In this document: one piece after another, positions 1-51,123 of the stretch
Position numbering within the stretch: position 1 is the stretch's first letter
Layout of the letters: each line of letters starts with the position of its first letter
IMG/VR virus record: IMGVR_UViG_638341087_000015
Coordinates: 1-51,123 of that record
Source of the DNA: a virus
Taxonomy: Duplodnaviria > Heunggongvirae > Uroviricota > Caudoviricetes
Strand: one strand, 5' to 3'
DNA: 51,123 bases
The notes under the pieces: generated by a model
The model's input: the letters and a program-made list of their open reading frames with translations, nothing else
The model's database searches: none
Told to the model about the DNA's origin: nothing
Program-made: the position numbers and the translations under genes

Positions 1-1236
1 CTATGATAACCGCGCATTCAACATAGCTACCTGTTCGTCGTTCATGTCATCAATCCACATACCGTAAATTTCATACACCATCTGCGCAGTTTCATGCCCC
101 ATCTGGCTGGCTATAAATGCCGGGTTCGCTCCTGCCGTCAACAACCAGCAGGCAAAAGTATGCCGCGTATGGTACGGATTACGGCGGCGAATACCAGCAC
201 GTTTTACTGCTGCATTCCATCTCGCCCCCAGACTGCTTACCGAGTAATAAGGTTTCTGTTTTCCGTTACACACCCTGGGCATGAAAACAAAATGCAGTTT
301 TTGCTTTTCGGTTCTGCCGTACTCCCGATGATAAAAAGTGATTTCGCTTTTGCGATGATGCCCGGTTAGTTTGTATTGCTCCTTCAGTGCTTCAATAGCA
401 GGCCGCAGTAGTGTTACCGTCCGAATCCCCGCATTTGTTTTTGGGGGACCGAACATATCAAGTATCGTCAGGTTTCTTCTGACATTCACAATTCCCTTCT
501 CGAAATCCACATCCTCCCACGCCAGAGCAGCCAGTTCCCCGTGACGAAGCCCGGAGTAAACGGCAAATTTCCACAAGTTCTGGCTCTGTCCTTTTTCACT
601 TTCCATTAATGCATTGAATTCTGTTTTAGATAACGGATCAGGCTTTATTCTGTTTCGCTGTAATTTTTTTACTCCTTCAAATGGTTTGGTTGATATAAAT
701 CCCGACTGATACGCAAAACGTAACAACGAACAGAGCAGGGCGATATAGTTATCAACTGTGCGCACGGTTCTTCCTTTTTTGTTGGATCTTGGATTATCCA
801 GGTAAAGCGTTTCTCCATGCAGCAGTTCATTCCGGTAGTTTAAGATATCGCTATAACGAATATGTGATATTGGGGTACTCTCACAAATTATTATCCTGAG
901 TGTTTTTAATTGTGATTTCGTTTTCTTCATTGTATTTGTTGTTAACTCTGTCTCTTTAATTTTTGTCCAGATATCACAAAGCTCCCCGAACGTTTTTATG
1001 ACCCTCGTTGTCACCATTTTTGCCCCAGTGCTGGACTGGGGGAAACGTCTTAAATACTCAAATTCACCGGAATTGATTTCATGAACTATCAACGCTCTTA
1101 AATTCCCGGCTTTTTTAATGTTACAGTTAGTAACCTCCCAGCCTTTCAATGTTTCCCGACATCGTTTTCCTCGAAACATGAACCAGATGCGAATGTATTT
1201 ACCTCGAATCTCGACACCTGTTGGTAATTTAGACAT
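1..1236 (-). CDS. intR: Phage integrase, tyrosine recombinase (Rac-type)
   Basis: 411-aa ORF at the prophage edge; stop codon is the first three bases of the window; sits at the left end of a Rac-type gene order (int-xis-ydaC-ralR-recT-recE). Confidence 0.85.
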   Translation of the reverse strand: MSKLPTGVEIRGKYIRIWFMFRGKRCRETLKGWEVTNCNIKKAGNLRALIVHEINSGEFEYLRRFPQSSTGAKMVTTRVIKTFGELCDIWTKIKETELTTNTMKKTKSQLKTLRIIICESTPISHIRYSDILNYRNELLHGETLYLDNPRSNKKGRTVRTVDNYIALLCSLLRFAYQSGFISTKPFEGVKKLQRNRIKPDPLSKTEFNALMESEKGQSQNLWKFAVYSGLRHGELAALAWEDVDFEKGIVNVRRNLTILDMFGPPKTNAGIRTVTLLRPAIEALKEQYKLTGHHRKSEITFYHREYGRTEKQKLHFVFMPRVCNGKQKPYYSVSSLGARWNAAVKRAGIRRRNPYHTRHTFACWLLTAGANPAFIASQMGHETAQMVYEIYGMWIDDMNDEQVAMLNARLS

Positions 1237-1237
1237 A

Positions 1238-1453
1238 TCATGAGTCTTTGATAAACTGATTTATCTTTGGATAGTTGTACCAGATAATCCCTCGCTTACT
1301 GTCTGGCTTCCCTAAAGGAGATACTCGTTTGAAGTGGAAGCCTTCCACCCAACAGTTCTGGCGGTATGCTTCAATTTGTCTGGCCCCCAGACCAGTGCGA
1401 AGCATCAGGCCGTATTCAACCATCCACTCTTCATTAAAGATTACTTGTGCCAT
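1238..1453 (-). CDS. xis: Excisionase-like protein (71 aa from the internal ATG)
   Basis: Small ORF immediately upstream of int with 1-bp spacing; the track's first start is TTG at 1477, the ATG at 1453 gives the 71-aa Rac ydaQ/xisR size. Confidence 0.65.
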
Positions 1454-1552
1454 CGCATCACCTCTGGCAGGCGCCAATGTTAGACTGAAATTGACGCCCG
1501 ATGTTGATTATTAATAATCAGCTATGAAGTTTTAATTTGAATACAATGCAAT

Positions 1553-1741
1553 TCACGAGGACTGAAGTTGCTCGCAATTAAAATTTATCAGTTTTACTTT
1601 CTGCTCTCTGGAAACGCCTGCTTCTTTTTTACCTGAGAGCATTTTTTCGCATTCTGATTTGGTTAATTTTGTTTTTGAGTACCTTGTCCAGTTAGTAGGA
1701 GTGCCACCTTCCTTTTCAATAGTGGCGGTAATTTTATACAT
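1553..1741 (-). CDS. Hypothetical small protein (YdaC-position)
   Basis: ORF 1553..1813 trimmed to the internal ATG at 1741, which has a GGAGG 6 nt upstream and overlaps the ralR stop by 8 nt. Confidence 0.45.
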   Translation of the reverse strand: MYKITATIEKEGGTPTNWTRYSKTKLTKSECEKMLSGKKEAGVSREQKVKLINFNCEQLQSS

Positions 1742-1928
1742 GAACACCTCCATTATTATTTCCAGTGGTTCGTTTATTCCATCGTTCGAGTGCTTCTTTT
1801 TCACTTCCACCATAGCCGGTTCGGGATTCGCATCCGTTACACTTCGCGCGGTAATATCCTGAAATGGCTTTCACCGTTACTGATGGACAACCACAAAAAG
1901 GACATGGTTTGACTTTTTCATACCGCAT
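1734..1928 (-). CDS. ralR: Restriction alleviation protein Lar/RalR (64 aa, Cys4 zinc ribbon)
   Basis: KPCPFCG...CNGCESRTG motif; 64 aa from the ATG at 1928 with purine-rich RBS; position between ydaC and recT as in Rac. Confidence 0.75.
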   Translation of the reverse strand: MRYEKVKPCPFCGCPSVTVKAISGYYRAKCNGCESRTGYGGSEKEALERWNKRTTGNNNGGVHV

Positions 1929-1991
1929 TGTCTTTTCTCTCATAAAATAAAATTTTGTGATGGCGGTGAGGCTACACCGCCAAAGTCAATA

Positions 1992-3044
1992 TCAGGAGCC
2001 GATATATTCTGGTTTCATATCTGTCAGTGTCGTTTTATACGCCTCATATAATTCACCCAGATGTGGCCGGGCAGCATTCAGCGTATTTTCCAGAGCAGTA
2101 AATTTTTGTTCTGCTTCTGGATCACCTGAAGAAGGTAGGTCATTTATCATCTTCTCGATACGGGCAATAGCATTGAGACGGTGATGACGCTGAACCACTT
2201 TTCCTTTAAGTTCCGTATAGAGAGCGCCAAGTGTATTTTTATGATCTTCCACTTCCTGGCGAAGTGCTGTTGTTTCCCCGGTGCTTTGTGCCTGCTCAAT
2301 ACGTTCACGGAAAGCATCGATCCAGTTTTCCCCGGCATCCTGCTCAATAATTGTTGTTGCACGTTCCGCGCGGCAAGCGGAAGTGTTTTTATGTTCCTGA
2401 ACCGGATTAATGATTTTTTCCTGTGGCTCGTCCAGTTCGTCCCTGGTGTACACTCCAAGAATCACTTCGGGGCAATAAAGGCGCGCCCAGCGTTTCAGCG
2501 CTAGATAGGCAAGCTGCTGGCGAGGATCGTCGGCCCATAGCGTTGAGTTACGTGTTCTGGCCTGCGCCAGAAGTAATTCCAGTACGCGTGGTTTACTTTC
2601 GCCGCGTAGTGTTGCCTGGACACGAACACCGATCCCGTTTTCATCGGCCAGCTTCCAGCCAGGTACACGATATTCTTTCCCTTTGTCGCTCTTCCTGATT
2701 TCAAATTTCCCGATAATTTTTTCCCACGGCCCGAACCAGTCATATTCAATACGCCCGGTTAGCGGCCCACGAGTACTGATTACGGCATTAACCAGTTGCG
2801 CTTCATATCCGAGCACACCATTCACAACGAAAGTTTTCTGAGCTACTGCGTAAGGGTTCATTTGCCACTGCATCGCCTGCATGGTGATGGCCATGCAGTC
2901 TGATGGATTTCCCCGGAGGTGTTCCGGTACAGTAGCCATGCCGGAAGCCATTACCTGGGAAAATGTCTGAATTGCAGCCAGGGACTGAGGGCTGAAAACC
3001 GCAACATTAGAGTTAATATTTTCTTGTTGAGTTAATTCGTTCAT
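1992..3044 (-). CDS. recT: Putative ssDNA-annealing recombinase (RecT position)
   Basis: 350-aa ORF directly downstream of the recE-like gene with 11-bp spacing and a GGAAGG RBS; assignment by synteny, the sequence does not match the K-12 RecT I recall. Confidence 0.55.
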   Translation of the reverse strand: MNELTQQENINSNVAVFSPQSLAAIQTFSQVMASGMATVPEHLRGNPSDCMAITMQAMQWQMNPYAVAQKTFVVNGVLGYEAQLVNAVISTRGPLTGRIEYDWFGPWEKIIGKFEIRKSDKGKEYRVPGWKLADENGIGVRVQATLRGESKPRVLELLLAQARTRNSTLWADDPRQQLAYLALKRWARLYCPEVILGVYTRDELDEPQEKIINPVQEHKNTSACRAERATTIIEQDAGENWIDAFRERIEQAQSTGETTALRQEVEDHKNTLGALYTELKGKVVQRHHRLNAIARIEKMINDLPSSGDPEAEQKFTALENTLNAARPHLGELYEAYKTTLTDMKPEYIGS

Positions 3045-3055
3045 TGTGTCCTTCC

Positions 3056-6000
3056 TCAGATGCTCAGTGCTTCAAGACGACGAAGATCAAAGTCGTTTAA
3101 TTCGTCGGTATAACTTTCGGTAATCGGTGCTGGCCAGTTGTTTGTCTCCAGGGCTTCGTTTATCTGGCGTAGCGTCCGGCGATATTCCTGTCGACCAAGT
3201 TCCAGGAGTTCCTGCGAGGCTTCCACGACTGCCACCCAGTGATAGCCAGCATCTTTGTTGACGAAGATCCAGAAAAATTTGTCCAGGTTTGCCACATCGC
3301 AATACATTGCGGCGCTGAGGTGATAATCACGCTCAATAATTTCACGGTGCAGGCGATCTTTAAGTCGTTCCTGTCGCACATAACCGAGGCTGACTGACTT
3401 CACGTCAGCGCAAATGCTTTCGTATGGCAGCCGGATTTCGATATCAGGACGGACCCTGATTTCCAGCCCGGTTTCTTCATCAAACCCGAAATAGCTGATT
3501 TCAGATTTGCGATCCGGGTGGTTGAGTAGCCTTGCTGCATCGGTATTGTTTTGCAGTGCCGCGTGAATATTTTTTGCCTGTTCATACATCTCCGGACTGA
3601 TAAACGTTTTCCCGGCATTTTCTTCTTGCTGGCGTTTTTGCCAGTCCTCCAGTGTCACCAGTTCCGGGCGAATTTTCCGTGCGATTTCGGTTAATTGCTC
3701 TTTTGTGCCACTGATGTTGTAAGGCAAAGATTTAGCACGTTCTTTTTTTGCCAGTTCTGGGTCTACAGTTTCAATTTGATCCAGAAGCTGCTCCCGTGCT
3801 CCACTGGTTTTCAACAGAGGAGGGAGGCTTGCGTTGTATTCTTTAATACAGGCTTTCATTGCTGATGCTGTGTGTTTTTCCCCCTCAGGAATACGCCGAA
3901 ATTCCACCGGAAGCGAACCGTAAAGGATGCCTGTTTCTTCGGCCCCGGCACTTACAGACAGTGGCTGTATAAGAGTGCTGTTGTAGCTTTCGATCCACTC
4001 TTTCATCTGCTCTGGTGTCATCAGTGCTGGCAGACTGGCATTGTGTTTTTTAATGATGGCGATCAGTTCGCTAGAAGTAGTAACCACATATTCAGGAACC
4101 GGTACCGGAATGGCATATTCATCAGCGAATTTATCCGTTTCCAGAACATAGCTGTGAATGATCCGCCCACGCAGCAGTGCATCACTTTCCTCGTTCGGAA
4201 TAGTTCCGGCAATGTGCCGTCCGTGGTAATACATCAGGCTGATACGGGCATCCTTCAGCATCGTGCTGCTTATTCCGTTGGCGGAGTGATAAACCTCGTT
4301 CGGGAGGTTTTCATAGCGGCCAGGCTCGAAATATGACGGCCACATGATTTCAGTTGCTACAGGAGCTGACGCTTCACCAGTTTCATCACTGCAATCACGA
4401 TGCGGATCGCTGCCAGCATTCTCATTGTGCGGATGTTCAGCGCCTTCCATTTCCACCGGATCTTTTTCCTTAGCTTCAACCTGATTCTCTTCATCGAATG
4501 TTTCCTGGTATGTTGCGTCGCCCGTCACCGCCCCACAGTCAGGGCAGTTATCTCCGCCAGTCTGACCGCAGGCATTGCAGACTATTTCCGGTTCCTGTTG
4601 CACTACTGCCTCAGGTTGTTTCACATCCGGGCTGGTTTTTTCCGTTTCTGGCTGGTTCTGGTACACAGAATCGCGAGTCTGGATCCCCTTAACCCATTTC
4701 GGATCGTTCGGGTCGCTAACTCCGTCAACAAATTCACCACGTGATGCAGCAAGCAATTTATCGGCATCGACAGGATTTTTTGATGGAATGTTTTTCCGGG
4801 CTTCATGGAGTTCTGCCCGCAGTTCCTGATATTTCGCATCAACAGAATTTACCTGTGACTGAGCATCCAGCGGCTGCGTGTCCTGATGATGTTCAGTTGC
4901 GTCCGGTTCCATTGTTTCAGCCTCTCCCTGTTCAACTGCCGTTGTTCCAGATGGTTGCGGTTTTTCTTCATCATCCTGTTTTCCTTCTTCTGTTACTCGC
5001 TGCGGCATCGGGGCAGAGGAGCGACCGCAGGCAATATCCACGATTTCCGGATCAGGGTTGGCATGATCGGTTTCAGTCAGTACTTTGTTCAGATATTCAG
5101 TGACGTGCGCGGGGATGACCTCGATCCCAATTGGTGCTTCTTTTACGGACGCAACCACGATGGCGCGGGAATAATCCAGCCCGCCAGGCATGGTGATGAA
5201 TTTGTCGCGGAAAACAGAAAAGGGCGGTTTATTTTCAGCGATAATTTCCTCAATGCGTTTAGCGTGTGCCGGATGAAGGTTATAGATGTCCAGATCCATT
5301 GAACGGGCCAGTACGCCAGTGGCTACGTCGCGCGCCAGTGACGTCAGATCGTGTACGAAACCTTCGCCGCGATCGGTGAGGTTTCCGCCGCCAGCATTAG
5401 CACCGGAAGCCGTGCGAGTGATGTGTGAAACACGATTACCCTTCATCCACTCTTTTGTCAGCAGTCCTCGATCGGTGTAGTCAGCGTTCAGGTATGCTTC
5501 GAAAAAAGCAGTTATCAGTCCCAGGTTTGAATTACCAGGATTAGGGAAAACTTTGTCAGTGTCACGAACCAGTTTGTGGAGATCGCGAATTTCCAGCGGG
5601 TCGAGCAGGCTGGTTTTGTGGGAAACAGCCAGGGCAGTAACAGCCGGTAGTTCTTCAGCCCGAGCAATGTGTAATGCCTGGAGTCCGTCGCGTGAAACGT
5701 GCGTTACCGGTTTTTCGCTGCCGTGTTGAGCAAGCCAACGAATGGGCAGTTCCTGGCCAGAAATTGGGAGTAGCATATTCTCCTCAATCTCAGTCATGTC
5801 TTCGCCGTTGACGTTGGTATTGCCTTGATAGTGAGCGTTGTCTGGTGCTGCTCCCGGTTTTAGTTCCCATGTCATGGAGTCTTTGCTGAGTTGATAGCGT
5901 TCACTCCAGGTAAAATCGATCTCACCTTCAGCGGGCAGGTCATTAACGACAGGAAAATTCGTGGCAACAGCTTTAAAATAGCTGCTCAGTTTTTTACCTG

Positions 6001-6127
6001 ACTTAACGATCAGGTAGTCCAGAGTGGCACAGGTCGATTCAAAATCGTCGCTTGCCCACAGGACGACGTCAGGTTCACCGGATGATTTTTTCGCTTTCCG
6101 TAACAGGAAGAGTGGTTTTGTGCTCAT
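3056..6127 (-). CDS. recE: Exodeoxyribonuclease VIII-like protein (RecE-like), 1023 aa
   Basis: Large ORF upstream of the recT-position gene; C-terminal region carries a PD...D-x-K style motif (RPDIEI...ADVKS); central acidic region with a CNACG...CPDCG cysteine cluster. Confidence 0.65.
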
Positions 6128-6257
6128 TGTTTTTTAACCTCAACTCAGATTAAAATTCGTTTTGTTCAGTGAATGATCTTGCCGGATACACACTGTTCAT
6201 AGCCTGCGCCATACGCAGGCTATTTCTTTCAGATTTCACCTTTTAATTTCATTGCAA

Positions 6258-6503
6258 TTAGAGTTGCCAGAAATTCGGCTTTTTTTCTGCGGGCAGATTC
6301 TTTCCGGTATGCACCAGGCACATTTTTTTGACACCTTCGTGAAGTGTTTTAACGTTGCCTGATGGACCGTCGATATCAACCACAGTGAATGGGGTTTCTT
6401 TATTTTCTGTTTTAATCACGTAGCCAATACGCTTTCCTTCCAGATTAACTTCGTGAACAATGTCATCAGTAGTTACAACAGTGGCTTCATAACTGGTAAT
6501 CAT
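6258..6503 (-). CDS. racC: Hypothetical small protein (RacC-like)
   Basis: ORF 6258..6551 trimmed to the ATG at 6503, preceded by AAGGAG; position after recE as in Rac. Confidence 0.5.
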   Translation of the reverse strand: MITSYEATVVTTDDIVHEVNLEGKRIGYVIKTENKETPFTVVDIDGPSGNVKTLHEGVKKMCLVHTGKNLPAEKKPNFWQL

Positions 6504-6577
6504 GTTTTTCTCCTTAATTAAGGTTGAGCGAATCCCTGCCATTGCTGGCATAAATTCAGTTTCGCATAGTCAGTTAA

Positions 6578-6748
6578 TTAAAGTTCGTGTGCCATCTGGT
6601 CTTTTTCGGCACATATTTCACTACAATATTTTTTCATTTCCGTCGTTGGGATAACTCCACGCATGAAATGAAGTGGTCTTTTAATGCTTTTGCTTTCTTT
6701 AACTTCTTTATCGCAAAGGTGGTAAGCACATTTTATTTTCTTAGTCAT
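6578..6748 (-). CDS. ydaE: Small Cys-rich protein YdaE-like (56 aa)
   Basis: Not in ORF track (too short); manual translation gives [16 protein letters not shown]...KKYCSEICAEKDQMAHEL; start ATG overlaps the kilR stop (TGATG). Confidence 0.55.
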   Translation of the reverse strand: MTKKIKCAYHLCDKEVKESKSIKRPLHFMRGVIPTTEMKKYCSEICAEKDQMAHEL

Positions 6749-6969
6749 CACCATGACTCCGCCTTTACAGGTAAACCATCACGACCGAGGAAGACTTTAA
6801 TCATGCAGTCAGTAATGCATGTTTTTGTGGTCAGGTTTCGAATATAAAGTTTTCGCTTTTTAATATTGTTTGCCGAGGCAATATATGTCCGGCCGTTATG
6901 AAGAACATAATCACCAGGAGTCACACACTGACGAGGTATTTCATCAGTTCCGAAGTGATGAGCAATCAT
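6748..6969 (-). CDS. kilR: Killing protein KilR-like (73 aa)
   Basis: ORF 6748..6987 trimmed to the ATG at 6969 with GGAGA RBS; sequence [15 protein letters not shown]... matches my recollection of Rac KilR. Confidence 0.65.
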
Positions 6970-7399
6970 AATTATCTCCATTTTCACAAATGAACTTTGT
7001 TGATGCGGTGCCTGGTGCCTCCAGGTGACGTTAACCAGTTAACAATTAACGCCGGATAATCCCCCCATAACACTGATGCTTTTAACTGTTCCGCGTGCGC
7101 TTAGCCGCATTCACCGCATCACAAAATTCACTTTAAAAAGGGCGGACATCAGCCGAACTTCAAGAAAAAACTGATGCCGCCAAGACTACACACAGCAATG
7201 TCGTTATTTACAACCGGAGGCGCACTCCCACCATTTAAATTTAACAGACAAGACCGACTCTTTATGGATATCGGAAATGCGCCTTCGTGTTGCGCCCAGT
7301 TTTATTTCACCACCTCCGGGCTTCGGTGGTCTCGGCTATACCCCTACAGCGAGAGCTTGTGTTAACATTTCAATACCCTTACAGTTGAGAGTTATTGAT

Positions 7400-7888
7400 A
7401 TGTTGGATGTATTTACTCCATTGTTGAAACTTTTTGCTAACGAGCCACTCGAAAGACTTATGTATACGATTATCATTTTTGGTCTCACTCTCTGGCTGAT
7501 ACCGAAAGAGTTTACTGTCGCATTCAATGCTTATACTGAAATACCTTGGCTCTTTCAGATTATCGTTTTTGCCTTTTCTTTCGTGGTCGCCATTTCCTTC
7601 TCAAGATTGCGAGCACATATTCAAAAGCATTATTCATTACTACCAGAGCAACGAGTATTGCTTCGTTTATCTGAGAAAGAAATAGCTGTATTTAAAGATT
7701 TCCTTAAAACAGGAAATCTTATTATCACTTCTCCTTGCCGTAACCCGGTTATGAAAAAATTAGAACGGAAGGGCATCATTCAACATCAGAGTGATAGCGC
7801 AAACTGTTCTTATTATCTCGTCACCGAAAAATACTCCCATTTTATGAAGTTATGCTGGAACAGCAGGAGTAGACGTTTTAATCGTTAG
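7400..7888 (+). CDS. sieB: Superinfection exclusion protein B-like membrane protein (162 aa)
   Basis: Hydrophobic N-terminus; 162 aa from the ATG at 7400; the upstream part of the tracked ORF (7277..) contains a hairpin and is probably non-coding. Confidence 0.6.
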   Translation: MLDVFTPLLKLFANEPLERLMYTIIIFGLTLWLIPKEFTVAFNAYTEIPWLFQIIVFAFSFVVAISFSRLRAHIQKHYSLLPEQRVLLRLSEKEIAVFKDFLKTGNLIITSPCRNPVMKKLERKGIIQHQSDSANCSYYLVTEKYSHFMKLCWNSRSRRFNR

Positions 7889-8040
7889 CTTACTGTGTGC
7901 TTCTCCAACCATCGGCGCGCACCAGTTTCGGTTTTAAATGTTTTGCTTTTGGTATACGTCATAGCAGTGAACGTTCCATCTTGGTTGGGGAACACGCCGC
8001 ACACCATGGATTCGTTATTGCCGAGGTCGATTTTTTGCAT
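7885..8040 (-). CDS. ydaF: Small protein YdaF-like (51 aa)
   Basis: Not in ORF track; manual translation MQKIDLGNNESMVCGVFPNQDGTFTAMTYTKSKTFKTETGARRWLEKHTVS; convergent with sieB. Confidence 0.5.
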   Translation of the reverse strand: MQKIDLGNNESMVCGVFPNQDGTFTAMTYTKSKTFKTETGARRWLEKHTVS

Positions 8041-8050
8041 TTTTCGCACC

Positions 8051-8185
8051 TCACATCTTGTTGTTGCGGATAGAGGCTTCTGCCTGCCAGAGATCCCAGT
8101 CGTTGCTGCGTAAAGCCTGCACAGCCTGGTTGTAAGTGATGCCGCAACAATCCATCAAATACTGAACTACTTCGTAATGCACCAT
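8051..8185 (-). CDS. ydaG: Small protein YdaG-like (44 aa)
   Basis: Not in ORF track; manual translation MVHYEVVQYLMDCCGITYNQAVQALRSNDWDLWQAEASIRNNKM, preceded by AAGGGGAGAG. Confidence 0.5.
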   Translation of the reverse strand: MVHYEVVQYLMDCCGITYNQAVQALRSNDWDLWQAEASIRNNKM

Positions 8186-8355
8186 CTTATCTCTCCCCTT
8201 AACGCCGGGTGGCGGAACTAACTGCTGCACTGCAAAATTTGAATCCCGCCGTCATGTTCATACGCCTCGGGCTGGCTACTTAACCCCTTACCACGGCCTG
8301 GTAACTCGAAGTATTGCCCGGCGTTCTGTGGGGCGGGGTGGGTGGTATGCTGGAG

Positions 8356-8420
8356 CTATAGGTAATGCCTAATTGATTGTCAATAGGCTATGCCTAATGT
8401 TTTGAGCGTAACCTAATAGG
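8356..8420. promoter_or_regulatory. Left operator-like cluster (TAGGC-N3-GCCTA half-site repeats) downstream of racR
   Basis: 8380..8399 tcaataggctatgcctaatg is the exact reverse complement of 9021..9040; additional related sites at about 8356..8373 and 8409..8420. Confidence 0.55.
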
Positions 8421-8492
8421 TGATGACGACAGGAGAAAGTGATGGGGAGTTAAATAACGGAATCCAGGAGTTTTCCGTCAGACCATATAAGT

Positions 8493-8969
8493 TTAAGTTC
8501 CAGTTTTTGTGATGTTCTGGCTTTTTCGTTCAGATTCTAGAGCTTTCAGATACTTACCCACTTTCATTTCCATCGCTGCTATGTAGGCGCGAACATCGTG
8601 GTCAACCCAATCTGGTTCTGTAGCATTTCCAGATAACAGGAAAGCTACAATCGCTCTTATTTCATCAGAGGCTGCTTGATAAAGGTTGTTTATATCTAAA
8701 AGTTCACTTTTTGTATCTGAATTGGTGGGGGTTGGTATGGGGTATTCGTTAAGCCCCCAATGCTCTGGACCAACAACATCAGAAAAGAAACGCCATAATT
8801 CTGGAAGTTTATCTTTACTTATGGAGCCTTTCTTAATCCAGTCATAAATTGATGGTGGTTGGACTTTGAAGTGGCGTGCGACCTCCGCCTTTGATTTGAC
8901 GGATCCCGATGCGATTTTTTTGTTAATGGCCTGCTCTATCGCTCGGCCTAAGTCTTTACCACTAAGCAT
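8493..8969 (-). CDS. racR: Prophage repressor RacR-like (158 aa)
   Basis: 158-aa ORF divergent from ydaS; flanked on both sides by operator-like repeats; size and position match Rac racR. Confidence 0.75.
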   Translation of the reverse strand: MLSGKDLGRAIEQAINKKIASGSVKSKAEVARHFKVQPPSIYDWIKKGSISKDKLPELWRFFSDVVGPEHWGLNEYPIPTPTNSDTKSELLDINNLYQAASDEIRAIVAFLLSGNATEPDWVDHDVRAYIAAMEMKVGKYLKALESERKSQNITKTGT

Positions 8970-8990
8970 TGCTTAATATTCTCCTATGCT

Positions 8991-9066
8991 CATTGCATTA
9001 GGCAATCCCTACCCTCATTGCATTAGGCATAGCCTATTGACATTTATGTTAGGCGTCGCCTAATAT
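8991..9066. promoter_or_regulatory. Right operator/promoter region between racR and ydaS
   Basis: Repeats cattgcattaggca (8991..9004 and 9017..9030), 20-bp element 9021..9040, palindrome ttaggcgtcgcctaa (9049..9063); TTGACA at 9036..9041 with TAATAT at 9061..9066 upstream of the ydaS start. Confidence 0.55.
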
Positions 9067-9092
9067 TTCTGTGTGTTTTTGGAGTTCATTCG

Positions 9093-9389
9093 ATGAAAAA
9101 AGAGAACTATTCATTCAAGCAAGCTTGTGCTGTTGTCGGTGGGCAATCAGCAATGGCTAGGCTTTTAGGTGTATCACCTCCAAGCGTAAATCAATGGATC
9201 AAAGGGGTACGTCAATTGCCTGCCGAGAGATGTCCAGCAATTGAACGTGCAACAAGAGGTGAGGTTCTGTGCGAAGAACTTCGTCCTGATATTGACTGGT
9301 CATATTTACGACGTTCGGCATGTTGTTCGCAGAATATGTCAGTGAAGCAACTAAATGACAGTAACAAATCCTCATTTGATCATACCTGA
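9093..9389 (+). CDS. ydaS: Cro-like HTH protein YdaS-like (98 aa)
   Basis: ATG with GGAG RBS; divergent from racR; 98 aa as in Rac ydaS. Confidence 0.7.
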   Translation: MKKENYSFKQACAVVGGQSAMARLLGVSPPSVNQWIKGVRQLPAERCPAIERATRGEVLCEELRPDIDWSYLRRSACCSQNMSVKQLNDSNKSSFDHT

Positions 9390-9411
9390 AACATCAAGAG
9401 GCAAATGATTC

Positions 9412-9834
9412 ATGAAAATCAAGCATGAGCACATCGAATCAGTGTTGTTTGCCCTAGCAGCCGAAAAAGGGCAGGCATGGGTAGCCAATGCCATTACTGA
9501 AGAATATCTGCGCCAGGGGGGCGGCGAATTGCCCCTGGTTCCAGGCAAGGACTGGAACAATCAGCAGAATATCTATCACCGTTGGTTGAAAGGTGAAACG
9601 AATGCGCAAAGGGAAAAAATTCAGAAATTGATCCCTGCGGTTCTGGCAATTCTTCCTCGCGAGCTGCGTCACCGACTCTGCATCTTCGATACCCTGGAAC
9701 GCCGTGCATTACTGGCGGCGCAGGAAGCGTTAAGTACGGCAATTGATGCGCATGATGATGCAGTCCAGGCCGTTTACCGGAAAGCGCATTTCAGCGGCGG
9801 CGGGTCTTCCGACGATTCTGTCATTGTTCATTAA
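9412..9834 (+). CDS. ydaT: YdaT-like protein (140 aa)
   Basis: Immediately follows ydaS; 140 aa as in Rac ydaT. Confidence 0.65.
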   Translation: MKIKHEHIESVLFALAAEKGQAWVANAITEEYLRQGGGELPLVPGKDWNNQQNIYHRWLKGETNAQREKIQKLIPAVLAILPRELRHRLCIFDTLERRALLAAQEALSTAIDAHDDAVQAVYRKAHFSGGGSSDDSVIVH

Positions 9835-9846
9835 GCAAAAGTTTCC

Positions 9847-10704
9847 ATGCTGTTTGTGCTTATTCTAAGCAATCGGGCAGCATCATACGGGGCAATTATG
9901 GCCGCATTACCATACATGCAACTGTACATAGCTGATTACCTGGCTGACACCATGCATTTGTCAGCAGAGGAGCATGGTGCGTATTTGTTGCTGATGTTCA
10001 ATTACTGGCAAACAGGAAAGCCAATACCTAAAAACAGGCTGGCAAAAATTGCCCGTCTGACTAACGAGCGATGGGCTGATGTTGAACCGTCCTTGCGGGA
10101 GTTTTTTTGCGATAACGGCGAGGAATGGGTGCATCTTCGGATTGAGGAAGATCTGGCATCAGTCAGGGAAAAATTAACCAAAAAATCAGCCGCAGGAAAA
10201 GCATCGGTTCAGGCCAGAAGAAGCAGAAAGGAAGCAGATGTTCAAACAAAACAAGAGAGAAATTTAACAGGTGTTCAAACAGATGTTGAAGTGGTGTTTG
10301 AACATGATGTCAACACAAAGGCAACTAATAAAGATACAGATAAAGATCTAAAAACAGATCCCCCCCTAAATCCCCCCCGGGGGAATCGAGGTGTCAAAAA
10401 GTTTGACCCTCTGGATATTGCTTTGCCGAACTGGATTTCTGTCTCGCTCTGGCGTGAGTGGGTTGAATTTCGCCAGGCATTGCGTAAACCGATTCGAACG
10501 GAGCAGGGCGCTAACGGGGCGATACGGGAGCTGGAAAAATTCCGCCAGCAGGGTTTTTCACCTGAGCAGGTGATTCGACACAGCATCGCCAATGAATACC
10601 AGGGCTTGTTCGCGCCAAAAGGTGTTCGACCTGAGACGTTACTCCGACAGGTTAACACCGTCTCGTTACCGGATAGTGCGATCCCGCCAGGCTTCAGGGG
10701 GTAA
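9847..10704 (+). CDS. ydaU: Replication-associated protein YdaU-like (285 aa)
   Basis: Position upstream of the DnaC-like gene; 285 aa as in Rac ydaU. Confidence 0.65.
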   Translation: MLFVLILSNRAASYGAIMAALPYMQLYIADYLADTMHLSAEEHGAYLLLMFNYWQTGKPIPKNRLAKIARLTNERWADVEPSLREFFCDNGEEWVHLRIEEDLASVREKLTKKSAAGKASVQARRSRKEADVQTKQERNLTGVQTDVEVVFEHDVNTKATNKDTDKDLKTDPPLNPPRGNRGVKKFDPLDIALPNWISVSLWREWVEFRQALRKPIRTEQGANGAIRELEKFRQQGFSPEQVIRHSIANEYQGLFAPKGVRPETLLRQVNTVSLPDSAIPPGFRG

Positions 10705-10710
10705 CTGACC

Positions 10711-11457
10711 ATGAAAAATATTGCGGCAGGAGGCATTCTTGAACGTATCCGCAGACTGGCCCCGCCACATGTAACCGCCCCATTCAAAACGGTAGCGGAG
10801 TGGCGCGAGTGGCAACTTTCCGAAGGCCAGAAACGTTGTGAGGAGATCAACCGTCAGAATCGTCAGTTGCGGGTGGAAAAAATTCTGAATCGCTCTGGCA
10901 TCCAGCCATTGCACCGCAAATGCTCGTTTGCGAATTACCAGGTGCAGAACGACGGTCAGCGATACGCGTTGAACCAGGCGAAATCTATCGCTGATGAACT
11001 GATGACCGGGTGTACAAATTTTGCGTTCAGCGGAAAACCTGGTACCGGAAAAAACCATCTGGCGGCGGCTATCGGGAATCGCCTGCTGAAAGATGGCCAG
11101 ACAGTGATTGTGGTTACCGTGGCTGATGTCATGAGTGCTCTACACGCCAGCTATGACGACGGGCAATCAGGCGAAAAATTTTTGCGGGAACTGTGCCAAG
11201 TGGATCTGCTGGTTCTTGATGAAATTGGCATTCAGCGCGAGACAAAAAACGAGCAGGTGGTGCTGCACCAGATTGTTGATCGCCGGACAGCGTCGATGCG
11301 CAGCGTGGGGATGCTGACAAACCTGAACTATGAGGCCATGAAAACATTGCTCGGCGAGCGGATTATGGATCGCATGACCATGAACGGCGGGCGATGGGTG
11401 AATTTTAACTGGGAGAGCTGGCGTCCGAATGTCGTCCAGCCAGGAATTGCGAAGTGA
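10711..11457 (+). CDS. ydaV: DnaC/IstB-like replicative helicase loader (248 aa)
   Basis: Walker A motif [15 protein letters not shown] and Walker B LLVLDEIG; follows ydaU. Confidence 0.8.
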
Positions 11458-11479
11458 TTTTTACCGGGAGGAAATTTTA

Positions 11480-12241
11480 ATGGAAACCGTTTTTGATGCA
11501 CTGAAAGCAATGGGAAAAGCCACGTCGGTAGAACTGGCTGCGCGACTTGATATCAGTCGTGAAGAAGTGCTGAACGAGCTGTGGGAACTTAAAAAGGCTG
11601 GCTTCGTTGATAAAAGCGTATACACCTGGCGTGTGGCTGATAACAACGTTCAGCAGGAACAGCCAGAGCAGGCAGAACTGCCGGAAGAAACCACCACGGC
11701 AACAGTAGCGAAAATCTCAGAGTGCGATTTAACCGCGACGATTGAACAACGTGGCCCACAAACGGCGGATGAACTGGCTACGTTTTTCGGCACCACATCA
11801 CGCAAAGTGGCTTCAACGCTGGCAATGGCAATCAGCAAAGGCCGTCTGATTCGCGTTAATCAGAACGGTAAATTTCGTTACTGCATGCCGGGCGATGATT
11901 TACCAGCAGAGCCGAAAGCTGCATCGGTAACGGAAACTGATGGTAAAGCCTTTCCTCAACCAGCAGGTGTTGCGTTACCGGGACAGGAAGCTGCAACACA
12001 GGAAGATATTAAAACAGAAACTGTGGCGGACATTGTGCAGTCGTTGCCATCGTTTACCGAAACGCGAGCGGATGACCTCGTTCTGCCATCGCTGCATATG
12101 GCAAACCGCGAACTGCGTCGGGCGAAAAATCATGTCCAGAAGTGGGAGCGTGTCTGCGCCGCGCTGCGGGAGCTGAACAAGCACCGGGATATTGTTCGAC
12201 AGATTACTGATTCTTCTCGCTGTGTTGCATCGGAAAAGTGA
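11480..12241 (+). CDS. Hypothetical protein with tandem winged-helix-like segments (YdaW-like)
   Basis: ORF 11429.. trimmed to the ATG at 11480, preceded by GGGAGG. Confidence 0.45.
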
Positions 12242-12256
12242 TTGCCGGAGGCGCTT

Positions 12257-12661
12257 ATGGCAAAAGTATTTACACAAGAAGAGCGGGAAAAAATCAAGGG
12301 ACAGGTTGTTGAGCTAGTACGCCGGAGTGGGCGCGAGACGTTACGGCAACTGGAAGCCAAGACAGGTGCGACAAGATATCTGATGAGCGTTCTCGCCAGA
12401 GAGCTGGTTGCCAGTGGCGATGTATACAACTCTGGCTACGGGTTATTCCCGTCTGAACAGGTTCGTAAGGACTGGCAAAACGCCCGCAAAAAACTATCGA
12501 GGGCAAAGGCGAAGAAACCGGTTGTGGTTGATCCGGACCTTATCTGGTCATTACCAGACGGAGAAATACGCCGCTACGACAGGCGTCAGAACATGATTTG
12601 CCGTGAGTGCCGGGAAAGCAAAGGTATGCAGCGTATACTAACGTTCTATTGGGGAATATAG
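12257..12661 (+). CDS. Hypothetical protein
   Basis: Track ORF starts at TTG 12242; the ATG at 12257 has a GGAG RBS. Confidence 0.4.
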   Translation: MAKVFTQEEREKIKGQVVELVRRSGRETLRQLEAKTGATRYLMSVLARELVASGDVYNSGYGLFPSEQVRKDWQNARKKLSRAKAKKPVVVDPDLIWSLPDGEIRRYDRRQNMICRECRESKGMQRILTFYWGI

Positions 12662-12676
12662 CCACTAAATAAGGTA

Positions 12677-12988
12677 ATGAACCAAATGAACACGGAAAAA
12701 GCGAAAACGCAGCTCAGGATAATGCTTGCCGGTCCGGCTGCGAGTTATGCGACACATTCACCAGCCATAAAAAAGGTTCTTGATGAACTGGAAGCCAAAG
12801 ACAAGCGCATTGCAGAACTGGAGGCAAGGGAAGTCCAGCTACCGGCTGGCTATGAACTTCGATATGGACACCCGATAAATGCTGATGAGCGCCATGTCAT
12901 GATACCTAAGGAAAATGGCAGCTGGATTTATCTGGCTGATTTAGAGCGCGCACTACGTGTTGCTGGCATTCGCATCAAAGGAGAGTGA
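12677..12988 (+). CDS. Hypothetical protein (coiled-coil segment)
   Basis: ORF in the same orientation as the replication operon. Confidence 0.4.
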   Translation: MNQMNTEKAKTQLRIMLAGPAASYATHSPAIKKVLDELEAKDKRIAELEAREVQLPAGYELRYGHPINADERHVMIPKENGSWIYLADLERALRVAGIRIKGE

Positions 12989-12989
12989 C

Positions 12990-13346
12990 GTGGAAATAAA
13001 ACCAGAAGATGAGTTAAGTAATATTGTTTTATTTCCGGTAAAAGAAGATGACCCACGTAATCAGGTTAATTTTCTTTATGAGCCATCGGAAAGACCATAT
13101 TGCCATCACGCTTCTGTCCGGGTTGATGAAAAAGAGCGTCAGGTCCGCTGTAAAATCTGCGGTGCAGTTGTGGAGCCGTTTGACTGGATGCTCTCTGTGG
13201 CGAAAAGAGAAACCAGACTGGCAGATGATGTAAGGCTATTGCGTCAGGAGGAACGGGAAAGGCGGAAAAATATAGAAAAGCTAATTCAGATTGAGCGTAA
13301 CGCAAAAGCGCGGATACGCAGAGCGACAAAATCCAGAACTGAATAA
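12990..13346 (+). CDS. Hypothetical protein with CxxC motif (GTG start)
   Basis: AAGGAG upstream of the GTG at 12990, directly after the stop of the previous gene; the tracked start at 12957 overlaps the upstream gene. Confidence 0.4.
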   Translation: MEIKPEDELSNIVLFPVKEDDPRNQVNFLYEPSERPYCHHASVRVDEKERQVRCKICGAVVEPFDWMLSVAKRETRLADDVRLLRQEERERRKNIEKLIQIERNAKARIRRATKSRTE

Positions 13347-13443
13347 TTAAATTTAGCACTGTTAAAAATTTAATCCTTAACCGGAGGGATTTCTGCACCC
13401 TCAGAACATCAGGAGGCCGCCTGAAAGGGCGGTGGAGATAATA

Positions 13444-13965
13444 ATGGGAATAACTAAAGAACGATTGTTGGAAATAGCAAACCTTAGTGATTGGGCATTA
13501 AGTGATGAGAGAATTATTTCTCCTCATGCTTATGAGTCAGTTACAAGTATAGAAATAACCACAATGGCTAGAATGCTGCTTGGTTATTTCAAAATAGAAA
13601 ATAAAAAACAGATGGATAGTAATGTTGATATATGTGAGATTTTAGACGATTGGGGGGCTTGGGTTGTGGCTGGTAATAGTTCTATTGATTGGCAGGAAAT
13701 AGCTGATAAATATAAAAATGTTGTTCCTCATGGTAAAAAATCACGTCGTCAGTGCAGCAATGATGAAGGGCGAGTTATTGACATTAGTATCCTTAGGTTA
13801 GAAAGATATAAGCAACAAGAATATGAGTTAATTGTTGCTCATTTTGTGATTGGTTTATCTCTTCGTGCTATTGCAAAGCAACAAGGATGTTCAGATGGAA
13901 CAATTCGTAAAAGATTGCAAAAAGCCTTAGGTTTTTTGACTGGATATATAGCAATTACCAGTTAA
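13444..13965 (+). CDS. Putative Q-family (QuuD-like) antiterminator/regulator with C-terminal HTH
   Basis: Segments WGAW, SRRQCSNDEG and CSDGTIRKRLQKAL resemble the conserved core of DLP12-type Q proteins as I recall them; AT-rich; GGAG RBS before the ATG at 13444. Confidence 0.45.
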   Translation: MGITKERLLEIANLSDWALSDERIISPHAYESVTSIEITTMARMLLGYFKIENKKQMDSNVDICEILDDWGAWVVAGNSSIDWQEIADKYKNVVPHGKKSRRQCSNDEGRVIDISILRLERYKQQEYELIVAHFVIGLSLRAIAKQQGCSDGTIRKRLQKALGFLTGYIAITS

Positions 13966-14603
13966 GAGTCAGCGGGTTTTTTACCAGTGTAATGGTATAA
14001 GGATACTCCCATGTGTCTTACATGATATGGAAGCGCTGTTGCTGGATGCTTTGTGATACTCTTAAAGCGGAGGGGAGAGCCTTCCGCTTCAATTTCTGCG
14101 TCCGAAACGGTCGTAGAGAAAAATTCTTTCCATTCATTGAATTTTACTGCTGATTTGTCAGACTTTATATAAATTAGAATTCCTCCATGATCGTCACGTG
14201 ACGTACCCGTGCCGTAACGTTCGGTTAGCTGAATCCAGCCATTATGAATAGATTTGGGGCCTCTCCATAATTTTGCTTCACCGATCCATTCGAATTTTCC
14301 GAATTGATGTTTAACTAATAAATCAACGTGACCGCCATGTTGAGTATCATGTTCAACATCATAAAACCTACCTTTCAGGAAATTTTTGATCGACGCTGTT
14401 AGCTCGTCCTCTCCCCACTTAGCATCTTGATAGAAGTGTTTGTCATTTTCTAAATTCTGAATAGCGTCGTCTAAATCTTCATAGAGTTGCTTTACAAAAA
14501 TATTTTTGTCTGCAGCTAATTTTCTTTGAACCATTCCCCTAAATTCAGGATCCATTCTAATTAATGATTGAAGGTCTGCAGTACAGATGTTTACATCACT
14601 CAT
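13962..14603 (-). CDS. Hypothetical protein with PD-(D/E)xK-like nuclease motif (cassette gene 3)
   Basis: Motif HVDLLV...EWIGEAK (D then E-x-K); ATG at 14603 with GGAGAG RBS, overlapping the upstream gene stop by 8 nt; 3-prime end overlaps the convergent Q-family gene by 4 nt. Confidence 0.5.
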   Translation of the reverse strand: MSDVNICTADLQSLIRMDPEFRGMVQRKLAADKNIFVKQLYEDLDDAIQNLENDKHFYQDAKWGEDELTASIKNFLKGRFYDVEHDTQHGGHVDLLVKHQFGKFEWIGEAKLWRGPKSIHNGWIQLTERYGTGTSRDDHGGILIYIKSDKSAVKFNEWKEFFSTTVSDAEIEAEGSPLRFKSITKHPATALPYHVRHMGVSLYHYTGKKPADS

Positions 14604-15024
14604 GCAGACTCTCCAAAAGACTCGAAGGAGTAAAGTATGGATAAAGATACTGGCTAAAATTATCAACCAATTCGCCAGTTTCTGGATGGTAAAAACTTCC
14701 TGTGTCTAAAGCATAGGAAATAAGATCATCTTCAACTGGTATTGGTTCTTCCGTTAAATTATCAATGTATTGAAAATGCATATCCAATAGATGTGCTTTA
14801 TAGCTAGATAAATAATCAGTTGCTTTTATTAGCAGGATATAGTCATCTTTCGTATCAGTTAGATAGGTCAAACCATTGATAAGGGTTTTGTATGTAAAGT
14901 GATTGATATTTTTAGCATCTTTACTAACCAGAAAAAGAAAAAGATCACGACACACACTGCGAACAGGATCATTAAAATCCTGCTCTATTTGCGTGATAAT
15001 GTCGTGATATATACTCTTTTTCAT
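14596..15024 (-). CDS. Hypothetical acidic protein (cassette gene 2)
   Basis: 142-aa ORF; its ATG overlaps the stop of cassette gene 1 as ATGA (translational coupling). Confidence 0.55.
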   Translation of the reverse strand: MKKSIYHDIITQIEQDFNDPVRSVCRDLFLFLVSKDAKNINHFTYKTLINGLTYLTDTKDDYILLIKATDYLSSYKAHLLDMHFQYIDNLTEEPIPVEDDLISYALDTGSFYHPETGELVDNFSQYLYPYFTPSSLLESLHE

Positions 15025-16112
15025 TTATGGCCTGATGATCTCGCTCTTCTTTTCTCTTCACAGGACTTAACAGAATCCAATATTTTTTCAACAATAAATA
15101 TAATCGAATCAATGTTGTTACAGTTCTTCGCAATTGCTTCATGCAACCTAATTCTAGGATTATCAAGCATTGTCCTTTTCCCTGGTAATATTAACTCTAC
15201 TGATAAAATATGTGAAGAACTTTGTGGTAAATCCCAAATTTTTCCCAACTTAAACTTTGTCAATATTGGGCTTGCGGACTCTCCACTATGATGGTAAACA
15301 TCTTGACGCAAACACTTTTGACTTGGTTTGAGTTTTAAAGAACTTGTATTGCCATCTGAGGTGATAAAAGATACATGAGAAATTCTGCCATCTACTTTCT
15401 CGTAAAGATCTTGTATTGAACCAAATAATTCAAGAGGATTGTTTAAAATAACGCCAGCTTCTTTTTTTATAAAATTAGCCACAAGGTATTGTTGAGGCTG
15501 TGATTCACTTCTTGGAAGGATAGATAAATCAATCGTAAGAATTAATATTTTTTCTGCAGGCATTAGCATGATGGTATTAAAGCATTGCGTGACTTGGCGT
15601 GTTTTGCATTTTATTTCTCCACCATTAGCACGTAATTCCATACCCGCATCGCTAAGATGTGTTGGGTCAAGCTCTATCACTTCAGTGTAATACGCTTTGG
15701 ATAAAAAAACAGCAGTGTCAATTTGTTTATCACGAATGATATCTTGACGTAGTTCAGCAAAATGCAGCTCAGTATCAGCAACTAACAGCTCCTCTCTGGA
15801 TAAAGGAGTTGGGTATTTTTCTGAGAAGAGGCTATTGTCCTTTTTCTGATTTGTGAAAATTGTTTGTAATTTTGCTACGTCTTCATCGGTGATTCTATAA
15901 ATAGAAAGTAATCGATTCCCGCTAAAAATTAAACCTTTCCAGAAATCGTCGATTCTGTCTTTTAGGTCGGGATTATGCTGAACTACACTATTTACACGTT
16001 CAATAAAAAGGGGTAATCCTTGGGCCGTTACACCCAGTGATGAACCAAGAAGCTTACGGGTGTTGCGCCAGCCAAAGCGTGAATTGATGTTTTTTACTGT
16101 TTGCTCAAGCAT
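15021..16112 (-). CDS. Hypothetical protein, about 363 aa (cassette gene 1)
   Basis: Track ORF 15021..16118 begins at GTG; the ATG at 16112 has AAGGAAG 5 nt upstream; AT-rich; no motif recognised. Confidence 0.55.
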   Translation of the reverse strand: MLEQTVKNINSRFGWRNTRKLLGSSLGVTAQGLPLFIERVNSVVQHNPDLKDRIDDFWKGLIFSGNRLLSIYRITDEDVAKLQTIFTNQKKDNSLFSEKYPTPLSREELLVADTELHFAELRQDIIRDKQIDTAVFLSKAYYTEVIELDPTHLSDAGMELRANGGEIKCKTRQVTQCFNTIMLMPAEKILILTIDLSILPRSESQPQQYLVANFIKKEAGVILNNPLELFGSIQDLYEKVDGRISHVSFITSDGNTSSLKLKPSQKCLRQDVYHHSGESASPILTKFKLGKIWDLPQSSSHILSVELILPGKRTMLDNPRIRLHEAIAKNCNNIDSIIFIVEKILDSVKSCEEKRRARSSGHK

Positions 16113-16457
16113 TAACACTTCCTTAATTTTCCCTTAACAATTTAGGGTGCTAAACTTTTTTGCGCAGTTTACACAAAAAAATAGTGCGTACGCAAAAACT
16201 ATCTAACATGATGAGCTTTAACCGGGAAATTTGTATATGTTGTGAGCATAAAGTTGGCTGAGAAATTTAAAACGGGTAGAATGACTGCGGGTGCTTGAGG
16301 CTATCTGCCTCGGGCATGAACACCAAAGGCAGATAGAGAAAAGCCCCAGTTAACATTACGCGTCCTGCAAGACGCTTAACATTAATCTGAGGCCAATTTC
16401 ATGCTTTGCACATGTAGGTTAGCCTCTTACGTGCCGAAAGGCAAGGAGAAGCAGGCT

Positions 16458-16613
16458 ATGAAGCAGCAAAAGGCGATGTTAATCGCCCTGATCGTCATCT
16501 GTTTAACCGTCATAGTGACGGCACTGGTAACGAGGAAAGACCTCTGCGAGGTACGAATCCGAACCGGCCAGACGGAGGTCGCTGTCTTCACAGCTTACGA
16601 ACCTGAGGAGTAA
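16458..16613 (+). CDS. hok: Hok/Gef family type I toxin (51 aa)
   Basis: MKQQKAMLIALIVICLTVIVTALVTRKDLCEVRIRTGQTEVAVFTAYEPEE matches my recollection of HokD/RelF; AAGGAG RBS; GC-rich structured leader and trailer typical of hok mRNAs. Confidence 0.85.
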   Translation: MKQQKAMLIALIVICLTVIVTALVTRKDLCEVRIRTGQTEVAVFTAYEPEE

Positions 16614-17079
16614 GAGACCCGGCGGGGGAGAAATCCCTCGCCACCTCTGATGTGTCAGGCATCCTCAACGCACCCGCACTTAACCAGCTTTGGCGGGTAT
16701 ATTTTATCTGTGAATATTTTTATAAAAATAATGCCCACGCACAGCATAAAACAAAAAGTATTACAGATAAAAAAGGAACGTAATGTGCAGATTTGTTGTT
16801 TTCCATATTTACTCACCTTAATATGATTAACCCTGATAGGGTTGTTATCTCAGCGGTTTTCAAATGAGATATTATGGTGATCTGACAAATTTGCATAACA
16901 TTAAAATTTAATTTGTTTAACCGCTTTTAATAATAAGCGTTGTTTGTATCCCAGCAATCTGTTGTTTGGTTTTTATTCCATTAAGGAGGGGGCTTTACAC
17001 TGGAGCCAGTTTATTTATACTTCATACGTCAGCCTGAACAACTGGCATCTGCTGCGCTGCGCCATCGAGAGATTGAGAA

Positions 17080-17679
17080 ATGGCGCATATACAACTGGTC
17101 AAACAAACCTCTTCCGGATTACTTCTCCCGGCGACGCCGGAGAGTTGTGATTTTCTGCATCAAATCAAAATAGGCGAGTGGATACACGCAGACTTTAAGC
17201 GTGTGCGTAACTACGCATTCCACAAGCGTTTTTTCAAACTCCTGCAACTGGGATTCGATTACTGGACTCCGGTCGGTGGGGCGATCACGCCTCGCGAACG
17301 AGAACTGCTGTCTGGTTTCGTTGATTACCTGTGCGAATCAGTTGGTCGGGAACACACGCCAGCCCTGAGTGATGCCGCAGAGCAATATCTGAATACAGTT
17401 GCGACACGCAGAACCCGGGATACGGCATTGTTAAAGTCGTTTGAGGCTTTTCGCGAGTGGGTAACCATTCAGGCTGGATTTTACACCGAACATTTTTATC
17501 CGGACGGTAGCCATGGGCGTCGGGCGAAATCCATCGCTTTTGCGAATATGGACGAAACCGAGTTTCAGCAGGTTTATAAATCTGTTCTGAATGTGCTGTG
17601 GAACTGGATTCTGTTCCGTAAATTTTCCTCTCCGGAACAAGTCGAAAATGTGGCCGCGCAGCTGCTGGAGTTTGCGTAA
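17080..17679 (+). CDS. Nin-region protein (YbcN/DUF1367-like)
   Basis: Position immediately upstream of a YbcO-like gene and Q; in-frame stop two codons upstream of the ATG. Confidence 0.45.
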   Translation: MAHIQLVKQTSSGLLLPATPESCDFLHQIKIGEWIHADFKRVRNYAFHKRFFKLLQLGFDYWTPVGGAITPRERELLSGFVDYLCESVGREHTPALSDAAEQYLNTVATRRTRDTALLKSFEAFREWVTIQAGFYTEHFYPDGSHGRRAKSIAFANMDETEFQQVYKSVLNVLWNWILFRKFSSPEQVENVAAQLLEFA

Positions 17680-17969
17680 TGGTGGATTTACGTAAAGCGG
17701 CGCGGGGGCAGATGTGCACCGTCAGAATTCCTGGCTACTGCAATCACGATCCGGAAACGTCTGTGCTGGCGCATTACCGACTGGCGGGAACGTGCGGAAC
17801 AGCGACAAAACCACACGATATGCAGGCGGCGATTGCCTGTAGCTCATGCCACGATCTAATCGACGGGCGGGTAAAAACCATCGATTACACCAAAGAAGAA
17901 TTACGCCTGATGCATGCAGAAGGTGTTCTTCGCACACAAGAAATCTGGAGAAAGGAGGGATATTTATGA
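17679..17969 (+). CDS. Nin-region protein YbcO-like (96 aa, Cys-rich)
   Basis: 96 aa with CxxxxC/CSSCH motifs; start overlaps the previous stop (TAATG); stop overlaps the Q start (ATGA). Confidence 0.5.
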   Translation: MVDLRKAARGQMCTVRIPGYCNHDPETSVLAHYRLAGTCGTATKPHDMQAAIACSSCHDLIDGRVKTIDYTKEELRLMHAEGVLRTQEIWRKEGYL

Positions 17970-18508
17970 TTTACCCAACGAATACAGGAAAAAGCGGAGA
18001 ACACCTTCGTCTCACCACGCTGGAAAGTGTCTGGATTCAGGGAAAACTACGTATGTGGGGGCGCTGGTCGTATATTGGCGGCGGTAAGACGGGGAATATG
18101 TTCAACCAGTTGTTGGCCTCTAAAAAGCTGACAAAAACGGCAATTAACGAGGCGCTCCGGAGGATGAAAAAAGCAGGTCTGAACAAGTCTGAACTTGAGG
18201 CTTTTTTGCGGGATATGATTAACGGTAAGCAAAAGAGCTGGCTGGCGCATTGTACTGATGCAGAGGCGTTATGTATTGATCGGGTCATAAGTCAGGTGCT
18301 GGCAGAGCATCCAGGATTGATTAGCGTCCTTCGGCAACGGTATGAGGGGCGGGGGATGACCAAACGCAAAATGGCTGAATTGCTAAATGATGCACACCCA
18401 GAGTGGTGTTTTAGCACATGCGAAAAGCGAATTGCTAATTGGTTGGCCGTTGCTGAGTATGCGCTATACATTCCCATGCGAGAATCATTCTCTCAAAAAA
18501 CGGCTTGA
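17966..18508 (+). CDS. Putative late-gene antiterminator Q (180 aa)
   Basis: ATG at 17966 preceded by AAGGAGGG; last gene before the tRNAs and lysis cassette, the canonical Q position. Confidence 0.5.
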   Translation: MIYPTNTGKSGEHLRLTTLESVWIQGKLRMWGRWSYIGGGKTGNMFNQLLASKKLTKTAINEALRRMKKAGLNKSELEAFLRDMINGKQKSWLAHCTDAEALCIDRVISQVLAEHPGLISVLRQRYEGRGMTKRKMAELLNDAHPEWCFSTCEKRIANWLAVAEYALYIPMRESFSQKTA

Positions 18509-18594
18509 TTTTTTACGCATAAACTGCTTCAATTTTGCTACGCTTCGCAAAGCTGTATCGCGAGGCGAATCAAGCGCAATTAAACTTTAATAGA

Positions 18595-18620
18595 ACCCGC
18601 CATCGAGCGGGTTTTGTTGT
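18595..18620 (+). terminator. Intrinsic terminator-like hairpin downstream of Q
   Basis: acccgc-catcga-gcgggt stem-loop followed by a T-rich tract. Confidence 0.4.
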
Positions 18621-18861
18621 TTCTGTGGTGTGATATCAGAAACGACATTTAATCATCGCCTTCAAAATAAATTTATTTATATGTTGTTGTATATATTTTA
18701 AGTGAAAGTGAATTATTCACATAAAATAAAAACATATAAATAAATTTACATAACTTGACGCAAACTGTTGTTGCGATTGGAATATTAAATCGTATCATCG
18801 AAAACGGTTCTGAGGGGGAACTCTTCTTTGAACGGTGATATCGCTCCCCTGAAGAACCAAT

Positions 18862-18937
<76 letters not shown>

Positions 18938-18940
18938 TAT

Positions 18941-19015
<75 letters not shown>

Positions 19016-19381
19016 GCATTTGAAACAAGCCTTATTGTATTACGGCACTGGCGTATTTTTTTATTACGTGGGAGCAGGTTGTTTTGAAAAAGCATTCTGT
19101 TCTCTGGCTATGATTTGAGGCCGGGTGTAGCCTCAGTGCTGATTTTTTTACGGCAGCAGAATGGTGCATTATCGGTGGAGATTTTGTATTTCCTGGCAGG
19201 GTCGGTGATGCATCATTCTGGTGTTGTAAATCGCACCACAGAGGCGCTCCTCAGTGCGAGGGTGGTTTAAAGAGTCGGTTTAGCGGGAAACCACAGTATC
19301 CATACAGCACGGAATACTTCGGGAGGCACCCGACGCCTCGGTTTAATAACAATTAAAAAATTCATCCCTTGCATTGACCAA

Positions 19382-19406
19382 CCGCCATATCTGGCGGTTT
19401 TTTTTA
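19382..19406 (+). terminator. Rho-independent terminator
   Basis: ccgcca-tatc-tggcgg hairpin followed by a run of eight T. Confidence 0.6.
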
Positions 19407-19794
19407 TTCCTTTCTCAGGACAAAAAAAGACACGAGCATCCAGGAATACTCGTGGGACAACGTCCTTTAGATAGCAATTTGCGAGAGGGTGAAAAGTAGC
19501 GCGGTCGTCGGATTAAGACCGCGGGACAAAGTCCATGAAGAATAATAAGTATTGGCCCCCTTCTGGGGACATGTTCATACTACTAAGCTTCAGAAGTGGT
19601 TTAAATCATCAAATTAACCTTAATTTACGATAAGTCTTATTTCATTTCTTTGCGCCACATCTGGCGCGCATCAAATAACGCCACGCAAAGGGCATCTGCG
19701 GATGCCGGTGCTTTTGACGGGGTGTTTTTTACGGGCCGCTGGTGGCCATTTTTTGTTTCCATTACACAGCGCCCGCATCTGCGAGGTGGGGGTT

Positions 19795-20010
19795 ATGAAA
19801 TCCATGGATAAGTTAACAACGGGTGTCGCCTATGGCACCTCCGCAGGCAGTGCTGGCTACTGGTTTTTACAGTTGCTCGATAGAGTAACTCCGTCACAGT
19901 GGGCTGCAATCGGTGTGCTGGGTAGTCTGGTTTTTGGCCTGCTGACGTACCTGACAAACCTTTATTTCAAGATTAAAGAAGATAAGCGCAAGGCTGCGAG
20001 AGGTGAATAA
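19795..20010 (+). CDS. Class II holin, phage-21 S-like pinholin (71 aa)
   Basis: MKSMDK...[13 protein letters not shown]...[13 protein letters not shown] matches my recollection of S21; tracked ORF start 19702 lies in hairpin-rich non-coding sequence. Confidence 0.8.
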
Positions 20011-20507
20011 TGCCTCCATCATTACGAAAAGCCGTTGCTGCTGCTATTGGTGGCGGAGCAATTGCTATAGCATCAGTGTTAATCACTGGCCCAAGTGGTA
20101 ACGATGGTCTGGAAGGTGTCAGCTACATACCATACAAAGATATTGTTGGTGTATGGACTGTATGTCACGGGCATACAGGAAAAGACATCATGCTCGGTAA
20201 AACGTATACCAAAGCAGAATGCAAAGCACTCTTGAATAAAGACCTTGCCACTGTCGCCAGACAAATTAACCCGTACATCAAAGTCGATATACCGGAAACA
20301 ACGCGCGGCGCTCTTTACTCATTCGTTTACAACGTGGGTGCTGGCAATTTCAGAACATCGACGCTTCTTCGCAAAATAAACCAGGGCGATATCAAAGGCG
20401 CATGTGATCAGCTACGTCGCTGGACATATGCTGGCGGTAAGCAATGGAAAGGTCTCATGACTCGTCGTGAGATTGAGCGTGAAATCTGTTTGTGGGGTCA
20501 GCAATGA
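20010..20507 (+). CDS. SAR endolysin (lysozyme, phage-21 R-like)
   Basis: N-terminal Gly/Ala-rich signal-anchor-release segment then lysozyme core; start overlaps the holin stop (TAATG). Confidence 0.8.
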
Positions 20508-20968
20508 ACAGAGTAACCGCGATTATCTCCGCTCTGGTTATCTGCATCATCGTCTGCCTGTCATGGGCTGTTAATCATTACCGTGATAACGCCATTACCT
20601 ACAAAGCCCAGCGCGACAAAAATGCCAGAGAACTGAAGCTGGCGAACGCGGCAATTACTGACATGCAGATGCGTCAGCGTGATGTTGCTGCGCTCGATGC
20701 AAAATACACGAAGGAGTTAGCTGATGCGAAAGCTGAAAATGATGCTCTGCGTGATGATGTTGCCGCTGGTCGTCGTCGGTTGCACATCAAAGCAGTCTGT
20801 CAGTCAGTGCGTGAAGCCACCACCGCCTCCGGCGTGGATAATGCAGCCTCCCCCCGACTGGCAGACACCGCTGAACGGGATTATTTCACCCTCCGGGAAC
20901 GACTGGTAATGATGCAGGCCCAACTTGAAGGTGCTCAGCAATACATAACCGAACAGTGTTTAAAGTAA
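20504..20968 (+). CDS. Spanin inner-membrane subunit Rz
   Basis: N-terminal TM segment and coiled-coil; ATG at 20504 overlaps the endolysin stop (ATGA). Confidence 0.75.
20724..20909 (+). CDS. Spanin outer-membrane lipoprotein Rz1 (embedded in Rz, +1 frame)
   Basis: Lipobox LVVVGC, proline-rich PPPPP segment, AAGGAG RBS at 20711..20716; entirely inside Rz. Confidence 0.75.
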
Positions 20969-21105
20969 AATCTTAACTACAATATGATTCATTTTGATGA
21001 TTGTTTCATAAGGAACAGTGAAGTAAGATCTAAGAGGAGTTAAATTTTATACAGTATAATCATAATATTGCAGCAAGGTGGTTATAATTGAAAGAATATT
21101 TAGAT

Positions 21106-22563
21106 ATGAATACATCTCATGTAAGAGTTGTTACTCATATGTGTGGGTTCCTGGTTTGGCTCTATAGTCTTTCAATGTTGCCACCAATGGTTGTAGCATT
21201 GTTTTATAAAGAAAAAAGCCTGTTCGTTTTCTTTATAACTTTCGTTATATTTTTTTGCATTGGTGGCGGAGCGTGGTATACAACTAAGAAATCTGGCATT
21301 CAATTACGTACCCGTGATGGGTTTATTATAATTGTAATGTTTTGGATTTTGTTTTCTGTTATTAGTGCATTCCCTTTATGGATTGACTCAGAACTTAATT
21401 TAACGTTCATTGATGCTCTGTTTGAAGGGGTTTCTGGAATAACAACAACAGGAGCAACTGTAATTGATGATGTTAGTTCATTACCTCGGGCATATTTGTA
21501 CTATCGGTCACAGTTAAATTTTATAGGTGGTTTAGGAGTTATTGTTCTGGCGGTTGCTGTATTGCCATTATTGGGTATTGGTGGTGCAAAGCTTTATCAG
21601 TCAGAAATGCCGGGGCCATTTAAGGATGACAAACTCACTCCCCGCCTGGCCGATACGTCACGGACACTGTGGATAACTTATTCTTTATTAGGTATTGCTT
21701 GTATTGTCTGTTATAGACTTGCAGGAATGCCTTTGTTTGATGCTATTTGTCACGGGATTTCCACAGTTTCGCTTGGTGGTTTCTCAACTCATAGCGAGAG
21801 TATCGGATATTTTAATAACTATTTGGTTGAGCTGGTTGCTGGTTCTTTTTCCCTGCTATCGGCTTTCAACTTCACTCTTTGGTATATTGTTATTAGCAGG
21901 AAAACGATAAAACCTTTAATCAGAGATATTGAACTTCGTTTCTTTCTGTTAATAGCCTTAGGGGTGATCATTGTTACCTCTTTCCAGGTCTGGCATATAG
22001 GTATGTATGACTTGCATGGAAGTTTTATTCATTCGTTTTTTCTTGCCAGCTCCATGCTCACTGATAATGGTTTAGCTACGCAGGATTATGCAAACTGGCC
22101 CACGCACACGATAGTGTTTTTGCTGTTGTCAAGTTTCTTTGGGGGATGTATAGGTTCAACTTGTGGTGGAATTAAGTCACTTCGATTTCTTATACTTTTC
22201 AAACAAAGCAAACACGAGATAAATCAGCTTTCTCATCCCAGAGCGTTGTTGAGTGTAAATGTAGGAGGGAAGATAGTTACAGATCGTGTAATGAGGTCTG
22301 TATGGAGTTTCTTTTTTCTTTATACTCTCTTCACGGTGTTTTTTATACTGGTGTTAAATGGTATGGGATATGATTTTCTTACATCATTTGCAACAGTGGC
22401 TGCATGTATTAATAATATGGGATTAGGTTTTGGGGCTACTGCATCGTCATTCGGAGTGCTTAATGACATTGCAAAATATTTAATGTGCATAGCTATGATT
22501 CTTGGTCGCCTTGAAATTTATCCTGTTATTATATTGTTTTCAGGTTTTTTTTGGCGCTCCTAA
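21106..22563 (+). CDS. trkG: Trk-family potassium uptake membrane protein TrkG-like (485 aa)
   Basis: Polytopic membrane protein with repeated pore-loop glycine motifs (TTTGATV, GLGV, LGGFS, CGGIKS); AT-rich; Rac is known to carry trkG. Confidence 0.8.
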   Translation: MNTSHVRVVTHMCGFLVWLYSLSMLPPMVVALFYKEKSLFVFFITFVIFFCIGGGAWYTTKKSGIQLRTRDGFIIIVMFWILFSVISAFPLWIDSELNLTFIDALFEGVSGITTTGATVIDDVSSLPRAYLYYRSQLNFIGGLGVIVLAVAVLPLLGIGGAKLYQSEMPGPFKDDKLTPRLADTSRTLWITYSLLGIACIVCYRLAGMPLFDAICHGISTVSLGGFSTHSESIGYFNNYLVELVAGSFSLLSAFNFTLWYIVISRKTIKPLIRDIELRFFLLIALGVIIVTSFQVWHIGMYDLHGSFIHSFFLASSMLTDNGLATQDYANWPTHTIVFLLLSSFFGGCIGSTCGGIKSLRFLILFKQSKHEINQLSHPRALLSVNVGGKIVTDRVMRSVWSFFFLYTLFTVFFILVLNGMGYDFLTSFATVAACINNMGLGFGATASSFGVLNDIAKYLMCIAMILGRLEIYPVIILFSGFFWRS

Positions 22564-22700
22564 TATATGGCTGATTTATAATTGTGAGTTTAATATTATA
22601 TTGACTCACTCATTGATCCAATACCTAACTTTACCAGCAACACCTCCGCCCCCAGTAGCACTGGCTGCTGGGGTGCGTTTTATTCATAAAGCAAGGCTGT

Positions 22701-23489
22701 ATGAGCGAGAAATTAAAGATAGTCTATCGCCCATTACAAGAATTGTCACCGTATGCGCACAACGCCAGGACGCACAGTACTGAGCAGGTGGCACAACTGG
22801 TAGAAAGTATTAAGCAATTCGGCTGGACTAATCCGGTGCTGATTGACGAAAAGGGCGAAATTATTGCGGGTCACGGTCGTGTTATGGCGGCTGAAATGCT
22901 CAAAATGGATTCTGTTCCGGTCATTGTTCTGTCTGGCCTGACGGATGAGCAGAAAAAGGCGTACCGCCTGGCAGATAATCGCCTACCGATGAATGCTGGC
23001 TGGGATGAAGATCTGTTGCGGATGGAGCTGTCGGACCTAATCAATGCTGATTTTGATGTCTCCCTGACAGGCTTCGGCCCGACAGAAATTGATGAACTGT
23101 TGACGGATGTTTTGCCCGGTACAGGAAATAAGGAGGAGCCGTATACGACGAAAATTGATACGCCTGTTTATGAGCCGTCGGGCGGTAAACCGGATATCAG
23201 TGAACTGTACGACGATACGAAAACTCAGGAGCTGATCAGCCGGATACGTTCGGCGTCCCTTGATCCTGATATTGAGAAATTCCTCCTGTGTGCGGCAGAA
23301 CGTCACACGGTGTTTAATTTCAGCAGAATTGCGGACTATTACGCTCATGCCCCCGCTGAAATTCAGTGCCTTTTCGAGGAGTCGGCGCTGGTGATCATTG
23401 ATTATCAGCAGGCTATTGAAAATGGATTTGTCCGAATGACGCAGCGCATGGTGGCGATCATGCATAGCGGGGAGGAGGAATATGCGTGA
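22701..23489 (+). CDS. ParB-like nuclease domain protein
   Basis: N-terminal ParB/Srx-like motif NPVLIDEKGEIIAGHGRVMAA. Confidence 0.65.
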   Translation: MSEKLKIVYRPLQELSPYAHNARTHSTEQVAQLVESIKQFGWTNPVLIDEKGEIIAGHGRVMAAEMLKMDSVPVIVLSGLTDEQKKAYRLADNRLPMNAGWDEDLLRMELSDLINADFDVSLTGFGPTEIDELLTDVLPGTGNKEEPYTTKIDTPVYEPSGGKPDISELYDDTKTQELISRIRSASLDPDIEKFLLCAAERHTVFNFSRIADYYAHAPAEIQCLFEESALVIIDYQQAIENGFVRMTQRMVAIMHSGEEEYA

Positions 23490-24414
23490 TGATTTTTGCG
23501 CCTTTATTCTGACTCACGGGCGACCGGACAAAGTTCTGACTTACCGGACGTTGCGTCGTGCTGGCTATACCGGGAAAATTTTTATCGTTGTTGATGATGA
23601 AGATAAGACACGGCATCAGTACATGGCTGAATTTGGTGAACAGGTGCTGGTATTTTCCAAAGCCGATATTGCCAGTCGTTTTGACGAAGCCGATAATTTT
23701 GGTGACCGCCGCTCAATTTTTTACGCCCGTAATGCCTGTTTCGACCTGGCAAAACTGGTCGGGTGTAAATACTTCATTCAGCTCGATGATGATTATCACG
23801 AGTTCCAGTTTCGGGTGGATCGCAACTATGACCAGGCCTATTTCCCGATAAGGAAACTGGATGCGATCCTTTCTGAAATGCTGGCGTATTACGAATCAAT
23901 ACCCGCGCTTTCCATCGCTATGTCGCAGGGCGGGGATTTTCTTGGTGACAATGGCGGCCATGCTTCGTGGGTGAAACGCAAGGCAATGAACAGCTTTATC
24001 TGTTCGGTTGATCGACCGTTCTCATTCATGGGGCGCATTAACGAGGATGTGAATACGTACACGAATCTCGGTCGCTGTGGTGAATTGTTTATGACGATCG
24101 GTGCTGTCCAGTTAGGGCAGAAACAGACGCAGAAAAACAGCGGCGGAATGACCGAGCTGTATCTGGATTCCGGAACCTACGTTAAAAGTTTTTACTCCGT
24201 CATGTATGCGCCGTCGTGCGTAAAAATCTCACTGATGGGTGCCAGCCATAAACGCATTCACCATCAGGTCACCTGGAACAACGCTGCAGTAAAAATCCTT
24301 CACGAAAAATACAGGAAGAAGACACCCTGCATATCAATGGGGGTGACAAATGATTCCGTATTCGAAAGTCGAGTCTCTGGCAGCGTGCCGGATGACTGCA
24401 CAACAAATCGCTGA
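23482..24414 (+). CDS. Hypothetical protein with DxD motif (possible GT-A-like transferase fold)
   Basis: IFIVVDDEDK strand and FIQLDDDYHEF DxD motif; start overlaps the ParB-like stop; preceded by GGAGGAGG. Confidence 0.45.
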   Translation: MRDDFCAFILTHGRPDKVLTYRTLRRAGYTGKIFIVVDDEDKTRHQYMAEFGEQVLVFSKADIASRFDEADNFGDRRSIFYARNACFDLAKLVGCKYFIQLDDDYHEFQFRVDRNYDQAYFPIRKLDAILSEMLAYYESIPALSIAMSQGGDFLGDNGGHASWVKRKAMNSFICSVDRPFSFMGRINEDVNTYTNLGRCGELFMTIGAVQLGQKQTQKNSGGMTELYLDSGTYVKSFYSVMYAPSCVKISLMGASHKRIHHQVTWNNAAVKILHEKYRKKTPCISMGVTNDSVFESRVSGSVPDDCTTNR

Positions 24415-24601
24415 CGTTCTGGATGTTGATCTGAACCGACTGAAAGAAAATCGGGAAGCAATGACAGATTTTTATGCGGCCATCCGTAAGGGCAGAGCGA
24501 AAGGTGAAGCCGAGTTACGAGCGGCATTGTTTAAGCTTGCCAGAAAAGGGGATGCCTTTGCTCTGCGCGAACTACTCAGGGTGGATAAAAATCAGGACTA
24601 A
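24350..24601 (+). CDS. Small HTH-like protein upstream of terminase
   Basis: 83-aa ORF with GGGGG upstream; overlaps the previous gene by 65 nt, so the start is uncertain. Confidence 0.35.
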   Translation: MIPYSKVESLAACRMTAQQIADVLDVDLNRLKENREAMTDFYAAIRKGRAKGEAELRAALFKLARKGDAFALRELLRVDKNQD

Positions 24602-24604
24602 CTG

Positions 24605-25699
24605 ATGAGCAGACCGGACTGGGGGGCGTTGCAGCAGGAGTATATTGCTGAATACACCCGCTCCGGTATATCTCCGGTGGCATGGTGTGAAGCAAGGGGA
24701 CTGAACTACGCAACAGCCCGTCGTTACATCAAAAAAACTCCGAAAAATGCGCAGAAAGAAATGCGCAAAACTGCGCAAAAAAGTGCGCGAAAAAAAACTG
24801 CGCAGACTGCGCAAAGGCAGAACGGAAAATCTCAGAAAAAAAAGGCTGTATCCGATGCACTCCTGATTGAGGGGGACACGGAAGAAATTTCGTTCTGCCC
24901 CGATGAATTCGGTATTTCTGACCAGCAGGCAAAATTCGCCATGTTGGTTGCTCAGGGGAAAAAGCCGACAGAGGCATACCGACTGGCTGGTTATGAGGGG
25001 CAAGGTGCGACAGCTAACAGCAACGCCAGCCGTATGCTTAGAAATGCCAGGGTTTATCGTGCTATCAGCTACTTCCGCAATCAGTACCAGAAACGCTATA
25101 CCGCAGACCTGGATTTACTGGTGAGCCAGTTGATGGCCATTGTCCAGGCCGACCCCAATCAGTTGGCACAATTTCGCCGTGTTAACTGCCGTTATTGCTG
25201 GGGCGAGAATCATCTCTACCAGTGGCGTGATATTGCAGAATTCGATAAGGCTGCGGCACAGGCCTCCAGAGATGGTAAACCCGAGCCGGAATATGGAGGC
25301 CTCGGCTTTGTTGATAACGCCATACCCAATCCGGATTGCCCGAAGTGCTGCGGTGAGGGAACGGGACAGCTTTATATGGCTGATACCACACTGCTTGATG
25401 GGGATGCGCGGCAATTATATGCAGGGTCAAAGCTCGGAAAATACGGTGTTGAGATCCTGCTGGAGGATAAGGCTGCCGCCCGGCGTGAATTGTTGCGTTT
25501 GCTTTCTGCTGGCGGGGCATTATGTGCAGATAAGCAGCTACAGGAACTGGAAATTGAACGGCGCAGAATAGAAAACCAGAAGCTGCGCAAAGAGATCGAA
25601 ACGGTGGAGGATAATGAACATCCCCAGCCTGTGGCGATCAATATTAATGTGGTTGATGCCAGATTAAGGAGTGATGAAGATGATCTCTCCGACGCTTAA
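24605..25699 (+). CDS. Terminase small subunit
   Basis: Central AYRLAGY...NASRMLRNARV segment typical of small terminase subunits, plus C-terminal CxxC...CPKCC zinc-ribbon; precedes the large subunit. Confidence 0.65.
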   Translation: MSRPDWGALQQEYIAEYTRSGISPVAWCEARGLNYATARRYIKKTPKNAQKEMRKTAQKSARKKTAQTAQRQNGKSQKKKAVSDALLIEGDTEEISFCPDEFGISDQQAKFAMLVAQGKKPTEAYRLAGYEGQGATANSNASRMLRNARVYRAISYFRNQYQKRYTADLDLLVSQLMAIVQADPNQLAQFRRVNCRYCWGENHLYQWRDIAEFDKAAAQASRDGKPEPEYGGLGFVDNAIPNPDCPKCCGEGTGQLYMADTTLLDGDARQLYAGSKLGKYGVEILLEDKAAARRELLRLLSAGGALCADKQLQELEIERRRIENQKLRKEIETVEDNEHPQPVAININVVDARLRSDEDDLSDA

Positions 25700-26981
25700 T
25701 GTGCCTCAGGCGCGATTTCTTTCAATGCCCCATAAATTTAAAGCCTATATTGCTGGTTTTGGCTCGGGCAAAACATGGGTTGGGTGTGGCGGCATATGCA
25801 AGGGGATTTGGGAGCATCCAGGTATAAATCAGGGATATTTTGCGCCAACGTATCCCCAAATTCGCGATATTTTTTACCCTACAGTGGAAGAAGTTGCTGC
25901 TGACTGGGGATTGAACGTAAAAATTAATGAGGGAAATAAAGAGGTTCACTTTTATTACGGACGCCAGTATCGGGGAACCACTATCTGCAGATCGATGGAG
26001 AAGCCACAAACGATCGTCGGTTTCAAAATTGGTAATGCGCTGGTGGATGAACTGGACATTTTGCCGAAGGAAAAAGCCAGAACGGCGTGGCGCAAGATAA
26101 TTGCGCGTATGCGTTATAAGATTGATGGACTTCGCAACGGTATTGACGTTACAACCACGCCGGAAGGATTCAAATTTGTCTACGAGCAGTTTGTTAAAGC
26201 CGTGCGTGAAAAAACAGAGCTGGCCTCACTGTATGGTCTGGTGCAGGCATCTACTTTCGATAATGAAAAGAACCTGCCAGCAGATTACATTCCTTCACTT
26301 CTTGAATCATACCCTCCAGAGCTGATTAAAGCCTATCTTCTAGGACGGTTTACTAACCTGACAAGTGGTACTGTTTACCATCAGTTTGACCGGAAACTGA
26401 ATAATTGCGAAGAAGTGGAGCAGCCAGGGGAGCCGATTTATATTGGGATGGATTTTAACGTTGGAAAGATGGCGGGAATCGTCCATGTGCTGCGTTTGGG
26501 GCTTCCATGTGCGGTAACTGAAATCATCAATGCCTACGATACGCCGGATATGATCCGCCTCATTAAAGAACGCTTCTGGCTGTATGACGGGCATGATTAC
26601 CGGAAAGTGAGGGAGATTTATATTTATCCAGATGCTTCCGGAGATTCCAGAAAATCAAGTAACGCAAGTACGACGGATATAGCCCAGCTTAAGCAGGCAG
26701 GTTTTAACGTTGTGGTGAACAGCTCGAACCCGCCAGTAAAAGATCGCGTTAACTCAATGAATGCAATGTTCTGCAATGCCAATGGTGAGCGTCGCTATAA
26801 AGTTAATGTGAAGCGTTGTCCGGTATATGCCGAATCTCTGGAGCAACAGGTCTGGGATGATAAGGGGGAGCCTGATAAAAAATCTGGCAATGATCACCCG
26901 AATGATGCCGGAGGTTATTTCATCGTTAAGCAATTCCCTATTGTCAAACCGACCGGAAGAGTCACATCACTTCGGATTTAA
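25680..26981 (+). CDS. Terminase large subunit
   Basis: Walker A AGFGSGKT and C-terminal nuclease-like region; the ATG at 25680 has AAGGAG 8 nt upstream. Confidence 0.8.
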   Translation: MISPTLNVPQARFLSMPHKFKAYIAGFGSGKTWVGCGGICKGIWEHPGINQGYFAPTYPQIRDIFYPTVEEVAADWGLNVKINEGNKEVHFYYGRQYRGTTICRSMEKPQTIVGFKIGNALVDELDILPKEKARTAWRKIIARMRYKIDGLRNGIDVTTTPEGFKFVYEQFVKAVREKTELASLYGLVQASTFDNEKNLPADYIPSLLESYPPELIKAYLLGRFTNLTSGTVYHQFDRKLNNCEEVEQPGEPIYIGMDFNVGKMAGIVHVLRLGLPCAVTEIINAYDTPDMIRLIKERFWLYDGHDYRKVREIYIYPDASGDSRKSSNASTTDIAQLKQAGFNVVVNSSNPPVKDRVNSMNAMFCNANGERRYKVNVKRCPVYAESLEQQVWDDKGEPDKKSGNDHPNDAGGYFIVKQFPIVKPTGRVTSLRI

Positions 26982-26983
26982 TT

Positions 26984-28390
26984 ATGGCTGATATATCAAC
27001 ACCCAACCTCGACTATAACGATATGCTGGAGGCGTGGGATATTAACGACGCATTGATGGGCGGTACGCTTGAAATGCGCAGGCAGGGGGAAAATTATCTC
27101 CCCAAATGGCCTAATGAAGATGAAGACGCTTATAAAAAACGCCTGTCTGTGGCTACGCTACTTCCTGTGTATGAAGAAAGCATCAAACAAAATATTGGGC
27201 GCATATTTGCAGAGCCGACAGTATTGAGTGAGGAAACGCCGGAAAAAATCAGGGAATATGCAGAAAATATCGACATGGAGGGGAGCCGACTGGATGTGTG
27301 GGCGCAGCAATTTTTCAGTCTCGCATTTCAGTATGGTGTGGCACATGCGCTGGTGGACTATCCACGAACGGATATGAACGAGATTCGGACAAAAGCCGAT
27401 GAAAACGCGGCCGGTGGTCGCCCGTACGTTACGATGCTGAATCCACGCCAGGTTATTGGATGGAAATCGAAAGTTGAAAAAGGGAAAGTTGTTCTCACTG
27501 ATTTGCGTATAAAAGAGGTCATCATTATTGATGGTGATGATTTCGGGCAGAAGAAGGTGGAGCAGATCCGCCATATTATGCCCCGTCGAGTAGAAATTTA
27601 TCGACGCAGCGAAGGTACTAATGGCGAATCTGTCTGGATGCTTCATGAGTCATGGAATACCAGCCGTGATGATATTCCTCTGGTAACACTGTATACGAAG
27701 AAAACAGGGTTTATGCGTGGTACACCGCCATTGCTTAATCTTGGCTTGCTGAATATCAAGCACTGGCAAAGCCAGAGCGAGCAGGACAATATTCTTCATG
27801 TTGCCCGCGTTCCATTGCTGGTGGCCTACGGGCTGGACAGGAATGAAGAACTGACGGTTGGTGCATCCACCGCTACGATTTTTGAGGACAGAACAAAAAA
27901 TGGCCTCGAATATGTTGAACATAGTGGCGCAGCGATAGAATCTGGCGAAACATCACTTGAGAAGCTGGAAAATCAGATGCGTCATGCCGGCGCTAAACTT
28001 CTGCGGGCTGAAAATACATCCACCAAATCTGTTGATCAGACTAATGAAGAGCGGATGCAGGAACACTCGCCGCTTTATACAATGGCGAACTCCCTCGAAG
28101 ATGCCCTCGATAATATTCTCCAGATAATGGCGGAATGGAGCGGAGAGAGTTGCGGTGGCAATGTGGATGTGCGCACTGAACTGGATGTATCTGCCCAGGT
28201 GTTTGACTCATCCTCCGCGCTGGCTGTTCAGTCATTGCGTCAGGGCGGTGATATACGTCAGATTGATGCGGTTCGGGTGTTGCAGGCGTTGAAATTTATC
28301 GATCAGGATTCCCGTCCAGAGGAAGTGATCGATGAATTAAAAAATCAGAGTGTAATGCTGATGGAAATCAATGATGCAAACCGTGAATGA
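26984..28390 (+). CDS. Portal protein
   Basis: 468-aa ORF directly after the terminase large subunit. Confidence 0.7.
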   Translation: MADISTPNLDYNDMLEAWDINDALMGGTLEMRRQGENYLPKWPNEDEDAYKKRLSVATLLPVYEESIKQNIGRIFAEPTVLSEETPEKIREYAENIDMEGSRLDVWAQQFFSLAFQYGVAHALVDYPRTDMNEIRTKADENAAGGRPYVTMLNPRQVIGWKSKVEKGKVVLTDLRIKEVIIIDGDDFGQKKVEQIRHIMPRRVEIYRRSEGTNGESVWMLHESWNTSRDDIPLVTLYTKKTGFMRGTPPLLNLGLLNIKHWQSQSEQDNILHVARVPLLVAYGLDRNEELTVGASTATIFEDRTKNGLEYVEHSGAAIESGETSLEKLENQMRHAGAKLLRAENTSTKSVDQTNEERMQEHSPLYTMANSLEDALDNILQIMAEWSGESCGGNVDVRTELDVSAQVFDSSSALAVQSLRQGGDIRQIDAVRVLQALKFIDQDSRPEEVIDELKNQSVMLMEINDANRE

Positions 28391-29486
28391 ACGGCTGCGT
28401 GATGAATCAATTGCTCATGCAGTCTGGATATCCCGCTATAGCACTGGTGTGGCTGCCAGAATGGTGAAAATACTGAATGACAGCGATGCGGAGCTTACAG
28501 CTCGCCTGCTGGTAGCACTGGACAGCCTCGATCCTGGTAGTTTTACCGTTACGCGCCTGGAGTCACTTCTGGCGAGTGTCAGAGAGGTTAACCGCGCTGC
28601 TATTAACAGCATGTTTACCAGTCTCTCCGGAGAGCTGAACGAGCTGGCAATTTATGAGGCTGGTTATCAGTTAAGTCTGTTTGATTCTCTGCTACCTGAT
28701 TTTGTTGCTGATGTTCACCCTCTGGTTGGTATATCTTCTGATGCACTTTACGCCGCTGCAATGGCGCGACCATTCCAGGGACGACTGCTCAGTGAGTGGG
28801 CCTCGGATCTTGAGGCGGATCGGCTCAGACGCATAACAAATACGGTGCGTCAGGGTTTTTTGCTGGGGGATACCAATGAGCAGATCGCAAGAAAAATTCG
28901 GGGACATGTCAGCAAGGGATTTCAGGATGGTGCATTGCAGATGAGCCGGGCTAATGCGGCCAGCATTGCAAAAACAGCGGTTGGACATCTTGCTGCTACT
29001 GCCCGTGAGAGTTTTGCCAGCGCGAATAATGATTTGATTAAGGGTAAGCAATGGTTATCAACGCTTGATAATCGTACTACGCCACAATGTCGAATCAGGG
29101 ATCGCCTCAAATATACGCTGGATAATAAACCTGTAGGTCACAGTGTGCCTTATTTGCATGGGCCGGGAAAAATTCATTTCTGCTGCCGCTCAACGGAAAC
29201 GTTCATTCTGAAATCAGCGAAGGAACTGGGTATTGATGTTCGTGATATTTCCCCGGCTGAGCGGGCCAGCATGGATGGCGTGGTGGCCGGAGATACAACC
29301 TACAGGGAATGGTTTTTGCGTCAGCCTTACACCAGACAAAAACAGATTGTGGGGGAAACCCGGGCAAAGCTGATTCGGGATGGCGGTATGTCGCCAGATG
29401 AATTTTACACCGATAAAGGCGAATGGCTGACGCTGAAGCAACTCCGTGAGCGTGATGCACAGGTATTCAGAAAAGCAGGGATTTAA
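28371..29486 (+). CDS. Head morphogenesis / minor head protein
   Basis: 371-aa ORF after portal, overlapping its end. Confidence 0.55.
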   Translation: MMQTVNERLRDESIAHAVWISRYSTGVAARMVKILNDSDAELTARLLVALDSLDPGSFTVTRLESLLASVREVNRAAINSMFTSLSGELNELAIYEAGYQLSLFDSLLPDFVADVHPLVGISSDALYAAAMARPFQGRLLSEWASDLEADRLRRITNTVRQGFLLGDTNEQIARKIRGHVSKGFQDGALQMSRANAASIAKTAVGHLAATARESFASANNDLIKGKQWLSTLDNRTTPQCRIRDRLKYTLDNKPVGHSVPYLHGPGKIHFCCRSTETFILKSAKELGIDVRDISPAERASMDGVVAGDTTYREWFLRQPYTRQKQIVGETRAKLIRDGGMSPDEFYTDKGEWLTLKQLRERDAQVFRKAGI

Positions 29487-29505
29487 ATAAATCATTTATT
29501 ACAAC

Positions 29506-29530
29506 AGGCTACCTTCGGGTGGCCTTTTTT
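29506..29530 (+). terminator. Intrinsic terminator (UUCG tetraloop hairpin plus T-run)
   Basis: aggctacc-ttcg-ggtggcct followed by tttttt, just after the head morphogenesis stop. Confidence 0.55.
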
Positions 29531-29590
29531 ATTGCTGCGATCCGGATGGTGAGCAGCGTAACTGTCGGAAGACTTAAACCAGGTACTAAT

Positions 29591-30355
29591 ATGAAACTGA
29601 AAACGGTCGAGATTAACGGAAAACAATACGCAGAAATTGATACTGCTGGCCTGCCAGTTTATGTGCACGACGATGGTAAAGAAATCGGCTTCGATGCACC
29701 GCTGGCGATAAAAAAAATTACAGAGCTTAATGGCGAGGCAAAAAATCATCGCCTGGCTAAAGAAGCTGCAGAGGAAAAACTGGCTAAGTTTGCCGCTATC
29801 GAAGACCCGAAGAAGGCGATCGAGGCACTGGAAATGCTGTCAAAAATCGACCAGAAAAAGCTGATCGATGCGGGACAGGTTGACCAGGTTAAGGCAGAAA
29901 TTACGAAAAATTTTCAGCAGCAATTAGATGAAGAAAAGCAACGCTCTCAGATGCTGGAGACGCAGCTTTACGATTCTATGATTGGCGGTAGTTTTGCGGG
30001 TTCAAAATATATTGCCGATAAAATTGCGATCCCGGCAGATTTATTACAAGCCCGCTTCGGGCAGGCATTCAAAGTGGAAGAAGGGAAGATCGTTGCTTAT
30101 GACGCTTCCGGCAACAAAATTTATTCCCGCGCGAAGCCTGGCGAACTGGCGCAGTTTGATGAGGCGCTGGAGTTCCTCGTCGAAAATTACCCTCAGAAAG
30201 ACTACATCCTGAAAGCCAGTGGCAACAATGGCGGCGGCTCCCGTCCGACACAGCATGATGTTGGTCAGAAAACGATGAAACGCTCTGCTTTTGATGCACT
30301 GGATGTTGCAGGTAAGCAAAACGCATTGAAAGACGGTATCACAATTGTTGATTAA
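29591..30355 (+). CDS. Putative head scaffolding protein
   Basis: Alpha-helical, charged protein between the morphogenesis and capsid genes; the tracked start at 29519 lies inside the terminator hairpin. Confidence 0.45.
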   Translation: MKLKTVEINGKQYAEIDTAGLPVYVHDDGKEIGFDAPLAIKKITELNGEAKNHRLAKEAAEEKLAKFAAIEDPKKAIEALEMLSKIDQKKLIDAGQVDQVKAEITKNFQQQLDEEKQRSQMLETQLYDSMIGGSFAGSKYIADKIAIPADLLQARFGQAFKVEEGKIVAYDASGNKIYSRAKPGELAQFDEALEFLVENYPQKDYILKASGNNGGGSRPTQHDVGQKTMKRSAFDALDVAGKQNALKDGITIVD

Positions 30356-30453
30356 CACATTTGTCAGCTTCCGGATGGGAGCTGGTGTCAGGGCTGGATA
30401 GCTCATTACTCCATCTATTCACAATTACGCAAATTTTTAAGGAATATTTAATT

Positions 30454-31593
30454 ATGGCTGGAAATACCCTGACCGGGTTGATCCCGACTATTTATACCGC
30501 CCTGGATATTGTATCCCGTGAGCAGGTAGGTTTTATCCCTGCGGTAGCAAAAAACGCAAAAGCTGACGCCGCAGCAAAAGATCAGACGGTAACCGCGCCA
30601 GTTGCGCCTGAGGCGAAAACCGAAGATATCGTACCGGGGCCGTCAGCTCCGAATACCGGTGATCAAAATATTGGCACTGTTGATGTGAAAATTACTAAAT
30701 CCAAAATGGCACCGGTTAAATGGAATGGTGAAGAACAACTGGCTCTTGGCCCTTCAGGGACTTACAACACCATTCTGGCTGATCAGTTCAAGCAGGCTTT
30801 TCGCGCCCTTGCAAACGAGGTTGAGGCTGATCTTGGTGCGTTGTATTTCGGTGCTTCCCGCGCCGTGGGAACCGCAGGGACAACGCCGTTTGGTGTTAAA
30901 GATGATCTTTCTGATGCTGCTCTGGCTCGTCAGGTTCTGGAGGATAACGGCGCACCGACAACCGATCTGCAGATGGTGCTTGGCTCCACTGCCATTGCTA
31001 ATTTGCGCGGAAAACAGTCTGTACTGTTTAAAGTGAATGAATCCGGCACTGAACAGCTACTGCGTGAGGGCGTGTTGGGGCGTCTGGAGGGATTCAATAT
31101 TCACAGTTCGGCAGGTGTAAAACGAGCGCCAAAGGTTGCTGCAACTGGTTATCTCGTGAATGGCGAGAAAAAAGAAGGCGATGTTCTTATTTCCATTGAT
31201 ACTGGTTCGGGGAGTATTTCTGCAGGCCAGATTGTTACGTTCGCTGGCGATCCGAATCAGTATGTTGTGGCAGCAGCGACCAGCAATCTGATTACTCTTG
31301 CAGCGCCCGGACTGCGTCAGGATCTGGCCGATGATACTGCAATCACAGTTGTTGGCTCCTTTACTGCAAATATGGCGTTTGATCGCAACGCGTTTCTGCT
31401 GGCATCCCGTACTCCGGCAATGCCGGAAGGTGGCGATAATGCTGATGATGTAATGAATGTTACGGACCCGATTTCAGGGATTACGTTCCAGATTGCACTG
31501 TATCGTCAGTATCGCCAGGTGCGCTATGAAGTTGGACTGGCATGGGGTGTTTCATCAGTGAAGCCGGCACATGGTTGTCTGATTCTTGGTTAA
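30454..31593 (+). CDS. Major capsid protein
   Basis: About 380 aa following the scaffold gene; ATG at 30454 with AAGGA upstream; followed by a terminator. Confidence 0.6.
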   Translation: MAGNTLTGLIPTIYTALDIVSREQVGFIPAVAKNAKADAAAKDQTVTAPVAPEAKTEDIVPGPSAPNTGDQNIGTVDVKITKSKMAPVKWNGEEQLALGPSGTYNTILADQFKQAFRALANEVEADLGALYFGASRAVGTAGTTPFGVKDDLSDAALARQVLEDNGAPTTDLQMVLGSTAIANLRGKQSVLFKVNESGTEQLLREGVLGRLEGFNIHSSAGVKRAPKVAATGYLVNGEKKEGDVLISIDTGSGSISAGQIVTFAGDPNQYVVAAATSNLITLAAPGLRQDLADDTAITVVGSFTANMAFDRNAFLLASRTPAMPEGGDNADDVMNVTDPISGITFQIALYRQYRQVRYEVGLAWGVSSVKPAHGCLILG

Positions 31594-31603
31594 ACATTCA
31601 AAC

Positions 31604-31623
31604 GGGGCTTCGGCCCCATTTTT
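31604..31623 (+). terminator. Intrinsic terminator (UUCG tetraloop) after the major capsid gene
   Basis: ggggc-ttcg-gcccc followed by atttttaa. Confidence 0.55.
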
Positions 31624-31635
31624 AATGGAGGGCAT

Positions 31636-31812
31636 ATGGCCGGATTAACTAAAGAGCAAAGAGCACAGCGTGAAGCCGCACAAAAAACGCAAATTGAGTT
31701 AGTGGTTATGGTGACCGATTATCAGATGTTTCCCGGCGCACCAACTATCGCTAATGTTCATCCTGATGAAGTTGACAACTGGAAGGCTATGGGCTGGAAA
31801 ACTCAGGAGTAA
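31636..31812 (+). CDS. Small hypothetical head-region protein (58 aa)
   Basis: Not in ORF track; GGAGGG RBS; manual translation MAGLTKEQRAQREAAQKTQIELVVMVTDYQMFPGAPTIANVHPDEVDNWKAMGWKTQE. Confidence 0.4.
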   Translation: MAGLTKEQRAQREAAQKTQIELVVMVTDYQMFPGAPTIANVHPDEVDNWKAMGWKTQE

Positions 31813-31815
31813 CAC

Positions 31816-32211
31816 ATGATCACTTACGTGACCTGTGATGACGTTGATAATGCGTTTGGGAACGCCTGGACGAGTGAGAACGCTAAAAATAAAGCTGTTT
31901 TAATGGCTAATGCCTGGCTTAATGGCTTCAACCTGAAAATTAACCCATCCCGTATTCCGGAAGAGGTAAAACTTGCGGGAGCATATGCAGCCAGAATTGC
32001 CTCATTCGGTAAGTTGTTTCAGCAGAAAAATGATTCTGGCGTTGTTATCAGTAAAGCCGTGTCGGCTGACGGGGTCAGTGTATCGAAATCATTTGCTGAA
32101 TTGCCAGCAAACAGCACTGCATTGCTTGAACCCGATTTACAGCTTGCGATAGCACTGCTGAAACCGTACGGACTTAGTCGCTCACAAGTCAGGGTTGTGA
32201 GGGGGGGATGA
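31816..32211 (+). CDS. Head-tail joining / head completion protein (putative)
   Basis: Position in the morphogenesis operon. Confidence 0.4.
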   Translation: MITYVTCDDVDNAFGNAWTSENAKNKAVLMANAWLNGFNLKINPSRIPEEVKLAGAYAARIASFGKLFQQKNDSGVVISKAVSADGVSVSKSFAELPANSTALLEPDLQLAIALLKPYGLSRSQVRVVRGG

Positions 32212-32594
32212 TGGGGCTTCGTGAAGAGATTCAGTCAGAGGTTGCCGCTGCTTTTGATGAGGATTTAGCAGACGCCGTGAGTGATTTTTCTGGTTCTTAC
32301 GTTACGCACCGGAACTGGGATCCTGTGACGGAAACTGGCGGCGAATCTACAGCAACCTATACCGGGCGAGGCGTGTTGACGCGTTATAAGCTGGGCAGAA
32401 TTGATGGGATTAATATTTTGCATGGTGACCTTAAATTAACAGCTCTGGTATGCGAGGTTACGGATAAACCCGCTGTCGGCCATATTATTGAGATTTATGA
32501 TCCTGTATCAAGGCAGTTGCAACGATACGAGGTAATTACAGCGAGTGTAGATCCTTCCGCATCAGTTTACTCAATCCAGTTAAGGAGAGCGTAA
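32208..32594 (+). CDS. Head-tail joining protein (putative)
   Basis: Overlapping start-stop coupling in the morphogenesis operon. Confidence 0.4.
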   Translation: MMGLREEIQSEVAAAFDEDLADAVSDFSGSYVTHRNWDPVTETGGESTATYTGRGVLTRYKLGRIDGINILHGDLKLTALVCEVTDKPAVGHIIEIYDPVSRQLQRYEVITASVDPSASVYSIQLRRA

Positions 32595-32975
32595 ATGGCA
32601 AAGGCATGGGATATCGAACCGTCAATATTTGCCGGGATGATTGAGGAAGATGTGGGGCTGAAAATTCGCTACATCGCTATGCAGATTCTTACTGCTATTG
32701 ATATTGCTGCTCCGGTTGATACCGGACGTTTCAGAAATAACAACCTGGTGTCGTTACAGCATCCCGATGTTGGTATATCTGATAACGTGGATCCGAACGG
32801 TACGATTGCGGTTCAGCGTGGGATCGGGGTTATTTCGAAAGCTGCAAATTACGGAGTTATTTATATCCAGAATAACCTTCCTTATGCAGAGGCTCTTGAA
32901 AACGGTCATTCACAACAAGCGCCAACTGGCGTGTATGCCAACGCTTTTCATGGTGTTTTACAGGCTTACAAATGA
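32595..32975 (+). CDS. Tail component (putative)
   Basis: Position in the morphogenesis operon. Confidence 0.4.
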   Translation: MAKAWDIEPSIFAGMIEEDVGLKIRYIAMQILTAIDIAAPVDTGRFRNNNLVSLQHPDVGISDNVDPNGTIAVQRGIGVISKAANYGVIYIQNNLPYAEALENGHSQQAPTGVYANAFHGVLQAYK

Positions 32976-33364
32976 CGTTTACTGAAATCAGAAATACGGT
33001 TATTTCCAGAATGACGGCACAGACGATTATTGATGGAAAAGACGTATTGTATCCGAACGCGCCAACGTTCGATCCTTCCGGTAAGTTAATCTGGGCGCGG
33101 TTAAGTAATATTCCCGGGCAGGCTGGAGTTAATGAAATTGGCGCGGGGCCGATTGTTTATCGCACGGGGATAATCATTATTCAGTTATTTGTCCCCGCAG
33201 GTTCTGGTTCAAAACTCATTACTGAGACAGCCGATAAATTGCGGGAACTGTTTGAGTTTCAGGATGACGATCGTCTCAGTTACCAGGCTGTTTCCTCAAT
33301 AGCCGTTGGCGAAAAGAATGGCTGGTTCCAGCTTAATCTTCAAATTCCATATCGCGCGCTCTAG
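32972..33364 (+). CDS. Tail completion protein (putative)
   Basis: Position immediately upstream of the major tail protein gene. Confidence 0.4.
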   Translation: MTFTEIRNTVISRMTAQTIIDGKDVLYPNAPTFDPSGKLIWARLSNIPGQAGVNEIGAGPIVYRTGIIIIQLFVPAGSGSKLITETADKLRELFEFQDDDRLSYQAVSSIAVGEKNGWFQLNLQIPYRAL

Positions 33365-33390
33365 CGCAATTAATGACATAGGAGGCTCCT

Positions 33391-34353
33391 GTGAGTTCAG
33401 GTGCAAAGGTTATCTCGGCATTTATCCGGGAGACGGTTGCAGGCACTACGCCAGCAAGTGGTGACTGGAGTTTATTAAAACGCACAAGCTGGGGAGTAAA
33501 ACCCACCCAGAATAAAGGCGAAAATAATGAGATTGGTGGCTCCCGGATGGCTCAGGGGGCGACGCCTGGCACTGTGGATGTCGGCGGTGATGTTGGTACC
33601 AAATTTCGCTGGGGTCAACATGATGATTTTCTTGCATCCTGTTTCGGCGCGGAATGGTCAGGCGATTCTCTGACAATGGGGAATGAGCGAATAACATTTT
33701 CTCTGGCGACCTATGCGTCCGATGTCGGAATTGCCTCTGTCGTCAGAGGAGCGCAGGTTGGCTCATGGAAAATGCAGATCCCTAACGACGGCGATATTAC
33801 AGCGACCGTAACCTTTGCCGGACTGGACTGGGAATCAAAGGCCGATGATACGAATTTTATCAAAGACGAACCTGTGGATAGTGCAGGAAAGCTACGTTAT
33901 TCGTTTAAGGAGGTTTCAGCAGTAAGCCTGAATGGTGTTGCCGGAGGTAACGGTTTTTGTATCGACAGTTTTGATATTCAGTTCGATAACAAACTCCAGA
34001 CACAGCGTTGTATCGGGACTGGCTCGCCTTATGCAGGAGCAAATATTCCGACTACTTTTACACCGTCCGGTACGGTGACGCTTTCATGGTCTAAAGCCGC
34101 GTGGGAAATCTGGAGTAAAACACTGACTGGAGAAACAGTTCCGTTCAGCTTCACGCTTTCGAATGGAGAGGGGGCATACACTTTCAGTTTCCCGAAGGTT
34201 CAGGTGTCAGGTGAATGGCCTGACGGCGGTAATACCGATATTATCCAGGTCCAGTTGAGTATTACCGCTGCTGACGAAGCGCCAACTATCACCAGAAAAA
34301 AAGCTTCCCCGGCTGCAGTGATTGCAAAAGCCAGTGCTGAGTCGATTAGTTGA
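33391..34353 (+). CDS. Major tail protein (putative tail tube)
   Basis: 320-aa ORF directly upstream of the tail assembly chaperone pair. Confidence 0.5.
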   Translation: MSSGAKVISAFIRETVAGTTPASGDWSLLKRTSWGVKPTQNKGENNEIGGSRMAQGATPGTVDVGGDVGTKFRWGQHDDFLASCFGAEWSGDSLTMGNERITFSLATYASDVGIASVVRGAQVGSWKMQIPNDGDITATVTFAGLDWESKADDTNFIKDEPVDSAGKLRYSFKEVSAVSLNGVAGGNGFCIDSFDIQFDNKLQTQRCIGTGSPYAGANIPTTFTPSGTVTLSWSKAAWEIWSKTLTGETVPFSFTLSNGEGAYTFSFPKVQVSGEWPDGGNTDIIQVQLSITAADEAPTITRKKASPAAVIAKASAESIS

Positions 34354-34413
34354 TTTTCCGTTATTCCCCCTGTGGTATTGCGCTACAGGGTGGTGTTTTG
34401 AATGAGGTTATAG

Positions 34414-34965
34414 ATGTTTATTCTTGAACAGAAAACTATCATCGGTGGAGAACGCTGGTTTACGCCAATGAAGGACTTAGAACCTATTGCTGGGTTACAA
34501 CTGTTGGTGGCAAGCAGTGATAATGATCAGTATCGCTCCCGTAATGCATTAATCCGTCGCCACATTGAGAAAATGGATGCCAGTTTGCATGTCGGAACGA
34601 AGGCGTTTGATATTGCAAAGGTCGTCGAGGTGGACTCTGTTGATGATTTACTCATTGATAACGCCGCTCGTTATCTGCTGAAAGACTGGAAAGGGGTTGG
34701 AGAGCTGATAGATGGTGTTGAGGTCGCGCTGGAATATACACCAGAAAGAGGTGCTGAGCTGCTCAAGCAGAATCCAGAGTTGTACTGGCAAATCCTTGCA
34801 GAAGCCGCCAGAATCGCCCAGGGAAAAGAGCAGCAAAAGCAGGATACGATAAAAAAGCCATTGCCGCCCAGCGGTGGATATCGGAGTTCGGGGGAGAAAA
34901 GGGTGAAAAGGCAAGGTGGAAACGAGAAAAGCTCAGGTTGCCGCCGCTCCCGGAGCCAGAAATAG
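34414..34965 (+). CDS. Tail assembly chaperone (lambda G analogue)
   Basis: Immediately upstream of the tape measure gene; contains slippery heptamers near its 3-prime end. Confidence 0.6.
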   Translation: MFILEQKTIIGGERWFTPMKDLEPIAGLQLLVASSDNDQYRSRNALIRRHIEKMDASLHVGTKAFDIAKVVEVDSVDDLLIDNAARYLLKDWKGVGELIDGVEVALEYTPERGAELLKQNPELYWQILAEAARIAQGKEQQKQDTIKKPLPPSGGYRSSGEKRVKRQGGNEKSSGCRRSRSQK

Positions 34966-35171
34966 ACCCGGTTATTAGGGAATTGTTGTACGCCTATTCG
35001 GTGATATCCCGTGCCAGGCGTTATGCTGGAATGGCTGGGGTGCCTTTGCCTTTATCTCTGTCAGAGATAAATGAATATTTAGCCACTCATCCGGTATTGA
35101 TTGAGCGCGATGAATTTGAAGCAGTGATCTTTGCACTGGATGACCAGTATTTTCAGGAGCAGTGTGTGTAG
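34414..35171 (+). CDS. Tail assembly chaperone frameshift product (lambda G-T analogue)
   Basis: -1 shift at 34851..34857 or 34821..34827 joins the chaperone frame to ORF 34938..35171. Confidence 0.45.
34851..34857 (+). other. Programmed -1 ribosomal frameshift slippery heptamer A_AAA_AAG
   Basis: Heptamer in the X_XXY_YYZ register of the chaperone frame; a second candidate G_GGA_AAA lies at 34821..34827; the -1 frame stays open to 35171. Confidence 0.5.
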
Positions 35172-35291
35172 TTGTTAATTACGTACACTCTGTTACAGCG
35201 ATGTGATAGTGTCTTTAATTAAATCGATGATGCTCCTGGAGAAAAGCATTGCGTGGCCTCGTAATCGCTATATCTACTATTATGTCGCCTG

Positions 35292-35317
35292 AAACCCACT
35301 TCGGTGGGTTTTTTTTG
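35292..35317 (+). terminator. Intrinsic terminator-like hairpin (UUCG tetraloop plus T-run) upstream of tape measure
   Basis: aaacccac-ttcg-gtgggttt followed by a T-run, in the 165-bp gap between the chaperone pair and tape measure gene. Confidence 0.5.
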
Positions 35318-35336
35318 TTGTCAGGAGTTTTAATAA

Positions 35337-38300
35337 ATGGCAGAGCAGACCTCACGTCTTGCAATAATTATTGATAGCTCTGGAGCGAAAAATAATGCTG
35401 ATAATCTGACCTCATCATTAGTCAAAATGACGCAGGCCGGGGAAACTGCTGCAAATAGCGCAGGGAAAGTGACTAAGGCAACAGAAGACGAGAAGAACGC
35501 GCTCGCAAAATTAAAAGCAGCTATTGATCCAGTTGGTGCCGCAATTGATACTGTCGGTCGACGCTATTCTGAATTAAAGAAATATTTCGATAAAGGGCTT
35601 ATTGATAAAGAAGAATATGAATTTCTTGCCCGTAAACTTAATGAAACCACAGAGGAATTGAGCGGGGTTGCGCAAGCGCAGAGAGAGGCCGAGAAGGCCG
35701 GAAAACTTGCTGCCGCCCAGCAGGAAGCGCAGGCTCAGGCCTTTCAAAGAATGCTGGACAAGATCGACCCTCTGGCTGCGGCGCTAAGAAATCTTGATCA
35801 ACAGCAGGATGAACTTAATGCTGCACTTTTTTCCGGGAAAATAAATGGCTCTCAGTTTGATAATTACAGCCGAAAAATACAGGAAACGCGGCGAGAGCTA
35901 ACAGGAGAGGCTCAGGCAGAACGAGAAGCAGCAAAAGCGCATGATGAACAAGTTGCTGCTTTGCAACGTCTGATTGCTCAACTCGATCCTGTTGGAACAG
36001 CTTTTAACCGCCTGACAGAGCAGCAAAAGCAACTCAGCGAAGCAAAAGCCAAGGGGATGCTTTCTCCTGAAATGTATGAGGAGCTTTCAGGAAAACTCCA
36101 TGCTATGCGGAGTGAGCTTGAGGCTACTCAATCGCAACTCAGCAAAACCGGAATGTCAGCAAAACAAACAGCTTTTGCTATGCGCATGTTGCCTGCACAA
36201 ATGACGGATATTGTTGTTGGGTTGTCCACTGGTCAGTCGCCATTTATGGTGTTAATGCAGCAGGGCGGCCAGCTAAAAGATATGTTCGGTGGGATTGGCC
36301 CGGCGATCAAAGGTGTTGGTTCTTATGTGCTGGGATTAATTAATCCTTTTACCCTGGCCGCAGCAGCCGTTGGCGCCTTGGGGCTAGCTTACTATAAAGG
36401 TTCTCAGGAGCAGGACGAATTTAATAAATCTCTTATTCTTACCGGAAATCAGTTGGGGACAACCAGCGGGCAATTAGCCGATATAGCTCAACGTGCCGGG
36501 GATGCTGCTGATTCGACAACTGGCGCTGCGGCGGCAGTATTAAACCAGCTTGTGCGTTCGGGAAAGGTCGCGAGCAGTTCGCTGGAGCAGGTGACGACAG
36601 CGATAGTAAAAACGAGCGAATTAACTGGAATATCGACCGATCAACTGGTTAATAATTTCAATGAAATTGCAAAGGATCCTGTCAGTGCCATATCAAAACT
36701 TAATGATCAGTACCATTTTCTGACACTGGCGACTTATAACCAGATTAAGGCGCTACAGGATGAAGGGAACCAGCAGGAGGCGGCTAGGGTAGCTTCTGAC
36801 GTTTATTCTCAGGCTTTACAGCAGCGTACATCAGAAATCCAGCAAAATCTTGGGCTTCTTGAAAAAGCCTGGGATGGTTTAGCTGGTACAGCGAAAAAAG
36901 CTTGGGATGCAATGCTTGATGTTGGTCGTGTGTCTGGTGGAAATGAGCGTATCACTCAAATCCGCAAGGAGCTTGATTGGATTGATAACGCTGTCGGTGG
37001 AAAAACTGTTTTTGCCTCACGTCGAAAAGAGCTTGAGCAAGAGTTAAACATTCTTCAGCTAACTATGGCGGCTCAGGCAGATATTACTGGGGCCATTTCT
37101 GCAGCAAGTAAAGCTGAGCAAGAACGAATTCAGACTCAACAGGAGGCCGATCGTGTTAACCAACAGTATCTGACTAATGCAGAAAAAAGAAGTAAAGCAA
37201 TCAGGCAGCAGAAGAAGTTTTTGGATGCAGGGGCTATTAGTGAAGAGCAATATAATAATAATATTTCTCGCATTAATGAATTATATAAAGATCCAAAATC
37301 ACCAAAAACACGGAATTATTCAGATGATGCCGCCCAACGAATGATTGACCATCTGAATCAACAGAATGCGTTACTAAGTTCACAAGCTGAATTGACAGTT
37401 AAATTAAGTTCCTCTGAGCAGGAACTGGTTAAGTGGCGCCAGCAAATAGTCGATCTTGAATCTCGTCCGACATCAAAATTAACTAAGGATCAGAAATCGC
37501 TTCTCTTACACCGGGAAGAAATAACCGCGTTGATGGAGAAAAATGTTGCGATTGAAAAAAATAACAGGCTAATCAAGGAGTCAGCCGAAATAGCCGCATG
37601 GCGTAGTTCATTGCAGGCTTCTATTGATAATCATCAGCAGGGGTATGACATTCAGATCGCTGGTTATGGACTTGGCGATAAAAATCAGCAACGTCAGCAG
37701 GAATTACTGCGGATTGAACGTGAATATAACAACCGGCGTCTGCAACTTGAACGTGACTATGCGGATAAATCTCGTGGAATGTCTGAACGTGTTTTTCAGG
37801 AAAAAATACAGGCCCTGAATGATGCTGTGGAGCGGGAAAAAGAAATTATCAGGCAGAAAAATGAGCAGCTCGATATTCAGGCTGGAGACTGGGTAAGTGG
37901 GGCGTCCCAAGGATTCAATAACTGGTTGGATAACACTAAGGATATCAGCGGGCAGATAAAATCAACCACGACTCAGATGTTTGATGGGATGACAGATGCG
38001 CTTGGTGATTTTGTCACGACAGGTAAGGCAAATTTTCGTTCTTTCGCTACCTCCGTGATTTCAGATCTTAGCAGAATAGCATTAAAGGCTTCAATTACCG
38101 GGATTTTCGACAGCATTAGCAACAGTTCTTCTGGGGGAATTTTAGGAACTATCGGAAGTGCTGTTAGTAAATTTATTCCTAATGCAAAGGGCGGTATTTA
38201 TGAGTCTCCATCATTGAGTACATATTCAAACGGTATTTATGATTCCCCGCAATTTTTTGCTTTTGCAAAAGGTGCTGGTGTTTTTGGTGAGGCTGGACCG

Positions 38301-38546
38301 GAAGCTATTATGCCATTAACACGAACTTCCGATGGTTCTCTTGGTGTCAGGGCGATTAATAATAAAGACGGTAATGGAGGCGGAGACATTAATTACTCTC
38401 CTGTATATCAAATTACTATCAAAAATGACGGACAGAATGGAGAGATTGGCCCTCAGGCAATTAGAACACTTATGGGAATGGTTGATCAGCGAGTGCAGGG
38501 CACTCTGTTAAATATGCGACGTGATGGAGGAATATTAAGTGGCTGA
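35337..38546 (+). CDS. Tail tape measure protein (1069 aa)
   Basis: Very long alpha-helical, Ala/Gln-rich protein after the chaperone pair; CAGGAG RBS. Confidence 0.85.
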
Positions 38547-38871
38547 AGAATTCCACTGGTTACCAGAGGATGGAATGAAAACAGAAAATAAACCATCGAT
38601 AAAAACTGTAAGATTTGGCGATGGTTATGAGCAACGAAGTCCAAATGGACTTAATCATGCTCTACGTGTTTTCACCTGTGATTTCAAGGTTGAGGCGAAT
38701 GAACGTGATTCATTCGAAAATTTTTTAGCACGGCATGAAGGCTATAAATCTTTTTTTTGGCGTCCACCGGGTGTTAACAGAAAAATCAGAGTGGTGTGTC
38801 GAACGTGGTCAGCTACAGAACATATCACCTATACCGATTTTTCGTGTCAGTTTGATGAAGTGGTGATCTGA
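38539..38871 (+). CDS. Minor tail protein M (lambda-like)
   Basis: 110 aa; [12 protein letters not shown]...FFWRPP motifs as in lambda gpM; overlaps the tape measure stop. Confidence 0.8.
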
Positions 38872-39569
38872 TGCAGGATATCCGGCAGGAAACACTGAAT
38901 GAGTGTACAAAAGCGGAGCAATCCGCGCTGGTCGTGCTCTGGGAAGTCGATCTGACAGAGGTCGGCGGAGAGCGTTATTTTTTCTGTAATGAGCAGAACG
39001 AAAAAGGCGAACCAGTCACCTGGCAGGGGCGGCAGTATCAGGCCTATCCAATTCAGGGGACGGGATTTGAACTGAACGGCAAGGGCAGTGCTGCCCGTCC
39101 GACACTGACTGTGTCTAACCTTTACGGCCTGATCACCGGGATGGTGGAAGATTTGCAGAGTCTGGTCGGCGGAACGGTGGTCAGGCGTAAGGTTTACGCC
39201 CGTTTTCTGGATGCGGTGAACTTCGTCAACGGAAACATCGAGGCAGACCCGGAGCAGGAGGCGATCAGCCGCTGGCGCATCGAGCAGTGCAGCGAACTGA
39301 GCGCAGTCAGTGCCTCTTTTGTACTGGCCACGCCGACGGAAACGGATGGCGCTGTTTTTCCGGGGCGCACCATGCTGGCCAACACCTGTACCTGGACCTA
39401 TCGCGGTGATGAGTGCGGTTATCACGGTCCGGCGGTCGCGGATGAATATGACCAGCCGACATCCGATATCACGAAGGATAAATGCAGCAAATGCCTGAGC
39501 GGCTGTAAGTTTCGCAATAACCTCGGCAACTTTGGCGGTTACCTTTCCATCAACAAACTTTCGCAGTAA
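38871..39569 (+). CDS. Minor tail protein L (lambda-like)
   Basis: 232 aa, follows M with start overlapping its stop. Confidence 0.8.
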   Translation: MQDIRQETLNECTKAEQSALVVLWEVDLTEVGGERYFFCNEQNEKGEPVTWQGRQYQAYPIQGTGFELNGKGSAARPTLTVSNLYGLITGMVEDLQSLVGGTVVRRKVYARFLDAVNFVNGNIEADPEQEAISRWRIEQCSELSAVSASFVLATPTETDGAVFPGRTMLANTCTWTYRGDECGYHGPAVADEYDQPTSDITKDKCSKCLSGCKFRNNLGNFGGYLSINKLSQ

Positions 39570-39573
39570 ATCC

Positions 39574-40317
39574 ATGACACAGACAGATTCAGCGATTCTG
39601 GCGCACGCCCGGCGATGTGCGCCAGCGGAGTCGTGCGGCTTCGTGGTGAGAACGCCTGAGGGGGAAAGATATATTCCCTGCGTGAATATCTCCGGTGAGC
39701 CGGAGGAGTATTTCAGGCTGTCGCCGGAGGACTGGCTGCAGGCAGAAATGCAGGGTGAGATTGTGGCGCTGGTCCACAGCCACCCCGGTGGCCTGCCCTG
39801 GCTGAGTGAGGCTGACCGGCGGCTGCAGGTGCAGAGTGATTTGCCATGGTGGCTGGTCTGCCGGGGGGCGATTCACAAGTTCCGCTGTGTGCCACATCTT
39901 ACCGGGCGGCGCTTTGAACACGGGGTGACGGACTGTTACACGCTGTTCCGGGACGCTTACCATCTGGCGGGAATTGAGATGCCGGATTTTCATCGTGAGG
40001 ATGACTGGTGGCGTAACGGCCAGAATCTCTATCTGGATAATCTGGAGGCCACAGGGCTGTATCAGGTGCCGTTGTCAGCGGCGCAGCCGGGCGATGTGCT
40101 GCTGTGCTGTTTTGGTTCATCGGTGCCGAATCATGCCGCCATTTACTGTGGTGACGGCGAGCTGCTGCACCATATTCCTGAACAACTGAGCAAACGAGAG
40201 AGGTATACCGACAAATGGCAGCGACGCACACACTCCCTCTGGCGTCATCGGGCATGGCACGCATCTGCCTTTACGGGGATTTACAACGATTTGGCCGGCG
40301 CATCGACCTTCGTGTGA
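39574..40317 (+). CDS. Tail assembly protein K (lambda-like)
   Basis: HSHP metal-binding motif and Cys/His hydrolase-like C-terminus; alternative start at 39532. Confidence 0.7.
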   Translation: MTQTDSAILAHARRCAPAESCGFVVRTPEGERYIPCVNISGEPEEYFRLSPEDWLQAEMQGEIVALVHSHPGGLPWLSEADRRLQVQSDLPWWLVCRGAIHKFRCVPHLTGRRFEHGVTDCYTLFRDAYHLAGIEMPDFHREDDWWRNGQNLYLDNLEATGLYQVPLSAAQPGDVLLCCFGSSVPNHAAIYCGDGELLHHIPEQLSKRERYTDKWQRRTHSLWRHRAWHASAFTGIYNDLAGASTFV

Positions 40318-40862
40318 AAACGGGGGCTGAAGCCATCCGGGCACTGGCCACACAGCTCCCGGCGTTTCGTCAGAAACTGAGCGACGGCTGGTATCAGGTA
40401 CGCATTGCCGGGCGTGATGCAGGTGAAACTGAATTATCAGCCCGTCTTAATGAACCGCTGGCAAATGGTGCCGTGATCCACATTGTGCCGCGTCTGGCGG
40501 GAGCCAAAAGTGGCGGTCTTTTTCAGGCGGTGCTGGGGGCGGCGCTGATTGCGGTGGCATGGTGGAACCCCGCAGGTTGGTTGGGGGCTGCCGCAATTAC
40601 AGGAATGTATGGTGCGGGGGCCAGTATGATCCTTGGCGGTGTGGCCCAGATGCTGGCCCCTAAACCCAGAACTCCCCGCACACAGACAACGGATAACGGT
40701 AAGCAGAACACGTATTTCTCGTCACTGGACAACATGGTTGCCCAGGGCAATGTTCTGCCTGTTCTGTACGGTGAAATGCGCGTGGGGTCACGGGTGGTTT
40801 CTCAGGAGATCAGCACGGCAGACGAGGGGGATGGTGGTCAGGTTGTGGTGATTGGTCGCTGA
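40215..40862 (+). CDS. Tail assembly protein I (lambda-like)
   Basis: Overlaps K by about 100 nt as in lambda; Gly/Ala-rich hydrophobic C-terminus. Confidence 0.7.
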   Translation: MAATHTLPLASSGMARICLYGDLQRFGRRIDLRVKTGAEAIRALATQLPAFRQKLSDGWYQVRIAGRDAGETELSARLNEPLANGAVIHIVPRLAGAKSGGLFQAVLGAALIAVAWWNPAGWLGAAAITGMYGAGASMILGGVAQMLAPKPRTPRTQTTDNGKQNTYFSSLDNMVAQGNVLPVLYGEMRVGSRVVSQEISTADEGDGGQVVVIGR

Positions 40863-40922
40863 TGGAACATGTTTTATGTGAAACCGCCTGCGGGCGGTTT
40901 TGTCGTTTATGGAGCATGAGGA

Positions 40923-51123: not shown

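Follow-up and report, generated by a model that had tools for sequence, protein, structure and literature searches.

In phage lambda, the repressor gene lies between two operator arrays, OL and OR, which are placed over divergent early promoters (PMC8630535). A comparable arrangement has been described for prophage CP-933P, where PaaR2, a repressor in the position of RacR, acts together with YdaS, and a second promoter with matching operators, PL933P/OL1-3, is found beyond the repressor operon (Jurenas 2021, PMC8630535). The -35 and -10 hexamers of PL933P are identical to those of PR, and PL933P/OL is repressed about 100-fold by PaaR2 and YdaS (PMC8630535). In Qin, the CI-like repressor DicA silences a promoter located just downstream of its own gene, dicBp, which drives a DUF1391 gene, the DicF RNA and a division-inhibitor operon (PMC10448788).

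For the Rac prophage of E. coli K-12, binding of RacR to the racR-ydaS intergenic region was demonstrated by EMSA and ChIP-qPCR (Krishnamurthi 2017, PMC5700373). DNase I footprinting gave a monomer motif, ATTAGGC, and an operator, (T/A)TAGGC-n3-GCCTA(T/A); one operator lies on the ydaST promoter, PydaST, the spacer of another, O3, holds the racR ATG, and PydaST itself (-35 TTGACA, -10 TAATAT) was mapped and mutated (Wisniewska 2022, PMC9638921). Four RacR operators are named in later work (Wons 2025, PMC11879457), and RacR is an octamer in solution (PMC11014345). Recent RacR papers call the RacR regulon uncharacterised, and the three studies of the operators (PMC5700373, PMC9638921, PMC11879457) treat the intergenic region only; sites on the ydaG side and a leftward promoter are absent from them and from a September 2026 preprint.

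The window, that is, the whole stretch of 51,123 bp analysed here, contains the immunity region of a Rac-type prophage of E. coli. It begins with intR, adjoining ttcA, and its positions 8200-9420 are 98.5% identical to K-12 Rac and 99.6% identical to strain MEI003. The genes around the repressor are as follows.

7885-8049, minus strand: ydaF, left of ydaG
8051..8230, minus strand: ydaG, gene 1 of the leftward operon (ORF; start annotated at 8185 in related genomes)
8493..8969, minus strand: racR, prophage repressor of 158 aa (ORF; annotated RacR in near-identical genomes)
9093..9389, plus strand: ydaS, Cro-like regulator, gene 1 of the rightward operon (Pfam YdaS_toxin 2.6e-31, P22_Cro 3.4e-9)
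9412-9834, plus strand: ydaT (ORF)

Left of ydaF are sieB, on the plus strand, and then kilR, ydaE, racC, recE, recT, ralR, xisR and intR, all on the minus strand. RacR gave only a weak HTH_17 match against Pfam and lacks a C-terminal Peptidase_S24 domain, so that it does not belong with the autocleavable repressors of CI/LexA type. In this it is unlike the lambda repressor, and an N/nut system, too, was not recognised on the Rac left arm.

On the right of racR, the window carries the same system as K-12 (95-98% identity), with the same four inverted repeats, the same motif and the same -35 and -10 of PydaST.

8963..8975, no strand: right operator TAAGCATTGCTTA, 2 mismatches, the published O3, overlapping the racR start codon (PMC9638921)
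8983..9032, no strand: 25-bp tandem duplication, copies 8983-9007 and 9008-9032, 80% identity
8999..9011, no strand: right operator TAGGCAATCCCTA, 1 mismatch, over the racR promoter region (motif scan; PMC9638921)
9024..9036, no strand: right operator TAGGCATAGCCTA, 0 mismatches, abutting the -35 (motif scan; PMC9638921)
9050..9062, no strand: right operator TAGGCGTCGCCTA, 0 mismatches, nearest ydaS, in the PydaST spacer with a 2-nt overlap with the -10 (footprint and motif, PMC9638921)
9037..9066, plus strand: PydaST, the PR analog, with -35 TTGACA at 9037-9042, an 18-nt spacer and -10 TAATAT at 9061-9066 (10/12 in the promoter scan; start and -10 mutagenesis published)
Right cassette, plus strand: distal operator 9024-9036, -35 9037-9042, 7-nt linker, proximal operator 9050-9062, -10 9061-9066

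Thus racR on the minus strand diverges from the cro-like ydaS on the plus strand, with four sites between and over the two genes, and the preliminary description was right to assign a TTGACA -35 for ydaS to this array. This right half of the arrangement is already published and experimentally shown. Four right-hand operators are present in E. coli Rac, not three, because of the 25-bp tandem duplication; the relatives in Mixta, Morganella, Proteus, Klebsiella and Burkholderiales have three.

A scan of the whole window with TAGGCNNNGCCTA at no more than one mismatch returned five matches, at 8359, 8384, 8999, 9024 and 9050. All are inside 8359-9062, with 0.96 expected by chance and 0/100 shuffles reaching five, and no copy at this stringency lies outside the two arrays in the 51 kb, so that the motif search proposed in the preliminary description did find the sites clustered beside racR. 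At no more than two mismatches, the nine matches, one of them 8963-8975, do not exceed the chance expectation of 15.3. Two of the five stand on the far side of racR, in the interval before ydaG, and there they are combined with promoter hexamers.

8359..8371, no strand: OL1, left candidate operator TAGGTAATGCCTA, 1 mismatch, in the spacer of the leftward promoter with a 2-nt overlap with the -10
8384..8396, no strand: OL2, left candidate operator TAGGCTATGCCTA, 0 mismatches, directly next to the leftward -35; among relatives its half-sites stay fixed and its spacer varies
8355..8383, minus strand: proposed PL, read from the sequence, with -35 TTGACA at 8383..8378, a 17-nt spacer and -10 TATAGC at 8360..8355
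Left cassette, minus strand: distal operator 8384-8396, -35 8383..8378, 6-nt linker, proximal operator 8359-8371, -10 8360..8355
8403..8424, no strand: weak third left candidate, 8403-8415 (TGAGCGTAACCTA, 3 mismatches), with its half-site ACCTAAT conserved

The same cassette, namely an operator TAGGCnnnGCCTA, TTGACA, 6-7 nt, a second operator and a -10, is therefore found on both sides of racR, facing outward, and in both copies the last two bases of the proximal operator are the first two of the -10. Measured against (T/A)TAGGC-n3-GCCTA(T/A), the left sites aTAGGTAATGCCTAa and aTAGGCTATGCCTAa have one mismatch and none, and the right ones 0, 0, 1 and 2; the left sites are spaced by 25 bp and neighbouring right sites by 25-26 bp. 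On the racR strand of K-12, the left cassette reads TTGACA-17-TATAGT, which the promoter scan scored as an 11/12 consensus promoter, and a predicted early promoter with candidate operators is thus located beyond the far end of the repressor operon. We consider that the left cassette is very probably the equivalent of PL/OL and controlled by RacR. It looks like PL/OL, and it appears to be new: no earlier description of it was found for Rac. In the open-access literature, RacR binding and transcription-start data for the left sites, a Rac OL/PL, RacR looping and RacR ChIP-exo were not found; older or subscription work may cover the sites. The assignment of the left operators is new and modestly useful.

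The two arrays do not follow the three-plus-three layout of lambda that the preliminary description had seen in them. Of two further sites that it placed on each side, those at 8356-8373 and 9049-9063 stand, with true limits of 8359-8371 and 9050-9062; that at 8991-9004 was misplaced, the palindrome being 8999-9011, and 8409-8420 is no site, having no full-length match, the best candidate there being 8403-8415. Site 8963-8975 had been missed. The left array in fact has two sites together with a weak half-site, and the right array has four, with 13-bp cores and a 3-bp spacer, as against three plus three in lambda. The spacing of the sites is nevertheless like that of lambda, about 2.4 helical turns, and the racR transcript is leaderless like that of cI. 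Apart from the three-plus-three count, the locus has the features of a lambdoid immunity module as far as its sequence tells, with left-hand RacR binding as the predicted part, and the layout is an ordinary one.

As regards the rejected third left site, only the ACCTAAT half-site and a palindrome near it are conserved, and this in E. coli-type prophages alone. ACCTAATAGGTGATG (8410-8424), which holds the 11-bp palindrome ACCTAATAGGT, is kept in these prophages while its flanks diverge; it resembles two back-to-back RacR half-sites and is absent from relatives in other genera.

Between the cassettes, an exact reverse complement had been pointed out at 8380-8399 and 9021-9040. It is real, and even longer than stated.

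8378..8399, no strand: left arm of the inverted repeat, OL2 plus the -35 (exact 22-bp match)
9021..9042, no strand: right arm of the inverted repeat, operator 9024-9036 plus the -35 (exact 22-bp match)

The repeat extends to 33 nt at 88%, and the content of its exact 22 bp is the distal operator plus the -35 of the two promoters. It is exact in the window because the spacer of site 9024-9036 is ATA there instead of the ACA of K-12, where the arms differ by this one base within the operator spacer. A perfect 22-bp inverted repeat around a single gene might suggest a small mobile element with racR as its cargo and the arms as its ends. Alternatively, the palindromes might be RNA hairpin terminators, and indeed 8384-8396 and 9046-9066 came out as terminator-like in a scan of the plus strand. 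However, racR alone lies between the arms, with no transposase or recombinase, and the K-12 arms have already drifted one base apart. The palindromes have 5-bp stems and 3-nt loops, no gene on the plus strand upstream would need terminating, and the right-hand "terminator" is a footprinted operator in a mapped promoter. Either version is extremely improbable. A transposable element with terminal inverted repeats was rejected, its arms being operator plus -35, and so was an intrinsic terminator, with its 5-bp stems; shuffled versions of the racR 3′ region fold just as well as the region itself (z -0.64).

Conservation argues for a functional promoter-operator unit on the left. E. coli-type prophages, defined as those with RacR at least 85% identical, gave 37 unique sequences for the left side and 47 for the right. 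In these, half-sites, -35 and -10 show little or no variation, and what does vary are the 3-bp spacers, the linkers and the degenerate position of the half-site. The left cassette recurs beside RacR homologs of 46-100% identity in six genera, so that the repeats are not absent from related prophages, an absence that would have refuted the proposal. The homologs at 46-75% identity are those of Klebsiella phage KpF5, Mixta, Morganella, Proteus, an Achromobacter MAG and Pigmentiphaga. Downstream of every one of them the same cassette recurs, its two sites spaced by exactly 25 bp, and the distance from the repressor to the pair can be as short as 91 bp or as long as about 2,300 bp. In these distant relatives the half-sites persist whereas spacers and linkers differ, the -10 is mostly TAATAT, and the DNA around the cassette can no longer be aligned. 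The first 75 residues of the repressor hardly change from one of these lineages to another.

The same pairing was seen among 120 viral contigs retrieved via one cassette. Since the sample was ascertained in this way, information comes solely from whether the second cassette is there as well; both outward-facing cassettes were present in 94 of the 104 contigs that encode a RacR homolog. The exceptions are contig ends, or belong to a class with S24 fusions whose right array departs from the search pattern. The 16 contigs with a cassette and no RacR match are mostly cut at the end of the locus or have unrelated HTH proteins.

Comparison with prophages of other immunity places the left cassette at the edge of an exchangeable module. 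This edge lies at the start of a leader shared with them.

8186..8347, minus strand: leader of the leftward transcript, upstream of ydaG, common to heteroimmune prophages; homology ends at the predicted PL start

With 8200-9420 as the query, about 3,700 E. coli genomes match the first 150 bases only and 1,085 match most of it. In two prophages with other repressors, homology spans the ydaG leader and ends at about 8347, seven bases past the left -10, and beyond this point heteroimmune Rac/Qin-like prophages each have palindromes of their own. The operators are thus replaced together with the repressor. Because homology stops at about 8347 and the palindromes beyond it differ, the left cassette occupies the edge of the immunity-specific module, the place of PL/OL. 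CP-933P, whose repressor and operators (GTTTAGTAA-type repeats) are unlike those of Rac and whose toxin-antitoxin pair is co-transcribed with the repressor, and Qin, with a different repressor family and different operators, show the same position in use. Qin-like prophages have the ydaG/ydfA leader in common with the window, K-12 Qin keeping its last ~45 nt only.

Published expression data accord with direct control of the left arm. When RacR is lowered, ydaF, ydaG, ydaE and racC rise about 40-fold, and kilR, ydaC and ralA about 70-fold (PMC6765115). For xisR and intR, described as "far away" from racR, the increase on lowering RacR is about 100-fold, an effect for which the published RacR work offers no mechanism. 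Furthermore, a CRISPRi complex placed inside the racR coding sequence derepresses ydaG, kilR, ydaE, racC, recE, recT, ralR, xisR and intR (preprint 10.64898/2026.09.06.749655). Such a roadblock would stop read-through from the racR promoters and yet the left arm still goes up, from which we infer a promoter downstream of racR; with no other motif copy in 51 kb, the left cassette alone qualifies as a candidate for controlling the left arm directly. The derepression could in part be indirect, through YdaS/YdaT or prophage excision. The proposal in the preliminary description that RacR controls both flanking units is therefore published for the right, and for the left it gains support from the shared cassette, its conservation and the depletion data, with RacR predicted to bind there.

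Another way to silence the left arm has been documented. Transcription coming from racR is kept out of kilR by a Rho-dependent terminator within the racR gene, to which the silencing of kilR was ascribed; when this terminator fails, the outcome is lethal through kil (PMC4150792). On this basis, the left repeat might be a non-functional remnant of duplication or recombination where the immunity module ends, the left arm being kept silent solely by Rho-dependent termination of racR read-through at this trac terminator, and no strong intrinsic terminator is present between racR and the left sites. However, half-sites, spacing, -35 and -10 would hardly be kept across genera and two bacterial orders amid unalignable surroundings in a remnant, the left arm is derepressed despite the roadblock inside racR, and heteroimmune prophages have their own palindromes at the same spot. 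We regard a mere remnant as very improbable. The Rho-dependent terminator is a second layer of control, which neither substitutes for PL nor requires it.

If the left cassette is PL/OL, RacR would bind the left sites, and its dimers at OL2 and OL1 would occlude the -35 and -10 of PL, like the two PydaST operators on the right. Leftward transcription would start near 8348, and the PL transcript would run through ydaG, ydaF, kilR, ydaE, racC, recE, recT, ralR and xisR to intR. On loss of RacR, both arms would fire at once. A RacR-controlled PL, 110 bp beyond racR, would give a direct explanation of the left-arm RacR regulon including the rise of xisR and intR, and a single derepression event would turn on kilR, recET and ralR together with the excision genes. 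The wider meaning is modest, as this would be the textbook lambdoid layout with one more repressor family.

The window copy has a change of its own in this promoter. Its left -10 is TATAGC; the hexamer is TATAGT in K-12, MEI003, O157 prophages, phage vB_EcoS-683R6 and 69 viral contigs. The plus-strand G at 8355 occurs in 0/576 complete E. coli genomes holding this 70-mer, and it is also absent from 69/69 E. coli-type viral contigs and from the closest genome. The promoter scan of the window found no promoter at the position of the left -10. Few promoter positions are as highly conserved as the final T of the -10 hexamer, and PL is therefore likely to be weaker in the window; the T-to-C change at the last base probably either weakens PL in this copy or is a sequencing error.

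The same change bears on whether the left sites serve mainly as a looping anchor, through which a RacR octamer bridges to the right operators, tightens repression of PydaST and tunes racR autoregulation, with little or no role for PL, especially in the window, where the -10 lacks its last T. RacR is indeed an octamer in solution (PMC11014345), and two strong sites on each side, about 640 bp apart, recall OL1-OL2 and OR1-OR2 of lambda. On the other hand, a pure anchor would have no use for a -35 and a -10, yet these accompany the sites in every lineage, and the authors of the octamer explained it through the four right-hand sites. The centre-to-centre distance between OL and OR is 640 bp in the window and 591-1930 bp in relatives, shifting by 1-2 bp among close ones; as it varies so, helical phasing of OL against OR speaks neither for nor against looping and was set aside as an argument. 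Sites used mainly as an anchor seem unlikely, and looping is in any case compatible with the PL/OL assignment and not exclusive of it. The octamer could then bridge OL and OR rather than fill the four right-hand sites.

More tentatively, the two cassettes may form one device, in which an octamer on OL1-OL2 and the two PydaST operators closes a ~640-bp loop round racR and couples both early promoters with racR autoregulation, as in lambda but 4-6 times shorter, and the cassette with the 75-residue DNA-binding domain of RacR may make up a portable unit of immunity that evolution has combined with two or more unrelated C-terminal domains. We hold this combined proposal to be possible though not the likelier outcome. 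The two C-terminal domains would be the RacR oligomerisation domain in Enterobacterales and the S24 autocleavage domain in Burkholderiales phages. As in the Rac-type module, the repressor of lambda forms an octamer, and extra genes can be accommodated between the repressor gene and OL.

In the Achromobacter MAG (L013 2501-3598) and Pigmentiphaga (L014), a 365-aa repressor was found in which the RacR-like N-terminal 77 residues (75% identity) are fused to Peptidase_S24, the match of the Achromobacter protein to this family being 1.2e-13. This class has the same TAGGC-N3-GCCTA cassettes on both sides. Because the S24 fusions keep these operators, the operator motif follows the DNA-binding domain, and the domain swap to Peptidase_S24, to judge by the operators, keeps operator specificity.

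The slot between the RacR homolog and the leftward cassette is occupied in KpF5 (L003 3634-4803) and about 20 similar viral contigs by a 389-aa HSDR_N (type I restriction) protein. Its gene stands where lambda has rexAB and may serve in defence, with expression from the prophage.

As for other elements of the region, the published YdaT box ATGATTCATGAAAATCAA is at 9406-9423, overlapping the ydaT start codon, and is unchanged in the window; on the left side, only a TTGATT half-site at 8373-8378 was found, without an AATCAA partner. The ydaG leader, about 160 nt long, shows stronger conservation than the operators do. It has a C-rich 5′ end, which is paired with the ydaG ribosome-binding site in the MFE fold (z -2.15), and on these grounds the leader could be a Rho-loading or translation-control element. 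Few substitutions occur in it in L139 and L140, and covariation there did not support the predicted long-range helix.

An Rfam scan of 6000-10000 gave no match in the ydaG leader and only below-threshold matches further left, both on the minus strand in the sieB-kilR interval: STnc100 at 6955-7138 (42 bits, gathering score 47) and DicF at 7140-7194 (41.1 bits, gathering score 48). The DicF-like stretch, which is also present in K-12 Rac, has the 5′ sequence TTTGGCGGYATCAGTTTT and the terminator in common with K-12 DicF, and its place in the operon is the same as that of dicF before dicB in Qin.

Follow-up and report, generated by a model that had tools for sequence, protein, structure and literature searches.

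We found that three overlapping minus-strand genes in a Rac-type prophage of E. coli, here called A, B and C, probably constitute a self-contained and horizontally mobile anti-phage (or anti-mobile-DNA) operon that the prophage carries as a moron. Our best reading of this trio is that of a new sensor-adaptor-nuclease defence system. The original prediction had put the cassette forward as a candidate defence or abortive-infection module; the nuclease fold, the variable slot in which the genes lie and the unassigned partners of the nuclease speak for that proposal, while the defence function is what we infer, from genomic context and folds only, as we do the roles of the three proteins, the trigger and the outcome. 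The analysed DNA, a stretch of 51,123 nucleotides, is referred to as the window, and the features discussed are collected in Table 1.

Table 1. Genes and other features of the trio and its surroundings (positions within the window)
Feature	Position	Strand	Description
Gene A	15021..16112	-	363 aa; opens the operon; RdgC-like fold, predicted to be a DNA-binding sensor
Gene B	14596..15024	-	142 aa; small, acidic; proposed adaptor/regulator between A and C
Gene C	13962..14603	-	213 aa; PD-(D/E)xK (restriction-endonuclease-fold) nuclease; predicted effector
Gene D	13444..13965	+	173 aa; PF06530 Q-family (Phage_antitermQ) with a 60-aa N-terminal extension
Operon 5' region	16113..16275	-	Within the variable cargo; presumed own promoter and inverted repeat
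hok/sok	16289..16613	+	Type I toxin-antitoxin locus; conserved right border of the slot

The three genes were tightly joined. Gene A started with an ATG preceded by AAGGAAG 6 nt upstream, an ATGA overlap joined the stop of A with the start of B, and B and C overlapped by 8 nt (ATGAGTGA) with GGAGAG ahead of the overlap. The stop of C overlapped the stop of the convergent plus-strand gene D by 4 nt. This arrangement of three overlapping minus-strand genes had been predicted, and the open reading frame list and the sequence both agreed with it. An AT-rich island had also been claimed, and the GC check confirmed it: the GC content was 0.365 in positions 13400-16130 and 0.469 in the whole window, which placed the region in the lowest 2% of windows of the same size. 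Such an island fits a foreign origin. Comparison with sister prophages showed that the variable cargo spans approximately 13905 to 16275. Full-length homologues of each of A, B and C, with 30-75% identity, were found in many taxa, and we therefore consider all three to be real genes. The RefSeq annotation of C in E2348/69 is 197 aa long; against this, the homologue alignment favoured the 213-aa form that had been read originally.

In Rac-like prophages the slot occupied by the trio lies between the DUF977 gene and hok, and its contents are variable. Variability at this position had been expected, and the comparison of Rac-like prophages demonstrated it, with the IetAS anti-phage system (annotated iteA/iteS), a RexAB-like pair and other cargos found in other strains. 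The RexAB-like pair, which occupied exactly the same slot as the trio, consisted of DUF6731 and a 4-TM protein; the 159-aa partner of DUF6731 had 3-4 TM segments and a weak RexB match. The slot was also filled by an NA37-like gene paired with a 2-TM protein, by QueH, and by two more combinations of a soluble with a membrane protein. DUF6731 has been reported to match the RexA of DefenseFinder with an HHpred value of 99.8%, and the NA37-like gene has been listed as a putative novel defence gene (PMC13092281, supplement). Carried on mobile elements and lying in a variable hotspot where known defence systems also occur, the trio has the location expected of an anti-phage defence system. Location in the slot is suggestive only, with QueH being held there as well. 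Lambdoid moron sites also carry non-defence genes, for example bor and stx.

The order and strand of A-B-C were kept at every examined locus with enough DNA, with the identity of C falling as low as 29%. The arrangement was seen in more than 50 viral contigs, in islands, in a probable Tn7-like element and on plasmids of Moritella and of the cyanobacterium Calothrix, and was conserved in Salmonella, Yersinia, Shewanella, Photobacterium, Acinetobacter, Proteus, Moritella and Calothrix. The junctions were mostly tight, and B and C overlapped by 4-8 nt in most of the called loci. Copies were found at prophage moron sites, on plasmids, next to genes for a resolvase and a DUF6538 protein, and next to VspR, HipA or BrnTA genes; the presence of TniQ and AAA_22 genes beside one copy suggests that it is the cargo of a Tn7-like element. 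The trio was carried by just 14 of the 5426 complete E. coli genomes and was nearly absent from sequenced phage isolates. For this reason a housekeeping role was rejected.

The same distribution bears on the possibility that the trio is an accessory of DNA metabolism that benefits the phage. In such a case an RdgC-like modulator of RecA or recombination would, together with a nuclease, aid the recombination, replication or induction of the prophage, or bias the switch between lysis and lysogeny as RexA does. In favour of this reading, RdgC is a modulator of RecA and of replication restart, and the lambda switch is biased by RexA (PMC11077077). The best viral structural match carries an exonuclease annotation, and the cassette adjoins replication and nin-region genes. 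However, the trio runs antisense to the operons of the phage, is AT-rich and rare in E. coli, and sister Rac prophages manage without it. Plasmids, chromosomal islands lacking a phage and sites next to transposon genes carry it too, which, together with its near absence from phage isolates, makes this explanation very unlikely.

The identity of C as a nuclease was examined by its structure and by conservation of its residues. Gene 3 had been claimed to be restriction-endonuclease-like, and the structure check indeed showed the restriction-endonuclease core fold (alpha-beta-beta-beta-alpha-beta). The D...(D/E)-x-K residues were located on core strands 2 and 3, with an acidic residue in the first helix. 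The residues E65, D94, E109 and K111 were invariant in 27 sequences with 27-78% identity, and the copies from Calothrix and Moritella have them as well; HVDLLV and EWIGEAK hold the invariant catalytic D94 and E109-x-K111. The structural neighbours of C included HamA, McrC and NucC. By fold and motif, C is predicted to be a PD-(D/E)xK nuclease and the effector of the system. Its identity to the type IIP BamHI/BglII/BstYI group was 8-14%. Unlike the members of this group, C carries an additional helical domain of approximately 60 residues at its N-terminus and has A and B as obligate partners, and there is no methyltransferase inside or adjoining the operon. No hydrophobic segment was detected in C. 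A profile scan of genome contigs with a narrower alignment of C resulted in 2 loci only.

Protein A has the RdgC fold, with both the base and the centre domains present. This RdgC/RexA-type fold of the first gene had been missed in the original prediction. The A family comprises at least 499 clusters. No Pfam match to the RdgC family PF04381 was obtained for A or for 82 diverse relatives, and a PDB sequence search with the A-family profile gave no match. E. coli RdgC (PF04381), a recombination-associated, ring-shaped DNA-binding protein, showed 9% identity to A. In comparison with it, A is longer, has a helical region at the N-terminus as well as a conserved CLRxDxYHHxGE loop, and comes from a mobile operon that also encodes a nuclease, whereas RdgC is the product of a chromosomal housekeeping gene. 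An RdgC fold has also been reported for RexA, the sensor of the Rex system (PMC11077077). When the A family was aligned with lambda RexA and with DUF6731 by hhalign, the probability was below 1%, with no relation detected, and none was detected to the NA37-like protein. We therefore do not call A a homologue of RexA or NA37, and both candidates were rejected.

A protein of this kind could also belong to an anti-plasmid or anti-transformation system that is not directed at phages, in which A, shaped as a ring or horseshoe, would load on incoming or small circular DNA and direct the cutting by C. The effector of the trio is a nuclease, and a precedent is provided by Wadjet and Lamassu, which detect DNA topology or ends and act on plasmids. 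RdgC-type rings encircle DNA (PMC11077077). Nevertheless, plasmids themselves carry the trio, and its strongest association is with prophages and with a slot that holds anti-phage systems, and we give this alternative little chance.

Protein B was always found between A and C. Its pI was 4.5-5.4 across seven lineages, the B of the window had no TM segment, and no Pfam or PDB match to B was obtained. In one variant an unrelated N-terminal domain of 300 aa was joined to the B domain, with C as the next gene, which we count in favour of an adaptor role. From its position and from this one fusion we propose that B links A to C as an adaptor or regulator.

Translational coupling of a small acidic protein to a nuclease, seen here as a gene overlap of 4-8 nt in most lineages, would likewise be expected of a tripartite toxin-antitoxin or addiction module. 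In that arrangement C would be a toxin that cuts DNA, B would be its acidic antitoxin, and A would bind DNA as a regulator or stabiliser. The main task of the module would be to stabilise its carrier, be it a prophage, a plasmid or an island, and phage defence would be secondary. The presence of the trio on small plasmids and islands, the occurrence of hok/sok, HipA and BrnTA among its neighbours, and the frameshifted A found with intact B and C (L034, L041 and L077) are consistent with such a module. We consider it unlikely, however, given that A-B-C with a first gene of 360 aa differs from the classical toxin-antitoxin pairs, that all three genes were kept across very long evolutionary distances, and that no known toxin-antitoxin family was matched in Pfam, NCBIfam or PADLOC. 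Many toxin-antitoxin systems are defence systems too, so this explanation overlaps with the reading of the trio as a defence operon.

The first two genes had been described as unassignable, and the profile searches likewise returned neither a housekeeping nor a curated family for them. Neither the single sequences nor the alignments of A, B and C yielded anything usable in Pfam, NCBIfam and PDB sequence searches. In PADLOC-DB v2.0.0 (2023) A and B had no match, and C had only a weak local match, covering the nuclease core, to the candidate PDC-S54 (E 0.0016). All three proteins matched PHROGs families of unknown function. The trio was not described in any publication that we found; the PADLOC library is that of 2023, and a recent description may exist. 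Among the listed entries of the DefensePredictor supplement, the accessions of the trio did not appear.

In the proposed mechanism a promoter of the operon itself would drive leftward transcription in the lysogen, in antisense orientation to the early genes of the phage. Protein A, with its RdgC/RexA/IML3-CHL4 fold, would act as the DNA-binding sensor and may recognise the DNA of an invader or a DNA structure made by it, for example free ends, an intermediate of replication or recombination, or a complex of protein and DNA. The small and acidic B, co-translated with C, would couple the sensor to the effector and may keep C inactive. Once released or activated, C would cut DNA as a BamHI/BglII-like PD-(D/E)xK endonuclease, and the outcome would be either destruction of the invader or death of the cell (abortive infection).

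A close comparison is offered by lambda RexAB, which, like the trio, is prophage-encoded, presumably expressed in the lysogen, and has a first gene in the RdgC/RexA/IML3-CHL4 fold group. As differences from RexAB, A resembles neither RexA nor DUF6731 in sequence or profile, and the trio has no multi-pass membrane partner of the RexB type, with neither B nor C containing a hydrophobic segment. The predicted output of the trio is a soluble PD-(D/E)xK nuclease with an extra adaptor gene, whereas that of Rex is an ion channel. PARIS AriAB, Hachiman HamAB, Lamassu, McrBC and CBASS/NucC resemble the proposed system in joining a sensor with a nuclease of the PD-(D/E)xK type, or a related one, that is restrained until triggered. 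The trio differs from all of these in having no ATPase, helicase, SMC or cyclase, and the RdgC-like sensor fold and the small acidic B are foreign to them.

To our knowledge, the way in which proteins of the RexA type sense infection has been an open question since the 1950s, partly because Rex acts through a membrane channel, an output that is hard to assay. If our reading of the trio is correct, a protein of the RexA-fold class joined to a soluble nuclease would provide a biochemically tractable read-out of such DNA sensing. The defence catalogue would also gain a sizeable family that has no curated model, plus two partner families, and the DUF977-hok site of Rac-like prophages would become a defence hotspot that can be mined.

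Gene D had been predicted to be a convergent Q-family regulator. Its family was supported by a PF06530 match of 109.4 bits (cut-off 26, E 1.3e-31), and its convergence with the operon by the overlap of the stops. D shared 69% identity with a Q-family gene beside a different cargo and 33% with the late Q that adjoins the trio in Salmonella, and was full-length in 68 of the 5426 genomes. However, the Q-family gene lies in the flank common to other cargos, is missing from the slot in MEI003, and is absent from the island, plasmid and transposon copies of the trio. The Q gene was therefore rejected as a component of the system. We regard D as a part of the slot and a neighbour of the trio, and at most as a candidate regulator. 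Among prophage trios, the tail-to-tail adjacency with a Q gene was strikingly recurrent. If the trio is a defence system, defence cargo and Q genes of phages would be recurrently linked, which may reflect the way in which prophages avoid self-targeting.

A broader scheme, which we offer as a speculation and hold to be doubtful, would make the trio the founder of a widespread Rex-like class of immunity, ranging from Enterobacterales to cyanobacteria and comprising at least 499 clusters. In this scheme an RdgC/RexA-fold DNA clamp would sense infection, and B would switch on a soluble nuclease and not a membrane pore. The cargos of the Rac slot (the trio, DUF6731 with its RexB-like partner, the NA37-like gene with its 2-TM partner, and others) would be variations on a nucleoid- or DNA-binding sensor with an exchangeable effector, and the tail-to-tail placement of Q would silence the system by convergent late transcription during lysis by the host prophage.

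The 5' region of the operon contained an 8-bp perfect inverted repeat at 16157-16164 and 16191-16198 (TTTTTGCG/CGCAAAAA). A candidate operon promoter, TTGCGT-18-TAAACT, was read by eye in this region; the promoter scan of the same region did not pick it up. Similarity to the sister prophages started again only at 16276. Just beyond this point, positions 16289-16463 matched the Rfam sok family RF01794 with 115.8 bits, and the homologous loci carry an annotated hokD.

ORF calls recovered the three minus-strand genes of the original prediction (genes A, B and C, together the trio, coding for proteins A, B and C), and their coupling could be read in the sequence, where the stop of A and the start of B share an ATGA and GGAGAG precedes an 8-nt overlap of B with C (ATGAGTGA). 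AAGGAAG lies upstream of the ATG of gene A, and the 5' region of this gene contains a perfect 8-bp inverted repeat (TTTTTGCG ... CGCAAAAA, 26-nt spacer), a possible operator for some regulator. The predicted AT-richness was borne out, since the GC content of region 13400-16130 was 0.365, whereas the whole window had 0.469 and the left flank about 0.50; this places the region within the lowest 2% among windows of equal size. In E2348/69 protein C is annotated by RefSeq as 197 aa (WP_001380433.1; 6595-7188 of the fetched locus), a start that, judging from the sequence, appears to lie 16 codons too far downstream. An ATG upstream of it restores the N-terminus and the 8-nt overlap with B, both of them conserved, and we preferred the predicted 213-aa form because homologues align from that ATG.

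Features of the trio region and its surroundings, in window coordinates
Feature	Position	Strand	Remark
Gene A	15021..16112	-	363 aa ORF
Gene B	14596..15024	-	142 aa ORF
Gene C	13962..14603	-	213 aa ORF
Gene D	13444..13965	+	PF06530
Inverted repeat	16157-16198		
sok	16289-16463		Rfam, 115.8 bits
hokD ORF	16458-16613		
Late-position Q-type gene	~17900-18508		

None of the three proteins matched Pfam, NCBIfam or PDB sequences, and each fell into a PHROGs family of unknown function. A and B had no match in PADLOC (PADLOC-DB of 2023), and C gave only a weak local match there (PDC-S54, E 0.0016). In an alignment of 27 C homologues (27-78% identity) the invariant residues were E65, D66, H85, G91, H92, D94, W106-I-G-E109-A-K111, Q125 and Y130, which is the predicted pattern of a PD-(D/E)xK enzyme; the structural neighbours of C following the closest ones were McrC, CdiA-CT, HamA, Can2 and NucC. 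In terms of fold and motif, pattern and neighbours together confirmed the nuclease assignment that had been proposed for the third gene. The model of A (pLDDT 83, pTM 0.81) had the same set of structural relatives as reported for lambda RexA (PMC11077077). By sequence comparison A is not a homologue of RexA, DUF6731 or NA37, and the analogy with Rex is limited to fold and context. When 1.84 billion proteins were searched with an A-family profile at E <= 1e-3, at least 499 clusters (50% identity) were detected; almost all members were 340-390 aa long, and 82 diverse members had neither a Pfam nor a PADLOC match. The best-conserved stretch of A, CLRxDxYHHxGExA (267-280), was also the sole low-confidence part of the model and would fit a segment that becomes ordered only upon partner binding. 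B is acidic (pI 4.5-5.4 in the seven lineages computed) with conserved motifs YL(S/T), HPxTG and PYFxPS, and no TM segment was found in the B protein of the window.

With HMMs of the three proteins we observed the order A-B-C on one strand in every fetched locus with enough upstream DNA, including 57 IMG/VR viral contigs with C down to 29% identity, and the B/C overlap was 4 or 8 nt in most called loci. The trio is a rigid, mobile module. In Yersinia it shared its locus with a tail-tip gene and a giant LPD/MuF-domain protein; its neighbours were a resolvase and a DUF6538 protein in Shewanella, and VspR and helicases in Photobacterium. It also lay between Mor and pRha/HipA genes on a phage-like metagenome contig, on plasmids (Moritella pMR24b and a cyanobacterial plasmid of Calothrix) and in Proteus and Acinetobacter loci; one further copy adjoins TniQ and AAA_22 genes, which suggests Tn7-like cargo. 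A commoner variant (C about 60% identical, more than 1000 assembly blocks indexed) occupies lambdoid prophages of Salmonella and E. coli between late Q and holin, the classical moron site, and in E. coli lies beside bor. In one variant an unrelated domain of 300 aa takes the place of A; it is fused to a B domain (residues 302-420, E 1e-24), and C comes next. This arrangement argues that B may be the part talking to C and that the sensor may be exchangeable. Four loci (L034, L041, L077 and L090) had A split or frameshifted with B and C intact, and such copies may reflect occasional inactivation of the sensor.

The convergent gene D had been predicted to be a Q-family regulator, and it is indeed a Phage_antitermQ gene (PF06530, E 1.3e-31) with sigma-70 region-4-like features, its stop sharing 4 nt with that of C. 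D is a paralogue situated in the early region and extended by 60 aa at its N-terminus. Its identity with the Q-family gene beside a DUF6731 cargo is 69%, and with the late Q placed tail-to-tail to the trio of Salmonella 33%; D showed no relation to the window's own late regulator. The prophage thus has two unrelated Q-type genes, the second, annotated as DUF1133 in homologous loci, being in the usual late-regulator position. In prophage loci, those with very divergent trios included, the 3' end of the trio lay -24 to +31 nt from that of a PF06530 gene. An adjacency that recurs so often can hardly be ignored: the region downstream of Q may simply be the favoured place for morons, or convergent transcription may silence the trio during the lytic cycle. 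The PF06530 neighbour was absent from plasmid, island and transposon-adjacent copies, and D was therefore rejected as a component of the module.

By homology the window carries the Rac-type markers recE, racC, kilR, sieB, racR, ydaSTUV and trkG and is, on sequence grounds, a Rac-type prophage. Homology to sister prophages ended at about 13904 or earlier and resumed at about 16276, the start of hok/sok, a type I toxin-antitoxin locus that adjoins the variable cargo immediately on its right. The region 13368-16698 (D, trio and hok/sok) was 99% identical to E2348/69 while its flanks were 86-88% identical or unrelated, which indicates a recent exchange as one unit. The slot between the DUF977 gene and hok proved variable, with the trio in 14 of 5426 complete E. 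coli genomes and other cargos at the same site: the anti-phage IetAS system (iteA/iteS, EcPF14); QueH (strain 190); D with DUF6731 and a 159-aa protein (3-4 TM, weak RexB match); D with an NA37-like protein and a 477-aa protein with C-terminal TM helices; D with 309-aa and 182-aa (TM) proteins; and, without D, 310-aa and 184-aa (hydrophobic) proteins in MEI003. The DefensePredictor supplement (PMC13092281) counts the NA37-like gene among the putative new defence genes and gives DUF6731 a 99.8% HHpred probability against DefenseFinder RexA. Given the IetAS, NA37-like and DUF6731 cargos, the slot is a hotspot for defence, where several cargos couple a soluble DNA-binding-type protein with an effector. 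Four two-gene cargos of this slot (L002 6648-8057, L021 5094-7557, L022 5080-6544 and L086 7359-8842) each combine a membrane protein with a soluble protein of 300-350 aa, which is either the RexA-like DUF6731 protein, an NA37-like protein or an unassigned one. They gave nothing in PADLOC beyond the weak RexB match and together resemble a collection of Rex-like exclusion systems.

On balance we lean towards the trio being a defence system. With less confidence than this, we propose that A would sense invader DNA or a DNA structure, B would couple to C or restrain it, and C would cut DNA. The competing explanations are that the trio is a tripartite toxin-antitoxin or addiction module, an accessory of phage DNA metabolism, or an anti-plasmid system. 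No description of the trio was found in the literature or by accession search, nor in PADLOC-DB within its 2023 scope, in keeping with the suggestion that it is possibly undescribed. Prophage-borne defence by a sensor and a nuclease is a known kind of system, and what makes the trio of interest within it is the proposed sensor with an RdgC/RexA fold, together with how broad its family is and how clearly the hotspot is defined.

Two other low-GC regions were observed in the window. A second AT-rich island (46500-49500, GC 0.34-0.39) directly follows the tail-fibre genes and contains the type III secretion effector genes nleC, an nleG-family gene and a HECT-type E3 ligase, so the host is an attaching-effacing E. 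coli; this effector locus of the prophage is exchangeable. A third patch (20750-22000) has a GC content of 0.37-0.40 and is situated downstream of the genes for tRNA-Thr and tRNA-Gly (18862-19015).

Follow-up and report, generated by a model that had tools for sequence, protein, structure and literature searches.

A second Q-family gene and its predicted distal binding site in a prophage with a canonical Q gene

The window, by which we mean the whole stretch of 51,123 nucleotides that was analysed, carries two genes for Q-like proteins, and the locus raises the question of what the upstream gene (Q1) does in a prophage in which another gene (Q2) holds the canonical Q position. The Q family and the antitermination paradigm are already known (bioRxiv 10.1101/651190; PMC6606751), and accessory genes tend to follow the replication genes in lambdoid prophages (PMC13043305). 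The features discussed below are listed in Table 1.

Table 1. Positions of the Q genes, the cargo genes and the predicted regulatory elements in the window
Feature	Position	Strand	Basis
Conserved leader of Q1, three small hairpins, GGAG ribosome-binding site	13327..13443	+	
Q1, long-form Q21/QuuD-family protein, 173 aa	13444..13965	+	PF06530, QuuD and Q21 matches; dN/dS
Q1 N-terminal extension, residues 1-61, long forms only	13444..13626	+	no counterpart in short forms, QuuD or Q21
Conserved basic segment VPHGKKSRRQC.NDEG..ID, residues 90-115	13711..13788	+	alignment to Q21
Sigma-region-4-like helix-turn-helix, recognition helix CSDGTIRK	13855..13938	+	Sigma70_r4_2, TIGR02937
Cargo gene A, 213 aa, phrog_9664, PD-(D/E)xK-like D...EAK motif	13962..14603	-	
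Cargo gene B, 142 aa, phrog_11490, no functional assignment	14596..15024	-	
Cargo gene C, 363 aa, phrog_12777, no functional assignment	15021..16112	-	
Predicted -10 of cargo promoter, TAAACT	16166..16171	-	18 nt from -35
Predicted Q-binding element, palindrome GCGTACGC and A-tract	16186..16198	+	conservation, helix co-variation
Predicted -35 of cargo promoter, TTGCGT, inside Q site	16190-16195	-	
Degenerate late-promoter-cassette remnant, cTATCTAACATGATGAGCT versus consensus cTATCGTAATCTGTTAAGAG	16199..16217	+	
hok/sok module (promoter-like site, sok/hok RNA, mok/hok ORFs)	16254..16613	+	Rfam, HOK_GEF
Q2, DUF1133 Q-like protein, canonical position before tRNAs and lysis genes	17966..18508	+	

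Q1, its protein family and its neighbourhood

The first-pass annotation had described Q1 as a second Q-family gene with a core of the DLP12 QuuD type, and profile searches bore this out. PF06530 (Phage_antitermQ) matched residues 62-171 with an E-value of 1.3e-31 and 109.4 bits, against a curated cut-off of 26 bits; phrog_79 ('Q-like') matched with an E-value of 3.9e-34, and BLASTP alignment with K-12 QuuD gave 35% identity (E 3e-26). The Q21 protein in the PDB (6P18/6JNX) was matched with an E-value of 8e-4 by a single-sequence phmmer search and 5.6e-8 by a profile, over an alignment that spans Q21 residues 19-99 only. The core motifs that the annotation had quoted lie in the matched region, with WGAW at residues 70-73, SRRQCSNDEG at 100-109 and CSDGTIRKRLQKAL at 149-162. 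The reading frame begins at an ATG with GGAG 7 nt before it and ends in a TAA stop (13963-13965). The protein is 97% identical to a 106-member protein cluster and its DNA is 99% identical to the E2348/69 locus; Q1 is intact here and is no pseudogene. Judged by sequence similarity, Q1 is an intact relative of the phage Q antiterminators, in the Q21/QuuD family.

The core of Q1 is under purifying selection, with dN/dS values of 0.09-0.35 at dS 0.5-1.6. The 5' part of the gene is far less diverged (dS 0.06-0.4) and seems to be the left recombination flank of the module. Frameshifted Q1 alleles occur in other strains, in several clusters, so Q1 is dispensable in some lysogens. The G+C content of the gene is 35%, compared with approximately 50% in the flanks, and the gene lies inside a trough of 33-38% that extends over 13.4-16.2 kb.

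Two regions of the core were followed further. Towards the C-terminus, Sigma70_r4_2 matched residues 128-163 with 24.9 bits, under its threshold of 25.7, and further sub-threshold matches to TIGR02937 and sigma-70 region 4 span residues 124-165; the helix-turn-helix, SLRAIAKQQGCSDGTIRKRLQKALG, is of the canonical type. Upstream of it, the basic segment has near-invariant columns at P95, G97, K98, K99, R101, Q103, C104, D107, E108 and G109, and pairwise identity among long forms is 73% in this segment versus 63% in the helix-turn-helix. The segment aligns to the stretch of Q21 that would form the torus at the RNA exit channel according to the description in bioRxiv 10.1101/651190. A putative torus segment that is as conserved as the helix-turn-helix in the long forms speaks against Q1 being a repressor only, as such a protein would have no need of it, and points rather to an interaction with RNA polymerase that persists. 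An AlphaFold2 model of Q1 from a 48-sequence alignment had a pLDDT of 50 and was too poor for use.

Homologues of Q1 fall into two classes, long forms of 170-185 aa from E. coli and Salmonella versus short forms of 113-120 aa from many Enterobacterales, with cores about 60% identical. The first-pass annotation had recognised the additional N-terminal segment of Q1 but put it at about 50 aa; residue 62 of Q1 aligns to QuuD residue 3, which makes the extension 59-61 aa long. It matches phrog_3323, a family without a functional assignment. A tblastn search with the extension matched long-form loci only, 50,697 phage records gave zero matches, and when stand-alone homologues were sought only truncated or frameshifted Q1 alleles turned up. 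Fusion with an upstream ORF was rejected as its origin, as an 85-aa ORF found 5' of short-form Q has no similarity to it, and the slot gene of a Q1-less phage (L008) was likewise dissimilar and rejected. An internal start at Met57 that would give a short form was also ruled out, since other long forms have Val at this codon and Met57 lacks a ribosome-binding site, whereas the ATG at 13444 has GGAG.

The plus-strand genes from 9093 to 13346 are tightly packed and are followed by Q1, which is the last gene of this rightward early operon. The order is YdaS/Cro-like (9093), YdaT, DUF1376, IstB/DnaC-like, DUF1627, DUF977, Ea22-like, Zn-ribbon protein and Q1. A scan of the plus strand 5' of Q1, including the leader, found no promoter-like site. 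The last ~110 nt of the leader before the ATG are nearly identical across six long-form loci, and the leader sequence is shared by a Q1-less phage as far as 13433. In a BLASTN comparison with the Q1-less relative vB_EcoS-689R5, homology ends at 13433 and returns at 16276, at the hok promoter, and because of these two breaks the module was delimited as 13434-16275. Its conserved right flank is hok/sok, where the Rfam sok family scored 115.8 bits at 16289-16463. The block from 13368 to 16698 is 99% identical in EPEC E2348/69, and the E2348/69 backbone around it carries a different canonical Q, similar to a PF06323 Q.

On the 3' side of hok/sok the window contains genes for DUF1367, YbcO and Q2, followed by tRNA-Thr, tRNA-Gly and essD/rrrD-like lysis genes. 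Q2, which the first-pass annotation had taken for the canonical Q, matched PF06576 with an E-value of 2.5e-107 and phrog_753 ('Q-like'); its match to PF06530 was marginal (27.6 bits versus a cut-off of 26), and BLAST found no similarity between Q2 and Q1. As that annotation had also supposed, Q1 is not what switches on the late genes here: it does not lie directly 5' of the late operon, being followed by convergent cargo genes, hok, DUF1367 and YbcO, and it is Q2 that fronts the lysis genes. The same arrangement was seen elsewhere: in all long-form loci whose sequence extends far enough, a further Q gene holds the canonical position, and these genes belong to three families (DUF1133, PF03589, PF06323). 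Short-form Q genes lie directly 3' of the replication genes, and tblastn within 10 kb of them found no second Q of the DUF1133, PF03589, PF06323 or Q21 kinds; for this reason we regard them as the Q genes that serve the late operons there. Of 5426 complete E. coli genomes, 68 have the long form, each as a single copy. RefSeq labels all 68 as 'antiterminator Q family protein', and these labelled genes (68/5426) sit about 4 kb upstream of a Q-like gene that precedes the lysis genes; the label 'antiterminator Q family' does not necessarily denote a late-gene switch.

The cargo slot and the predicted Q-binding element

Q1 had been characterised as AT-rich and convergent with a three-gene cassette, and this description was accurate: to the low G+C content of the gene can be added that the stop codons of Q1 and cargo A overlap in TTAA (13962-13965). 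As a result there is no room for a terminator or promoter between the two genes, and the qut-like site that the first-pass annotation had proposed to look for downstream of Q1 cannot lie directly after it; AGTTAAGAGTC at 13960 is a chance-level match. The predicted site is instead 2.2 kb downstream of Q1, beyond the cargo. The start of cargo C was placed at the ATG at 16112, as RefSeq uses in E2348/69, with the Shine-Dalgarno sequence AAGGAAG. The D...EAK motif of cargo A was read from its translation. No Pfam or NCBIfam family matched the cargo of the window above threshold, the sole PADLOC match being a weak one of cargo A to PDC-S54 (E 0.0016), and no recognised defence system was matched in PADLOC, Pfam or NCBIfam.

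In the relatives the slot between Q and the site holds one to three ORFs, nearly always all convergent with Q, and the median gap between the stop codons of Q and cargo is 21 nt, with overlap in 7 of 33 loci. More than 20 cargo variants were found in short-form loci, and six unrelated long-form types occur between Q1 and hok: the three-gene cassette of the window, a 159-aa protein with DUF6731, two versions with a large membrane protein and an NA37 protein, a 332-aa protein, and a pair of 182 and 309 aa. Variable cargo is thereby found between conserved flanks at a fixed position, as is expected of an accessory or defence hotspot. One slot (L023) carries PD-Lambda-5 A and B (E 1e-93 and 8e-27), another (L012) PD-Lambda-5_A (E 4.5e-75), and two more carry PDC-S42 (L004) and PDC-M53 A and B (L016). 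PD-Lambda-5 is a validated system, PDC-S42 and PDC-M53 are PADLOC candidates, and many cassettes have no assignment. The cargo genes are variable and probably have a role in anti-phage defence.

The candidate binding site was recognised from its conservation downstream of Q. Of the 78 loci retrieved by then, 27 contained the exact 13-mer GCGTACGCAAAAA as a single copy, on the Q strand and downstream of Q. When one mismatch to the first 12 nt was allowed and loci were sampled from one genome per species, 29 of the 32 loci of the close subfamily had the 12-mer, at a distance of 0.65-2.6 kb past the Q stop. Among 38 QuuD-like loci no copy adjoined the Q gene, and two one-mismatch copies lay 6.7-8.5 kb off. 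The generalised core CGWWCGNAAAA has one match in the 51-kb window, and a single match is not above chance. The recognition helix changes together with the palindrome in about 70 loci, not all of them independent: CSDG(T/S/K)(I/V)R pairs with GCGTACGC in 46 loci, CSDG(H/Y/T)IGK with ACGTACGT in 15, and CSDT(H/Y)IGK with ACGATCGT in 11. As the palindrome co-varies with the recognition helix in three ways, we read palindrome and A-tract as the predicted Q-binding element of the QuuD branch.

The layout of Q, cargo and site is common to dozens of relatives with other cargo, and this alters the view, put forward in the first-pass annotation, that Q1 was co-acquired with an island. Q1 does travel with the AT-rich cassette, as the block shared with E2348/69 and its other canonical Q indicates; it is not an accessory of the island, however, but the island is cargo inside a Q unit, lying between Q and its predicted binding site.

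All sampled close-subfamily loci that have a site use GCGTACGC, and long and short forms do not differ in their recognition helix. Both facts would suit an action of Q1 in trans, on other prophages or incoming phages with a GCGTACGC site, whose late operons would be switched on or blocked (cross-talk or exclusion); the close-subfamily short-form Q is moreover common in E. coli, with clusters of 138-384 members among those listed. No promoter was found, however, for expression of Q1 in the lysogen, and action in trans leaves unexplained why the site stays next to Q1's own cargo. We consider such a role very improbable.

Read on the minus strand, the Q site is TTTTTGCGTACGC, and it contains TTGCGT, which would serve as the -35 of a promoter directed towards the cargo. 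A -10-like hexamer, defined by A at position 2, T at position 6 and at least 4 of 6 matches, was found 16-18 nt past TTGCGT in 22 of 33 loci; judged by other offsets in these sequences, 4.2 would be expected. By our reading of the sequences this minus-strand -10 is kept in five of the six long-form cargo types; L085 lacks a good -10 at this spacing. In most loci the distance from the site to the cargo start codon is 55-90 nt. The late and cargo promoters are thus predicted to stand back to back with the Q site common to both. Conservation of the 12-mer could partly reflect its use as -35 and upstream T-tract alone, which counts against a repressor.

The first-pass suggestion that Q1 is a regulator is made plausible by the overlap of the site with the -35 of the predicted cargo promoter, as an argument from sequence. 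Our favoured reading, which we hold tentatively, is that on induction Q1 would bind 16186-16198 and shut off the cargo, the late switch being left to Q2. In the repressed prophage no Q1 would be made and the cargo would be transcribed from its own promoter. Upon induction Q1 would be made from the early operon, bind the palindrome and occlude the cargo promoter. Early transcription would also collide head-on with the cargo, since no terminator separates the early operon from it. The probable defence genes would in this way be off during the prophage's own lytic growth.

Several observations sit less easily with a repressor. The N-terminal extension has no explanation in the shut-off proposal, the -10 of L085 is poor, the cargo of the window has no known defence match, and some Q1 alleles are frameshifted.

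The late-promoter cassette in relatives and in the window

In short-form loci the 13-mer heads the block CTAAC-GCGTACGCAAAAA-c-TATCGT-AATCTG-t-TAAGAGTGGT, which is followed by a hairpin and a GC-rich stem with a T run. We read this block as a putative late-promoter cassette, with a -10 element, a TAAGAG pause-like element at +2, a hairpin and a terminator. The hairpin was found by per-sequence folding and by scoring of a named structure. In the alignment 86.8% of cells are paired, versus 31-46% when the partner columns were slid, and two-sided changes were seen in 29 cells versus 9.2 +/- 2.1 in shuffles (0 of 500 shuffles reached 29). At pair 1-31, 17 sequences have UA, 13 have AU and 1 has GC; at pair 10-19, 14 have AU, 10 have GC and 5 have GU. 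Several -10-like hexamers overlap in the block and could serve as promoter or as pause element; the hairpin begins one base before TAAGAG, and for this reason TATCGT was favoured as the -10. RNAalifold found no hairpin in the ungapped cassette alignment because of register shifts, and no Rfam family matches the cassette hairpin. QuuD-like loci have a homologous cassette whose start is usually 8-12 nt past the stop codon of Q and whose core is ACGTACGT or ACGATCGT; there, too, the site lies in a promoter-like block with a pause-like element and a terminator after it. TCGGCA-16-TATAAT, found at 18929 in the window and at 11774 in L004, was rejected as a promoter as both copies lie inside tRNA genes.

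In the window this cassette is reduced to a remnant. TATCTA or TAACAT would be its -10, TGAGCT stands where the consensus has TAAGAG, no intact TGnTAAGAGTG was found, and no hairpin or terminator follows the remnant before hok. Pause element, hairpin and terminator are likewise absent from all long-form loci examined, and by our reading only two of the six types have a plus-strand -10-like hexamer at the expected spacing. All six keep the exact 12-mer GCGTACGCAAAA, 55-85 nt upstream of the cargo start, in DNA that is otherwise unalignable between the cargo start and hok.

The remnant bears on the main rival to cargo shut-off, in which Q1 is still an antiterminator. It would load at a weak rightward promoter, with TAACAT (16204-16209) as its -10, and make transcription terminator-resistant through hok and the nin-like genes into Q2, which implies a cascade from Q1 to Q2 to the late genes. 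The same pair of protein and site very probably does antitermination in the short relatives, purifying selection has preserved both the putative torus segment and the helix-turn-helix, the orientation of the site relative to Q1 is the same in all loci, and if a deletion of 1 nt is allowed for, a TAnnnT hexamer and a TG can still be recognised in the window where the consensus has them. The critical A of TAAGAG is nevertheless lost in the TGAGCT of the window, hairpin and terminator have gone from the long-form types and the plus-strand hexamer from most of them, and no strong intrinsic terminator that would have to be overridden was found between 16217 and Q2. The Q1-less relative, which has the same order of hok and canonical Q, also manages without Q1. 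On balance we regard this alternative as doubtful.

The decay of the late-promoter cassette would also fit a Q1 that is a hitch-hiking relic, left when a unit of Q, cargo and late promoter recombined into a Rac/Qin-like backbone with its own Q, and without a role now; the 12-mer would then persist solely as the -35 of the cargo promoter. The frameshifted alleles in several clusters and the rarity of the long form (68 of 5426 complete E. coli genomes) agree with this. What makes it unlikely is the state of the gene and the site. The core has dN/dS values of 0.09-0.35, with dS reaching 1.6. In E. coli and Salmonella Q1 has an uninterrupted frame next to each of the six cargo types, its recognition helix still has the residues that determine specificity, and a 56-codon extension stays open in DNA of 32% G+C. 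None of the 12 nt of the site varies, moreover, even though mutation could turn TTGCGT, a poor -35, into a better one.

Shut-off of the cargo by Q1 can be extended to the whole QuuD branch, as a possibility that we put forward with reserve. The Q palindrome would be common to back-to-back late and cargo promoters, Q would couple lytic development of the prophage to shut-off of its own defence genes and so prevent self-targeting, and the long form, having gained an N-terminal domain and lost the pause and terminator cassette, would be a dedicated controller of the slot.

Implications and comparison with known systems

In the searchable literature we found no description of the palindromic site with its helix code, of cargo between Q and its site (also the case for nmpC in DLP12 of K-12), of the shared divergent promoter, or of the long form. 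If our reading is true, a branch of the Q family gains a DNA recognition code in which three helix variants correspond to three palindromes. It would also offer a simple mechanism for how induced prophages avoid harm from their own defence genes. The conserved slot from Q to site, with PD-Lambda-5 and many uncharacterised cassettes, could be mined for anti-phage systems.

The Q protein of phage 21 belongs to the same Pfam family as Q1 and has WGAW and R..C.DD.G in common with it. The annotated late promoter of phage 21 has the binding element in the spacer, a -10, the start site, TAAGCTG at +2 to +8 and a terminator, and the short relatives of Q1 share this layout, with the site in the promoter spacer, a TAAG-type -10-like element at +2 and then a terminator. 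The two proteins differ in their helix-turn-helix, which in Q21 has a long loop and in Q1 is canonical, and in their sites, two 8-bp direct repeats for Q21 versus an 8-bp palindrome with an A-tract for Q1. Compared with Q21, Q1 also has 59-61 extra N-terminal residues and a site that lies 2.2 kb away, beyond the cargo, and the pause element and terminator of phage 21 are missing in the window.

QuuD (YbcQ) of the cryptic prophage DLP12 of E. coli K-12 has the same type of helix-turn-helix as Q1. It is a protein of 127 aa without the extension, with the helix CSDGYIGK and the site ACGTACGT, and is the sole Q of DLP12. There the convergent gene nmpC, with its IS5, is the cargo that separates quuD from the cassette; the cassette is intact and located just upstream of essD (L003, 12199-12280). 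The nmpC start is ~370 nt from the site, so the site is not a -35 for nmpC. The short forms are closer to Q1, with which they share the helix, the GCGTACGC site, convergent cargo set tightly against the Q stop, and a cargo -35 in the site; unlike Q1 they lack the extension, are the only Q found within 10 kb, and have the full cassette before the late genes.

AntQ of Gifsy-1 was rejected as a parallel, since by our reading it lies directly upstream of isrK, before the lysis genes, like a canonical Q. The C proteins of restriction-modification systems are small helix-turn-helix proteins whose palindrome overlaps the promoter of a linked, potentially self-harmful defence operon and which time its expression. 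They resemble Q1 by functional analogy only. The gene for a C protein is co-transcribed with its targets; Q1 is convergent with its cargo and belongs to the phage early operon.

Recognition helix, palindrome and leader of Q1

Among the window and comparison loci L003 to L091, the recognition-helix variants pair in three ways with the cores of the palindrome: DGTIRK occurs with GCGTACGC, DGHIGK with ACGTACGT, and DTHIGK with ACGATCGT. The outer G:C pair of the palindrome accompanies Arg155 in the helix, and the central change from TA to AT accompanies the change of Gly152 to Thr. Upstream of the gene for Q1, the Q21/QuuD-family protein with an N-terminal extension (the long form), lies a leader of approximately 110 nt (window 13327-13443) that contains three small hairpins and is near-identical across six long-form loci. 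The same leader, up to 13433, was found in a phage with different genes in the Q1/cargo slot, and from its sequence it looks like either a conserved mosaic junction or a regulatory leader.

Positions of the features compared in the window and in related loci
Feature	Locus	Position	Elements
Recognition helix of Q1	window	13888-13911	
Palindrome	window	16186-16193	
Strong terminator-like hairpin after Q2	window	18588-18619 (in 18508-18860)	
quuD	L003 (NC_000913.3)	8957-9340	
Intact cassette, DLP12	L003 (NC_000913.3)	12199-12280	TTTACGTACGTAAAAA...TGTTAAGAGTGG...hairpin...terminator
Leader hairpin and terminator	L004	9967-10060	
Leader hairpin and terminator	L018	11891-11960	
Leader hairpin and terminator	L037	7200-7270	
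Recurrent two-gene cargo	L085	7513-9880	
Recurrent two-gene cargo	L025	10339-12709	
Recurrent two-gene cargo	L037	4748-7101	
Recurrent two-gene cargo	L093	7050-9513	

Cargo genes, and variation of the long-form loci

In the window, the 213-aa cargo protein (13962-14603, minus strand) carries GGHVDLLV...WIGEAKLW, a putative PD-(D/E)xK-like nuclease motif, and its sole match was a weak one to PDC-S54 in PADLOC (E 0.0016); the remaining two cargo proteins fall in PHROG families without known function. A two-gene cargo recurs in the slot between the Q gene and the palindrome in Salmonella, Shigella, Xenorhabdus and E. coli. One product is approximately 400-480 aa long, with a C-terminus that we read as hydrophobic. 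The other is approximately 350-380 aa long and, in two of these four loci, is matched by NA37 (PF04245) or bears the annotation 'nucleoid-associated protein'. PADLOC gave no match for this cargo in L085, the sole locus of the four to be tested. The pair is a candidate new defence system.

In several E. coli clusters (P0121, P0125, P0126 and P0026), one of which has 17 members, the long-form gene is frameshifted or truncated, and some lysogens have therefore lost it. In a further long-form prophage (L094, NZ_CP134805.1, 9836-12861), the type I restriction-modification genes HsdM and HsdS lie 3' of hok, where, within the stretch fetched, they replace the nin genes and Q.

Q2 and the region behind it

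Q2 (DUF1133, PF06576; window 17966-18508) scored 27.6 bits against PF06530, barely over the cut-off of 26, and is labelled Q-like in PHROGs but merely 'DUF1133 family protein' in RefSeq. A DUF1133 protein sits in the Q position in several related prophages. Beyond the hairpin that follows Q2, and directly 5' of the tRNAs, is an AT-rich stretch that contains TTGACG and, after a gap of approximately 18 nt, GAATAT, along with another -10-like element, TATCAT; these elements span approximately 18756-18798. This may be the late promoter on which the DUF1133 protein acts.

Probable late-promoter cassettes and DLP12

The leader hairpin of the cassettes, nUAAGAGUG..CAC..CUUAn, of which those in L004, L018 and L037 are examples, is conserved with compensatory changes and has an intrinsic terminator 3' of it. 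The hairpin fits no Rfam family and may represent the short late-promoter transcript of the QuuD-type Q branch. In E. coli K-12, the DLP12 cassette is located 2.86 kb 3' of quuD, with a convergent nmpC, disrupted by IS5, between the two, and essD begins approximately 120 nt downstream from the cassette. This cassette probably serves DLP12 as its late promoter, dependent on QuuD.

Follow-up and report, generated by a model that had tools for sequence, protein, structure and literature searches.

Between the replication genes of the window (the whole stretch of 51,123 nucleotides analysed here) and its ninB/Orf-like gene lies a compact locus with a 51-codon toxin gene of the Hok family, a longer reading frame that contains it, and a candidate antisense RNA gene on the opposite strand. 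The replication genes are a DUF1376 gene and a DnaC/IstB-like gene (9847..11457); the ninB/Orf-like gene (DUF1367) is at 17080..17679. On the upstream side the prophage carries YdaS/Cro-like (the cro-like gene at 9093), YdaT-like, DUF1376, DnaC/IstB-like, DUF1627, DUF977 and Q-family genes; on the downstream side come ninB/Orf-like, YbcO and DUF1133 Q-type antiterminator (17846..18508) genes, two tRNAs, a P21-type holin and a lysozyme. The preliminary description had placed the locus in the nin region, a fair label for a position between replication genes and a group made up of ninB/Orf-like, YbcO, Q-type antiterminator and lysis genes. The hok gene is co-oriented with the early rightward operon (cro-like at 9093, the replication genes, ninB-like at 17080, Q at 17846). 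The flanks vary between prophages; the hok/sok block is constant. The locus is very probably a canonical hok/sok type I toxin-antitoxin module, intact and of the hokD/hokW lineage, carried by a lambda-like prophage. Its elements are these:

16254..16282, plus strand: hok/mok mRNA promoter, with -35 TTGGCT (16254-16259), a 17-nt spacer and -10 TAGAAT (16277-16282), from a consensus scan
16289..16705, plus strand: predicted full-length hok mRNA of ~415 nt, its 5' end placed from the promoter and the Rfam model, its 3' end from a weak hairpin and a U-rich tract
16289..16300, plus strand: tac (translational activator) element, GGGUGCUUGAGG, at the mRNA 5' end, from the folds
16301..16337, plus strand: first leader hairpin, CUAUCUGCC...GGCAGAUAG, inside the tac stem in the open form, from the Rfam structure and the folds
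16333..16409, minus strand: Sok antisense RNA of ~77 nt, 5' end 16409 and 3' end 16333, the ends transferred from the annotated K-12 sokC by pairwise alignment
16341..16347, plus strand: ucb or anti-Shine-Dalgarno (anti-SD) box, AAGCCCC, partner of the mok Shine-Dalgarno (SD) sequence in the closed form and of tac in the open form, from the folds
16389-16392, plus strand: mok SD, GAGG, 8 nt 5' of the mok ATG and invariant in 30 loci
16389..16426, plus strand: Sok-target hairpin of the open form, GAGGC...GCCUC, which is the mok SD/dcb stem and carries the mok start codon, from the MFE fold of truncated RNA and the Rfam consensus structure
16401..16613, plus strand: mok reading frame, 70 codons, containing hok in the same frame, from the ORF listing and alignment to mokC
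16416..16444, minus strand: Sok promoter, with -35 TTGCCT (16444-16439), a 17-nt spacer and -10 TAACCT (16421-16416), from identity with sokW of phage Sp5
16444-16449, plus strand: hok SD, AAGGAG, 8 nt 5' of the hok ATG
16458..16613, plus strand: hok toxin gene, 51 aa, MKQQKAMLIALIVICLTVIVTALVTRKDLCEVRIRTGQTEVAVFTAYEPEE, Pfam PF01848
16621..16642, plus strand: 9-bp GC-rich stem-loop just 3' of the hok stop codon (helix 12 of the consensus structure), from the folds
16663..16675, plus strand: fbi (fold-back inhibition) element, CCUCAACGCACCC, complementary to tac apart from a single bulged C, from the folds and covariation
16684..16707, plus strand: degenerate terminator, a hairpin CCAGCUUUGGCGG(G) followed by UAUAUUUUAU, from comparison with relatives

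The identity of the toxin is straightforward. The 51-codon ORF at 16458..16613, taken from the ORF listing of the stretch, matches the Pfam HOK_GEF family (PF01848) over profile positions 1-42 of 42 with E 1.2e-23 and 82.9 bits (cut-off 22), and falls in PHROG 251, 'MokW-like host killing', with E 6e-33. By these matches it is a peptide of the Hok/Gef type, whose members are ~50 aa long and have a hydrophobic helix near the N-terminus. The NCBIfam library gives no sub-family call: its Hok subfamily model scores 48.5 bits against this product, under the cut-off of 73, and its HokA model is below cut-off as well. The ribosome-binding site AAGGAG is the same in 28 of 30 distinct loci aligned (their sampling is described below). 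A strong ribosome-binding site ahead of a 51-aa Hok/Gef toxin was what the preliminary description had reported, together with a possible mok-like in-frame extension starting at 16401, and the comparisons bear out all of it. In the alignment the ATG at 16401 falls exactly on the annotated start of K-12 mokC, the frame that it opens is 70 codons long, and 29 of the 30 loci have kept an ATG here with GAGG ahead of it; GAGG is also the mok SD of plasmid R1 (PMC9841398). The frame opened by this ATG is less constant than the start itself: it is the hok frame in 21 of the 30 loci, a different frame that nevertheless stays open for 55-69 codons in six, and a short frame stopping 4 nt into hok in two. 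This is the pattern that translational coupling, rather than a function of the Mok protein, would predict. The overlapping mok frame with an SD of its own, a hallmark of the hok/sok family, is present in the window, and its coupling to hok is predicted.

The start predicted for the hok promoter, 7 nt past the -10 at ~16289, is also position 1 of the Rfam model RF01794, 'sok', which matches the plus strand at 16289..16463 over its entire length of 157 positions (E 5.6e-27; 115.8 bits, where the gathering score is 59) and is the sole above-threshold Rfam match in 15000-18000. Conservation among phage copies takes in the hok -10 and all sequence downstream of it but does not extend to the -35. 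The Rfam name invites misreading: RF01794, called 'sok antitoxin', is a model of the strand that reads in the hok sense, and it takes in the whole hok leader as far as the hok AUG. With that direction and that end point, what it describes is the leader of the hok mRNA, and its matches mark that leader rather than the strand or extent of Sok; the true Sok RNA is the complement of the central part of the model. Two other hits in the Rfam scan were set aside. The minus-strand 'sok' match at 16187..16347 (22.7 bits, E 0.03, under the gathering score of 59) arises where the first leader hairpin, nearly a palindrome, is read on the opposite strand, and a ceN48 snoRNA match (23.2 bits, gathering score 70) is due to chance.

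In plasmid R1 the full-length mRNA is made inert by pairing of tac with fbi, the anti-SD box then masking the mok SD; trimming of the 3' end allows tac to pair with the anti-SD box instead, which frees the mok SD and makes the Sok-target hairpin (PMC9841398). This 5'-3' closure, the key regulatory feature of the module, is absent from the preliminary description, which had noted GC-rich, hairpin-prone leader and trailer sequence and suggested that both be folded. The GC content of the locus is 0.49-0.57, against 0.30-0.40 for its AT-rich flanks, and the unconstrained fold of 16289-16698 has an MFE of -169.7 kcal/mol (z = -8.5), with none of 100 shuffles as stable. In that fold, in the MFE structure and the centroid alike, nt 1-12 (GGGUGCUUGAGG) pair with CCUCAACGCACCC at 16663-16675, and GCCCC (16343-16347) pairs with the mok GAGG: the closed form. 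RNA cut at 16655 folds to the open form, in which tac pairs with AAGCCCC, a stem that the Rfam consensus also has, and a GAGGC...GCCUC hairpin holds the mok start. Both alternative conformations of the R1 switch are thereby recovered as computed folds. The tac/fbi duplex of the window comprises 12 bp at -19.8 kcal/mol, and fbi ranks first among 360 windows of the mRNA as a partner for tac.

Comparison across species speaks to the same pairings. A scan for the locus, one genome per species, returned 53 loci, of which 30 distinct ones (the window included) have both mRNA ends; they come from Escherichia, Kluyvera, Photorhabdus, Pantoea, Citrobacter and relatives. Some relatives are without tac or fbi (L005, L015 and L047). 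Pairing in the 30-locus consensus structure takes in 97.7% of cells and drops to 40-45% if the partners are slid by 1-3 columns; compensatory changes on both sides occur in 16 pairs, against 2-8 when slid, and none of 500 shuffles reaches the observed pairing or covariation. The structure keeps tac/fbi, the anti-SD/SD helix, helices in the coding region and the 3' hairpin. The first leader hairpin (consensus helix 2) is 99.6% paired, with two covarying pairs; the anti-SD/mok SD helix (helix 3) has three, AU exchanging with GC in 10 sequences; helix 12, the stem-loop at 16621..16642, is 97% paired, with compensatory changes. Judged sequence by sequence with RNAduplex, the 12-bp tac/fbi duplex forms in all 30 loci. 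Its pair 4:404 is UA in 21, CG in eight and UG in one, and where tac has changed (G12 to A in Kluyvera and Photorhabdus, G11 to A in Citrobacter) fbi has the matching C to U. The distal half of this duplex was assessed by RNAduplex and not by column counts because MAFFT had put the Photorhabdus fbi, which lacks the bulged C, one column off-register. Cognate tac/fbi partners are more stable than non-cognate ones by a modest gap (-20.5 against -18.3 kcal/mol), since many loci share the same tac. Covariation supports the closed-form pairings. The tac/fbi closure and the anti-SD/mok SD helix are found both in the full-length fold and in the consensus of the 30 loci; the open-form pairings are those of the truncated-RNA fold and the Rfam consensus structure.

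The stem-loop at 16621..16642 is likely, by analogy with R1 (PMC9841398), to be the 3' protective hairpin of a processed, active mRNA. Beyond fbi, K-12, Shigella and other E. coli copies have CCCGCUUCGGCGGG and a U-run; in the window copy the U-run is interrupted and substitutions have weakened the hairpin, to -5.2 kcal/mol from the -11.4 of CCCGCUUCGGCGGG in relatives. A simple terminator scan of 16100-16900 reported no terminator, and it is direct comparison that reveals the weakened hairpin, which could alter 3'-end formation of the hok mRNA and is the only deviation from the canonical module. The 380 bp that follow, from the hok locus to the ninB-like gene (16700..17079), are an AT-rich spacer (GC ~0.30-0.40) in which consensus scans pick up nothing beyond promoter-like and weak terminator-like matches, and Rfam gives no match.

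For the antisense strand, the preliminary description had expected a sok-like RNA around 16330..16460 and proposed a search for a minus-strand promoter; that search succeeds, at hexamers 16444-16439 and 16421-16416. The K-12 sokC maps to 16409->16333, within the expected range, the rest of which would be promoter. The promoter stretch aligns base for base with the sokW promoter of phage Sp5, in which alteration of the -10 with primer YO-421 abolished protection by the antitoxin (PMC8621323); the target of YO-421 is exactly the -10 matched by TAACCT in the window. A simple consensus promoter scan missed this promoter, whose TAACCT matches the -10 consensus at only three of six positions and is weak by that measure, and we accept it all the same on account of its identity with the experimentally mutated one. 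Hexamers resembling TTG..(17-18 nt)..TAAYCT are conserved at this position in the 30 loci. The predicted RNA folds into a short 5' tail, a long hairpin and then a UUUUCUCU U-run (-32.1 kcal/mol, z = -5.5), and covers the mok SD and start codon (16389-16403). In Sp5, sokW RNA has been seen on a Northern blot (PMC8621323); the probe used for it, YO-592, corresponds to 16380-16409 of the window. On the evidence of its sequence the locus would thus encode a cis-antisense RNA with a promoter and terminator of its own, as hok/sok modules do. Substitutions among 10 close copies of the module cluster in patches at 16394..16408, 16309-16328 and 16590-16650. The first of these takes in the mok start and target loop as well as the 5' end of Sok, and might serve to diversify the specificity of Sok for its target among the several copies (up to 10 places) that one genome can hold.

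The module is already known: it is the ordinary hokD/hokW-type hok/sok of lambda-like prophages in most E. coli genomes, and it has been characterised in a close relative. The block 16276..16698 is present in 4728 of 5426 complete E. coli genomes, in up to 10 places per genome, and is annotated hokD by the NCBI pipeline; it occurs at 541 places on plasmids and in 102 phage records (Stx phages, mEp460 and Rac-type among them), where it is annotated MokW, Hok or 'host killer'. Chance resemblance is excluded by the Rfam match (E 5.6e-27) together with conservation of the module in thousands of genomes. The nearest characterised locus is hokW-sokW of the Stx2 prophage Sp5 (VT2-Sakai) of E. coli O157:H7 Sakai (Takada et al. 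2021, PMC8621323). Both are in lambdoid prophages, and they are collinear from the hok -10 to fbi with ~94% DNA identity; Mok is 93% identical to MokW, and Hok agrees with HokW at 47 of 51 residues, the four substitutions being C-terminal (TAYEPEE in the window, VDYESEK in HokW). They differ at 16394-16408 (the mok start and Sok 5' end), in the sequence after fbi and in both sets of flanking genes. Plasmid R1 hok/sok (parB) is distant in sequence (HokW and R1 Hok are 44% identical; PMC8621323) and differs in context, its demonstrated role being plasmid maintenance whereas the window copy sits in a prophage. What the two share is regulatory logic: tac/fbi closure, masking of the mok SD by the anti-SD box, the tac stem and the Sok-target hairpin are reproduced in the window by folding, and processing of the 3' end and coupling of hok to mok are predicted for it. 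No feature of the sequence contradicts the hok/sok model.

By homology with R1 and Sp5, the module would work as follows. The constitutive promoter at 16254-16282 would give a stable mRNA of ~415 nt with the 5' tac clamped to fbi and the mok ribosome site hidden by the anti-SD AAGCCCC, a closed form neither translated nor bound by Sok. Slow exonucleolytic trimming from the 3' end, as far as the GC-rich hairpin at 16621-16642, would take off fbi; tac would then re-pair with the anti-SD box, setting free the mok SD and start codon and allowing the Sok-target hairpin to form. The short-lived Sok RNA would pair across the mok initiation region, blocking translation of mok and hence of the coupled hok, and the duplex of Sok and mRNA would be cut by RNase III. 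Once the supply of Sok ended, the pool of processed mRNA would be translated, and the 51-aa Hok would enter the inner membrane and collapse the membrane potential, killing or lysing the cell. In Sp5, HokW is toxic and is neutralised by sokW expressed from its own promoter, with only partial dependence on RNase III and Hfq (PMC8621323).

The trigger in a prophage would most likely be induction, with Sok disappearing and Hok acting before holin and endolysin so that lysis and phage release come earlier, as in Sp5. There, RecA-dependent induction makes sokW RNA vanish and places HokW in the inner membrane ~1 h before endolysin, and deletion of the locus halves phage release, a modest effect of ~2-fold (PMC8621323). 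A role of the Sp5 kind in lysis and release is the most likely one for the window locus, judged by its likeness to Sp5. How induction might silence Sok is suggested by gene order. Early rightward transcription, antiterminated and reading through after induction, would meet the Sok promoter (16416-16444, minus strand) head-on and would at the same time add Sok-target RNA, so that Sok would be both shut off and titrated and Hok released as an early lysis timer; the module would then sense induction through its own orientation. A strong plus-strand terminator is absent between 13965 and 16289, and this, with the gene order, is all that the proposal draws on; we consider it improbable as it stands. 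If true, it would explain the rapid RecA-dependent loss of sokW RNA in Sp5.

The same mechanism might have been selected chiefly for something else. Addiction to the prophage, that is, stabilisation through post-segregational killing when it is lost or excised, as for plasmid R1, would accord with the 541 plasmid places, with plasmid maintenance as the R1 paradigm (PMC9841398) and with retention of the module in many cryptic prophages (hokD in 4728 of 5426 genomes). A single-copy chromosomal prophage is rarely lost, however, and in Sp5 deletion of the locus has no growth phenotype without induction, while HokW is made upon induction (PMC8621323); as the main role in the window, addiction instead of help with lysis seems rather unlikely. 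Defence by abortive infection we hold to be somewhat less likely again. A lytic phage that stops host transcription would also stop the synthesis of Sok, and Hok would kill the cell before the invader matured; R1 hok/sok on a high-copy plasmid is cited in the Sp5 study (PMC8621323) as having cut T4 plating by 42% and plaque size by ~85%, and the locus abuts a slot of variable cargo that holds different genes in other prophages. Against this, the effect on T4, as reported there, is weak and needs high copy number, and the PADLOC library has no model that matches Hok.

Help with lysis, as in Sp5, stays the preferred role. Most chromosomal hok loci of K-12 are decaying remnants. The Hok ORF of K-12 hokD (relF, in the cryptic prophage Qin) is identical in DNA to that of the window, and identity is 98.8% over 16444-16698, including the 3' UTR with fbi; homology begins only at 16445, in the hok SD, and the leader, tac, anti-SD box, mok start and Sok gene with its promoter are replaced by relBE. 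The window does not have this relBE-hokD arrangement, with relBE upstream and no mok/sok leader, but keeps the full leader; to go by the alignment, it is the complete form and K-12 hokD a copy truncated upstream of 16445. K-12 hokC (gef)/mokC/sokC has the same architecture and register as the window, with 78% identity overall and Mok 74% identical to MokC: the mokC ATG corresponds to 16401, the hokC ATG to 16458 and its stop to 16613, and sokC to 16409->16333. The window differs from it by an 18-nt insertion in the Sok hairpin region and in not being cut by IS186, which interrupts hokC before fbi. That the window copy is likewise a conserved but decaying remnant, its expression or toxicity lost, as these two K-12 loci, the relatives without tac or fbi and its own weakened terminator hairpin might suggest, is very unlikely given that every element is intact (the two promoters, tac, the anti-SD box, the SD and ATG of mok, open frames for mok and hok, fbi and the 3' hairpin), the hok coding DNA matching that of K-12 hokD and the Sok promoter that of the active Sp5 locus.

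The significance of the locus beyond correct annotation is slight. Automatic pipelines usually annotate 'hokD' alone, leaving mok, Sok and regulatory RNA elements unmarked, where the window holds the whole hok/mok/sok module; its copy offers a clean reference for what K-12 hokD was ancestrally, before truncation, and it could serve to ask how prophage induction turns off Sok, a question raised by the Sp5 study.

Some features of the neighbourhood deserve mention. A cassette of three leftward genes (13962..16118, minus strand; 234, 142 and 365 aa; GC 0.32-0.40) abuts the hok promoter. None of the three has a match in Pfam, NCBIfam, PADLOC or a PDB sequence search, and only PHROGs of unknown function (9664, 11490 and 12777) are hit. 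The same cassette adjoins hokD in a prophage of EPEC E2348/69, and in E. coli 2013C-3264 the slot beside hok holds 'sce7726 family' and 'beta family' genes instead; it looks like a place for variable cargo beside the constant hok/sok block, possibly of defence genes. The prophage also has two Q-type antiterminator genes. One, at 13432..13965, upstream of the cassette, is of the Phage_antitermQ family with a sigma-70 region-4-like C-terminus; the other, the DUF1133/Q gene at 17846..18508, stands directly before the lysis region. Between the latter gene and the holin lie tRNA-Thr (TGT) and tRNA-Gly (TCC) at 18862..19015, a position in which Stx-type and related lambdoid phages often carry tRNAs.

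Follow-up and report, generated by a model that had tools for sequence, protein, structure and literature searches.

The 780-bp gap between the tRNA genes and the holin gene in the 51,123-nt stretch of DNA analysed here (the window) most likely encodes conserved, folded non-coding RNAs that alternate between the two strands and are diverged kin of the small-RNA clusters of Stx phages. The host element is a Rac-like lambdoid prophage of E. coli, and the gap is its "moron" (extra-gene) slot. Comparison of ~65 distinct E. coli prophage copies reveals three modules within the spacer (19016-19794), namely A on the plus strand, B on the minus strand and C on the plus strand (Table 1). The initial annotation described the slot as empty, which is not the case since the spacer is conserved and structured; the small RNA that it offered as one option is now the best-supported reading, on account of family alignments, paired base changes and a resemblance to STnc100 and PasD. 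As the spacer is a diverged version of sRNA clusters already known from Stx phages, the finding is useful rather than radically new.

Small RNAs encoded between Q and the holin gene of prophages (AsxR, AgvB, PasA-D, STnc100 and StxS) rewire host regulation in pathogenic E. coli. The locus described here would extend this repertoire to Rac-like and phiP27-like prophages. About 6-7% of the complete genomes of E. coli carry such prophages, commensal, animal and ETEC strains among them, and the region there is almost never annotated or is given spurious "hypothetical protein" calls. A covariance model of the family would clear such false ORF calls from genome annotation.

Table 1. Features of the spacer and its flanks (window coordinates)
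Feature	Position	Strand	Basis
Probable late promoter PR', TTGATT-17-TTCAAT	~18505-18533	+	sequence only
tR'-like terminator hairpin	18588-18619	+	folding, 933W similarity
tRNA-Thr(UGU)	18862-18937	+	ARAGORN; Rfam tRNA
tRNA-Gly(UCC)	18941-19015	+	ARAGORN; Rfam tRNA
Module A: domain D0, multi-branch, three hairpins; closing helix GCACUG 19045-19050 / CAGUGC 19134-19139	19043-19141	+	folding
Module A: long hairpin LH, 85 nt, 34 bp, ~8 G·U pairs	19147-19231	+	folding, alignment
Module A: STnc100/PasD-like domain	19236-19410	+	Rfam alignment, RNAalifold, covariance model
Helix P1, long-range	19241-19246 / 19334-19339	+	RNAalifold
Hairpin P2	19250-19260	+	inside P1
Hairpin P3	19262-19294	+	inside P1
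Hairpin P4	19295-19318	+	inside P1
Hairpin P5 (CGGGAGGCACCCG)	19320-19332	+	inside P1
A/U-rich linker	19340-19379	+	between P1 and terminator
Intrinsic terminator of module A, loop UAUC, stem 19380-19387 / 19392-19399	19380-19405	+	terminator scan, folding
Module B, unit 1: variable 5' stretch, small hairpin, terminator hairpin, seven U	19421-19499	-	terminator scan, alignment
Module B, unit 2: 5' hairpin, U/A-rich single-stranded stretch, small hairpin, terminator-like hairpin	19492-19572	-	folding, alignment
Candidate sigma-70 promoter, -35 TTTAAA 19605-19600, 17-nt spacer, -10 TAGTAT 19582-19577	19577-19605	-	alignment reading
Module C: hairpin C1, gcgcca-catc-tggcgc	19652-19667	+	folding, alignment
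Module C: hairpin C2, AAAG-GGCAUC-UGCG-GAUGCC-(GGUG)-CUUU	19687-19712	+	folding, alignment
Module C: weak intrinsic terminator C3, GGCC-GCUGGU-GGCC, one A, six U	19734-19754	+	terminator scan
Holin gene essD, 71 aa, starts MKSM	19795-20010	+	RefSeq, 216 nt in near-identical loci

Genomic context and distribution

In the window, a Q-like gene (stop at 18508) is followed by the tRNA genes, which score 73.8 and 65.6 bits with the Rfam tRNA model, then by module A and the holin gene. Module A is attached to this tRNA array: in 64 of the 65 distinct contexts, the conserved module was found ~160 nt past a tRNA-Gly that closes an array of 1-4 tRNAs, and the linkage to tRNA-Gly also holds in copies L104, L105 and L106. 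The ORF start at 19702 that had been tracked in the initial annotation does lie inside the spacer, but it is merely an upstream in-frame ATG that yields a longer ORF (19702-20010), and the holin gene starts where RefSeq places essD. The proposed equivalence of this slot with the one that carries the toxin genes in Stx phages agrees with the gene orders of 933W (Q, pR', qut, terminator, tRNA promoter, tRNAs, stx2AB, STnc100, AsxR and, later, holin S) and phiP27 (tRNAs, stx2e, module C, holin). Comparison of these two layouts suggests that the Shiga-toxin genes may have been inserted next to an older group of non-coding RNAs and leader elements, on the side that faces the phage tRNA array.

Matches to the spacer at 80-100% identity occur in 373 of 5426 complete E. 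coli genomes, where they are nearly always unannotated, and in 199 of these the match covers at least 80% of its length. The 25-mer from the hairpin loop of module A is present in 90 IMG/VR DNA stretches. When 185,579 species, each represented by a single genome, were scanned with a 22-mer from the same loop, the sole find was a near-identical copy in Escherichia ruysiae, so the element looks confined to Escherichia. The region is strongly mosaic among copies.

The spacer is non-coding, as the initial annotation had it. Each of its ORFs of at least 30 aa is intact in just 11-33 of the 65 distinct homologous copies, and a Pfam search of the spacer ORFs returned no match while the DUF3927 positive control was matched. 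The ORFs annotated in relatives lie on either strand in frames that depend on the record and run through the terminator, and T-runs commonly vary by one nucleotide in length between copies. The DUF3927 gene of RM8082 overlaps module C by only ~5 nt, at the end of the gene.

As a whole, the plus strand of the spacer folds at -273 kcal/mol compared with -229 +/- 8 for shuffled sequences (z -5.6). Promoter and terminator prediction, suggested in the initial annotation, identified six terminator-like sites between 18400 and 20100, where shuffled sequences give 2.0 +/- 1.4, and no plus-strand sigma-70-like site in the spacer. All three hairpins that had been named there exist at their positions (19382-19406, 19652-19667 and 19691-19706), and each folds below its shuffles, as detailed for modules A and C. 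The strongest structure of the spacer (19147-19231) and a minus-strand terminator at 19431-19454 had been overlooked.

Structure and conservation of the three modules

The strand assignment of each module is supported by paired-base changes together with the asymmetry of G·U pairs. The pairing statistics given here are inflated, because the structures were predicted from the same alignments that were used to test them, and the aligned copies are mostly close kin (80-100% identity). For module A, RNAalifold predicts 70 pairs in 36 distinct copies with 98.5% of cells paired, whereas control alignments in which the 3' partner was slid by 1-3 columns give 41-54%. Seven of these pairs are changed on both sides, amounting to 37 cells against 11 +/- 2.4 in shuffled data, a number that none of 500 shuffles reached. 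The plus strand of the module folds at -97.2 kcal/mol (z -5.5) versus -73.8 kcal/mol (z -1.9) for the minus strand, and 358 cells are G·U on the plus strand versus 11 on the minus strand.

Domain D0 folds at -41.3 kcal/mol (z -5.2) and contains three hairpins inside its closing helix in 31 of 32 distinct variants, a layout that is kept even in types with just ~35% similarity in their inner sequence, such as L001b, L010 and L104; since the closing helix was required by the extraction pattern, only this inner architecture counts as evidence. The long hairpin LH is the most stable element, at -42.5 kcal/mol (z -8.7). Its main 28-pair stem segment has 99% of cells paired in 36 distinct copies, with double changes from A-U to G-C and many single changes among G·U, A-U and G-C. 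The apical region (19177-19201) does not vary among the close copies; however, the 25-nt loop served as the search pattern for viral contigs, so its invariance there arises partly by construction and is independent only in ~10 copies obtained by BLAST. In the 69% identical L105 copy, the LH stem and helix P1 are maintained by further paired changes. The loop, invariant in the main lineage, is wholly replaced in L105 by an unrelated one. A sigma-54 site in the LH loop was considered and rejected, the TGGCA...TGCA spacing being 3 nt too long.

Further downstream, P1 carries double changes from C-G to U-A in 12 copies and P4 also has double changes, as judged by RNAalifold and pair counts. The "strong terminator" reported at 19382-19406 proves to be a genuine conserved intrinsic-terminator motif: ccgcca-tatc-tggcgg (19382-19397) is followed by eight T/U (19398-19405), two extra A-U pairs widen the stem, and the hairpin folds at -12.4 kcal/mol (z -4.8), as well as which none of 200 shuffles folds. 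Its stem is present in all copies, with variation confined to the loop and closing pair (CCGCC-GUAUC-AGGCGG, CCGCCUCCACUGGGCGG). At the other end of the module, a promoter scan from tRNA-Gly to LH (19016-19146) reported no promoter-like site, and inspection of the same interval by eye found nothing convincing. The T-runs at 19056-19062 and 19142-19148 lie between tRNA-Gly and the long hairpin, and they might cause a partial stop of transcription coming from the tRNAs.

At gathering thresholds, Rfam recognises the two tRNAs and nothing else in the region, and at relaxed thresholds STnc100 is the only weak match that recurs across homologs; others (mir-983, STnc240, Phe_leader and others) were set aside as reflecting the long hairpin or the terminator alone. 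The STnc100 model (RF02076) aligns over its full length (positions 1-206) with 19213-19409 at 19.9 bits (E 0.015-0.12, depending on search size), and four homologs score 27.3 (L003), 22.9 (L002), 22.6 (L006) and 21.7 bits (L001); neither the window nor these homologs reach the gathering score of 47 bits, and the genuine STnc100 of 933W scores 207.7 bits. In the reverse direction, a covariance model built from the window family (R1) was searched against 27 kb, where its best two matches were PasD2 of E2348/69 (L100, 1656-1832; 20.1 bits, E 4e-4) and STnc100 of 933W (L099, 3304-3483; 19.0 bits, E 7.5e-4), both full length and on the correct strand, scores that are slightly above a background of up to 17.5 bits elsewhere in the window and have rough E-values. 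The first match coincides with PasD2 as placed by RIL-seq (741157-741328), and the second falls inside the Rfam STnc100 match in 933W (3278-3483). The helices that resemble STnc100 were recovered independently by RNAalifold in 36 copies. When the spacer was compared with the 933W and E2348/69 loci by BLAST at low stringency, the only similarities were a 13-mer, the CGGGAGGCACCCG motif that is identical to 933W STnc100 over 13 nt, and the tR'-like terminator. The model matches, which lie below the Rfam threshold, thus point to a 3' domain of module A that is probably distantly related to the prophage sRNAs STnc100 and PasD.

Module B is missing from about one third of contexts and, read on the minus strand, has nine pairs with double changes. 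Unit 1 was found by the terminator scan of the minus strand and folds at -16.2 kcal/mol (z -3.9); it consists of a 5' stretch (19499-19467), the hairpin GGAC-GUU-GUCC (19465-19455), the terminator hairpin (19454-19431) and a U-run (19428-19422). Between its two alleles the 5' stretch varies but both 3' hairpins persist, GGAC/GUCC becoming UGGC/GCCA, and the terminator shows double changes from A-U to G-C in nine copies and from G-C to A-U in six. Pairing amounts to 99.4% on the minus strand versus 93.9% on the plus strand. Unit 2 folds at -25.6 kcal/mol (z -3.5) and comprises a 5' hairpin (19570-19555), GGAC-UUU-GUCC (19534-19524) and a terminator-like hairpin (19523-19500) that is followed by CUACUUUU, or by seven U in the other allele. 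Double changes occur in its 5' hairpin (C-G to U-A, five copies) and in the 19523-19500 hairpin (U-A to C-G, nine copies), and its U·G pairs are valid on the minus strand only.

A minus-strand promoter, recognised by reading the alignment, may drive module B from a start near 19570. Its -35 element is invariant in 24 copies and its -10 element is TAGTAT in 16 and TAATAT in eight; in the window it matches 8 of 12 consensus positions, which is below the scan threshold. [quoted passage not shown] For unit 1, no convincing promoter of its own was found.

Module C shows 97.3% pairing on the plus strand versus 84.8% on the minus strand. Hairpin C1 (-10.8 kcal/mol, z -3.9) carries paired C-G to U-A changes at two stem positions; with no U-run behind it on the plus or the minus strand, it cannot be a terminator. 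The third of the previously named hairpins, ggcatc-tgcg-gatgcc (19691-19706; -11.1 kcal/mol, z -2.4), was correctly located but does not stand alone, being the tip of the larger conserved hairpin C2. The latter is shared with phiP27 and shows G·U variation valid for the plus strand; its 6-nt gatgcc arm is absent from many copies, and those still pair AAAGGCAUC/GGUGCCUUU. The terminator C3, weak alone (-7.5 kcal/mol, z -0.6), is located ~40 nt before the start codon of the holin gene. Its sequence hardly varies among 29 copies, which precede two unrelated types of holin, or in phiP27, and its 3' end overlaps an annotated terminator of phage Ayreon; in 933W and E2348/69 a terminator-like hairpin with a T-run likewise precedes the holin gene by ~40-60 nt. 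The whole module, most likely a structured pre-holin leader with a weak terminator, is conserved ahead of two unrelated holin families and in the Stx2e phage phiP27. Identity with PasA or PasC was considered and dropped, as the PasA and PasD fragments in the RIL-seq supplement are unlike module C.

A working model and its alternatives

Our working model, which we consider probable, is that the spacer is a non-coding RNA island whose three modules serve as small RNAs, leader and insulator. Module A is most likely transcribed along with tRNA-Thr and tRNA-Gly as a 3' trailer that ends at its terminator, from which RNase P, RNase E or RNase III would probably cut at least one stable RNA. If PasD is a guide, the A/U-rich linker is likely to be a base-pairing "seed", and the apical loop of LH may be a second one. 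Module B would supply one or two sRNA-like units, with the hairpin-hairpin-U-tail ending typical of Hfq-dependent sRNAs, that converge on module A as AsxR does on STnc100 in Stx2 phages; 5' stretches that differ by allele would be expected of exchangeable target-recognition regions. During lysogeny, the terminators of modules A and C may halt transcription from constitutive tRNA and sRNA promoters short of the lysis genes, while the sRNAs would have their trans targets among host or phage RNAs. Once the prophage is induced, RNA polymerase that starts at PR' and is modified by Q is expected to pass all terminators of the spacer. A search of the 51-kb window for trans targets found only chance-level 9-11-mers complementary to the loop, the linker and the minus-strand 5' stretches. 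Should module A prove to be a tRNA trailer, the locus would allow the coupling of an sRNA to the expression of phage tRNAs to be tested.

A more ambitious proposal, which we hold only tentatively, is that module A represents a new class of phage RNA coupled to tRNA arrays, in which a ~390-nt trailer is cut by RNase P, E and III into trans-acting RNAs, the stems are under selection, the loop and linker act as exchangeable specificity cassettes, and the minus-strand units form an antagonist or partner pair. Such a composite trailer would join phage tRNA supply and host regulation in one transcript.

The spacer has at least three plus-strand terminator-like motifs (19380-19405, 19734-19754 and a weaker one at 19115-19148), comparable terminators precede the holin gene in 933W, E2348/69 and Ayreon, and both the dispensability of module B and the mosaic character of the region would fit a stack of terminators or insulators mixed with recombination scars, which Q overrides and which yields no trans-acting RNA. 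We regard this as unlikely. A hairpin and a U-run would suffice for insulation, which leaves the conservation of LH, D0 and the five STnc100-like helices through paired changes unexplained; the minus-strand terminators face away from the lysis genes; and the homologous PasD and AsxR are abundant Hfq-bound sRNAs, with a demonstrated target in the case of AsxR.

It is also rather improbable that module A is a cis-acting element for processing or stability of the phage tRNA operon, providing entry to or protection from RNase P, III or E, and not a regulator. This would account for its strict association with the tRNA-Gly that closes arrays of varied composition, for its start ~27 nt past the tRNA, and for the cloverleaf-like shape of D0 with its closing helix and three hairpins. 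The 34-bp duplex of LH would suit RNase III, such a duplex being the sort of substrate cut by this enzyme. However, the relatives of the STnc100-like domain are free-standing sRNAs that are not adjacent to tRNAs, phages can express their tRNAs without a trailer of this kind, as shown by the plain terminator that closes the tRNA array of 933W, and D0 is recognised neither by ARAGORN nor by the Rfam tRNA model. D0 as a tRNA pseudogene was rejected for want of supporting features, as were an HK022 put-like antiterminator RNA, a type I toxin-antitoxin locus and a leader-peptide attenuator.

The initial annotation also raised the possibility that the spacer holds late-control elements, that is, the Q-dependent PR', qut site and tR' terminator. 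In lambda, tR' precedes S, and strong terminators, including the one at 19380-19405, do lie upstream of the lysis genes here. PR', qut and tR' are nevertheless expected directly downstream of the Q gene, a position that the spacer does not occupy, whereas a promoter-like site and a hairpin of -17.4 kcal/mol (z -5.2) whose 28-nt match to the 933W terminator annotated after pR'/qut has 82% identity are found right after the Q-like gene (18505-18619), in the same order from Q to the tRNAs as in 933W. The late promoter, as read from its sequence motifs, and its terminator are therefore most likely upstream of the tRNAs and outside the spacer. The scan for plus-strand sigma-70-like promoters in the spacer was negative, and the modules are also present in phiP27-like phages, in which a methyltransferase gene and not Q precedes the tRNAs, making late control from within the spacer very unlikely.

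Least tenable of all is a decayed protein-coding moron or pseudogene, or a spacer that still encodes small proteins, as the hypothetical proteins of 41-132 aa annotated in some genome records and a 15-codon ORF (19161-19208, MVHYRWRFCISWQGR) that is intact in 61 of 65 copies, which show several synonymous differences in its last two sense codons, might indicate, since, in addition to the inconsistent and mostly broken ORFs and the T-run changes described above, substitutions obey base-pairing with strand-specific G·U pairs rather than codon rules, the 15-codon ORF lacks a Shine-Dalgarno sequence and has its start codon hidden within the 34-bp stem, and the search pattern used to collect the copies fixed half of this ORF.

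Comparison with known RNAs and control regions

Among the closest known RNAs are STnc100 and the prophage sRNAs PasD1 and PasD2 (Pearl Mizrahi 2021, PMC8550237; Zhu, Shabalina and Storz 2026, doi 10.64898/2026.05.13.724894). The 3' domain of module A shares with them the Q-to-holin moron slot on the late-transcript strand, in a layout comparable to those of 933W and E2348/69, and an architecture in which a long-range helix surrounds a C-rich/G-rich hairpin, further hairpins and a CGGGAGGCACCCG-type hairpin (CGGGAGGC(A/G)CC), followed by an A/U-rich linker and a terminator. It differs in its scores of ~20-27 bits against a threshold of 47, in BLAST similarity that is limited to the 13-mer, and in linker ("seed") sequences unrelated to those of STnc100 and PasD. 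The neighbours differ as well: in the window, the domain is fused behind a multi-branch domain and a 34-bp hairpin that trail a tRNA array, while STnc100 lies 75 nt past stxB2 and PasD2 comes after a DUF3927 gene. Among these sRNAs, PasD and STnc100 adjoin Q while PasA and PasC adjoin the holin gene (Zhu et al. 2026, doi 10.64898/2026.05.13.724894).

Pairs of convergent sRNAs 3' of PR' have been described as conserved among lambdoid prophages (Tree et al. 2014, PMC4104026), and module B is placed in this manner at the moron site. In 933W, STnc100 on the plus strand ends at 3483 and the convergent AsxR runs from 3537 down to 3485 on the minus strand; similarly, the terminator of unit 1 faces that of module A at a distance of 15 nt (19406-19420). 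Module B also resembles AsxR and AgvB in its 3' ending of small hairpin, terminator and U-tail and in its allele-variable 5' stretch. It differs in having two tandem units in place of one and a predicted length of ~80 or ~150 nt versus 51-60 nt, and its sequence shows no similarity to AsxR or AgvB. The Rfam models of AsxR (RF02703) and AgvB (RF02702), which cover a conserved ~42-nt 3' region and score 88.1 and 40.9 bits in 933W, gave no match in 19017-19800 at E up to 10, and the Esr41 model had no match in the spacer either.

An RNA located directly past the last tRNA and before the operon terminator, with no promoter detected in between, is reminiscent of 3'ETS-leuZ, the sRNA cut from the trailer of the glyW-cysT-leuZ tRNA operon. 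Trailers of this type are short (~50-60 nt for 3'ETS-leuZ) and chromosomal, whereas module A is ~390 nt, multi-domain and phage-borne, and would be co-transcribed with its tRNAs. 3'ETS-leuZ is listed as an Hfq-associated sponge (doi 10.1101/2021.04.25.441314), and the sRNAs rrA, rrB and rrF are found at the ends of rRNA operons (PMC8144298).

A moron transcript as the source of an sRNA has a precedent in IpeX of the lambdoid prophage DLP12, whose holin is of the essD type, as in the window. IpeX differs in being derived from the nmpC transcript, and similarity of our locus to porin-carrying phages is restricted to the last ~50 nt before the holin gene (19741-19791). In the summary given in PMC12197685, IpeX is described as processed from the porin (nmpC) moron transcript of cryptic DLP12.

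The same source cites Sy et al. 2020 for StxS, which it describes as made by termination at tR', and a short RNA from PR' to tR' is predicted here at ~18540-18620, in line with late control in lambda by PR', qut and 6S RNA/tR'. Both systems also have intrinsic terminators between the Q gene and the lysis genes that Q-modified polymerase must pass. They differ in that the PR'/tR' unit of the window lies upstream of the tRNAs, and the terminators of the spacer belong to other transcription units.

A conserved non-coding spacer of modular composition

The window is a Rac-like lambdoid prophage of Escherichia coli. Rfam matches at gathering thresholds across the whole window are RalA (1557–1735; 215 bits), which is the RalR/RalA antitoxin RNA, sok (16289–16463; 116 bits), which belongs to a hok/sok-type locus immediately preceding the late-region genes, and two tRNAs; RalA and sok are known elements and confirm the Rac-like identity. 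The gene order is DUF1367, DUF1364, a DUF1133 protein (named antiterminator Q in other annotations; stop at 18508), tRNA-Thr, tRNA-Gly, the spacer (19016–19794), the holin gene essD, rrrD, the spanin genes and trkG. The ORF start at 19702 merely extends the holin ORF to an in-frame ATG further upstream. The EssD N-terminus reads MKSM (19795–19806), a dual-start motif resembling Met1-Lys2-Met3 of lambda S, which suggests that holin and antiholin are both produced from essD through two start codons.

The spacer is conserved yet not protein-coding. It is matched at 80–100% identity in 373 of 5426 complete E. coli genomes, over at least 80% of its length in 199 of these, and is almost always left unannotated. 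Strains carrying it include E. coli 042, LY180 and LH10-b-1. It also occurs in phage vB_EcoS-683R6 and, in two copies, in the LT-IIb prophage; 90 DNA stretches from the IMG/VR viral collection exactly match a 25-mer of its core, and a one-genome-per-species scan found the core in Escherichia ruysiae only, as a near-identical copy. ORFs annotated in some relatives lie on differing strands and in differing frames and run through the terminator. Each window ORF of at least 30 aa is intact in just 11–33 of 65 distinct copies, and a Pfam search of the spacer ORFs of this length gave no match, with the DUF3927 control matching. A 15-codon ORF (MVHYRWRFCISWQGR, 19161–19208) within the long hairpin is intact in 61 of 65 copies, half of it being fixed by the search pattern used to collect them. 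It contains three rare Arg codons (CGG, AGA, CGG), its start codon lies inside the stem and has no Shine-Dalgarno sequence, and where copies differ in the last two sense codons of this ORF, several of the differences are synonymous.

Folding of the whole spacer gives a z-score of −5.6, and a terminator scan of 18400–20100 found six terminator-like sites against 2.0 ± 1.4 expected. The three hairpins listed in the initial annotation were correctly placed and each beats shuffled sequence in folding, but the slot, described there as "empty" but structured, is not empty; it is a mosaic of three modules, A, B and C (Table). In other prophages the equivalent slot is occupied by TerB-family, DUF3927 and IraM genes (L104 2317–4430; L107 931–1984), bordered 3' by the holin and 5' by either a tRNA-Gly and long-hairpin unit or a methyltransferase gene, which indicates free module exchange at this site.

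Table. Features of the spacer and its flanks (window coordinates; free energies in kcal/mol)
Feature	Position	Strand	Details
Promoter-like site	directly after Q-like gene (feature 18505–18620)		TTGATT-17-TTCAAT
tR'-like terminator	18588–18619		−17.4, z −5.2
Candidate tRNA promoter	18771–18798		as in 933W
tRNA-Thr(UGU)	18862–18937		
tRNA-Gly(UCC)	18941–19015		
Module A	19016–19405	+	three domains and terminator
Multi-branch domain D0	19043–19141	+	three hairpins within closing helix GCACUG/CAGUGC; −41.3, z −5.2
Long hairpin (LH)	19147–19231	+	34 base pairs; −42.5, z −8.7
Third domain	19236–19379	+	helix 19241–19246/19334–19339 around four hairpins, then A/U-rich linker
Module A terminator	19380–19405	+	
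First listed hairpin	19382–19405		ccgcca-tatc-tggcgg and eight T; −12.4, z −4.8
Module B	19406–19640	−	two tandem units; in about two thirds of contexts
Module B unit 1	19465–19455, 19454–19431	−	hairpins; seven U at 19428–19422
Module B unit 2	19570–19555; 19534–19524, 19523–19500	−	5' hairpin; hairpins; then CUACUUUU
Candidate promoter before unit 2	19605–19577	−	TTTAAA, 17 nt, TAGTAT
Module C	about 19640–19760	+	directly upstream of holin
Hairpin C1 (second listed)	19652–19667	+	gcgcca-catc-tggcgc; −10.8, z −3.9; paired changes
Hairpin C2	19687–19712	+	third listed hairpin is its tip
Third listed hairpin	19691–19706		ggcatc-tgcg-gatgcc; −11.1, z −2.4
C3 terminator	19734–19754	+	weak, nearly invariant
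Holin essD	19795–20010		216-nt RefSeq essD maps there

The tRNA-linked module A

In 64 of 65 distinct contexts module A comes after tRNA-Gly, regardless of the composition of the tRNA array, and the same order is seen in three more loci retrieved by BLAST. RNAalifold on 36 distinct copies gave 70 pairs with 98.5% of cells paired, against 41–54% in controls where the 3' partner was slid by 1–3 columns. Both sides have changed in seven pairs, amounting to 37 cells compared with 11 ± 2.4 in shuffles, a count reached by none of 500 shuffles. The folding energy is −97.2 kcal/mol (z −5.5) for the plus strand and −73.8 (z −1.9) for the minus strand, and the predicted pairs hold 358 G·U cells on the plus strand versus just 11 on the minus strand. 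In a 69%-identical copy from strain VG48B2 (L105) the LH stem and P1, the long-range helix of the third domain, are kept through extra paired changes, and the LH loop is unrelated to that of the window. These results argue for module A being a folded plus-strand RNA.

The architecture of D0 is the same in variants whose inner sequence is just ∼35% similar. Its layout is cloverleaf-like, 82–95 nt long and starting ∼27 nt past tRNA-Gly in the tRNA array; neither ARAGORN nor the Rfam tRNA model recognised it. One possibility is that D0, as modelled, is a tRNA-like processing element in highly derived form. LH was absent from the initial list of hairpins. In a short form of module A, D0 and the 5' arm and loop of LH are kept and the third domain is replaced by ∼90 nt with its own terminator. 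The LT-IIb prophage (L001 1201–2019 and 3107–3740) and VG48B2 (L105 2204–2680 and 2991–3493) each have a tandem duplication of the unit made up of tRNA-Gly, module A and module C; in the first VG48B2 copy the tRNA-Gly is degenerate and the loop of the long hairpin is wholly different.

Modules B and C and the probable position of the late promoter

Each module B unit consists, on the minus strand, of a single-stranded stretch, a GGAC-NNN-GUCC hairpin, a terminator-type hairpin and a U-run; another allele of unit 2 has seven U in place of CUACUUUU. Both sides have changed in nine pairs, pairing is 99.4% on the minus strand versus 93.9% on the plus strand, and the two unit 1 alleles keep both hairpins with a 5' stretch that differs throughout. 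The candidate promoter before unit 2 agrees with the consensus at just 8 of 12 positions in the window, its second box being TAATAT in 8 of 24 copies, and unit 1 lacks a convincing promoter of its own. Module B is matched by neither the AsxR nor the AgvB model of Rfam.

Module C is found in nearly all copies examined, before two unrelated holin types (essD-like and a 130-aa "putative holin"), and also in the Stx2e phage phiP27. Its pairing is 97.3% on the plus strand versus 84.8% on the minus strand. C1 lacks a U-run and is therefore not a terminator, and a 9-bp C2 stem still forms in copies without the gatgcc arm. The module A terminator (AACCGCCAUAUCUGGCGGUU, 19380–19399) and C1 (UUGCGCCACAUCUGGCGCGC, 19650–19669) resemble each other, as do their counterparts in other variants, e.g. 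CCGCCGCACCAGGCGG and CGCCACACCCGGCG in L036. This likeness could stem from duplication, or from recombination between the two that gives forms without module B.

A late promoter or tR'-like element had been proposed within the spacer. Instead, the promoter-like site, retained despite differences at the 3' end of the Q gene, and a terminator with 82% identity across 28 nt to that annotated after pR'/qut in 933W adjoin the Q-like gene, which places PR' and tR' probably at 18505–18620, upstream of the tRNAs. The PR'-to-tR' RNA, predicted to be ∼75–80 nt in the lysogen, would be analogous by position to lambda 6S RNA and StxS of Stx phages. Of the initial reading, the small-RNA option is upheld as the probable one; the late promoter in the spacer and the empty slot are not.

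Proposed mechanism and relationship to known prophage small RNAs

From the structures, their conservation, strand polarity, tRNA linkage and lack of coding potential, all of which are observed, we infer the remainder of a mechanism. In the lysogen, transcription from the tRNA promoter would cover the tRNAs and a ∼390-nt trailer ending at the terminator at 19405. This trailer would be processed to an STnc100/PasD-like RNA and possibly also to an RNA derived from the hairpin, and one or two convergent sRNAs would be made from the candidate minus-strand promoter. The analogy with PasD, AsxR and AgvB suggests that the module A and B RNAs would be Hfq-dependent regulators or sponges; a search of the window for complementary sites found none above chance. 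The module A and C terminators would keep tRNA and sRNA transcription out of the lysis genes until induction, when Q-modified polymerase would transcribe past these terminators.

Rfam STnc100 (RF02076) aligns end to end with window 19213–19409 and with the equivalent place in four homologs, at 19.9–27.3 bits, below the gathering score of 47. The long-range helix is GAGGCG/CGCCUC in the window and CAUGGUG/CACCAUG in STnc100; a C-rich/G-rich hairpin, the hairpin CGGGAGGCACCCG, identical to 933W across 13 nt, the linker and the terminator align as well. Our own covariance model of the window family, R1, was searched with filters off against 27 kb of 933W, E2348/69, phiP27 and Ayreon. Its best two matches were PasD2 of E2348/69 (L100 1656–1832; RIL-seq coordinates 741157–741328; 20.1 bits, E 4e-4) and 933W L099 3304–3483 (19.0 bits, E 7.5e-4), inside the Rfam STnc100 match 3278–3483. 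These scores are just modestly higher than the background of up to 17.5 bits, which points to distant homology of the third domain to STnc100/PasD, not family membership. That PasD and STnc100, adjoining Q, share an ancestor was already concluded by Zhu, Shabalina and Storz 2026 (doi 10.64898/2026.05.13.724894).

In 933W, the convergent minus-strand AsxR (3537 down to 3485) comes immediately after plus-strand STnc100, which ends at 3483, a layout that modules A and B mirror, and a terminator-like hairpin with a T-run lies just upstream of the holin gene in both 933W and E2348/69. Convergent sRNA pairs 3' of PR' are a conserved feature of lambdoid prophages (Tree et al. 2014, PMC4104026). We regard the locus, whose main relevance is to annotation and to the tRNA-trailer hypothesis, as a tRNA-linked, divergent form of the prophage sRNA clusters already known.

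Follow-up and report, generated by a model that had tools for sequence, protein, structure and literature searches.

A ParB-like protein gene and a TAGT-family glycosyltransferase gene form one viral module in Rac-like prophages of Escherichia coli and beyond

A gene for a ParB-like protein and a gene for a glycosyltransferase of the TAGT family form a single module in viruses that infect archaea and bacteria of many phyla, the two being strictly linked in both directions. What is new here is the recognition of the pair as one module with a dedicated adaptor. The strictly linked element of the ParB-like protein is not its ParB domain, but a previously undescribed C-terminal domain together with a linker peptide, Y-[TS]-x-K-x3-P-x-Y-E-P. 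The pair was studied in a stretch of viral DNA of 51,123 nucleotides (the window), which is a whole Rac-like lambdoid prophage of E. coli.

The best explanation, which we put forward tentatively, is that the pair is a late-expressed, adaptor-dependent DNA glycosyltransferase that resembles the ParB-dependent thymine dioxygenases. The TAGT family was reportedly defined in 2013 by Iyer et al., who are also said to have proposed a role for ParB.

The gene pair and its surroundings

The first gene is the intact form of ynaK, while the second has since been lost from E. coli K-12. Of 5426 complete E. coli genomes, 889 carry the pair. In K-12 and BL21, ynaK is truncated and the transferase is absent, which makes both strains clean expression hosts.

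Both open reading frames of the original prediction, encoding 262 and 310 aa, are found as described, each with an ATG start (Table 1). The overlap of start and stop that had been reported for them is real and 8 nt long, and points to translational coupling of the two genes. A Shine-Dalgarno sequence, GGGGAGGAGGA, is located at 23469-23479, ahead of the transferase start. Where the genes overlap elsewhere in the family, the commonest spacings are -8, -11 or -14 nt. In a scan of E. coli-type viral contigs, the first gene has an intact reading frame in 74/74 and the second in 71/74; all 80 loci kept in that scan are near-identical E. coli prophages, and it was used for the intact-ORF count only. 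Against the orthologues from Serratia, Superficieibacter and Pantoea, the transferase has a dN of 0.14-0.18 and the partner one of about 0.3; dN alone is reported since the synonymous sites are saturated in these comparisons. The pair is no chance pair of ORFs, and both genes are under purifying selection.

Upstream of the pair, a terminator-like hairpin closes the trkG insert, and the ATG of the partner gene follows 28 nt further downstream. Late transcripts antiterminated by Q would presumably read through this hairpin. On the other side, the pair had been placed upstream of the terminase, and terS and terL, as recognised by their Pfam matches, do come next, after an 83-aa ORF that overlaps the 3' end of the transferase by 65 nt and sits between the pair and terS. 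This ORF is kept in Enterobacterales relatives only and is flanking context, outside the module. The conserved core of the transferase stops near residue 285 (nt about 24336), and its last ~25 residues, which overlap the next ORF, are a tail of the E. coli lineage. The terminase genes give the pair its conserved position, and in other phyla terminases of unrelated families are found downstream of it.

Table 1. Features of the gene pair and its flanks, in window coordinates.
Feature	Position	Strand	Remarks
Terminator-like intrinsic hairpin and T-run	22650..22683	+	10-bp stem with 7 G-C pairs, then TGCGTTTTAT
Partner gene, 262 aa, intact form of K-12 ynaK	22701..23489	+	ParB/Srx N domain, linker peptide, C-terminal domain
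ParB/Srx-type NTP-binding N domain, residues 1-140	22701..23120	+	Pfam ParB_N at residues 23-90
Linker peptide Y148-T-T-K-I-D-T-P-V-Y-E-P159	23142..23177	+	Family consensus Y-[TS]-x-K-[IV]-x-x-P-[IV]-Y-E-P
Partner C-terminal helical domain, ~residues 170-255	23209..23465	+	No Pfam family; strictly linked to the transferase subfamily
Start/stop overlap, 8 nt, ATGCGTGA	23482..23489	+	Overlap seen in 64/72 family loci
GT-A glycosyltransferase, TAGT family, 310 aa	23482..24414	+	Pfam PF20691
Strand beta-2 and acidic residues IFIVVDDEDK	23578..23607	+	Strand E32-38 in the model
DxD motif QLDDDY after strand beta-4	23779..23796	+	Strand E97-102 in the model
N187-E188-D189-V190	24040..24051	+	Invariant columns in the family alignment
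Basic, highly conserved C-terminal region, residues 215-285	24124..24336	+	pI 9.7; family conservation
83-aa ORF	24350..24601	+	PHROG 309, E = 8e-23; resembles part of the terminase small subunit
terS and terL	24605..26981	+	terS 24605-25699, Terminase_2; terL 25671-26981, Terminase_6N/6C (Pfam)

The ParB-like partner

The N-terminal ParB/Srx motif that had been claimed for the partner is borne out by a match to Pfam ParB_N (E = 8.8e-7; 29.3 bits, cut-off 26.3) and by one to PHROG 620, "ParB-like partition protein" (E = 3e-90). In an alignment of bacterial sequences and an archaeal virus, the N domain keeps N21-A-R23, G57-H-G-R60 and N93; along with the ParB_N match, the protein thus has the Box I Arg, Box II GxxR and Box III Asn of the ParB/Srx fold. 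Where the canonical GERR box has Glu, the partner has His, which makes NTP hydrolysis by this protein uncertain. The nucleotide specificity of the ParB-CTPase fold is not predictable from sequence (PMC12704722).

The N domain also matches the N-terminus of PADLOC MTase_II (E = 1e-38), the methylase N-terminus being all that the partner matches in PADLOC, as well as PHROG 498, "DNA methyltransferase" (E = 3.7e-51). A tblastn search with the N domain matched 428 phage records, many of which are ParB-methylase fusions, and one such fusion fills the same slot before the terminase in Streptococcus phage Javan486. By these matches, the ParB domain of the partner is the domain that is fused to phage DNA methyltransferases. 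A Pfam search of the partner returned ParB_N only and no HTH domain. The protein is very acidic, as is its family throughout (median pI 4.44), and it has no recognisable DNA-binding domain.

The linker peptide falls in a stretch that is predicted to be unstructured in the structure model. Residues Y148, P155 and Y157 are invariant in the alignment covering bacteria and an archaeal virus, and the motif is found in 111 of 150 family representatives, in which the first position is always Y (111/111), position +1 is T or S (109/111) and position +9 is again Y (111/111). The peptide is proposed to be a docking element for the transferase or, alternatively, an acceptor. Its invariant hydroxyl residues (Y, T/S, Y) would suit an acceptor role too.

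The C-terminal domain is modelled at low confidence. It is conserved above the ParB domain, with a median identity of 47% vs 40%, and its family comprises about 1,200 clusters at 50% identity. The partner of Vibrio phage pv27 and several family representatives of 128-160 aa consist of the C-terminal domain only and retain the linker motif. The ParB domain of the partner is dispensable.

The glycosyltransferase

The assignment of the second protein to the GT-A enzymes had been drawn from two short motifs. It holds up against Pfam, where the protein matches PF20691 at 121.6 bits (cut-off 27.5; E = 5.5e-35), with residues 8-222 aligned to profile positions 4-205 of 205, and the 310-aa protein has a GT-A fold with the DxD motif. 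Both motifs are conserved as well: in a 29-sequence family alignment, D38 and D41 of IFIVVDDEDK (residues 33-42) and D102, D103, D104 and Y105 of QLDDDY (residues 100-105) are invariant, as are R14 and E188-D189. By analogy with GT-A enzymes, the first motif is assigned to the nucleotide-binding Asp position and the second to the site of metal and diphosphate binding. Phage DNA GT-A enzymes and trypanosome JGT have an active-site signature of the form R...DDD...ED[Y/F] (bioRxiv 10.1101/2023.12.21.572611), which R14, D102-104 and E188-D189 of the transferase fit.

The transferase is basic, with a family median pI of 8.4 and a value of 9.7 for the C-terminal region. AF2 leaves this region unplaced (pLDDT <50 over residues 217-273), and residues 215-285 are a candidate surface for binding the partner or the acceptor. 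Identity ranges from 40 to 57% from E. coli to Firmicutes, Bacteroidota and a halovirus, and such conservation across phyla and domains points to an acceptor that is universal. Searched by sequence, the transferase has no match to a PDB chain at E<=1, nor has it one in a PADLOC search for defence systems.

The names given to these proteins need some care. NCBI calls the 310-aa protein "GREB1-related protein", and PHROG 842 and RefSeq use "beta-glucosyl-HMC-alpha-glucosyltransferase". Since the T-even-type homologues are only 23-25% identical and come without the partner domain, and since the precursor genes are absent here, the latter name is over-propagated. Both it and "chromosome partitioning protein" mislead for this pair.

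Linkage of the two genes

A set of 80 species-level loci from many phyla includes two that end with the contig before any upstream gene; in all 78 others, the partner gene directly precedes the transferase gene in the same orientation. Among 50,697 phage records, the 28 that have the partner C-terminal domain are exactly those whose transferase is intact and at least 39% identical, and they include halovirus HHTV-2 and Lactobacillus phi jlb1. The linked TAGT subfamily is large and never solitary, as the dedicated adaptor always accompanies it.

Natural fusions of partner and transferase were considered as evidence of interaction and rejected. Homologues of greater length are chimeras with portal, terminase or tail genes that arose by deletion, and the sole representative that seemed to join the C-terminal domain to the transferase, P0241, is a 161-aa E. 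coli fragment; no genuine fusion was found.

In some relatives, the pair is adjoined by genes for UDP-galactopyranose mutase, an epimerase or dehydratase, nucleotidyltransferases, or tandem second transferases. Sugar-diversifying neighbours of this kind form the pattern expected of a modification under arms-race selection.

Partitioning or DNA modification

The original prediction preferred DNA modification or anti-restriction to partitioning, and this is still the best-supported reading, given the TAGT family of the one protein and the methyltransferase-type ParB domain of the other, with DNA as the presumed acceptor. A partition ParB would have a canonical HTH architecture, a parA neighbour and parS sites, none of which is seen here. 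No ParA-type ATPase was found among the window ORFs scanned, and no parS-like palindromes or repeats in 22500-25800. The partition-ParB model TIGR00180 matches only residues 11-94, at 38.1 bits vs a cut-off of 58.45.

Among the ORFs of at least 180 aa that were scanned in the 51-kb prophage, there is no TET/JBP dioxygenase, thymidylate-synthase-like hydroxymethylase or DNA methyltransferase, nor an alpha- or beta-GT or dCMP hydroxymethylase. None of the first three was found within 10 kb on each side of the pair in five other Pfam-annotated contexts, and none of them recurs among the 25 families listed in the neighbour censuses of relatives. The association with TET/JBP (5mYOX) from which the TAGT family takes its name is therefore not seen here. 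E. coli is not known to make hydroxymethyl bases. In the absence of any 5hmC- or 5hmU-forming enzyme, an acceptor on DNA would have to be a group native to ordinary DNA. We know of no glycosyltransferase with an acceptor on canonical DNA, and of no sugar modification on an exocyclic amine of ordinary DNA. A search of the literature found no report of sugar-modified DNA in Rac-like E. coli phages, and nothing relevant for ynaK or for glucosyl-HMC in combination with ParB and prophage.

Proposed mechanism and alternatives

In our tentative explanation, gene 2 would encode a metal-dependent GT-A glycosyltransferase of the TAGT family that uses a nucleotide-sugar, and gene 1 would encode its obligate adaptor. 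The linker peptide and the C-terminal helical domain of the adaptor would bind the basic enzyme, and would probably dimerise and activate it as well. Tethering or gating of the enzyme on duplex DNA would fall to the NTP-binding ParB/Srx domain, a role comparable to that of ParB176 for its thymine dioxygenase; T4 alpha-glucosyltransferase is bound by the gp45 clamp. Replicated phage DNA would be glycosylated just ahead of packaging by the adjacent terminase, and the sugar may shield it when nucleases of the next host are met. Among the candidate acceptor groups is an exocyclic amine. A more specific proposal, in which the sugar is put directly on non-hydroxymethylated DNA (on the exocyclic amine of A, C or G, or on another native group) by an enzyme that is carried along duplex DNA by an NTP-gated ParB-type adaptor, is possible, if somewhat unlikely.

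The main alternative is a protein acceptor, which could be the partner itself. In such a self-contained system of protein glycosylation, which we consider unlikely, the transferase would O-glycosylate Tyr, Thr or Ser of the partner linker, as glycogenin does on itself, and the acidic ParB-like protein would do its work in the glycosylated form, for instance as a decoy, as a mimic of DNA or as an anti-defence protein that is packaged. The partner is the only transferase-adjacent protein that is conserved in all lineages examined, its linker hydroxyls are essentially invariant within a predicted unstructured stretch, and partners reduced to the C-terminal domain still have the linker motif. With a pI of about 4.4, the partner is as acidic as known DNA mimics. 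GREB1, a TAGT-domain protein, glycosylates a protein (PMC7968844). However, the characterised viral members of the family use DNA-linked acceptors, and the N domain, for which a mere substrate would have no evident need, is common to DNA methyltransferases and to activators of DNA dioxygenases. Nothing hints at a use for such a glycoprotein, and an invariant short peptide would be equally expected of a dock on a highly conserved enzyme surface.

It is quite unlikely that some other protein is glycosylated, either a virion or packaging protein or a universal host protein, with the ParB-like partner acting as a regulator or chaperone only. Capsid glycosylation occurs in mycobacteriophage and chlorovirus, and the pair heads the structural and packaging operon; in one relative (L167), four GT2 genes follow the capsid gene. 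GREB1 is a precedent here as well. The transferase, however, is 40-57% identical all the way from E. coli to the halovirus, while the terminases, portals and capsids next to it belong to unrelated families (Terminase_6N, Terminase_3, GpA, TerL_ATPase), which makes a co-evolving virion acceptor unlikely. Nor does this reading account for a ParB-type protein being so strictly coupled to the enzyme.

A classical TAGT is improbable. Such an enzyme would need 5hmC, 5hmU or an already glucosylated base, and this would have to come from an enzyme whose gene lies elsewhere or from a hydroxylase that went unrecognised. The PHROG/RefSeq name implies this reading, membership in PF20691 speaks for it, and some 5mYOX-like enzymes are missed by the Pfam model (PMC13229309). 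In five Clostridia loci, the transferase is followed by a radical-SAM gene, conceivably for an oxygen-independent hydroxylase. Yet the whole prophage lies in the window, and its scanned ORFs of at least 180 aa include no dioxygenase, ThyA-like protein, methyltransferase or alpha-/beta-GT. TET_JBP recurs neither in the neighbour censuses nor in the five 20-kb contexts, and the T-even-type TAGTs are distant and without the partner domain, T2 and T6 not even being retrieved at E<=1e-3. As an assigned enzyme, the radical-SAM neighbour was rejected, its NCBIfam matches being generic and sub-threshold.

Finally, that the genes are functionally unrelated, a partition protein or packaging nuclease next to an independent glycosyltransferase moron, is disfavoured and hardly credible: records do label gene 1 "chromosome (plasmid) partitioning protein", and accessory nucleases are common beside terminases, but there is two-way strict adjacency with overlap across phyla and domains, no ParA, HTH domain or parS-like repeat, a TIGR00180 score below cut-off, and a ParB domain that may be lost while the C-terminal domain remains.

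Comparison with known systems

The TAGT family includes the DNA glucosyltransferase of phages T2 and T6, which modifies DNA post-replication and, like the transferase described here, is phage-encoded (PMC13216743). This beta-glucosyl-HMC-alpha-glucosyltransferase is the founding experimentally known member of PF20691 and has the Pfam family, GT-A fold and DxD motif in common with the 310-aa protein. However, the T-even enzyme extends alpha-glucosyl-5hmC that is made by a dCMP hydroxymethylase and an alpha-GT, and neither gene is in this window.

Phage ParB-like proteins without HTH activate their cognate T-dioxygenases on dsDNA (PMC13229309). In the 5mYOX176/ParB176 system (O'Toole et al., PNAS 2026, PMC13229309), a DNA-modifying enzyme is combined with a cognate ParB-like protein, as here. 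ParB176 and the partner share an architecture of nucleotide-binding N domain, linker and C-terminal domain without HTH, encoded beside the enzyme; the likeness is one of architecture. Genes for ParB-dependent dioxygenases are often near terminase genes, again as here (PMC13229309). In contrast, 5mYOX176 is a dioxygenase, of which the prophage has none, and the enzyme here is a glycosyltransferase. The same paper ties the ParB-dependent class to kinases and amino-acid transferases, and glycosyltransferases to the ParB-independent class.

The fusions of a ParB-CTPase fold to phage DNA N6/N4 methyltransferases (Kaljevic et al., PNAS 2025, PMC12704722; PHROG 498; PADLOC MTase_II) have a homologous N domain, and that of the partner is 30-56% identical to many phage methylases. 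As in Javan486, they also occupy the position just before the terminase. In these proteins, the methyltransferase is fused to the ParB domain, whereas the transferase here is a separate polypeptide, proposed to be held via the linker peptide and the C-terminal domain. The fusions transfer methyl groups, while the pair is predicted to transfer a glycosyl group.

The 5mYOX- and ThyS-associated GT-A DNA glycosyltransferases and JGT (Pyle et al., bioRxiv 10.1101/2023.12.21.572611 / Cell Rep 2024) have the GT-A fold and the active-site signature in common with the transferase. About 65% of GT contigs are without 5mYOX or ThyS, and ParB-like and terminase genes are frequent neighbours (bioRxiv 10.1101/2023.12.21.572611). 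However, the enzymes of Pyle et al. act on 5hmC, the precursor enzyme for which is absent here, and an obligate partner domain is not described in their survey.

Two more distant parallels may be drawn. The eukaryotic GREB1 has a glycosyltransferase domain of the same TAGT-type family as the 310-aa protein. It is large and cytoplasmic, with the oestrogen receptor as a target of its O-GlcNAcylation (PMC7968844), and it differs in having neither a ParB-type partner nor a viral context. The T4 alpha-glucosyltransferase co-purifies with the gp45 sliding clamp, which is another case of a DNA glycosyltransferase with a DNA-encircling accessory protein. That enzyme, however, is of the GT-B fold and its companion gp45 a clamp for replication, and their interaction is inessential for the level of modification.

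Significance

So-called "solitary" TAGT glycosyltransferases are found in 288 of 753 GT-bearing phage genomes (PMC13216743), and the locus bears on the role of these enzymes. It also bears on the breadth of ParB-like partners for DNA-modifying enzymes (PMC13229309).

Were the partner peptide the acceptor, the pair would stand for a viral glycoprotein system of a new kind. Were it DNA, very common E. coli prophages, and archaeal viruses too, would make a DNA modification that is new, with consequences for restriction evasion, phage therapy and sequencing artefacts. Either reading is directly testable in E. coli. Should the direct glycosylation of ordinary DNA prove true, it would concern temperate phages of many phyla and of haloarchaea, and about one sixth of the sequenced E. 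coli genomes.

A complete Rac-like prophage

The window (51 kb) consists of a complete E. coli prophage, lambdoid and Rac-like, whose gene order was read from Pfam scans of its ORFs (see the table). The stretch encoding DUF1376, IstB-like, DUF1627 and DUF977 proteins is, by its position, presumably the ydaU, ydaV, ydaW region of K-12 Rac. The right end (46864-51123) carries type III effector genes, and the host is therefore an EHEC/EPEC-like strain.

Phage_antitermQ domains are found in two separate genes of this one prophage, the second of which also matches DUF1133. These two genes flank a block of low GC content (about 36% over 14001-16000; most of the prophage lies at 43-51%) with three ORFs on the opposite strand (234, 142 and 365 aa) that have no significant Pfam or PADLOC match (best E = 0.002). 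It is a candidate for an uncharacterised cargo or defence cassette. Separating the lysis cassette from the gene pair described below is an inserted gene, trkG (491 aa, TTG start), which is closed by its own strong terminator-like hairpin and has the look of a moron in the late operon. The terminase small-subunit gene contains imperfect direct repeats rich in TGCGCAAA, which encode KKTAQK-like repeats of the protein and could be a pac-type recognition region.

Table. Features of the prophage and of loci of relatives that carry the gene pair (positions within each locus for the latter).
Sequence	Feature	Position	Strand	Basis
Prophage	Integrase	1-1236	-	Pfam scan
Prophage	RecT and RecE (exonuclease VIII)	1992-6127	-	Pfam scan
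Prophage	SieB	7277-7888		Pfam scan
Prophage	YdaS, YdaT, then DUF1376, IstB-like ATPase, DUF1627, DUF977 proteins	9093-12661		Pfam scan
Prophage	Q-like antiterminator, first	13432-13965		Pfam scan
Prophage	Low-GC block	13962-16118	-	
Prophage	Q-like antiterminator, second	17846-18508		Pfam scan
Prophage	Putative lysis cassette (holin, endolysin, Rz/Rz1)	19702-20968		ORF order and translations
Prophage	TrkH-family potassium transporter (trkG)	21088-22563		Pfam scan
Prophage	trkG insert	21088-22683		
Prophage	Terminator-like hairpin	22650-22673		
Prophage	Gene pair	22701-24414		
Prophage	Partner gene	22701-23489		
Prophage	Transferase gene	23482-24414		
Prophage	Transferase tail	24337-24414		Family alignment
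Prophage	83-aa ORF	24350-24601		
Prophage	Terminase small and large subunits	24605-26981		Pfam scan
Prophage	Direct repeats	24749-24815, 25561-25591		
Prophage	Portal, head, lambda-like tail genes	from 26984		Pfam scan
Prophage	Lom	44406-45005		Pfam scan
Prophage	Tail fibre	45064-46383		Pfam scan
Prophage	NleG	46864-47454		Pfam scan
Prophage	SopA/NleL-like HECT-type ligase with pentapeptide repeats	47505-49877		Pfam scan
Prophage	NleC (Peptidase_M85 protein)	50131-51123		Pfam scan
L133 (Pseudobdellovibrionaceae)	UDP-galactopyranose mutase	3340-4530		
L128	Second transferase	5148-6008		
L131	Second transferase	3518-5272		
L135	Second transferase	4791-5600		
L145	Second transferase	638-1486		
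L127	Radical-SAM protein	6860-7819		
L128	Radical-SAM protein	6830-7819		
L129	Radical-SAM protein	2695-3630		
L141	Radical-SAM protein	2095-3084		
L148	Radical-SAM protein	6866-7825		
L162 (Vibrio phage pv27, 191 kb)	139-aa partner	5459-5878		
L167 (metagenomic phage)	Four consecutive GT2-type glycosyltransferase genes	17837-20316		

Partner and transferase form one module

Both ORFs of the original prediction, encoding a partner of 262 aa and a transferase of 310 aa, are present, and their start-to-stop overlap is 8 nt long (ATGCGTGA), preceded by a strong Shine-Dalgarno sequence. Of 5426 complete E. coli genomes, 1580 match the pair, 889 of them at a query coverage of at least 80%. In RefSeq the first gene is named “ynaK: ParB/Srx family N-terminal domain-containing protein” and the second “GREB1-related protein” or “hypothetical protein”. 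K-12 and BL21 have ynaK reduced to its first 231-254 nt. Intact copies of the two ORFs occur in 74/74 and 71/74 viral contigs of the E. coli type. In comparisons with other Enterobacterales, where synonymous sites are saturated, dN is 0.14-0.18 in the transferase gene and about 0.3 in the partner gene. Both are genuine genes under constraint.

Scanning a single genome from each species yielded 80 loci with transferases 40-100% identical to the query, in hosts that include Proteobacteria, Bacteroidota, Firmicutes, Verrucomicrobiota, Acidobacteriota, Ignavibacteria and candidate-phyla bacteria, as well as MAGs labelled archaeal. A partner homologue lies directly upstream on the same strand in 78 of them, and the remaining two end at a contig end. 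In 64 of the 72 measurable loci, the transferase gene starts before the partner gene has ended, the overlap being mostly 8, 11 or 14 nt; in three exceptions, a second transferase paralogue sits between the two genes. The linkage was also checked both ways in a collection of 50,697 phage records. The C-terminal domain of the partner is encoded in 28 records; an intact transferase of at least 39% identity occurs in these same 28 and in no others, and the domain adjoins it in every case. In the same collection, it is absent beside the distant TET-associated glycosyltransferases (TAGTs) of T4-like Aeromonas phages (23-25% identity) and Porphyromonas phages (27%). The pair is thus one module.

The partner protein

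The N terminus of the partner is ParB/Srx-like, as had been predicted: it has a ParB_N domain and matches PHROG 620 (E = 3e-90). The residues equivalent to the ParB nucleotide-binding site are conserved in the partner alignment (N21-x-R23, G57-H-G-R60, N93), with the Glu of the canonical GERR box changed to His. Phage DNA methyltransferases have the closest relatives of this domain at their N terminus (PADLOC MTase_II, E = 1e-38, residues 10-141; PHROG 498, E = 3.7e-51). With this domain as query, tblastn matched 428 phage records, many of which bear the annotation of a DNA modification or adenine methylase, and these genes are often located at the genome end beside the terminase. In Streptococcus phage Javan486, a ParB-methyltransferase fusion immediately precedes the terminase genes.

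A partition ParB was rejected, since the match to TIGR00180 is below its cut-off and the protein lacks an HTH domain, with no ParA among the scanned window ORFs and no parS-like repeat around the pair. The earlier proposal that the pair could act in DNA modification or anti-restriction rather than in partitioning is supported in direction, with a DNA acceptor that we infer.

In an alignment of partners that takes in E. coli, Lactobacillus phage phi jlb1 and halovirus HHTV-2, conservation is highest in a linker peptide (Y148-T-x-K-I-x-x-P-x-Y-E-P159) and the helical C-terminal domain that comes after it. Relative to the E. coli proteins, these two parts together have a median identity of 47%, as against 40% in the ParB domain; the transferase stands at 50%. 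The C-terminal domain matched no Pfam family in the scan, and an exhaustive phmmer search found 1189 clusters at 50% identity, in the best 150 of which it is nearly always at the protein C-terminus. Most family representatives carry a detectable ParB N domain, and several proteins of 128-160 aa consist of linker peptide and C-terminal domain only. The linker motif is present in 111 of 150 representatives, with Y, T/S, K, P, Y and P essentially invariant. The family is uniformly acidic (median pI 4.44). The ParB domain thus appears to be dispensable, and the predicted core of the module is the linker peptide and C-terminal domain, not the ParB domain.

Vibrio phages of 191 kb, pv27 among them, have one of the short forms without a ParB domain as partner, and in pv27 the pair is found among replication genes (primase, exonuclease, helicase), not beside the terminase. 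In nine other partners (loci L092, L104, L114, L122, L124, L125, L136, L159 and L160), mostly from Bacteroidales/Bacteroides, with others from Kiritimatiellae, Lentisphaera and Clostridia MAGs, the N-terminal region measures 130-220 aa and is missed by Pfam ParB_N; it is either a very divergent ParB domain or a different module.

The transferase

The transferase belongs to the TAGTs (Pfam PF20691; 121.6 bits, E = 5.5e-35) and to PHROG 842 (E = 9e-104). The two motifs from which a GT-A fold had been suggested, IFIVVDDEDK (residues 33-42) and QLDDDY (100-105), fall in invariant columns of the family alignment. Among the invariant residues of the N-terminal half are R14, D38, D41, E69-x-D71-N72-F73, Y81-A-R-N84 and D102-D103-D104-Y105, followed by Q149-x-G151-D152, N187-E188-D189, T216-Q217, G221-G222-M223-T224 and R258-x-H260-H261; G150 is nearly invariant. 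R14, D102-104 and E188-D189 fit the R...DDD...ED[Y/F] signature of phage DNA GT-A enzymes and the trypanosome base-J glucosyltransferase, which, together with TAGT membership, confirms the GT-A reading. The family is basic (median pI 8.36), and residues 215-285 are conserved, basic (pI 9.7) and modelled poorly in isolation.

The last 25 or so residues are an E. coli-lineage tail absent from other genera. Its overlap with an 83-aa ORF is 65 nt long; that ORF resembles the central part of a terminase small subunit (PHROG 309).

Neighbours and acceptor

The genes upstream of the pair are heterogeneous among relatives. Downstream, the terminases belong to unrelated families (Terminase_6N, Terminase_3, GpA, and TerL_ATPase with Terminase_4), as well as to several small-subunit families.

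Our preferred reading, held tentatively, is that the pair may be an adaptor-dependent DNA glycosyltransferase expressed with the late genes. The basic GT-A enzyme would be held, and probably also dimerised, by the partner's linker peptide and C-terminal domain. In partners that have one, the ParB-type N domain would give nucleotide-gated engagement with duplex DNA, and modification would take place just ahead of packaging.

The main difficulty is chemical. Pfam detected no TET/JBP dioxygenase, thymidylate-synthase-like hydroxymethylase or DNA methyltransferase in the scanned prophage ORFs or within 10 kb in five other annotated contexts, and none of the three recurs among 279 neighbouring proteins (25 commonest families listed). 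Without a hydroxymethyl base, a DNA acceptor must be a native group of DNA, and we know of no glycosyltransferase that uses one. The strong conservation of the transferase across bacterial and archaeal viruses argues for a universal acceptor, which could be DNA or the partner's own peptide, the only protein element co-conserved with the transferase. Since the peptide also fits, protein acceptors were kept as alternatives: glycosylation of the partner itself is unlikely, and of other proteins slightly more so. A hidden precursor pathway supplying the acceptor base is quite improbable, given that the scanned prophage ORFs and the five other contexts lack a precursor enzyme. That the two genes are functionally unrelated is very improbable in view of their constant order and frequent overlap.

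Epimerase, dehydratase, nucleotidyltransferase and cytidylyltransferase genes are occasional neighbours of the pair, and such sugar genes point to nucleotide-sugar chemistry and glycan diversification. In the Pseudobdellovibrionaceae locus, a UDP-galactopyranose mutase gene (303.3 bits, equivalog cut-off 303.75) directly follows the transferase, which hints that galactofuranose may be the donor sugar there. Four loci have a second transferase in tandem between partner and main transferase, an arrangement that suggests stepwise glycan building; the one in L131 has a C-terminal region that gives a weak match of methyltransferase type (E = 6e-6). Five Clostridia/Eubacteriales loci encode, directly after the transferase and before the terminase, a radical-SAM protein of 311-329 aa, assignable to no subfamily by profile match, which could be an oxygen-independent step of the pathway. 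The GT2-type genes of the metagenomic phage follow its capsid gene and may be a separate virion-glycosylation cassette.

Relation to known systems

Iyer et al. in 2013 reportedly defined the TAGTs and proposed that ParB directs modification enzymes. The gp45 clamp is bound by the T4 alpha-GT. The TAGT family includes the T2/T6 enzyme that adds a second glucose to glucosyl-5hmC, and of the 753 GT-bearing phage genomes in a 2026 study, 288 have “solitary” TAGTs, whose function the authors left open (PMC13216743). Phage GT-A enzymes add sugar to 5hmC that a methyltransferase and a dioxygenase have produced, and about 65% of GT contigs have no methyltransferase/dioxygenase-type neighbour, with ParB-like and terminase genes often nearby (Pyle et al., bioRxiv 10.1101/2023.12.21.572611). 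Some phage thymine dioxygenases, forming one subclass, act on dsDNA only with a cognate ParB-like protein, which has a nucleotide-binding domain and a C-terminal domain without an HTH (O'Toole et al. 2026, PMC13229309). These ParB-dependent enzymes go with kinases and amino-acid transferases, and glycosyltransferases with the ParB-independent class (O'Toole et al., PMC13229309), whereas the pair described here couples a ParB-like partner to a glycosyltransferase. ParB-fold fusions to methyltransferases are documented in prophages (Kaljevic et al. 2025, PMC12704722). GREB1, a eukaryotic TAGT-domain protein, O-GlcNAcylates a protein (PMC7968844).

In RefSeq, genes of Lactobacillus, Vibrio, Porphyromonas and haloarchaeal viruses (NC_024206.1, NC_021340.1, NC_019449.1 and others) have come to bear the product name “beta-glucosyl-HMC-alpha-glucosyltransferase”. 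This name is probably wrong in phi jlb1 and HHTV-2, because no hydroxymethylcytosine pathway gene is annotated in the flanking region of either.

We found no published experiment on ynaK or the 310-aa transferase, and no paper on the partner's C-terminal domain or its obligate link to this TAGT subfamily. The transferase family and its ParB association have already been noted computationally; the obligate partner domain, the dispensable ParB domain and the consistent absence of a precursor enzyme appear to be undescribed. Judged from sequence, the locus would be one in which a ParB-like partner serves an enzyme of a DNA-modification family.

Follow-up and report, generated by a model that had tools for sequence, protein, structure and literature searches.

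What do three terminator-like hairpins, each capped by a UUCG tetraloop, do between the head and tail genes of a phage late operon? The window (the whole 51,123-nucleotide stretch that was analyzed) is a Rac-type lambdoid prophage of E. coli, and an earlier note on it had proposed that the three are intrinsic terminators of the same design that either need Q-mediated read-through or set the stoichiometry of capsid and tail transcripts. Matches in PHROGs and Pfam bore out the gene labels on which that proposal was built, and the hairpins lie where they had been placed, all on the plus strand and all intergenic, each consisting of a GC-rich stem capped by a C(UUCG)G loop and followed by a T-run. 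The features concerned are as follows.

17846..18508, plus strand: Q-family late antiterminator gene (PHROG 753 at 1.6e-79; Pfam DUF1133 and Phage_antitermQ)
Stop at 29486: head-morphogenesis gene
29506..29530, plus strand: T1, an 8-bp stem with C(UUCG)G loop and T-run, beginning 20 nt past the head-morphogenesis stop and followed by the scaffold leader
29591..30355, plus strand: scaffold-like gene (match to Pfam DUF6651)
30454..31593, plus strand: major capsid gene of the P22 coat family (Pfam P22_CoatProtein), true start ATG 30454 (MAGNTLTGL...)
31604..31623, plus strand: T2, GGGGC-UUCG-GCCCC followed by AUUUUU, between the capsid stop and the ribosome-binding site of the gene that follows
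35291..35317, plus strand: T3, a 9-bp stem with C(UUCG)G loop and T8 run
35337: ATG of the tape-measure gene

When both strands of the complete 51-kb window were scanned for a TTCG loop with at least three GC pairs and a T-run, exactly three hairpins emerged, T1, T2, and T3, while 300 dinucleotide-preserving shuffles gave a mean of 0.02 such sites per window and a maximum of 1. RNA folding, one check that had been suggested for the trio, yielded –13.8, –11.1, and –12.5 kcal/mol for T1, T2, and T3, respectively (z-scores against shuffles –3.9, –2.3, and –3.2), and a C-G pair closes all three loops. The trio also fell within the top five matches of a generic terminator scan in 22-42 kb. Short GC hairpins do arise randomly, and the generic scan returned 30 hairpins in 20 kb where 19.4 were expected; nevertheless, the excess of TTCG-loop sites over shuffles, their intergenic and plus-strand placement, and their covariation and deep conservation leave almost no probability that the three are chance inverted repeats without function, a reading that we rejected on the conservation data given below.

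The trio does not, however, form a class of its own. Calling the three hairpins the same design amounts to selecting them by loop sequence, and this part of the earlier interpretation did not hold: the same operon carries at least five more terminator-like hairpins on the plus strand, with TGCG, GAAA, or other loops, and seven of the ten late-operon gaps of at least 40 nt contain a terminator-like hairpin. The additional hairpins are these.

19380..19407, plus strand: candidate promoter-proximal late terminator (tR'-like), AACCGCCA-UAUC-UGGCGGUU followed by U8, downstream of two tRNA genes
22650..22683, plus strand: strong hairpin (–25.2 kcal/mol) with a weak T-run, after a 491-aa ORF
34368..34400, plus strand: terminator-like hairpin 3' of the tail-tube gene, CCCUGUGGU-AUUGC-GCUACAGGG, then UGGUGUUUUG (–16.7 kcal/mol)
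40878..40912, plus strand: UGCG-loop terminator-like hairpin between the tail genes 40215-40862 and 40923-44336 (–17.6 kcal/mol)
44357..44385, plus strand: terminator-like hairpin after the 1137-aa tail gene, GGGCGCCA-GAAA-UGGCGCCU followed by U6 (–17.3 kcal/mol)

C(UUCG)G hairpins are unusually stable and are used in Rho-independent terminators, according to a passage of PMC3972237 that cites Tuerk et al. 1988 and d'Aubenton Carafa et al. 1990. This shows the C(UUCG)G "design" to be a generic cap that is not specific to the present operon. Relatives keep hairpins at all three sites, each in its own way, and the UUCG loop is conserved at site 2 only. What stands of the interpretation is the Rho-independent terminator anatomy, the late-gene orientation, the conservation, and the Q-family gene upstream.

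The finding is real but ordinary: similar hairpins occur at equivalent junctions in lambda, HK97, P22, and HK639. HK639 (NC_016158) has the same head module (75% capsid identity), with an annotated terminator exactly at the T1 position and others around or after the tail-tube gene; its post-capsid hairpin, GGGGGGGC-TTCG-GCCCC, is present but unannotated. In HK97 (NC_002167), putative terminators are annotated downstream of gp5, the major head gene, on both sides of the major tail gene, and past the gp15 moron, immediately ahead of the tape-measure gene; this last is the T3 junction. Both phages share the gene junctions and the hairpin-plus-T-run anatomy of the window. HK97, however, has an unrelated head module, which combines the HK97 fold with a protease and lacks a separate scaffold, and in place of UUCG its hairpins carry GAAA or other loops. 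P22 (NC_002371), whose coat protein belongs to the same Pfam family, has an annotated stem_loop (6102-6119) after gene 5, between the coat stop and the next ribosome-binding site, and the record notes that its location is similar to those of the HK97 and lambda stem-loops. This element, AGGGGC-UGCG-GCCCCU then UUCUUUAUGGAG, is nearly identical to T2, GGGGC-UUCG-GCCCC then AUUUUUAAUGGAGG. Unlike the window, P22 and phage L are podoviruses without tail-tube or tape-measure junctions, and the P22 scaffold gene is preceded by a 13-nt gap rather than a leader, so P22 has neither a T1 equivalent nor GGAU hairpins. Lambda, whose capsid genes are not homologous to those of the window, carries an unannotated AUGGCCC-UUCG-GGGCCAU then UGUUUCUCUG in the 41-nt interval that follows E, its major capsid gene, and, between genes D and E, a second hairpin that has a T-run; its T and H genes overlap, leaving no slot and no terminator before the tape-measure gene.

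T1, a canonical terminator linked to the scaffold leader, reads AGGCTACC-TTCG-GGTGGCCT at 29506-29525, followed by the T-run (TTTTT to 29530, also given as T6). Across 20 distinct relatives, 360 of 360 pair cells are paired (100%), the T6 run is invariant, and three of the eight pairs show double compensatory changes; against this, three related contigs have an A.G mismatch within the stem. The loop varies in relatives (TCCG, TCAG, TCCA, TTAG, or CACG), and UUCG is not conserved. T1 is near-universal, with or without inserts, and it keeps adjoining the scaffold leader even in relatives that have extra ORFs upstream of it (HK639, Acinetobacter and Pasteurella phages, and loci L065 and L079). 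Alignment to relatives placed the true start of the scaffold gene at ATG 29591, not at GTG 29519 of the longest ORF, and the PHROG match begins only at residue 25 of that long ORF.

T2 behaves differently. Its stem-loop (31604-31617) starts 11 nt past the capsid stop at 31593 and is followed by an A and TTTTT to 31623, ending immediately 5' of GGAGG, the ribosome-binding site that serves the following gene. The core occurs in 74/80 viral contigs and 27/78 species-level loci and is seen again 3' of the capsid gene in many Proteobacteria, where it frequently lacks a T-run. GGGGC-UUCG-GCCCC is common to Acinetobacter, Castellaniella, Rhizobium, and Azotobacter elements at ~50% capsid identity, and a T2-like hairpin occupies the same junction in P22, lambda, HK639, and an Acinetobacter phage. 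At capsid identities of at least 70%, 30 of 34 species-level loci combine the hairpin with a T-rich tail. Among 43 distant loci, by contrast, 29 have the hairpin (13 with a UUCG loop) and only nine have the T-run; eight have a canonical T-run at T1 and none at T2. Persistence of the hairpin without its T-run in distant relatives argues for a role of the hairpin itself, and T2 is, judging by this distribution, an ancient element at which selection appears to act on the hairpin.

These numbers could be taken to mean that the sites chiefly serve RNA stability or processing and not termination, with hairpins that shield 3' ends after endonuclease cleavage and T-runs that are incidental or are the cleavage sites. 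The placement of T1 and T2 on either side of two high-expression genes is consistent with such a role, as is the arrangement at T1, which has a single-stranded U-rich stretch downstream of it, ahead of a 5' hairpin. The T-runs, however, point the other way: the T6-T7 run of T1 is invariant in Enterobacterales and present in 16/36 distant loci, T2 keeps its T-rich tail in the closer loci, and all T3-position hairpins of relatives have T-runs. A pure exonuclease barrier needs none, so their retention at T1, T2, and T3 argues against one, and we regard an account based mainly on stability as quite improbable.

The U-run of T2 is short and interrupted (A followed by U5) and is weak or absent in many relatives; T2 may thus terminate poorly. 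An imperfect run is expected of a leaky site, and the stoichiometric alternative raised at the outset supposes just that: the hairpins would be leaky attenuators at which partial termination, even by Q-modified (or other) polymerase, produces dosage steps from capsid to connector and from tube to tape measure. T2 and T3 fit, the former following the gene for the most abundant virion protein and the latter preceding the low-copy tape measure, and the hairpin at 34368 sits downstream of the tube gene. T1 fits poorly because it has the best U-run yet lies directly upstream of scaffold and capsid, the two most abundant procapsid proteins. Moreover, the window has a Q-family gene, and Q-modified polymerase ignores intrinsic terminators across tens of kilobases. 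Inefficient, expression-balancing terminators have been reported for T7 and seen in LUZ7 by ONT-cappable-seq (bioRxiv 10.1101/2022.03.18.484859); these likewise lie inside co-directional gene blocks, with substantial read-through and proposed expression tuning. T7 and LUZ7, however, are transcribed by polymerases of their own or by modified ones, and termination efficiencies have been measured there, whereas the window is known from sequence and encodes a processive antiterminator. Partial termination is also among the options named for phage L (PMC8022706). On this evidence, we consider attenuation possible but unlikely.

T3, (G)AAACCCAC-TTCG-GTGGGTTT(T) at 35291-35312 with a T-run to 35316, ends a spacer of 165 nt that separates the tail chaperone G/GT from the tape-measure gene, ~20 nt before the ATG of the latter. 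Its position is kept in relatives, but its sequence is replaced there by unrelated strong terminators before the tape-measure ribosome-binding site. Nearly every relative has a terminator here, both with an unoccupied slot and with an insert of roughly 0.55-1.8 kb in it. UUCG is not conserved (the loop is TTCGCG in the K-12 Rac remnant and in 22/80 IMG/VR loci), and close relatives are polymorphic, with loop insertions, stem changes, and T6-T8 runs, which suggests weaker constraint. In a K-12 Term-seq supplement, the Rac remnant of T3 has no 3' end, but that remnant is silent, and the absence therefore carries no weight.

Morons carry their own terminator, and the tail chaperone and tape-measure genes flank the first one described (PMC3594210); T3 stands at the 3' end of that slot, which in HK97 holds gp15 and a terminator. 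We therefore weighed whether T3 and possibly T1 derive from morons, as parts or as scars: they would have arrived with inserted accessory genes, outlasted the loss of those genes, and have no role in late-gene control. Inserts in the slots of relatives do end in their own terminators, the spacer is AT-richer than its flanks (GC 0.39 versus 0.45-0.48), and the extra ORFs noted above lie 5' of T1. Yet, unlike a moron, the spacer has no promoter-like site on its plus strand and no credible ORF, the sole ORF being 29 aa long, without a ribosome-binding site, and with an unconserved start (ATA here, ATG in K-12). Because the terminators are present regardless of inserts, they look like resident features beside which morons land, and we find it highly doubtful that they are scars. 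The classic moron slot ahead of the tape-measure gene has T3 as its terminator. In four relatives (L028, L044, L048, and L056), the slot inserts end in ...GYRF*, resembling Lom/Ail.

We conclude that the three hairpins are probably genuine Rho-independent terminators within a set of at least eight late-operon hairpins and would be read through under Q. In the lysogen, polymerase that is not Q-modified would halt at these sites, be its transcription leaky, spurious, read-through from the host, or driven by a moron; costly structural genes would thus stay silent and the insertion slots be insulated. After induction, Q-modified polymerase from the late promoter would pass all of them, and the hairpins in the read-through RNA could then serve as 3'-exonuclease barriers and processing boundaries, a stabilizing role suggested by their position and conservation. 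The scaffold and capsid segment would be the likeliest to be stabilized because T1 and T2 bracket it. The Q-family gene upstream makes this alternative coherent, and read-through by Q antitermination is plausible. The Q of the window (DUF1133) is of a different sequence type from lambda Q. Relatives in nonlambdoid contexts may be without Q, and read-through there needs another account. In lambda, Q makes late transcription terminator-resistant, and in phage L a terminator ends the procapsid module within the late operon, for which the authors suggest, besides partial termination, the halting of transcription without antitermination; they state that the roles of such terminators inside late operons are not known (PMC8022706).

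Four further hairpins on the plus strand lie in the leaders of the two genes that T1 and T2 flank.

29534-29557, plus strand: scaffold leader hairpin 1, GCUGC..[CC-GGAU-GG]..GCAGC
29564-29573, plus strand: scaffold leader hairpin 2, GUC-GGAA-GAC
30362-30387, plus strand: capsid leader hairpin A, UGUCAGCUUCC-GGAU-GGGAGCUGGUG
30391-30404, plus strand: capsid leader hairpin B, GGGCU-GGAU-AGCUC

Tandem GGAU/GGAA-loop hairpins with strong covariation fill the leaders of both the scaffold and the capsid gene, and Rfam contained no family matching them. In the scaffold leader (29534..29573, upstream of ATG 29591), the stems covary and the GGAU and GGAA loops are conserved. In the capsid leader, a 24-sequence alignment (A3) showed double changes in 14 of 16 pairs, with 90% of cells paired compared to 35-50% in slid controls. 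These leader hairpins are a more novel observation than the terminator trio.

Each of the three hairpins that the earlier note had described among the late genes was present in the sequence, with a TTCG loop, a stem, and a T-run.

TTCG-loop hairpins of the late operon
29506–29525, T-run to 29530, + strand: site 1 (T1), AGGCTACC-TTCG-GGTGGCCT; 8-bp stem with 5 GC pairs, T6
31604–31617, + strand: site 2 (T2), GGGGC-TTCG-GCCCC, then A and TTTTT; 5-bp stem with 5 GC pairs
35291–35312, + strand: site 3 (T3), (G)AAACCCAC-TTCG-GTGGGTTT(T), then T8; 9-bp stem with 4 GC pairs

The three sites are all on the + strand, after stop codons and between late genes, and each has a C-G pair closing the loop (ACC-TTCG-GGT, GGC-TTCG-GCC, and CAC-TTCG-GTG). 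RNA folding, which the earlier note had proposed as a check, gave stable folds for T1, T2, and T3 (−13.8, −11.1, and −12.5 kcal/mol), with z-scores against dinucleotide shuffles of −3.9, −2.3, and −3.2, respectively. Hairpins with a TTCG loop, at least three GC pairs, and a T-run occur at exactly these three places on the two strands of the whole window, compared to a mean of 0.02 per window in the same scan of 300 shuffles, and thus their presence is not due to chance. C(UUCG)G is described, in a passage of PMC3972237 that cites Tuerk 1988 and d'Aubenton Carafa 1990, as a generic extra-stable cap associated with terminators. The proposal that the trio shares one design holds insofar as these are the sole hairpins of the window with a TTCG loop, such a stem, and a T-run, but they are a subset of a larger number of hairpins, from which they are set apart by loop sequence only. 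Terminator-like hairpins with other loops were found as follows, and 7 of the 10 late-operon gaps of at least 40 nt carry a terminator-like hairpin.

Further terminator-like hairpins with a T-run
19380–19407, + strand: UAUC loop
22650–22683, + strand: ACUG loop
34368–34400, + strand: AUUGC loop, after the tube gene
40878–40912, + strand: UGCG loop
44357–44385, + strand: GAAA loop

The gene labels of the earlier note were confirmed with PHROGs and Pfam.

Gene map around the three sites
From 24605: small terminase
From 25671: large terminase
From 26984: portal
28371–29486: head morphogenesis (Mu F-like)
29591–30355: scaffold (DUF6651)
30454–31593: capsid (P22 coat family)
Downstream of 31593: connector and neck genes
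33391–34353: tail tube
34414–35171: chaperone G/GT
35337–38546: tape measure

Two start codons differ from those of the longest ORFs: the scaffold gene starts at ATG 29591 rather than at GTG 29519, which falls in the site 1 hairpin, and the capsid gene at ATG 30454 rather than at TTG 30361, which falls in hairpins of the capsid leader. The tail chaperone ORF (34414–34965) overlaps an ORF in the −1 frame (34938–35171, PHROG 1189), which by its layout is the usual G/GT programmed-frameshift arrangement.

We compared the sites across three sets of relatives, numbered with the prefix L: 80 viral contigs, four related phages, and 80 species-level genome loci collected via capsid alignment. For site 1, an alignment of 20 distinct sequences had standard pairs in 360 of 360 pair cells (26–56% in slid controls), with double compensatory changes in three of the eight terminator pairs and an invariant T6 run; one variant, present in three contigs, has an A·G mismatch in the stem. 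The loop varies among relatives (TTCG, TCCG, TCAG, TCCA, TTAG, CACG), and UUCG is not conserved. T1 stays with the scaffold leader despite extra ORFs inserted between it and the head-morphogenesis gene, as in phage HK639, loci L065 and L079, and Acinetobacter and Pasteurella phages, and the terminator before the scaffold gene was canonical wherever examined. The HK639 insert (locus L083, 4785–4901) contains an unannotated 38-aa ORF (MPQIMVGLVSIALGLAAIVISSRSIYEMWRFMREQKNK) with one hydrophobic helix and a basic tail, in a moron-like position between the head-morphogenesis gene and the T1-equivalent terminator; L065 and L079 have larger inserts at the same place.

At site 2, the 14-mer GGGGCTTCGGCCCC was found in 74 of 80 viral contigs and 27 of 78 species-level loci. 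Grouping loci by capsid identity separated the hairpin from its U-run.

Hairpins at the site 2 position, by capsid identity to the window
At least 70% (n = 34): hairpin with T-run, 30; hairpin without T-run, 2; UUCG-loop hairpin, 24
Below 70% (n = 43): hairpin with T-run, 9; hairpin without T-run, 20; UUCG-loop hairpin, 13

The hairpin, with or without a T-run, was kept in 32/34 close and 29/43 distant loci, and the U-run was weaker or missing in distant relatives. Eight distant loci (below 70% capsid identity) have a canonical T-run at site 1 but lack one at site 2; what is conserved at site 2 is thus the hairpin itself. Here, unlike at T1 and T3, the UUCG loop is also conserved: GGGGC-UUCG-GCCCC or a close variant, often without a T-run, stands directly 3′ of the capsid stop codon in elements with about 50% capsid identity, including those of Acinetobacter, Castellaniella, Rhizobium, Acidovorax, Azotobacter, and Pseudomonas (for example at 7156–7169 in locus L085, and just past the capsid stop codon in L126, L134, L142, L150, and L157). 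This distant recurrence may reflect either common descent or convergence on the most stable minimal hairpin. If the hairpins were purely RNA stabilizers, site 2 would be the best fit, but the invariant T-runs at site 1 and at the site 3 position would be left unexplained.

Site 3 is conserved in position. In relatives, a strong terminator likewise stands immediately before the ribosome-binding site of the tape-measure gene, with sequences unrelated between lineages; in many relatives it closes an insert of approximately 0.55 to 1.8 kb, and in the window this slot is empty. The loop reads TTCGCG in the K-12 Rac remnant (ydaY-ynaA), which keeps site 3, and in 22 of 80 viral contigs; loops elsewhere are unrelated, and UUCG is not conserved. 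Even close relatives are polymorphic, some having weakened stems or T6–T7 runs. K-12 ydaY is the C-terminal fragment of the G/GT tail chaperone. The K-12 Term-seq supplement (PMC7815308), examined around 14264xx, ydaY, ynaA, and tmpR, has only an antisense entry in ynaA and no 3′ end near the T3 remnant, and it is uninformative on T3 because the late remnant of Rac is silent. The earlier note had named a lack of conservation in related phages as speaking against its proposal; T1 covaries and the T2 hairpin is kept, but at T3 only the position is kept and the sequence is replaced. We conclude that the three hairpins are real, conserved elements of the terminator type.

The first moron to be described sat in this slot, between the tail chaperone and tape-measure genes, and a moron comes with a terminator of its own (PMC3594210). 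Inserts in L028, L044, L048, and L056, between the T frame of the tail chaperone and the tape-measure gene, end in ...W(M)TGIGYRF*, and from this ending they look like an outer-membrane protein of the Lom/Ail type. The slot is also filled in L066, L077, L079, and L080, each insert being closed by a strong terminator of its own. We considered whether site 3 in the window is the scar of a moron. The spacer (35172–35336) has a 3′ terminator, T3 itself, and a deviating composition (GC 0.39 versus 0.45–0.48 in the flanks), but we found no sigma-70-like site on its + strand and no accessory gene, the sole ORF being 29 aa long. That ORF (35203–35292), which ends at the hairpin base, was rejected as a small gene: it lacks a ribosome-binding site, starts with GTG, and has ATA where K-12 has ATG. 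A "hypothetical protein" of strain PD007 that might have represented it is instead the end of the T frame. The scar reading thus fails on promoter and ORF, and the terminator is there whether the slot is filled or empty.

Elements of this kind are already annotated in lambdoid phages, and T1 to T3 belong among them. In the HK97 RefSeq record, putative terminators follow the major head gene, flank the major tail gene on both sides, and follow the gp15 moron; the first of these matches T2, and the one behind gp15 (8398–8422), directly before the tape-measure gene, matches T3. HK639, which shares the head module of the window (75% capsid identity), has an annotated terminator at the T1 position (4901–4922) and others around its tube gene. 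For T2, the P22 record annotates a stem-loop after gene 5 as [quoted passage not shown], and its sequence (AGGGGC-TGCG-GCCCCT followed by TTCTTTATGGAG) is nearly that of site 2; lambda has an unannotated counterpart, ATGGCCC-TTCG-GGGCCAT, after gene E in the E-FI gap. In this respect our finding is one more case of the terminator-like hairpins in late operons that have been marked in phage annotations since HK97, P22, and lambda. What the comparison adds is that the post-capsid hairpin persists in very distant hosts, including those in which the U-run has gone. It also separates three kinds of selection that tend to be grouped under the one name "putative terminators": a canonical terminator linked to the scaffold leader, an ancient post-capsid hairpin, and a terminator of the moron slot.

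The role of terminators inside late operons is still called unknown in work on phage L, where a terminator that closes the procapsid module was suggested either to terminate partially or to stop transcription that is not antiterminated (PMC8022706). The earlier note had likewise offered Q-mediated read-through or a setting of capsid versus tail stoichiometry. The anatomy, orientation, and conservation of the sites agree with termination, and a Q-family antiterminator gene does lie upstream of the late genes (17846–18508; PHROG 753 at 1.6e-79; in Pfam, DUF1133 at 4.9e-107, and Phage_antitermQ at 26.9 bits with the cut-off at 26). The stoichiometric part of the proposal fits only some of the sites: attenuation by partial termination would suit site 2, site 3, and the 34368 hairpin, but not site 1, which has the genes of the two procapsid proteins made in the largest amounts just downstream. 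We favor a model in which unmodified RNA polymerase would halt at T1, T2, and T3, so that late genes and insertion slots would be insulated in the lysogen, and Q-modified polymerase would pass all three. Once transcribed, the hairpins would still serve as barriers at the 3′ side; the scaffold-capsid segment is enclosed by T1 and T2.

Within this segment, neither the 60 nt from site 1 to the ATG of the scaffold gene nor the 98 nt separating that gene from the capsid gene is a mere spacer: both hold short hairpins with GGAU or GGAA loops, the stems of which vary freely.

Leader hairpins
29534–29557: scaffold leader, CC-GGAU-GG inside GCUGC...GCAGC
29564–29573: scaffold leader, GUC-GGAA-GAC
30362–30387: capsid leader, UGUCAGCUUCC-GGAU-GGGAGCUGGUG
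30391–30404: capsid leader, GGGCU-GGAU-AGCUC

Over 71 loci, the density of such hairpins was 14.1/kb in the scaffold leader and 9.9/kb in the scaffold-capsid gap versus 0.46/kb elsewhere (roughly 20- to 30-fold), and GGAU and GGAA made up 44% of the tetraloop hairpins in leaders compared to about 2% locus-wide. GGAW was flanked by at least three complementary pairs in 61% of cases in leaders and 6.4% elsewhere (odds ratio 23, the loci being related and not independent). In a MAFFT alignment of 24 capsid leaders, ranging from E. coli to Pseudomonas, Rhizobium, Azospirillum, and Cupriavidus, double compensatory changes occurred at 14 of 16 pairs with invariant GGA(U) loops, and 90% of pair cells were paired (35–50% in slid controls). 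The motif was found in 57 of 61 loci with the scaffold type of the window and in none of eight with another scaffold type, and it is present in prophages of Entero-, Pseudomonas, Beta-, and Alphaproteobacteria (leaders in the window, L083–L084, and L087–L166). It is missing from P22, the scaffold gene of which has no leader. Rfam at gathering thresholds returned only RalA, sok, and two tRNAs over the window, and a permissive search of window positions 29400–31700 and five related loci returned nothing credible for the hairpins or leaders. A promoter between T1 and the scaffold gene was considered and rejected: the scan gave no sigma-70-like site there, and the conserved stretch shows covariation of the RNA type and no conserved DNA word. 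From these comparisons, the GGAU/GGAA leader motif is probably a new RNA motif.

Many capsid leaders also have GGA inside the ribosome-binding site, and GGA in both places is reminiscent of CsrA/Rsm binding sites. A host protein of the CsrA/Rsm type is one candidate regulator; by analogy, the scaffold protein itself is another, as PMC5529062 summarizes that the P22 scaffold protein autoregulates post-transcriptionally (Casjens and Adams 1985; Wyckoff and Casjens 1985). We tentatively suggest, as a possibility to which we give somewhat less than even weight, that T1 and T2 enclose an ancient cassette for post-transcriptional expression, made up of the scaffold and capsid genes, in which the leader hairpins would be operators for an RNA-binding regulator and the post-capsid UUCG hairpin the 3′ stabilizer of the same mRNA. 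If this were true, the leader hairpins would be a new regulatory RNA for procapsid protein synthesis and of wider interest. In some relatives, such as L102 and L146, the 3′ arm of T1 (GCGGCC) could pair over the T-run with GGCCGC, the 5′ arm of the leader hairpin that comes first, giving an alternative fold upstream of the scaffold gene (GCGGCC-UUUUUUAU-GGCCGC); this may be incidental, since such complementarity is missing in the window.

The element is a Rac-family lambdoid prophage, and a 7-kb region of it is matched in 1207 of 5426 complete E. coli genomes. The Rfam matches include RalA (1557–1735, 215 bits), the antitoxin sRNA of the Rac RalR toxin, and a sok-type antitoxin RNA (16289–16463, 116 bits), and the prophage therefore has two RNA-antitoxin systems. 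Two tRNA genes separate Q from the lysis genes, tRNA-Thr(UGU) at 18862–18937 and tRNA-Gly(UCC) at 18941–19015, with the strong hairpin at 19380–19407, followed by U8, downstream of both; this hairpin is a candidate for the promoter-proximal terminator of the late operon. Lambdoid phages of the Stx type likewise have tRNA genes in the region from Q to lysis.
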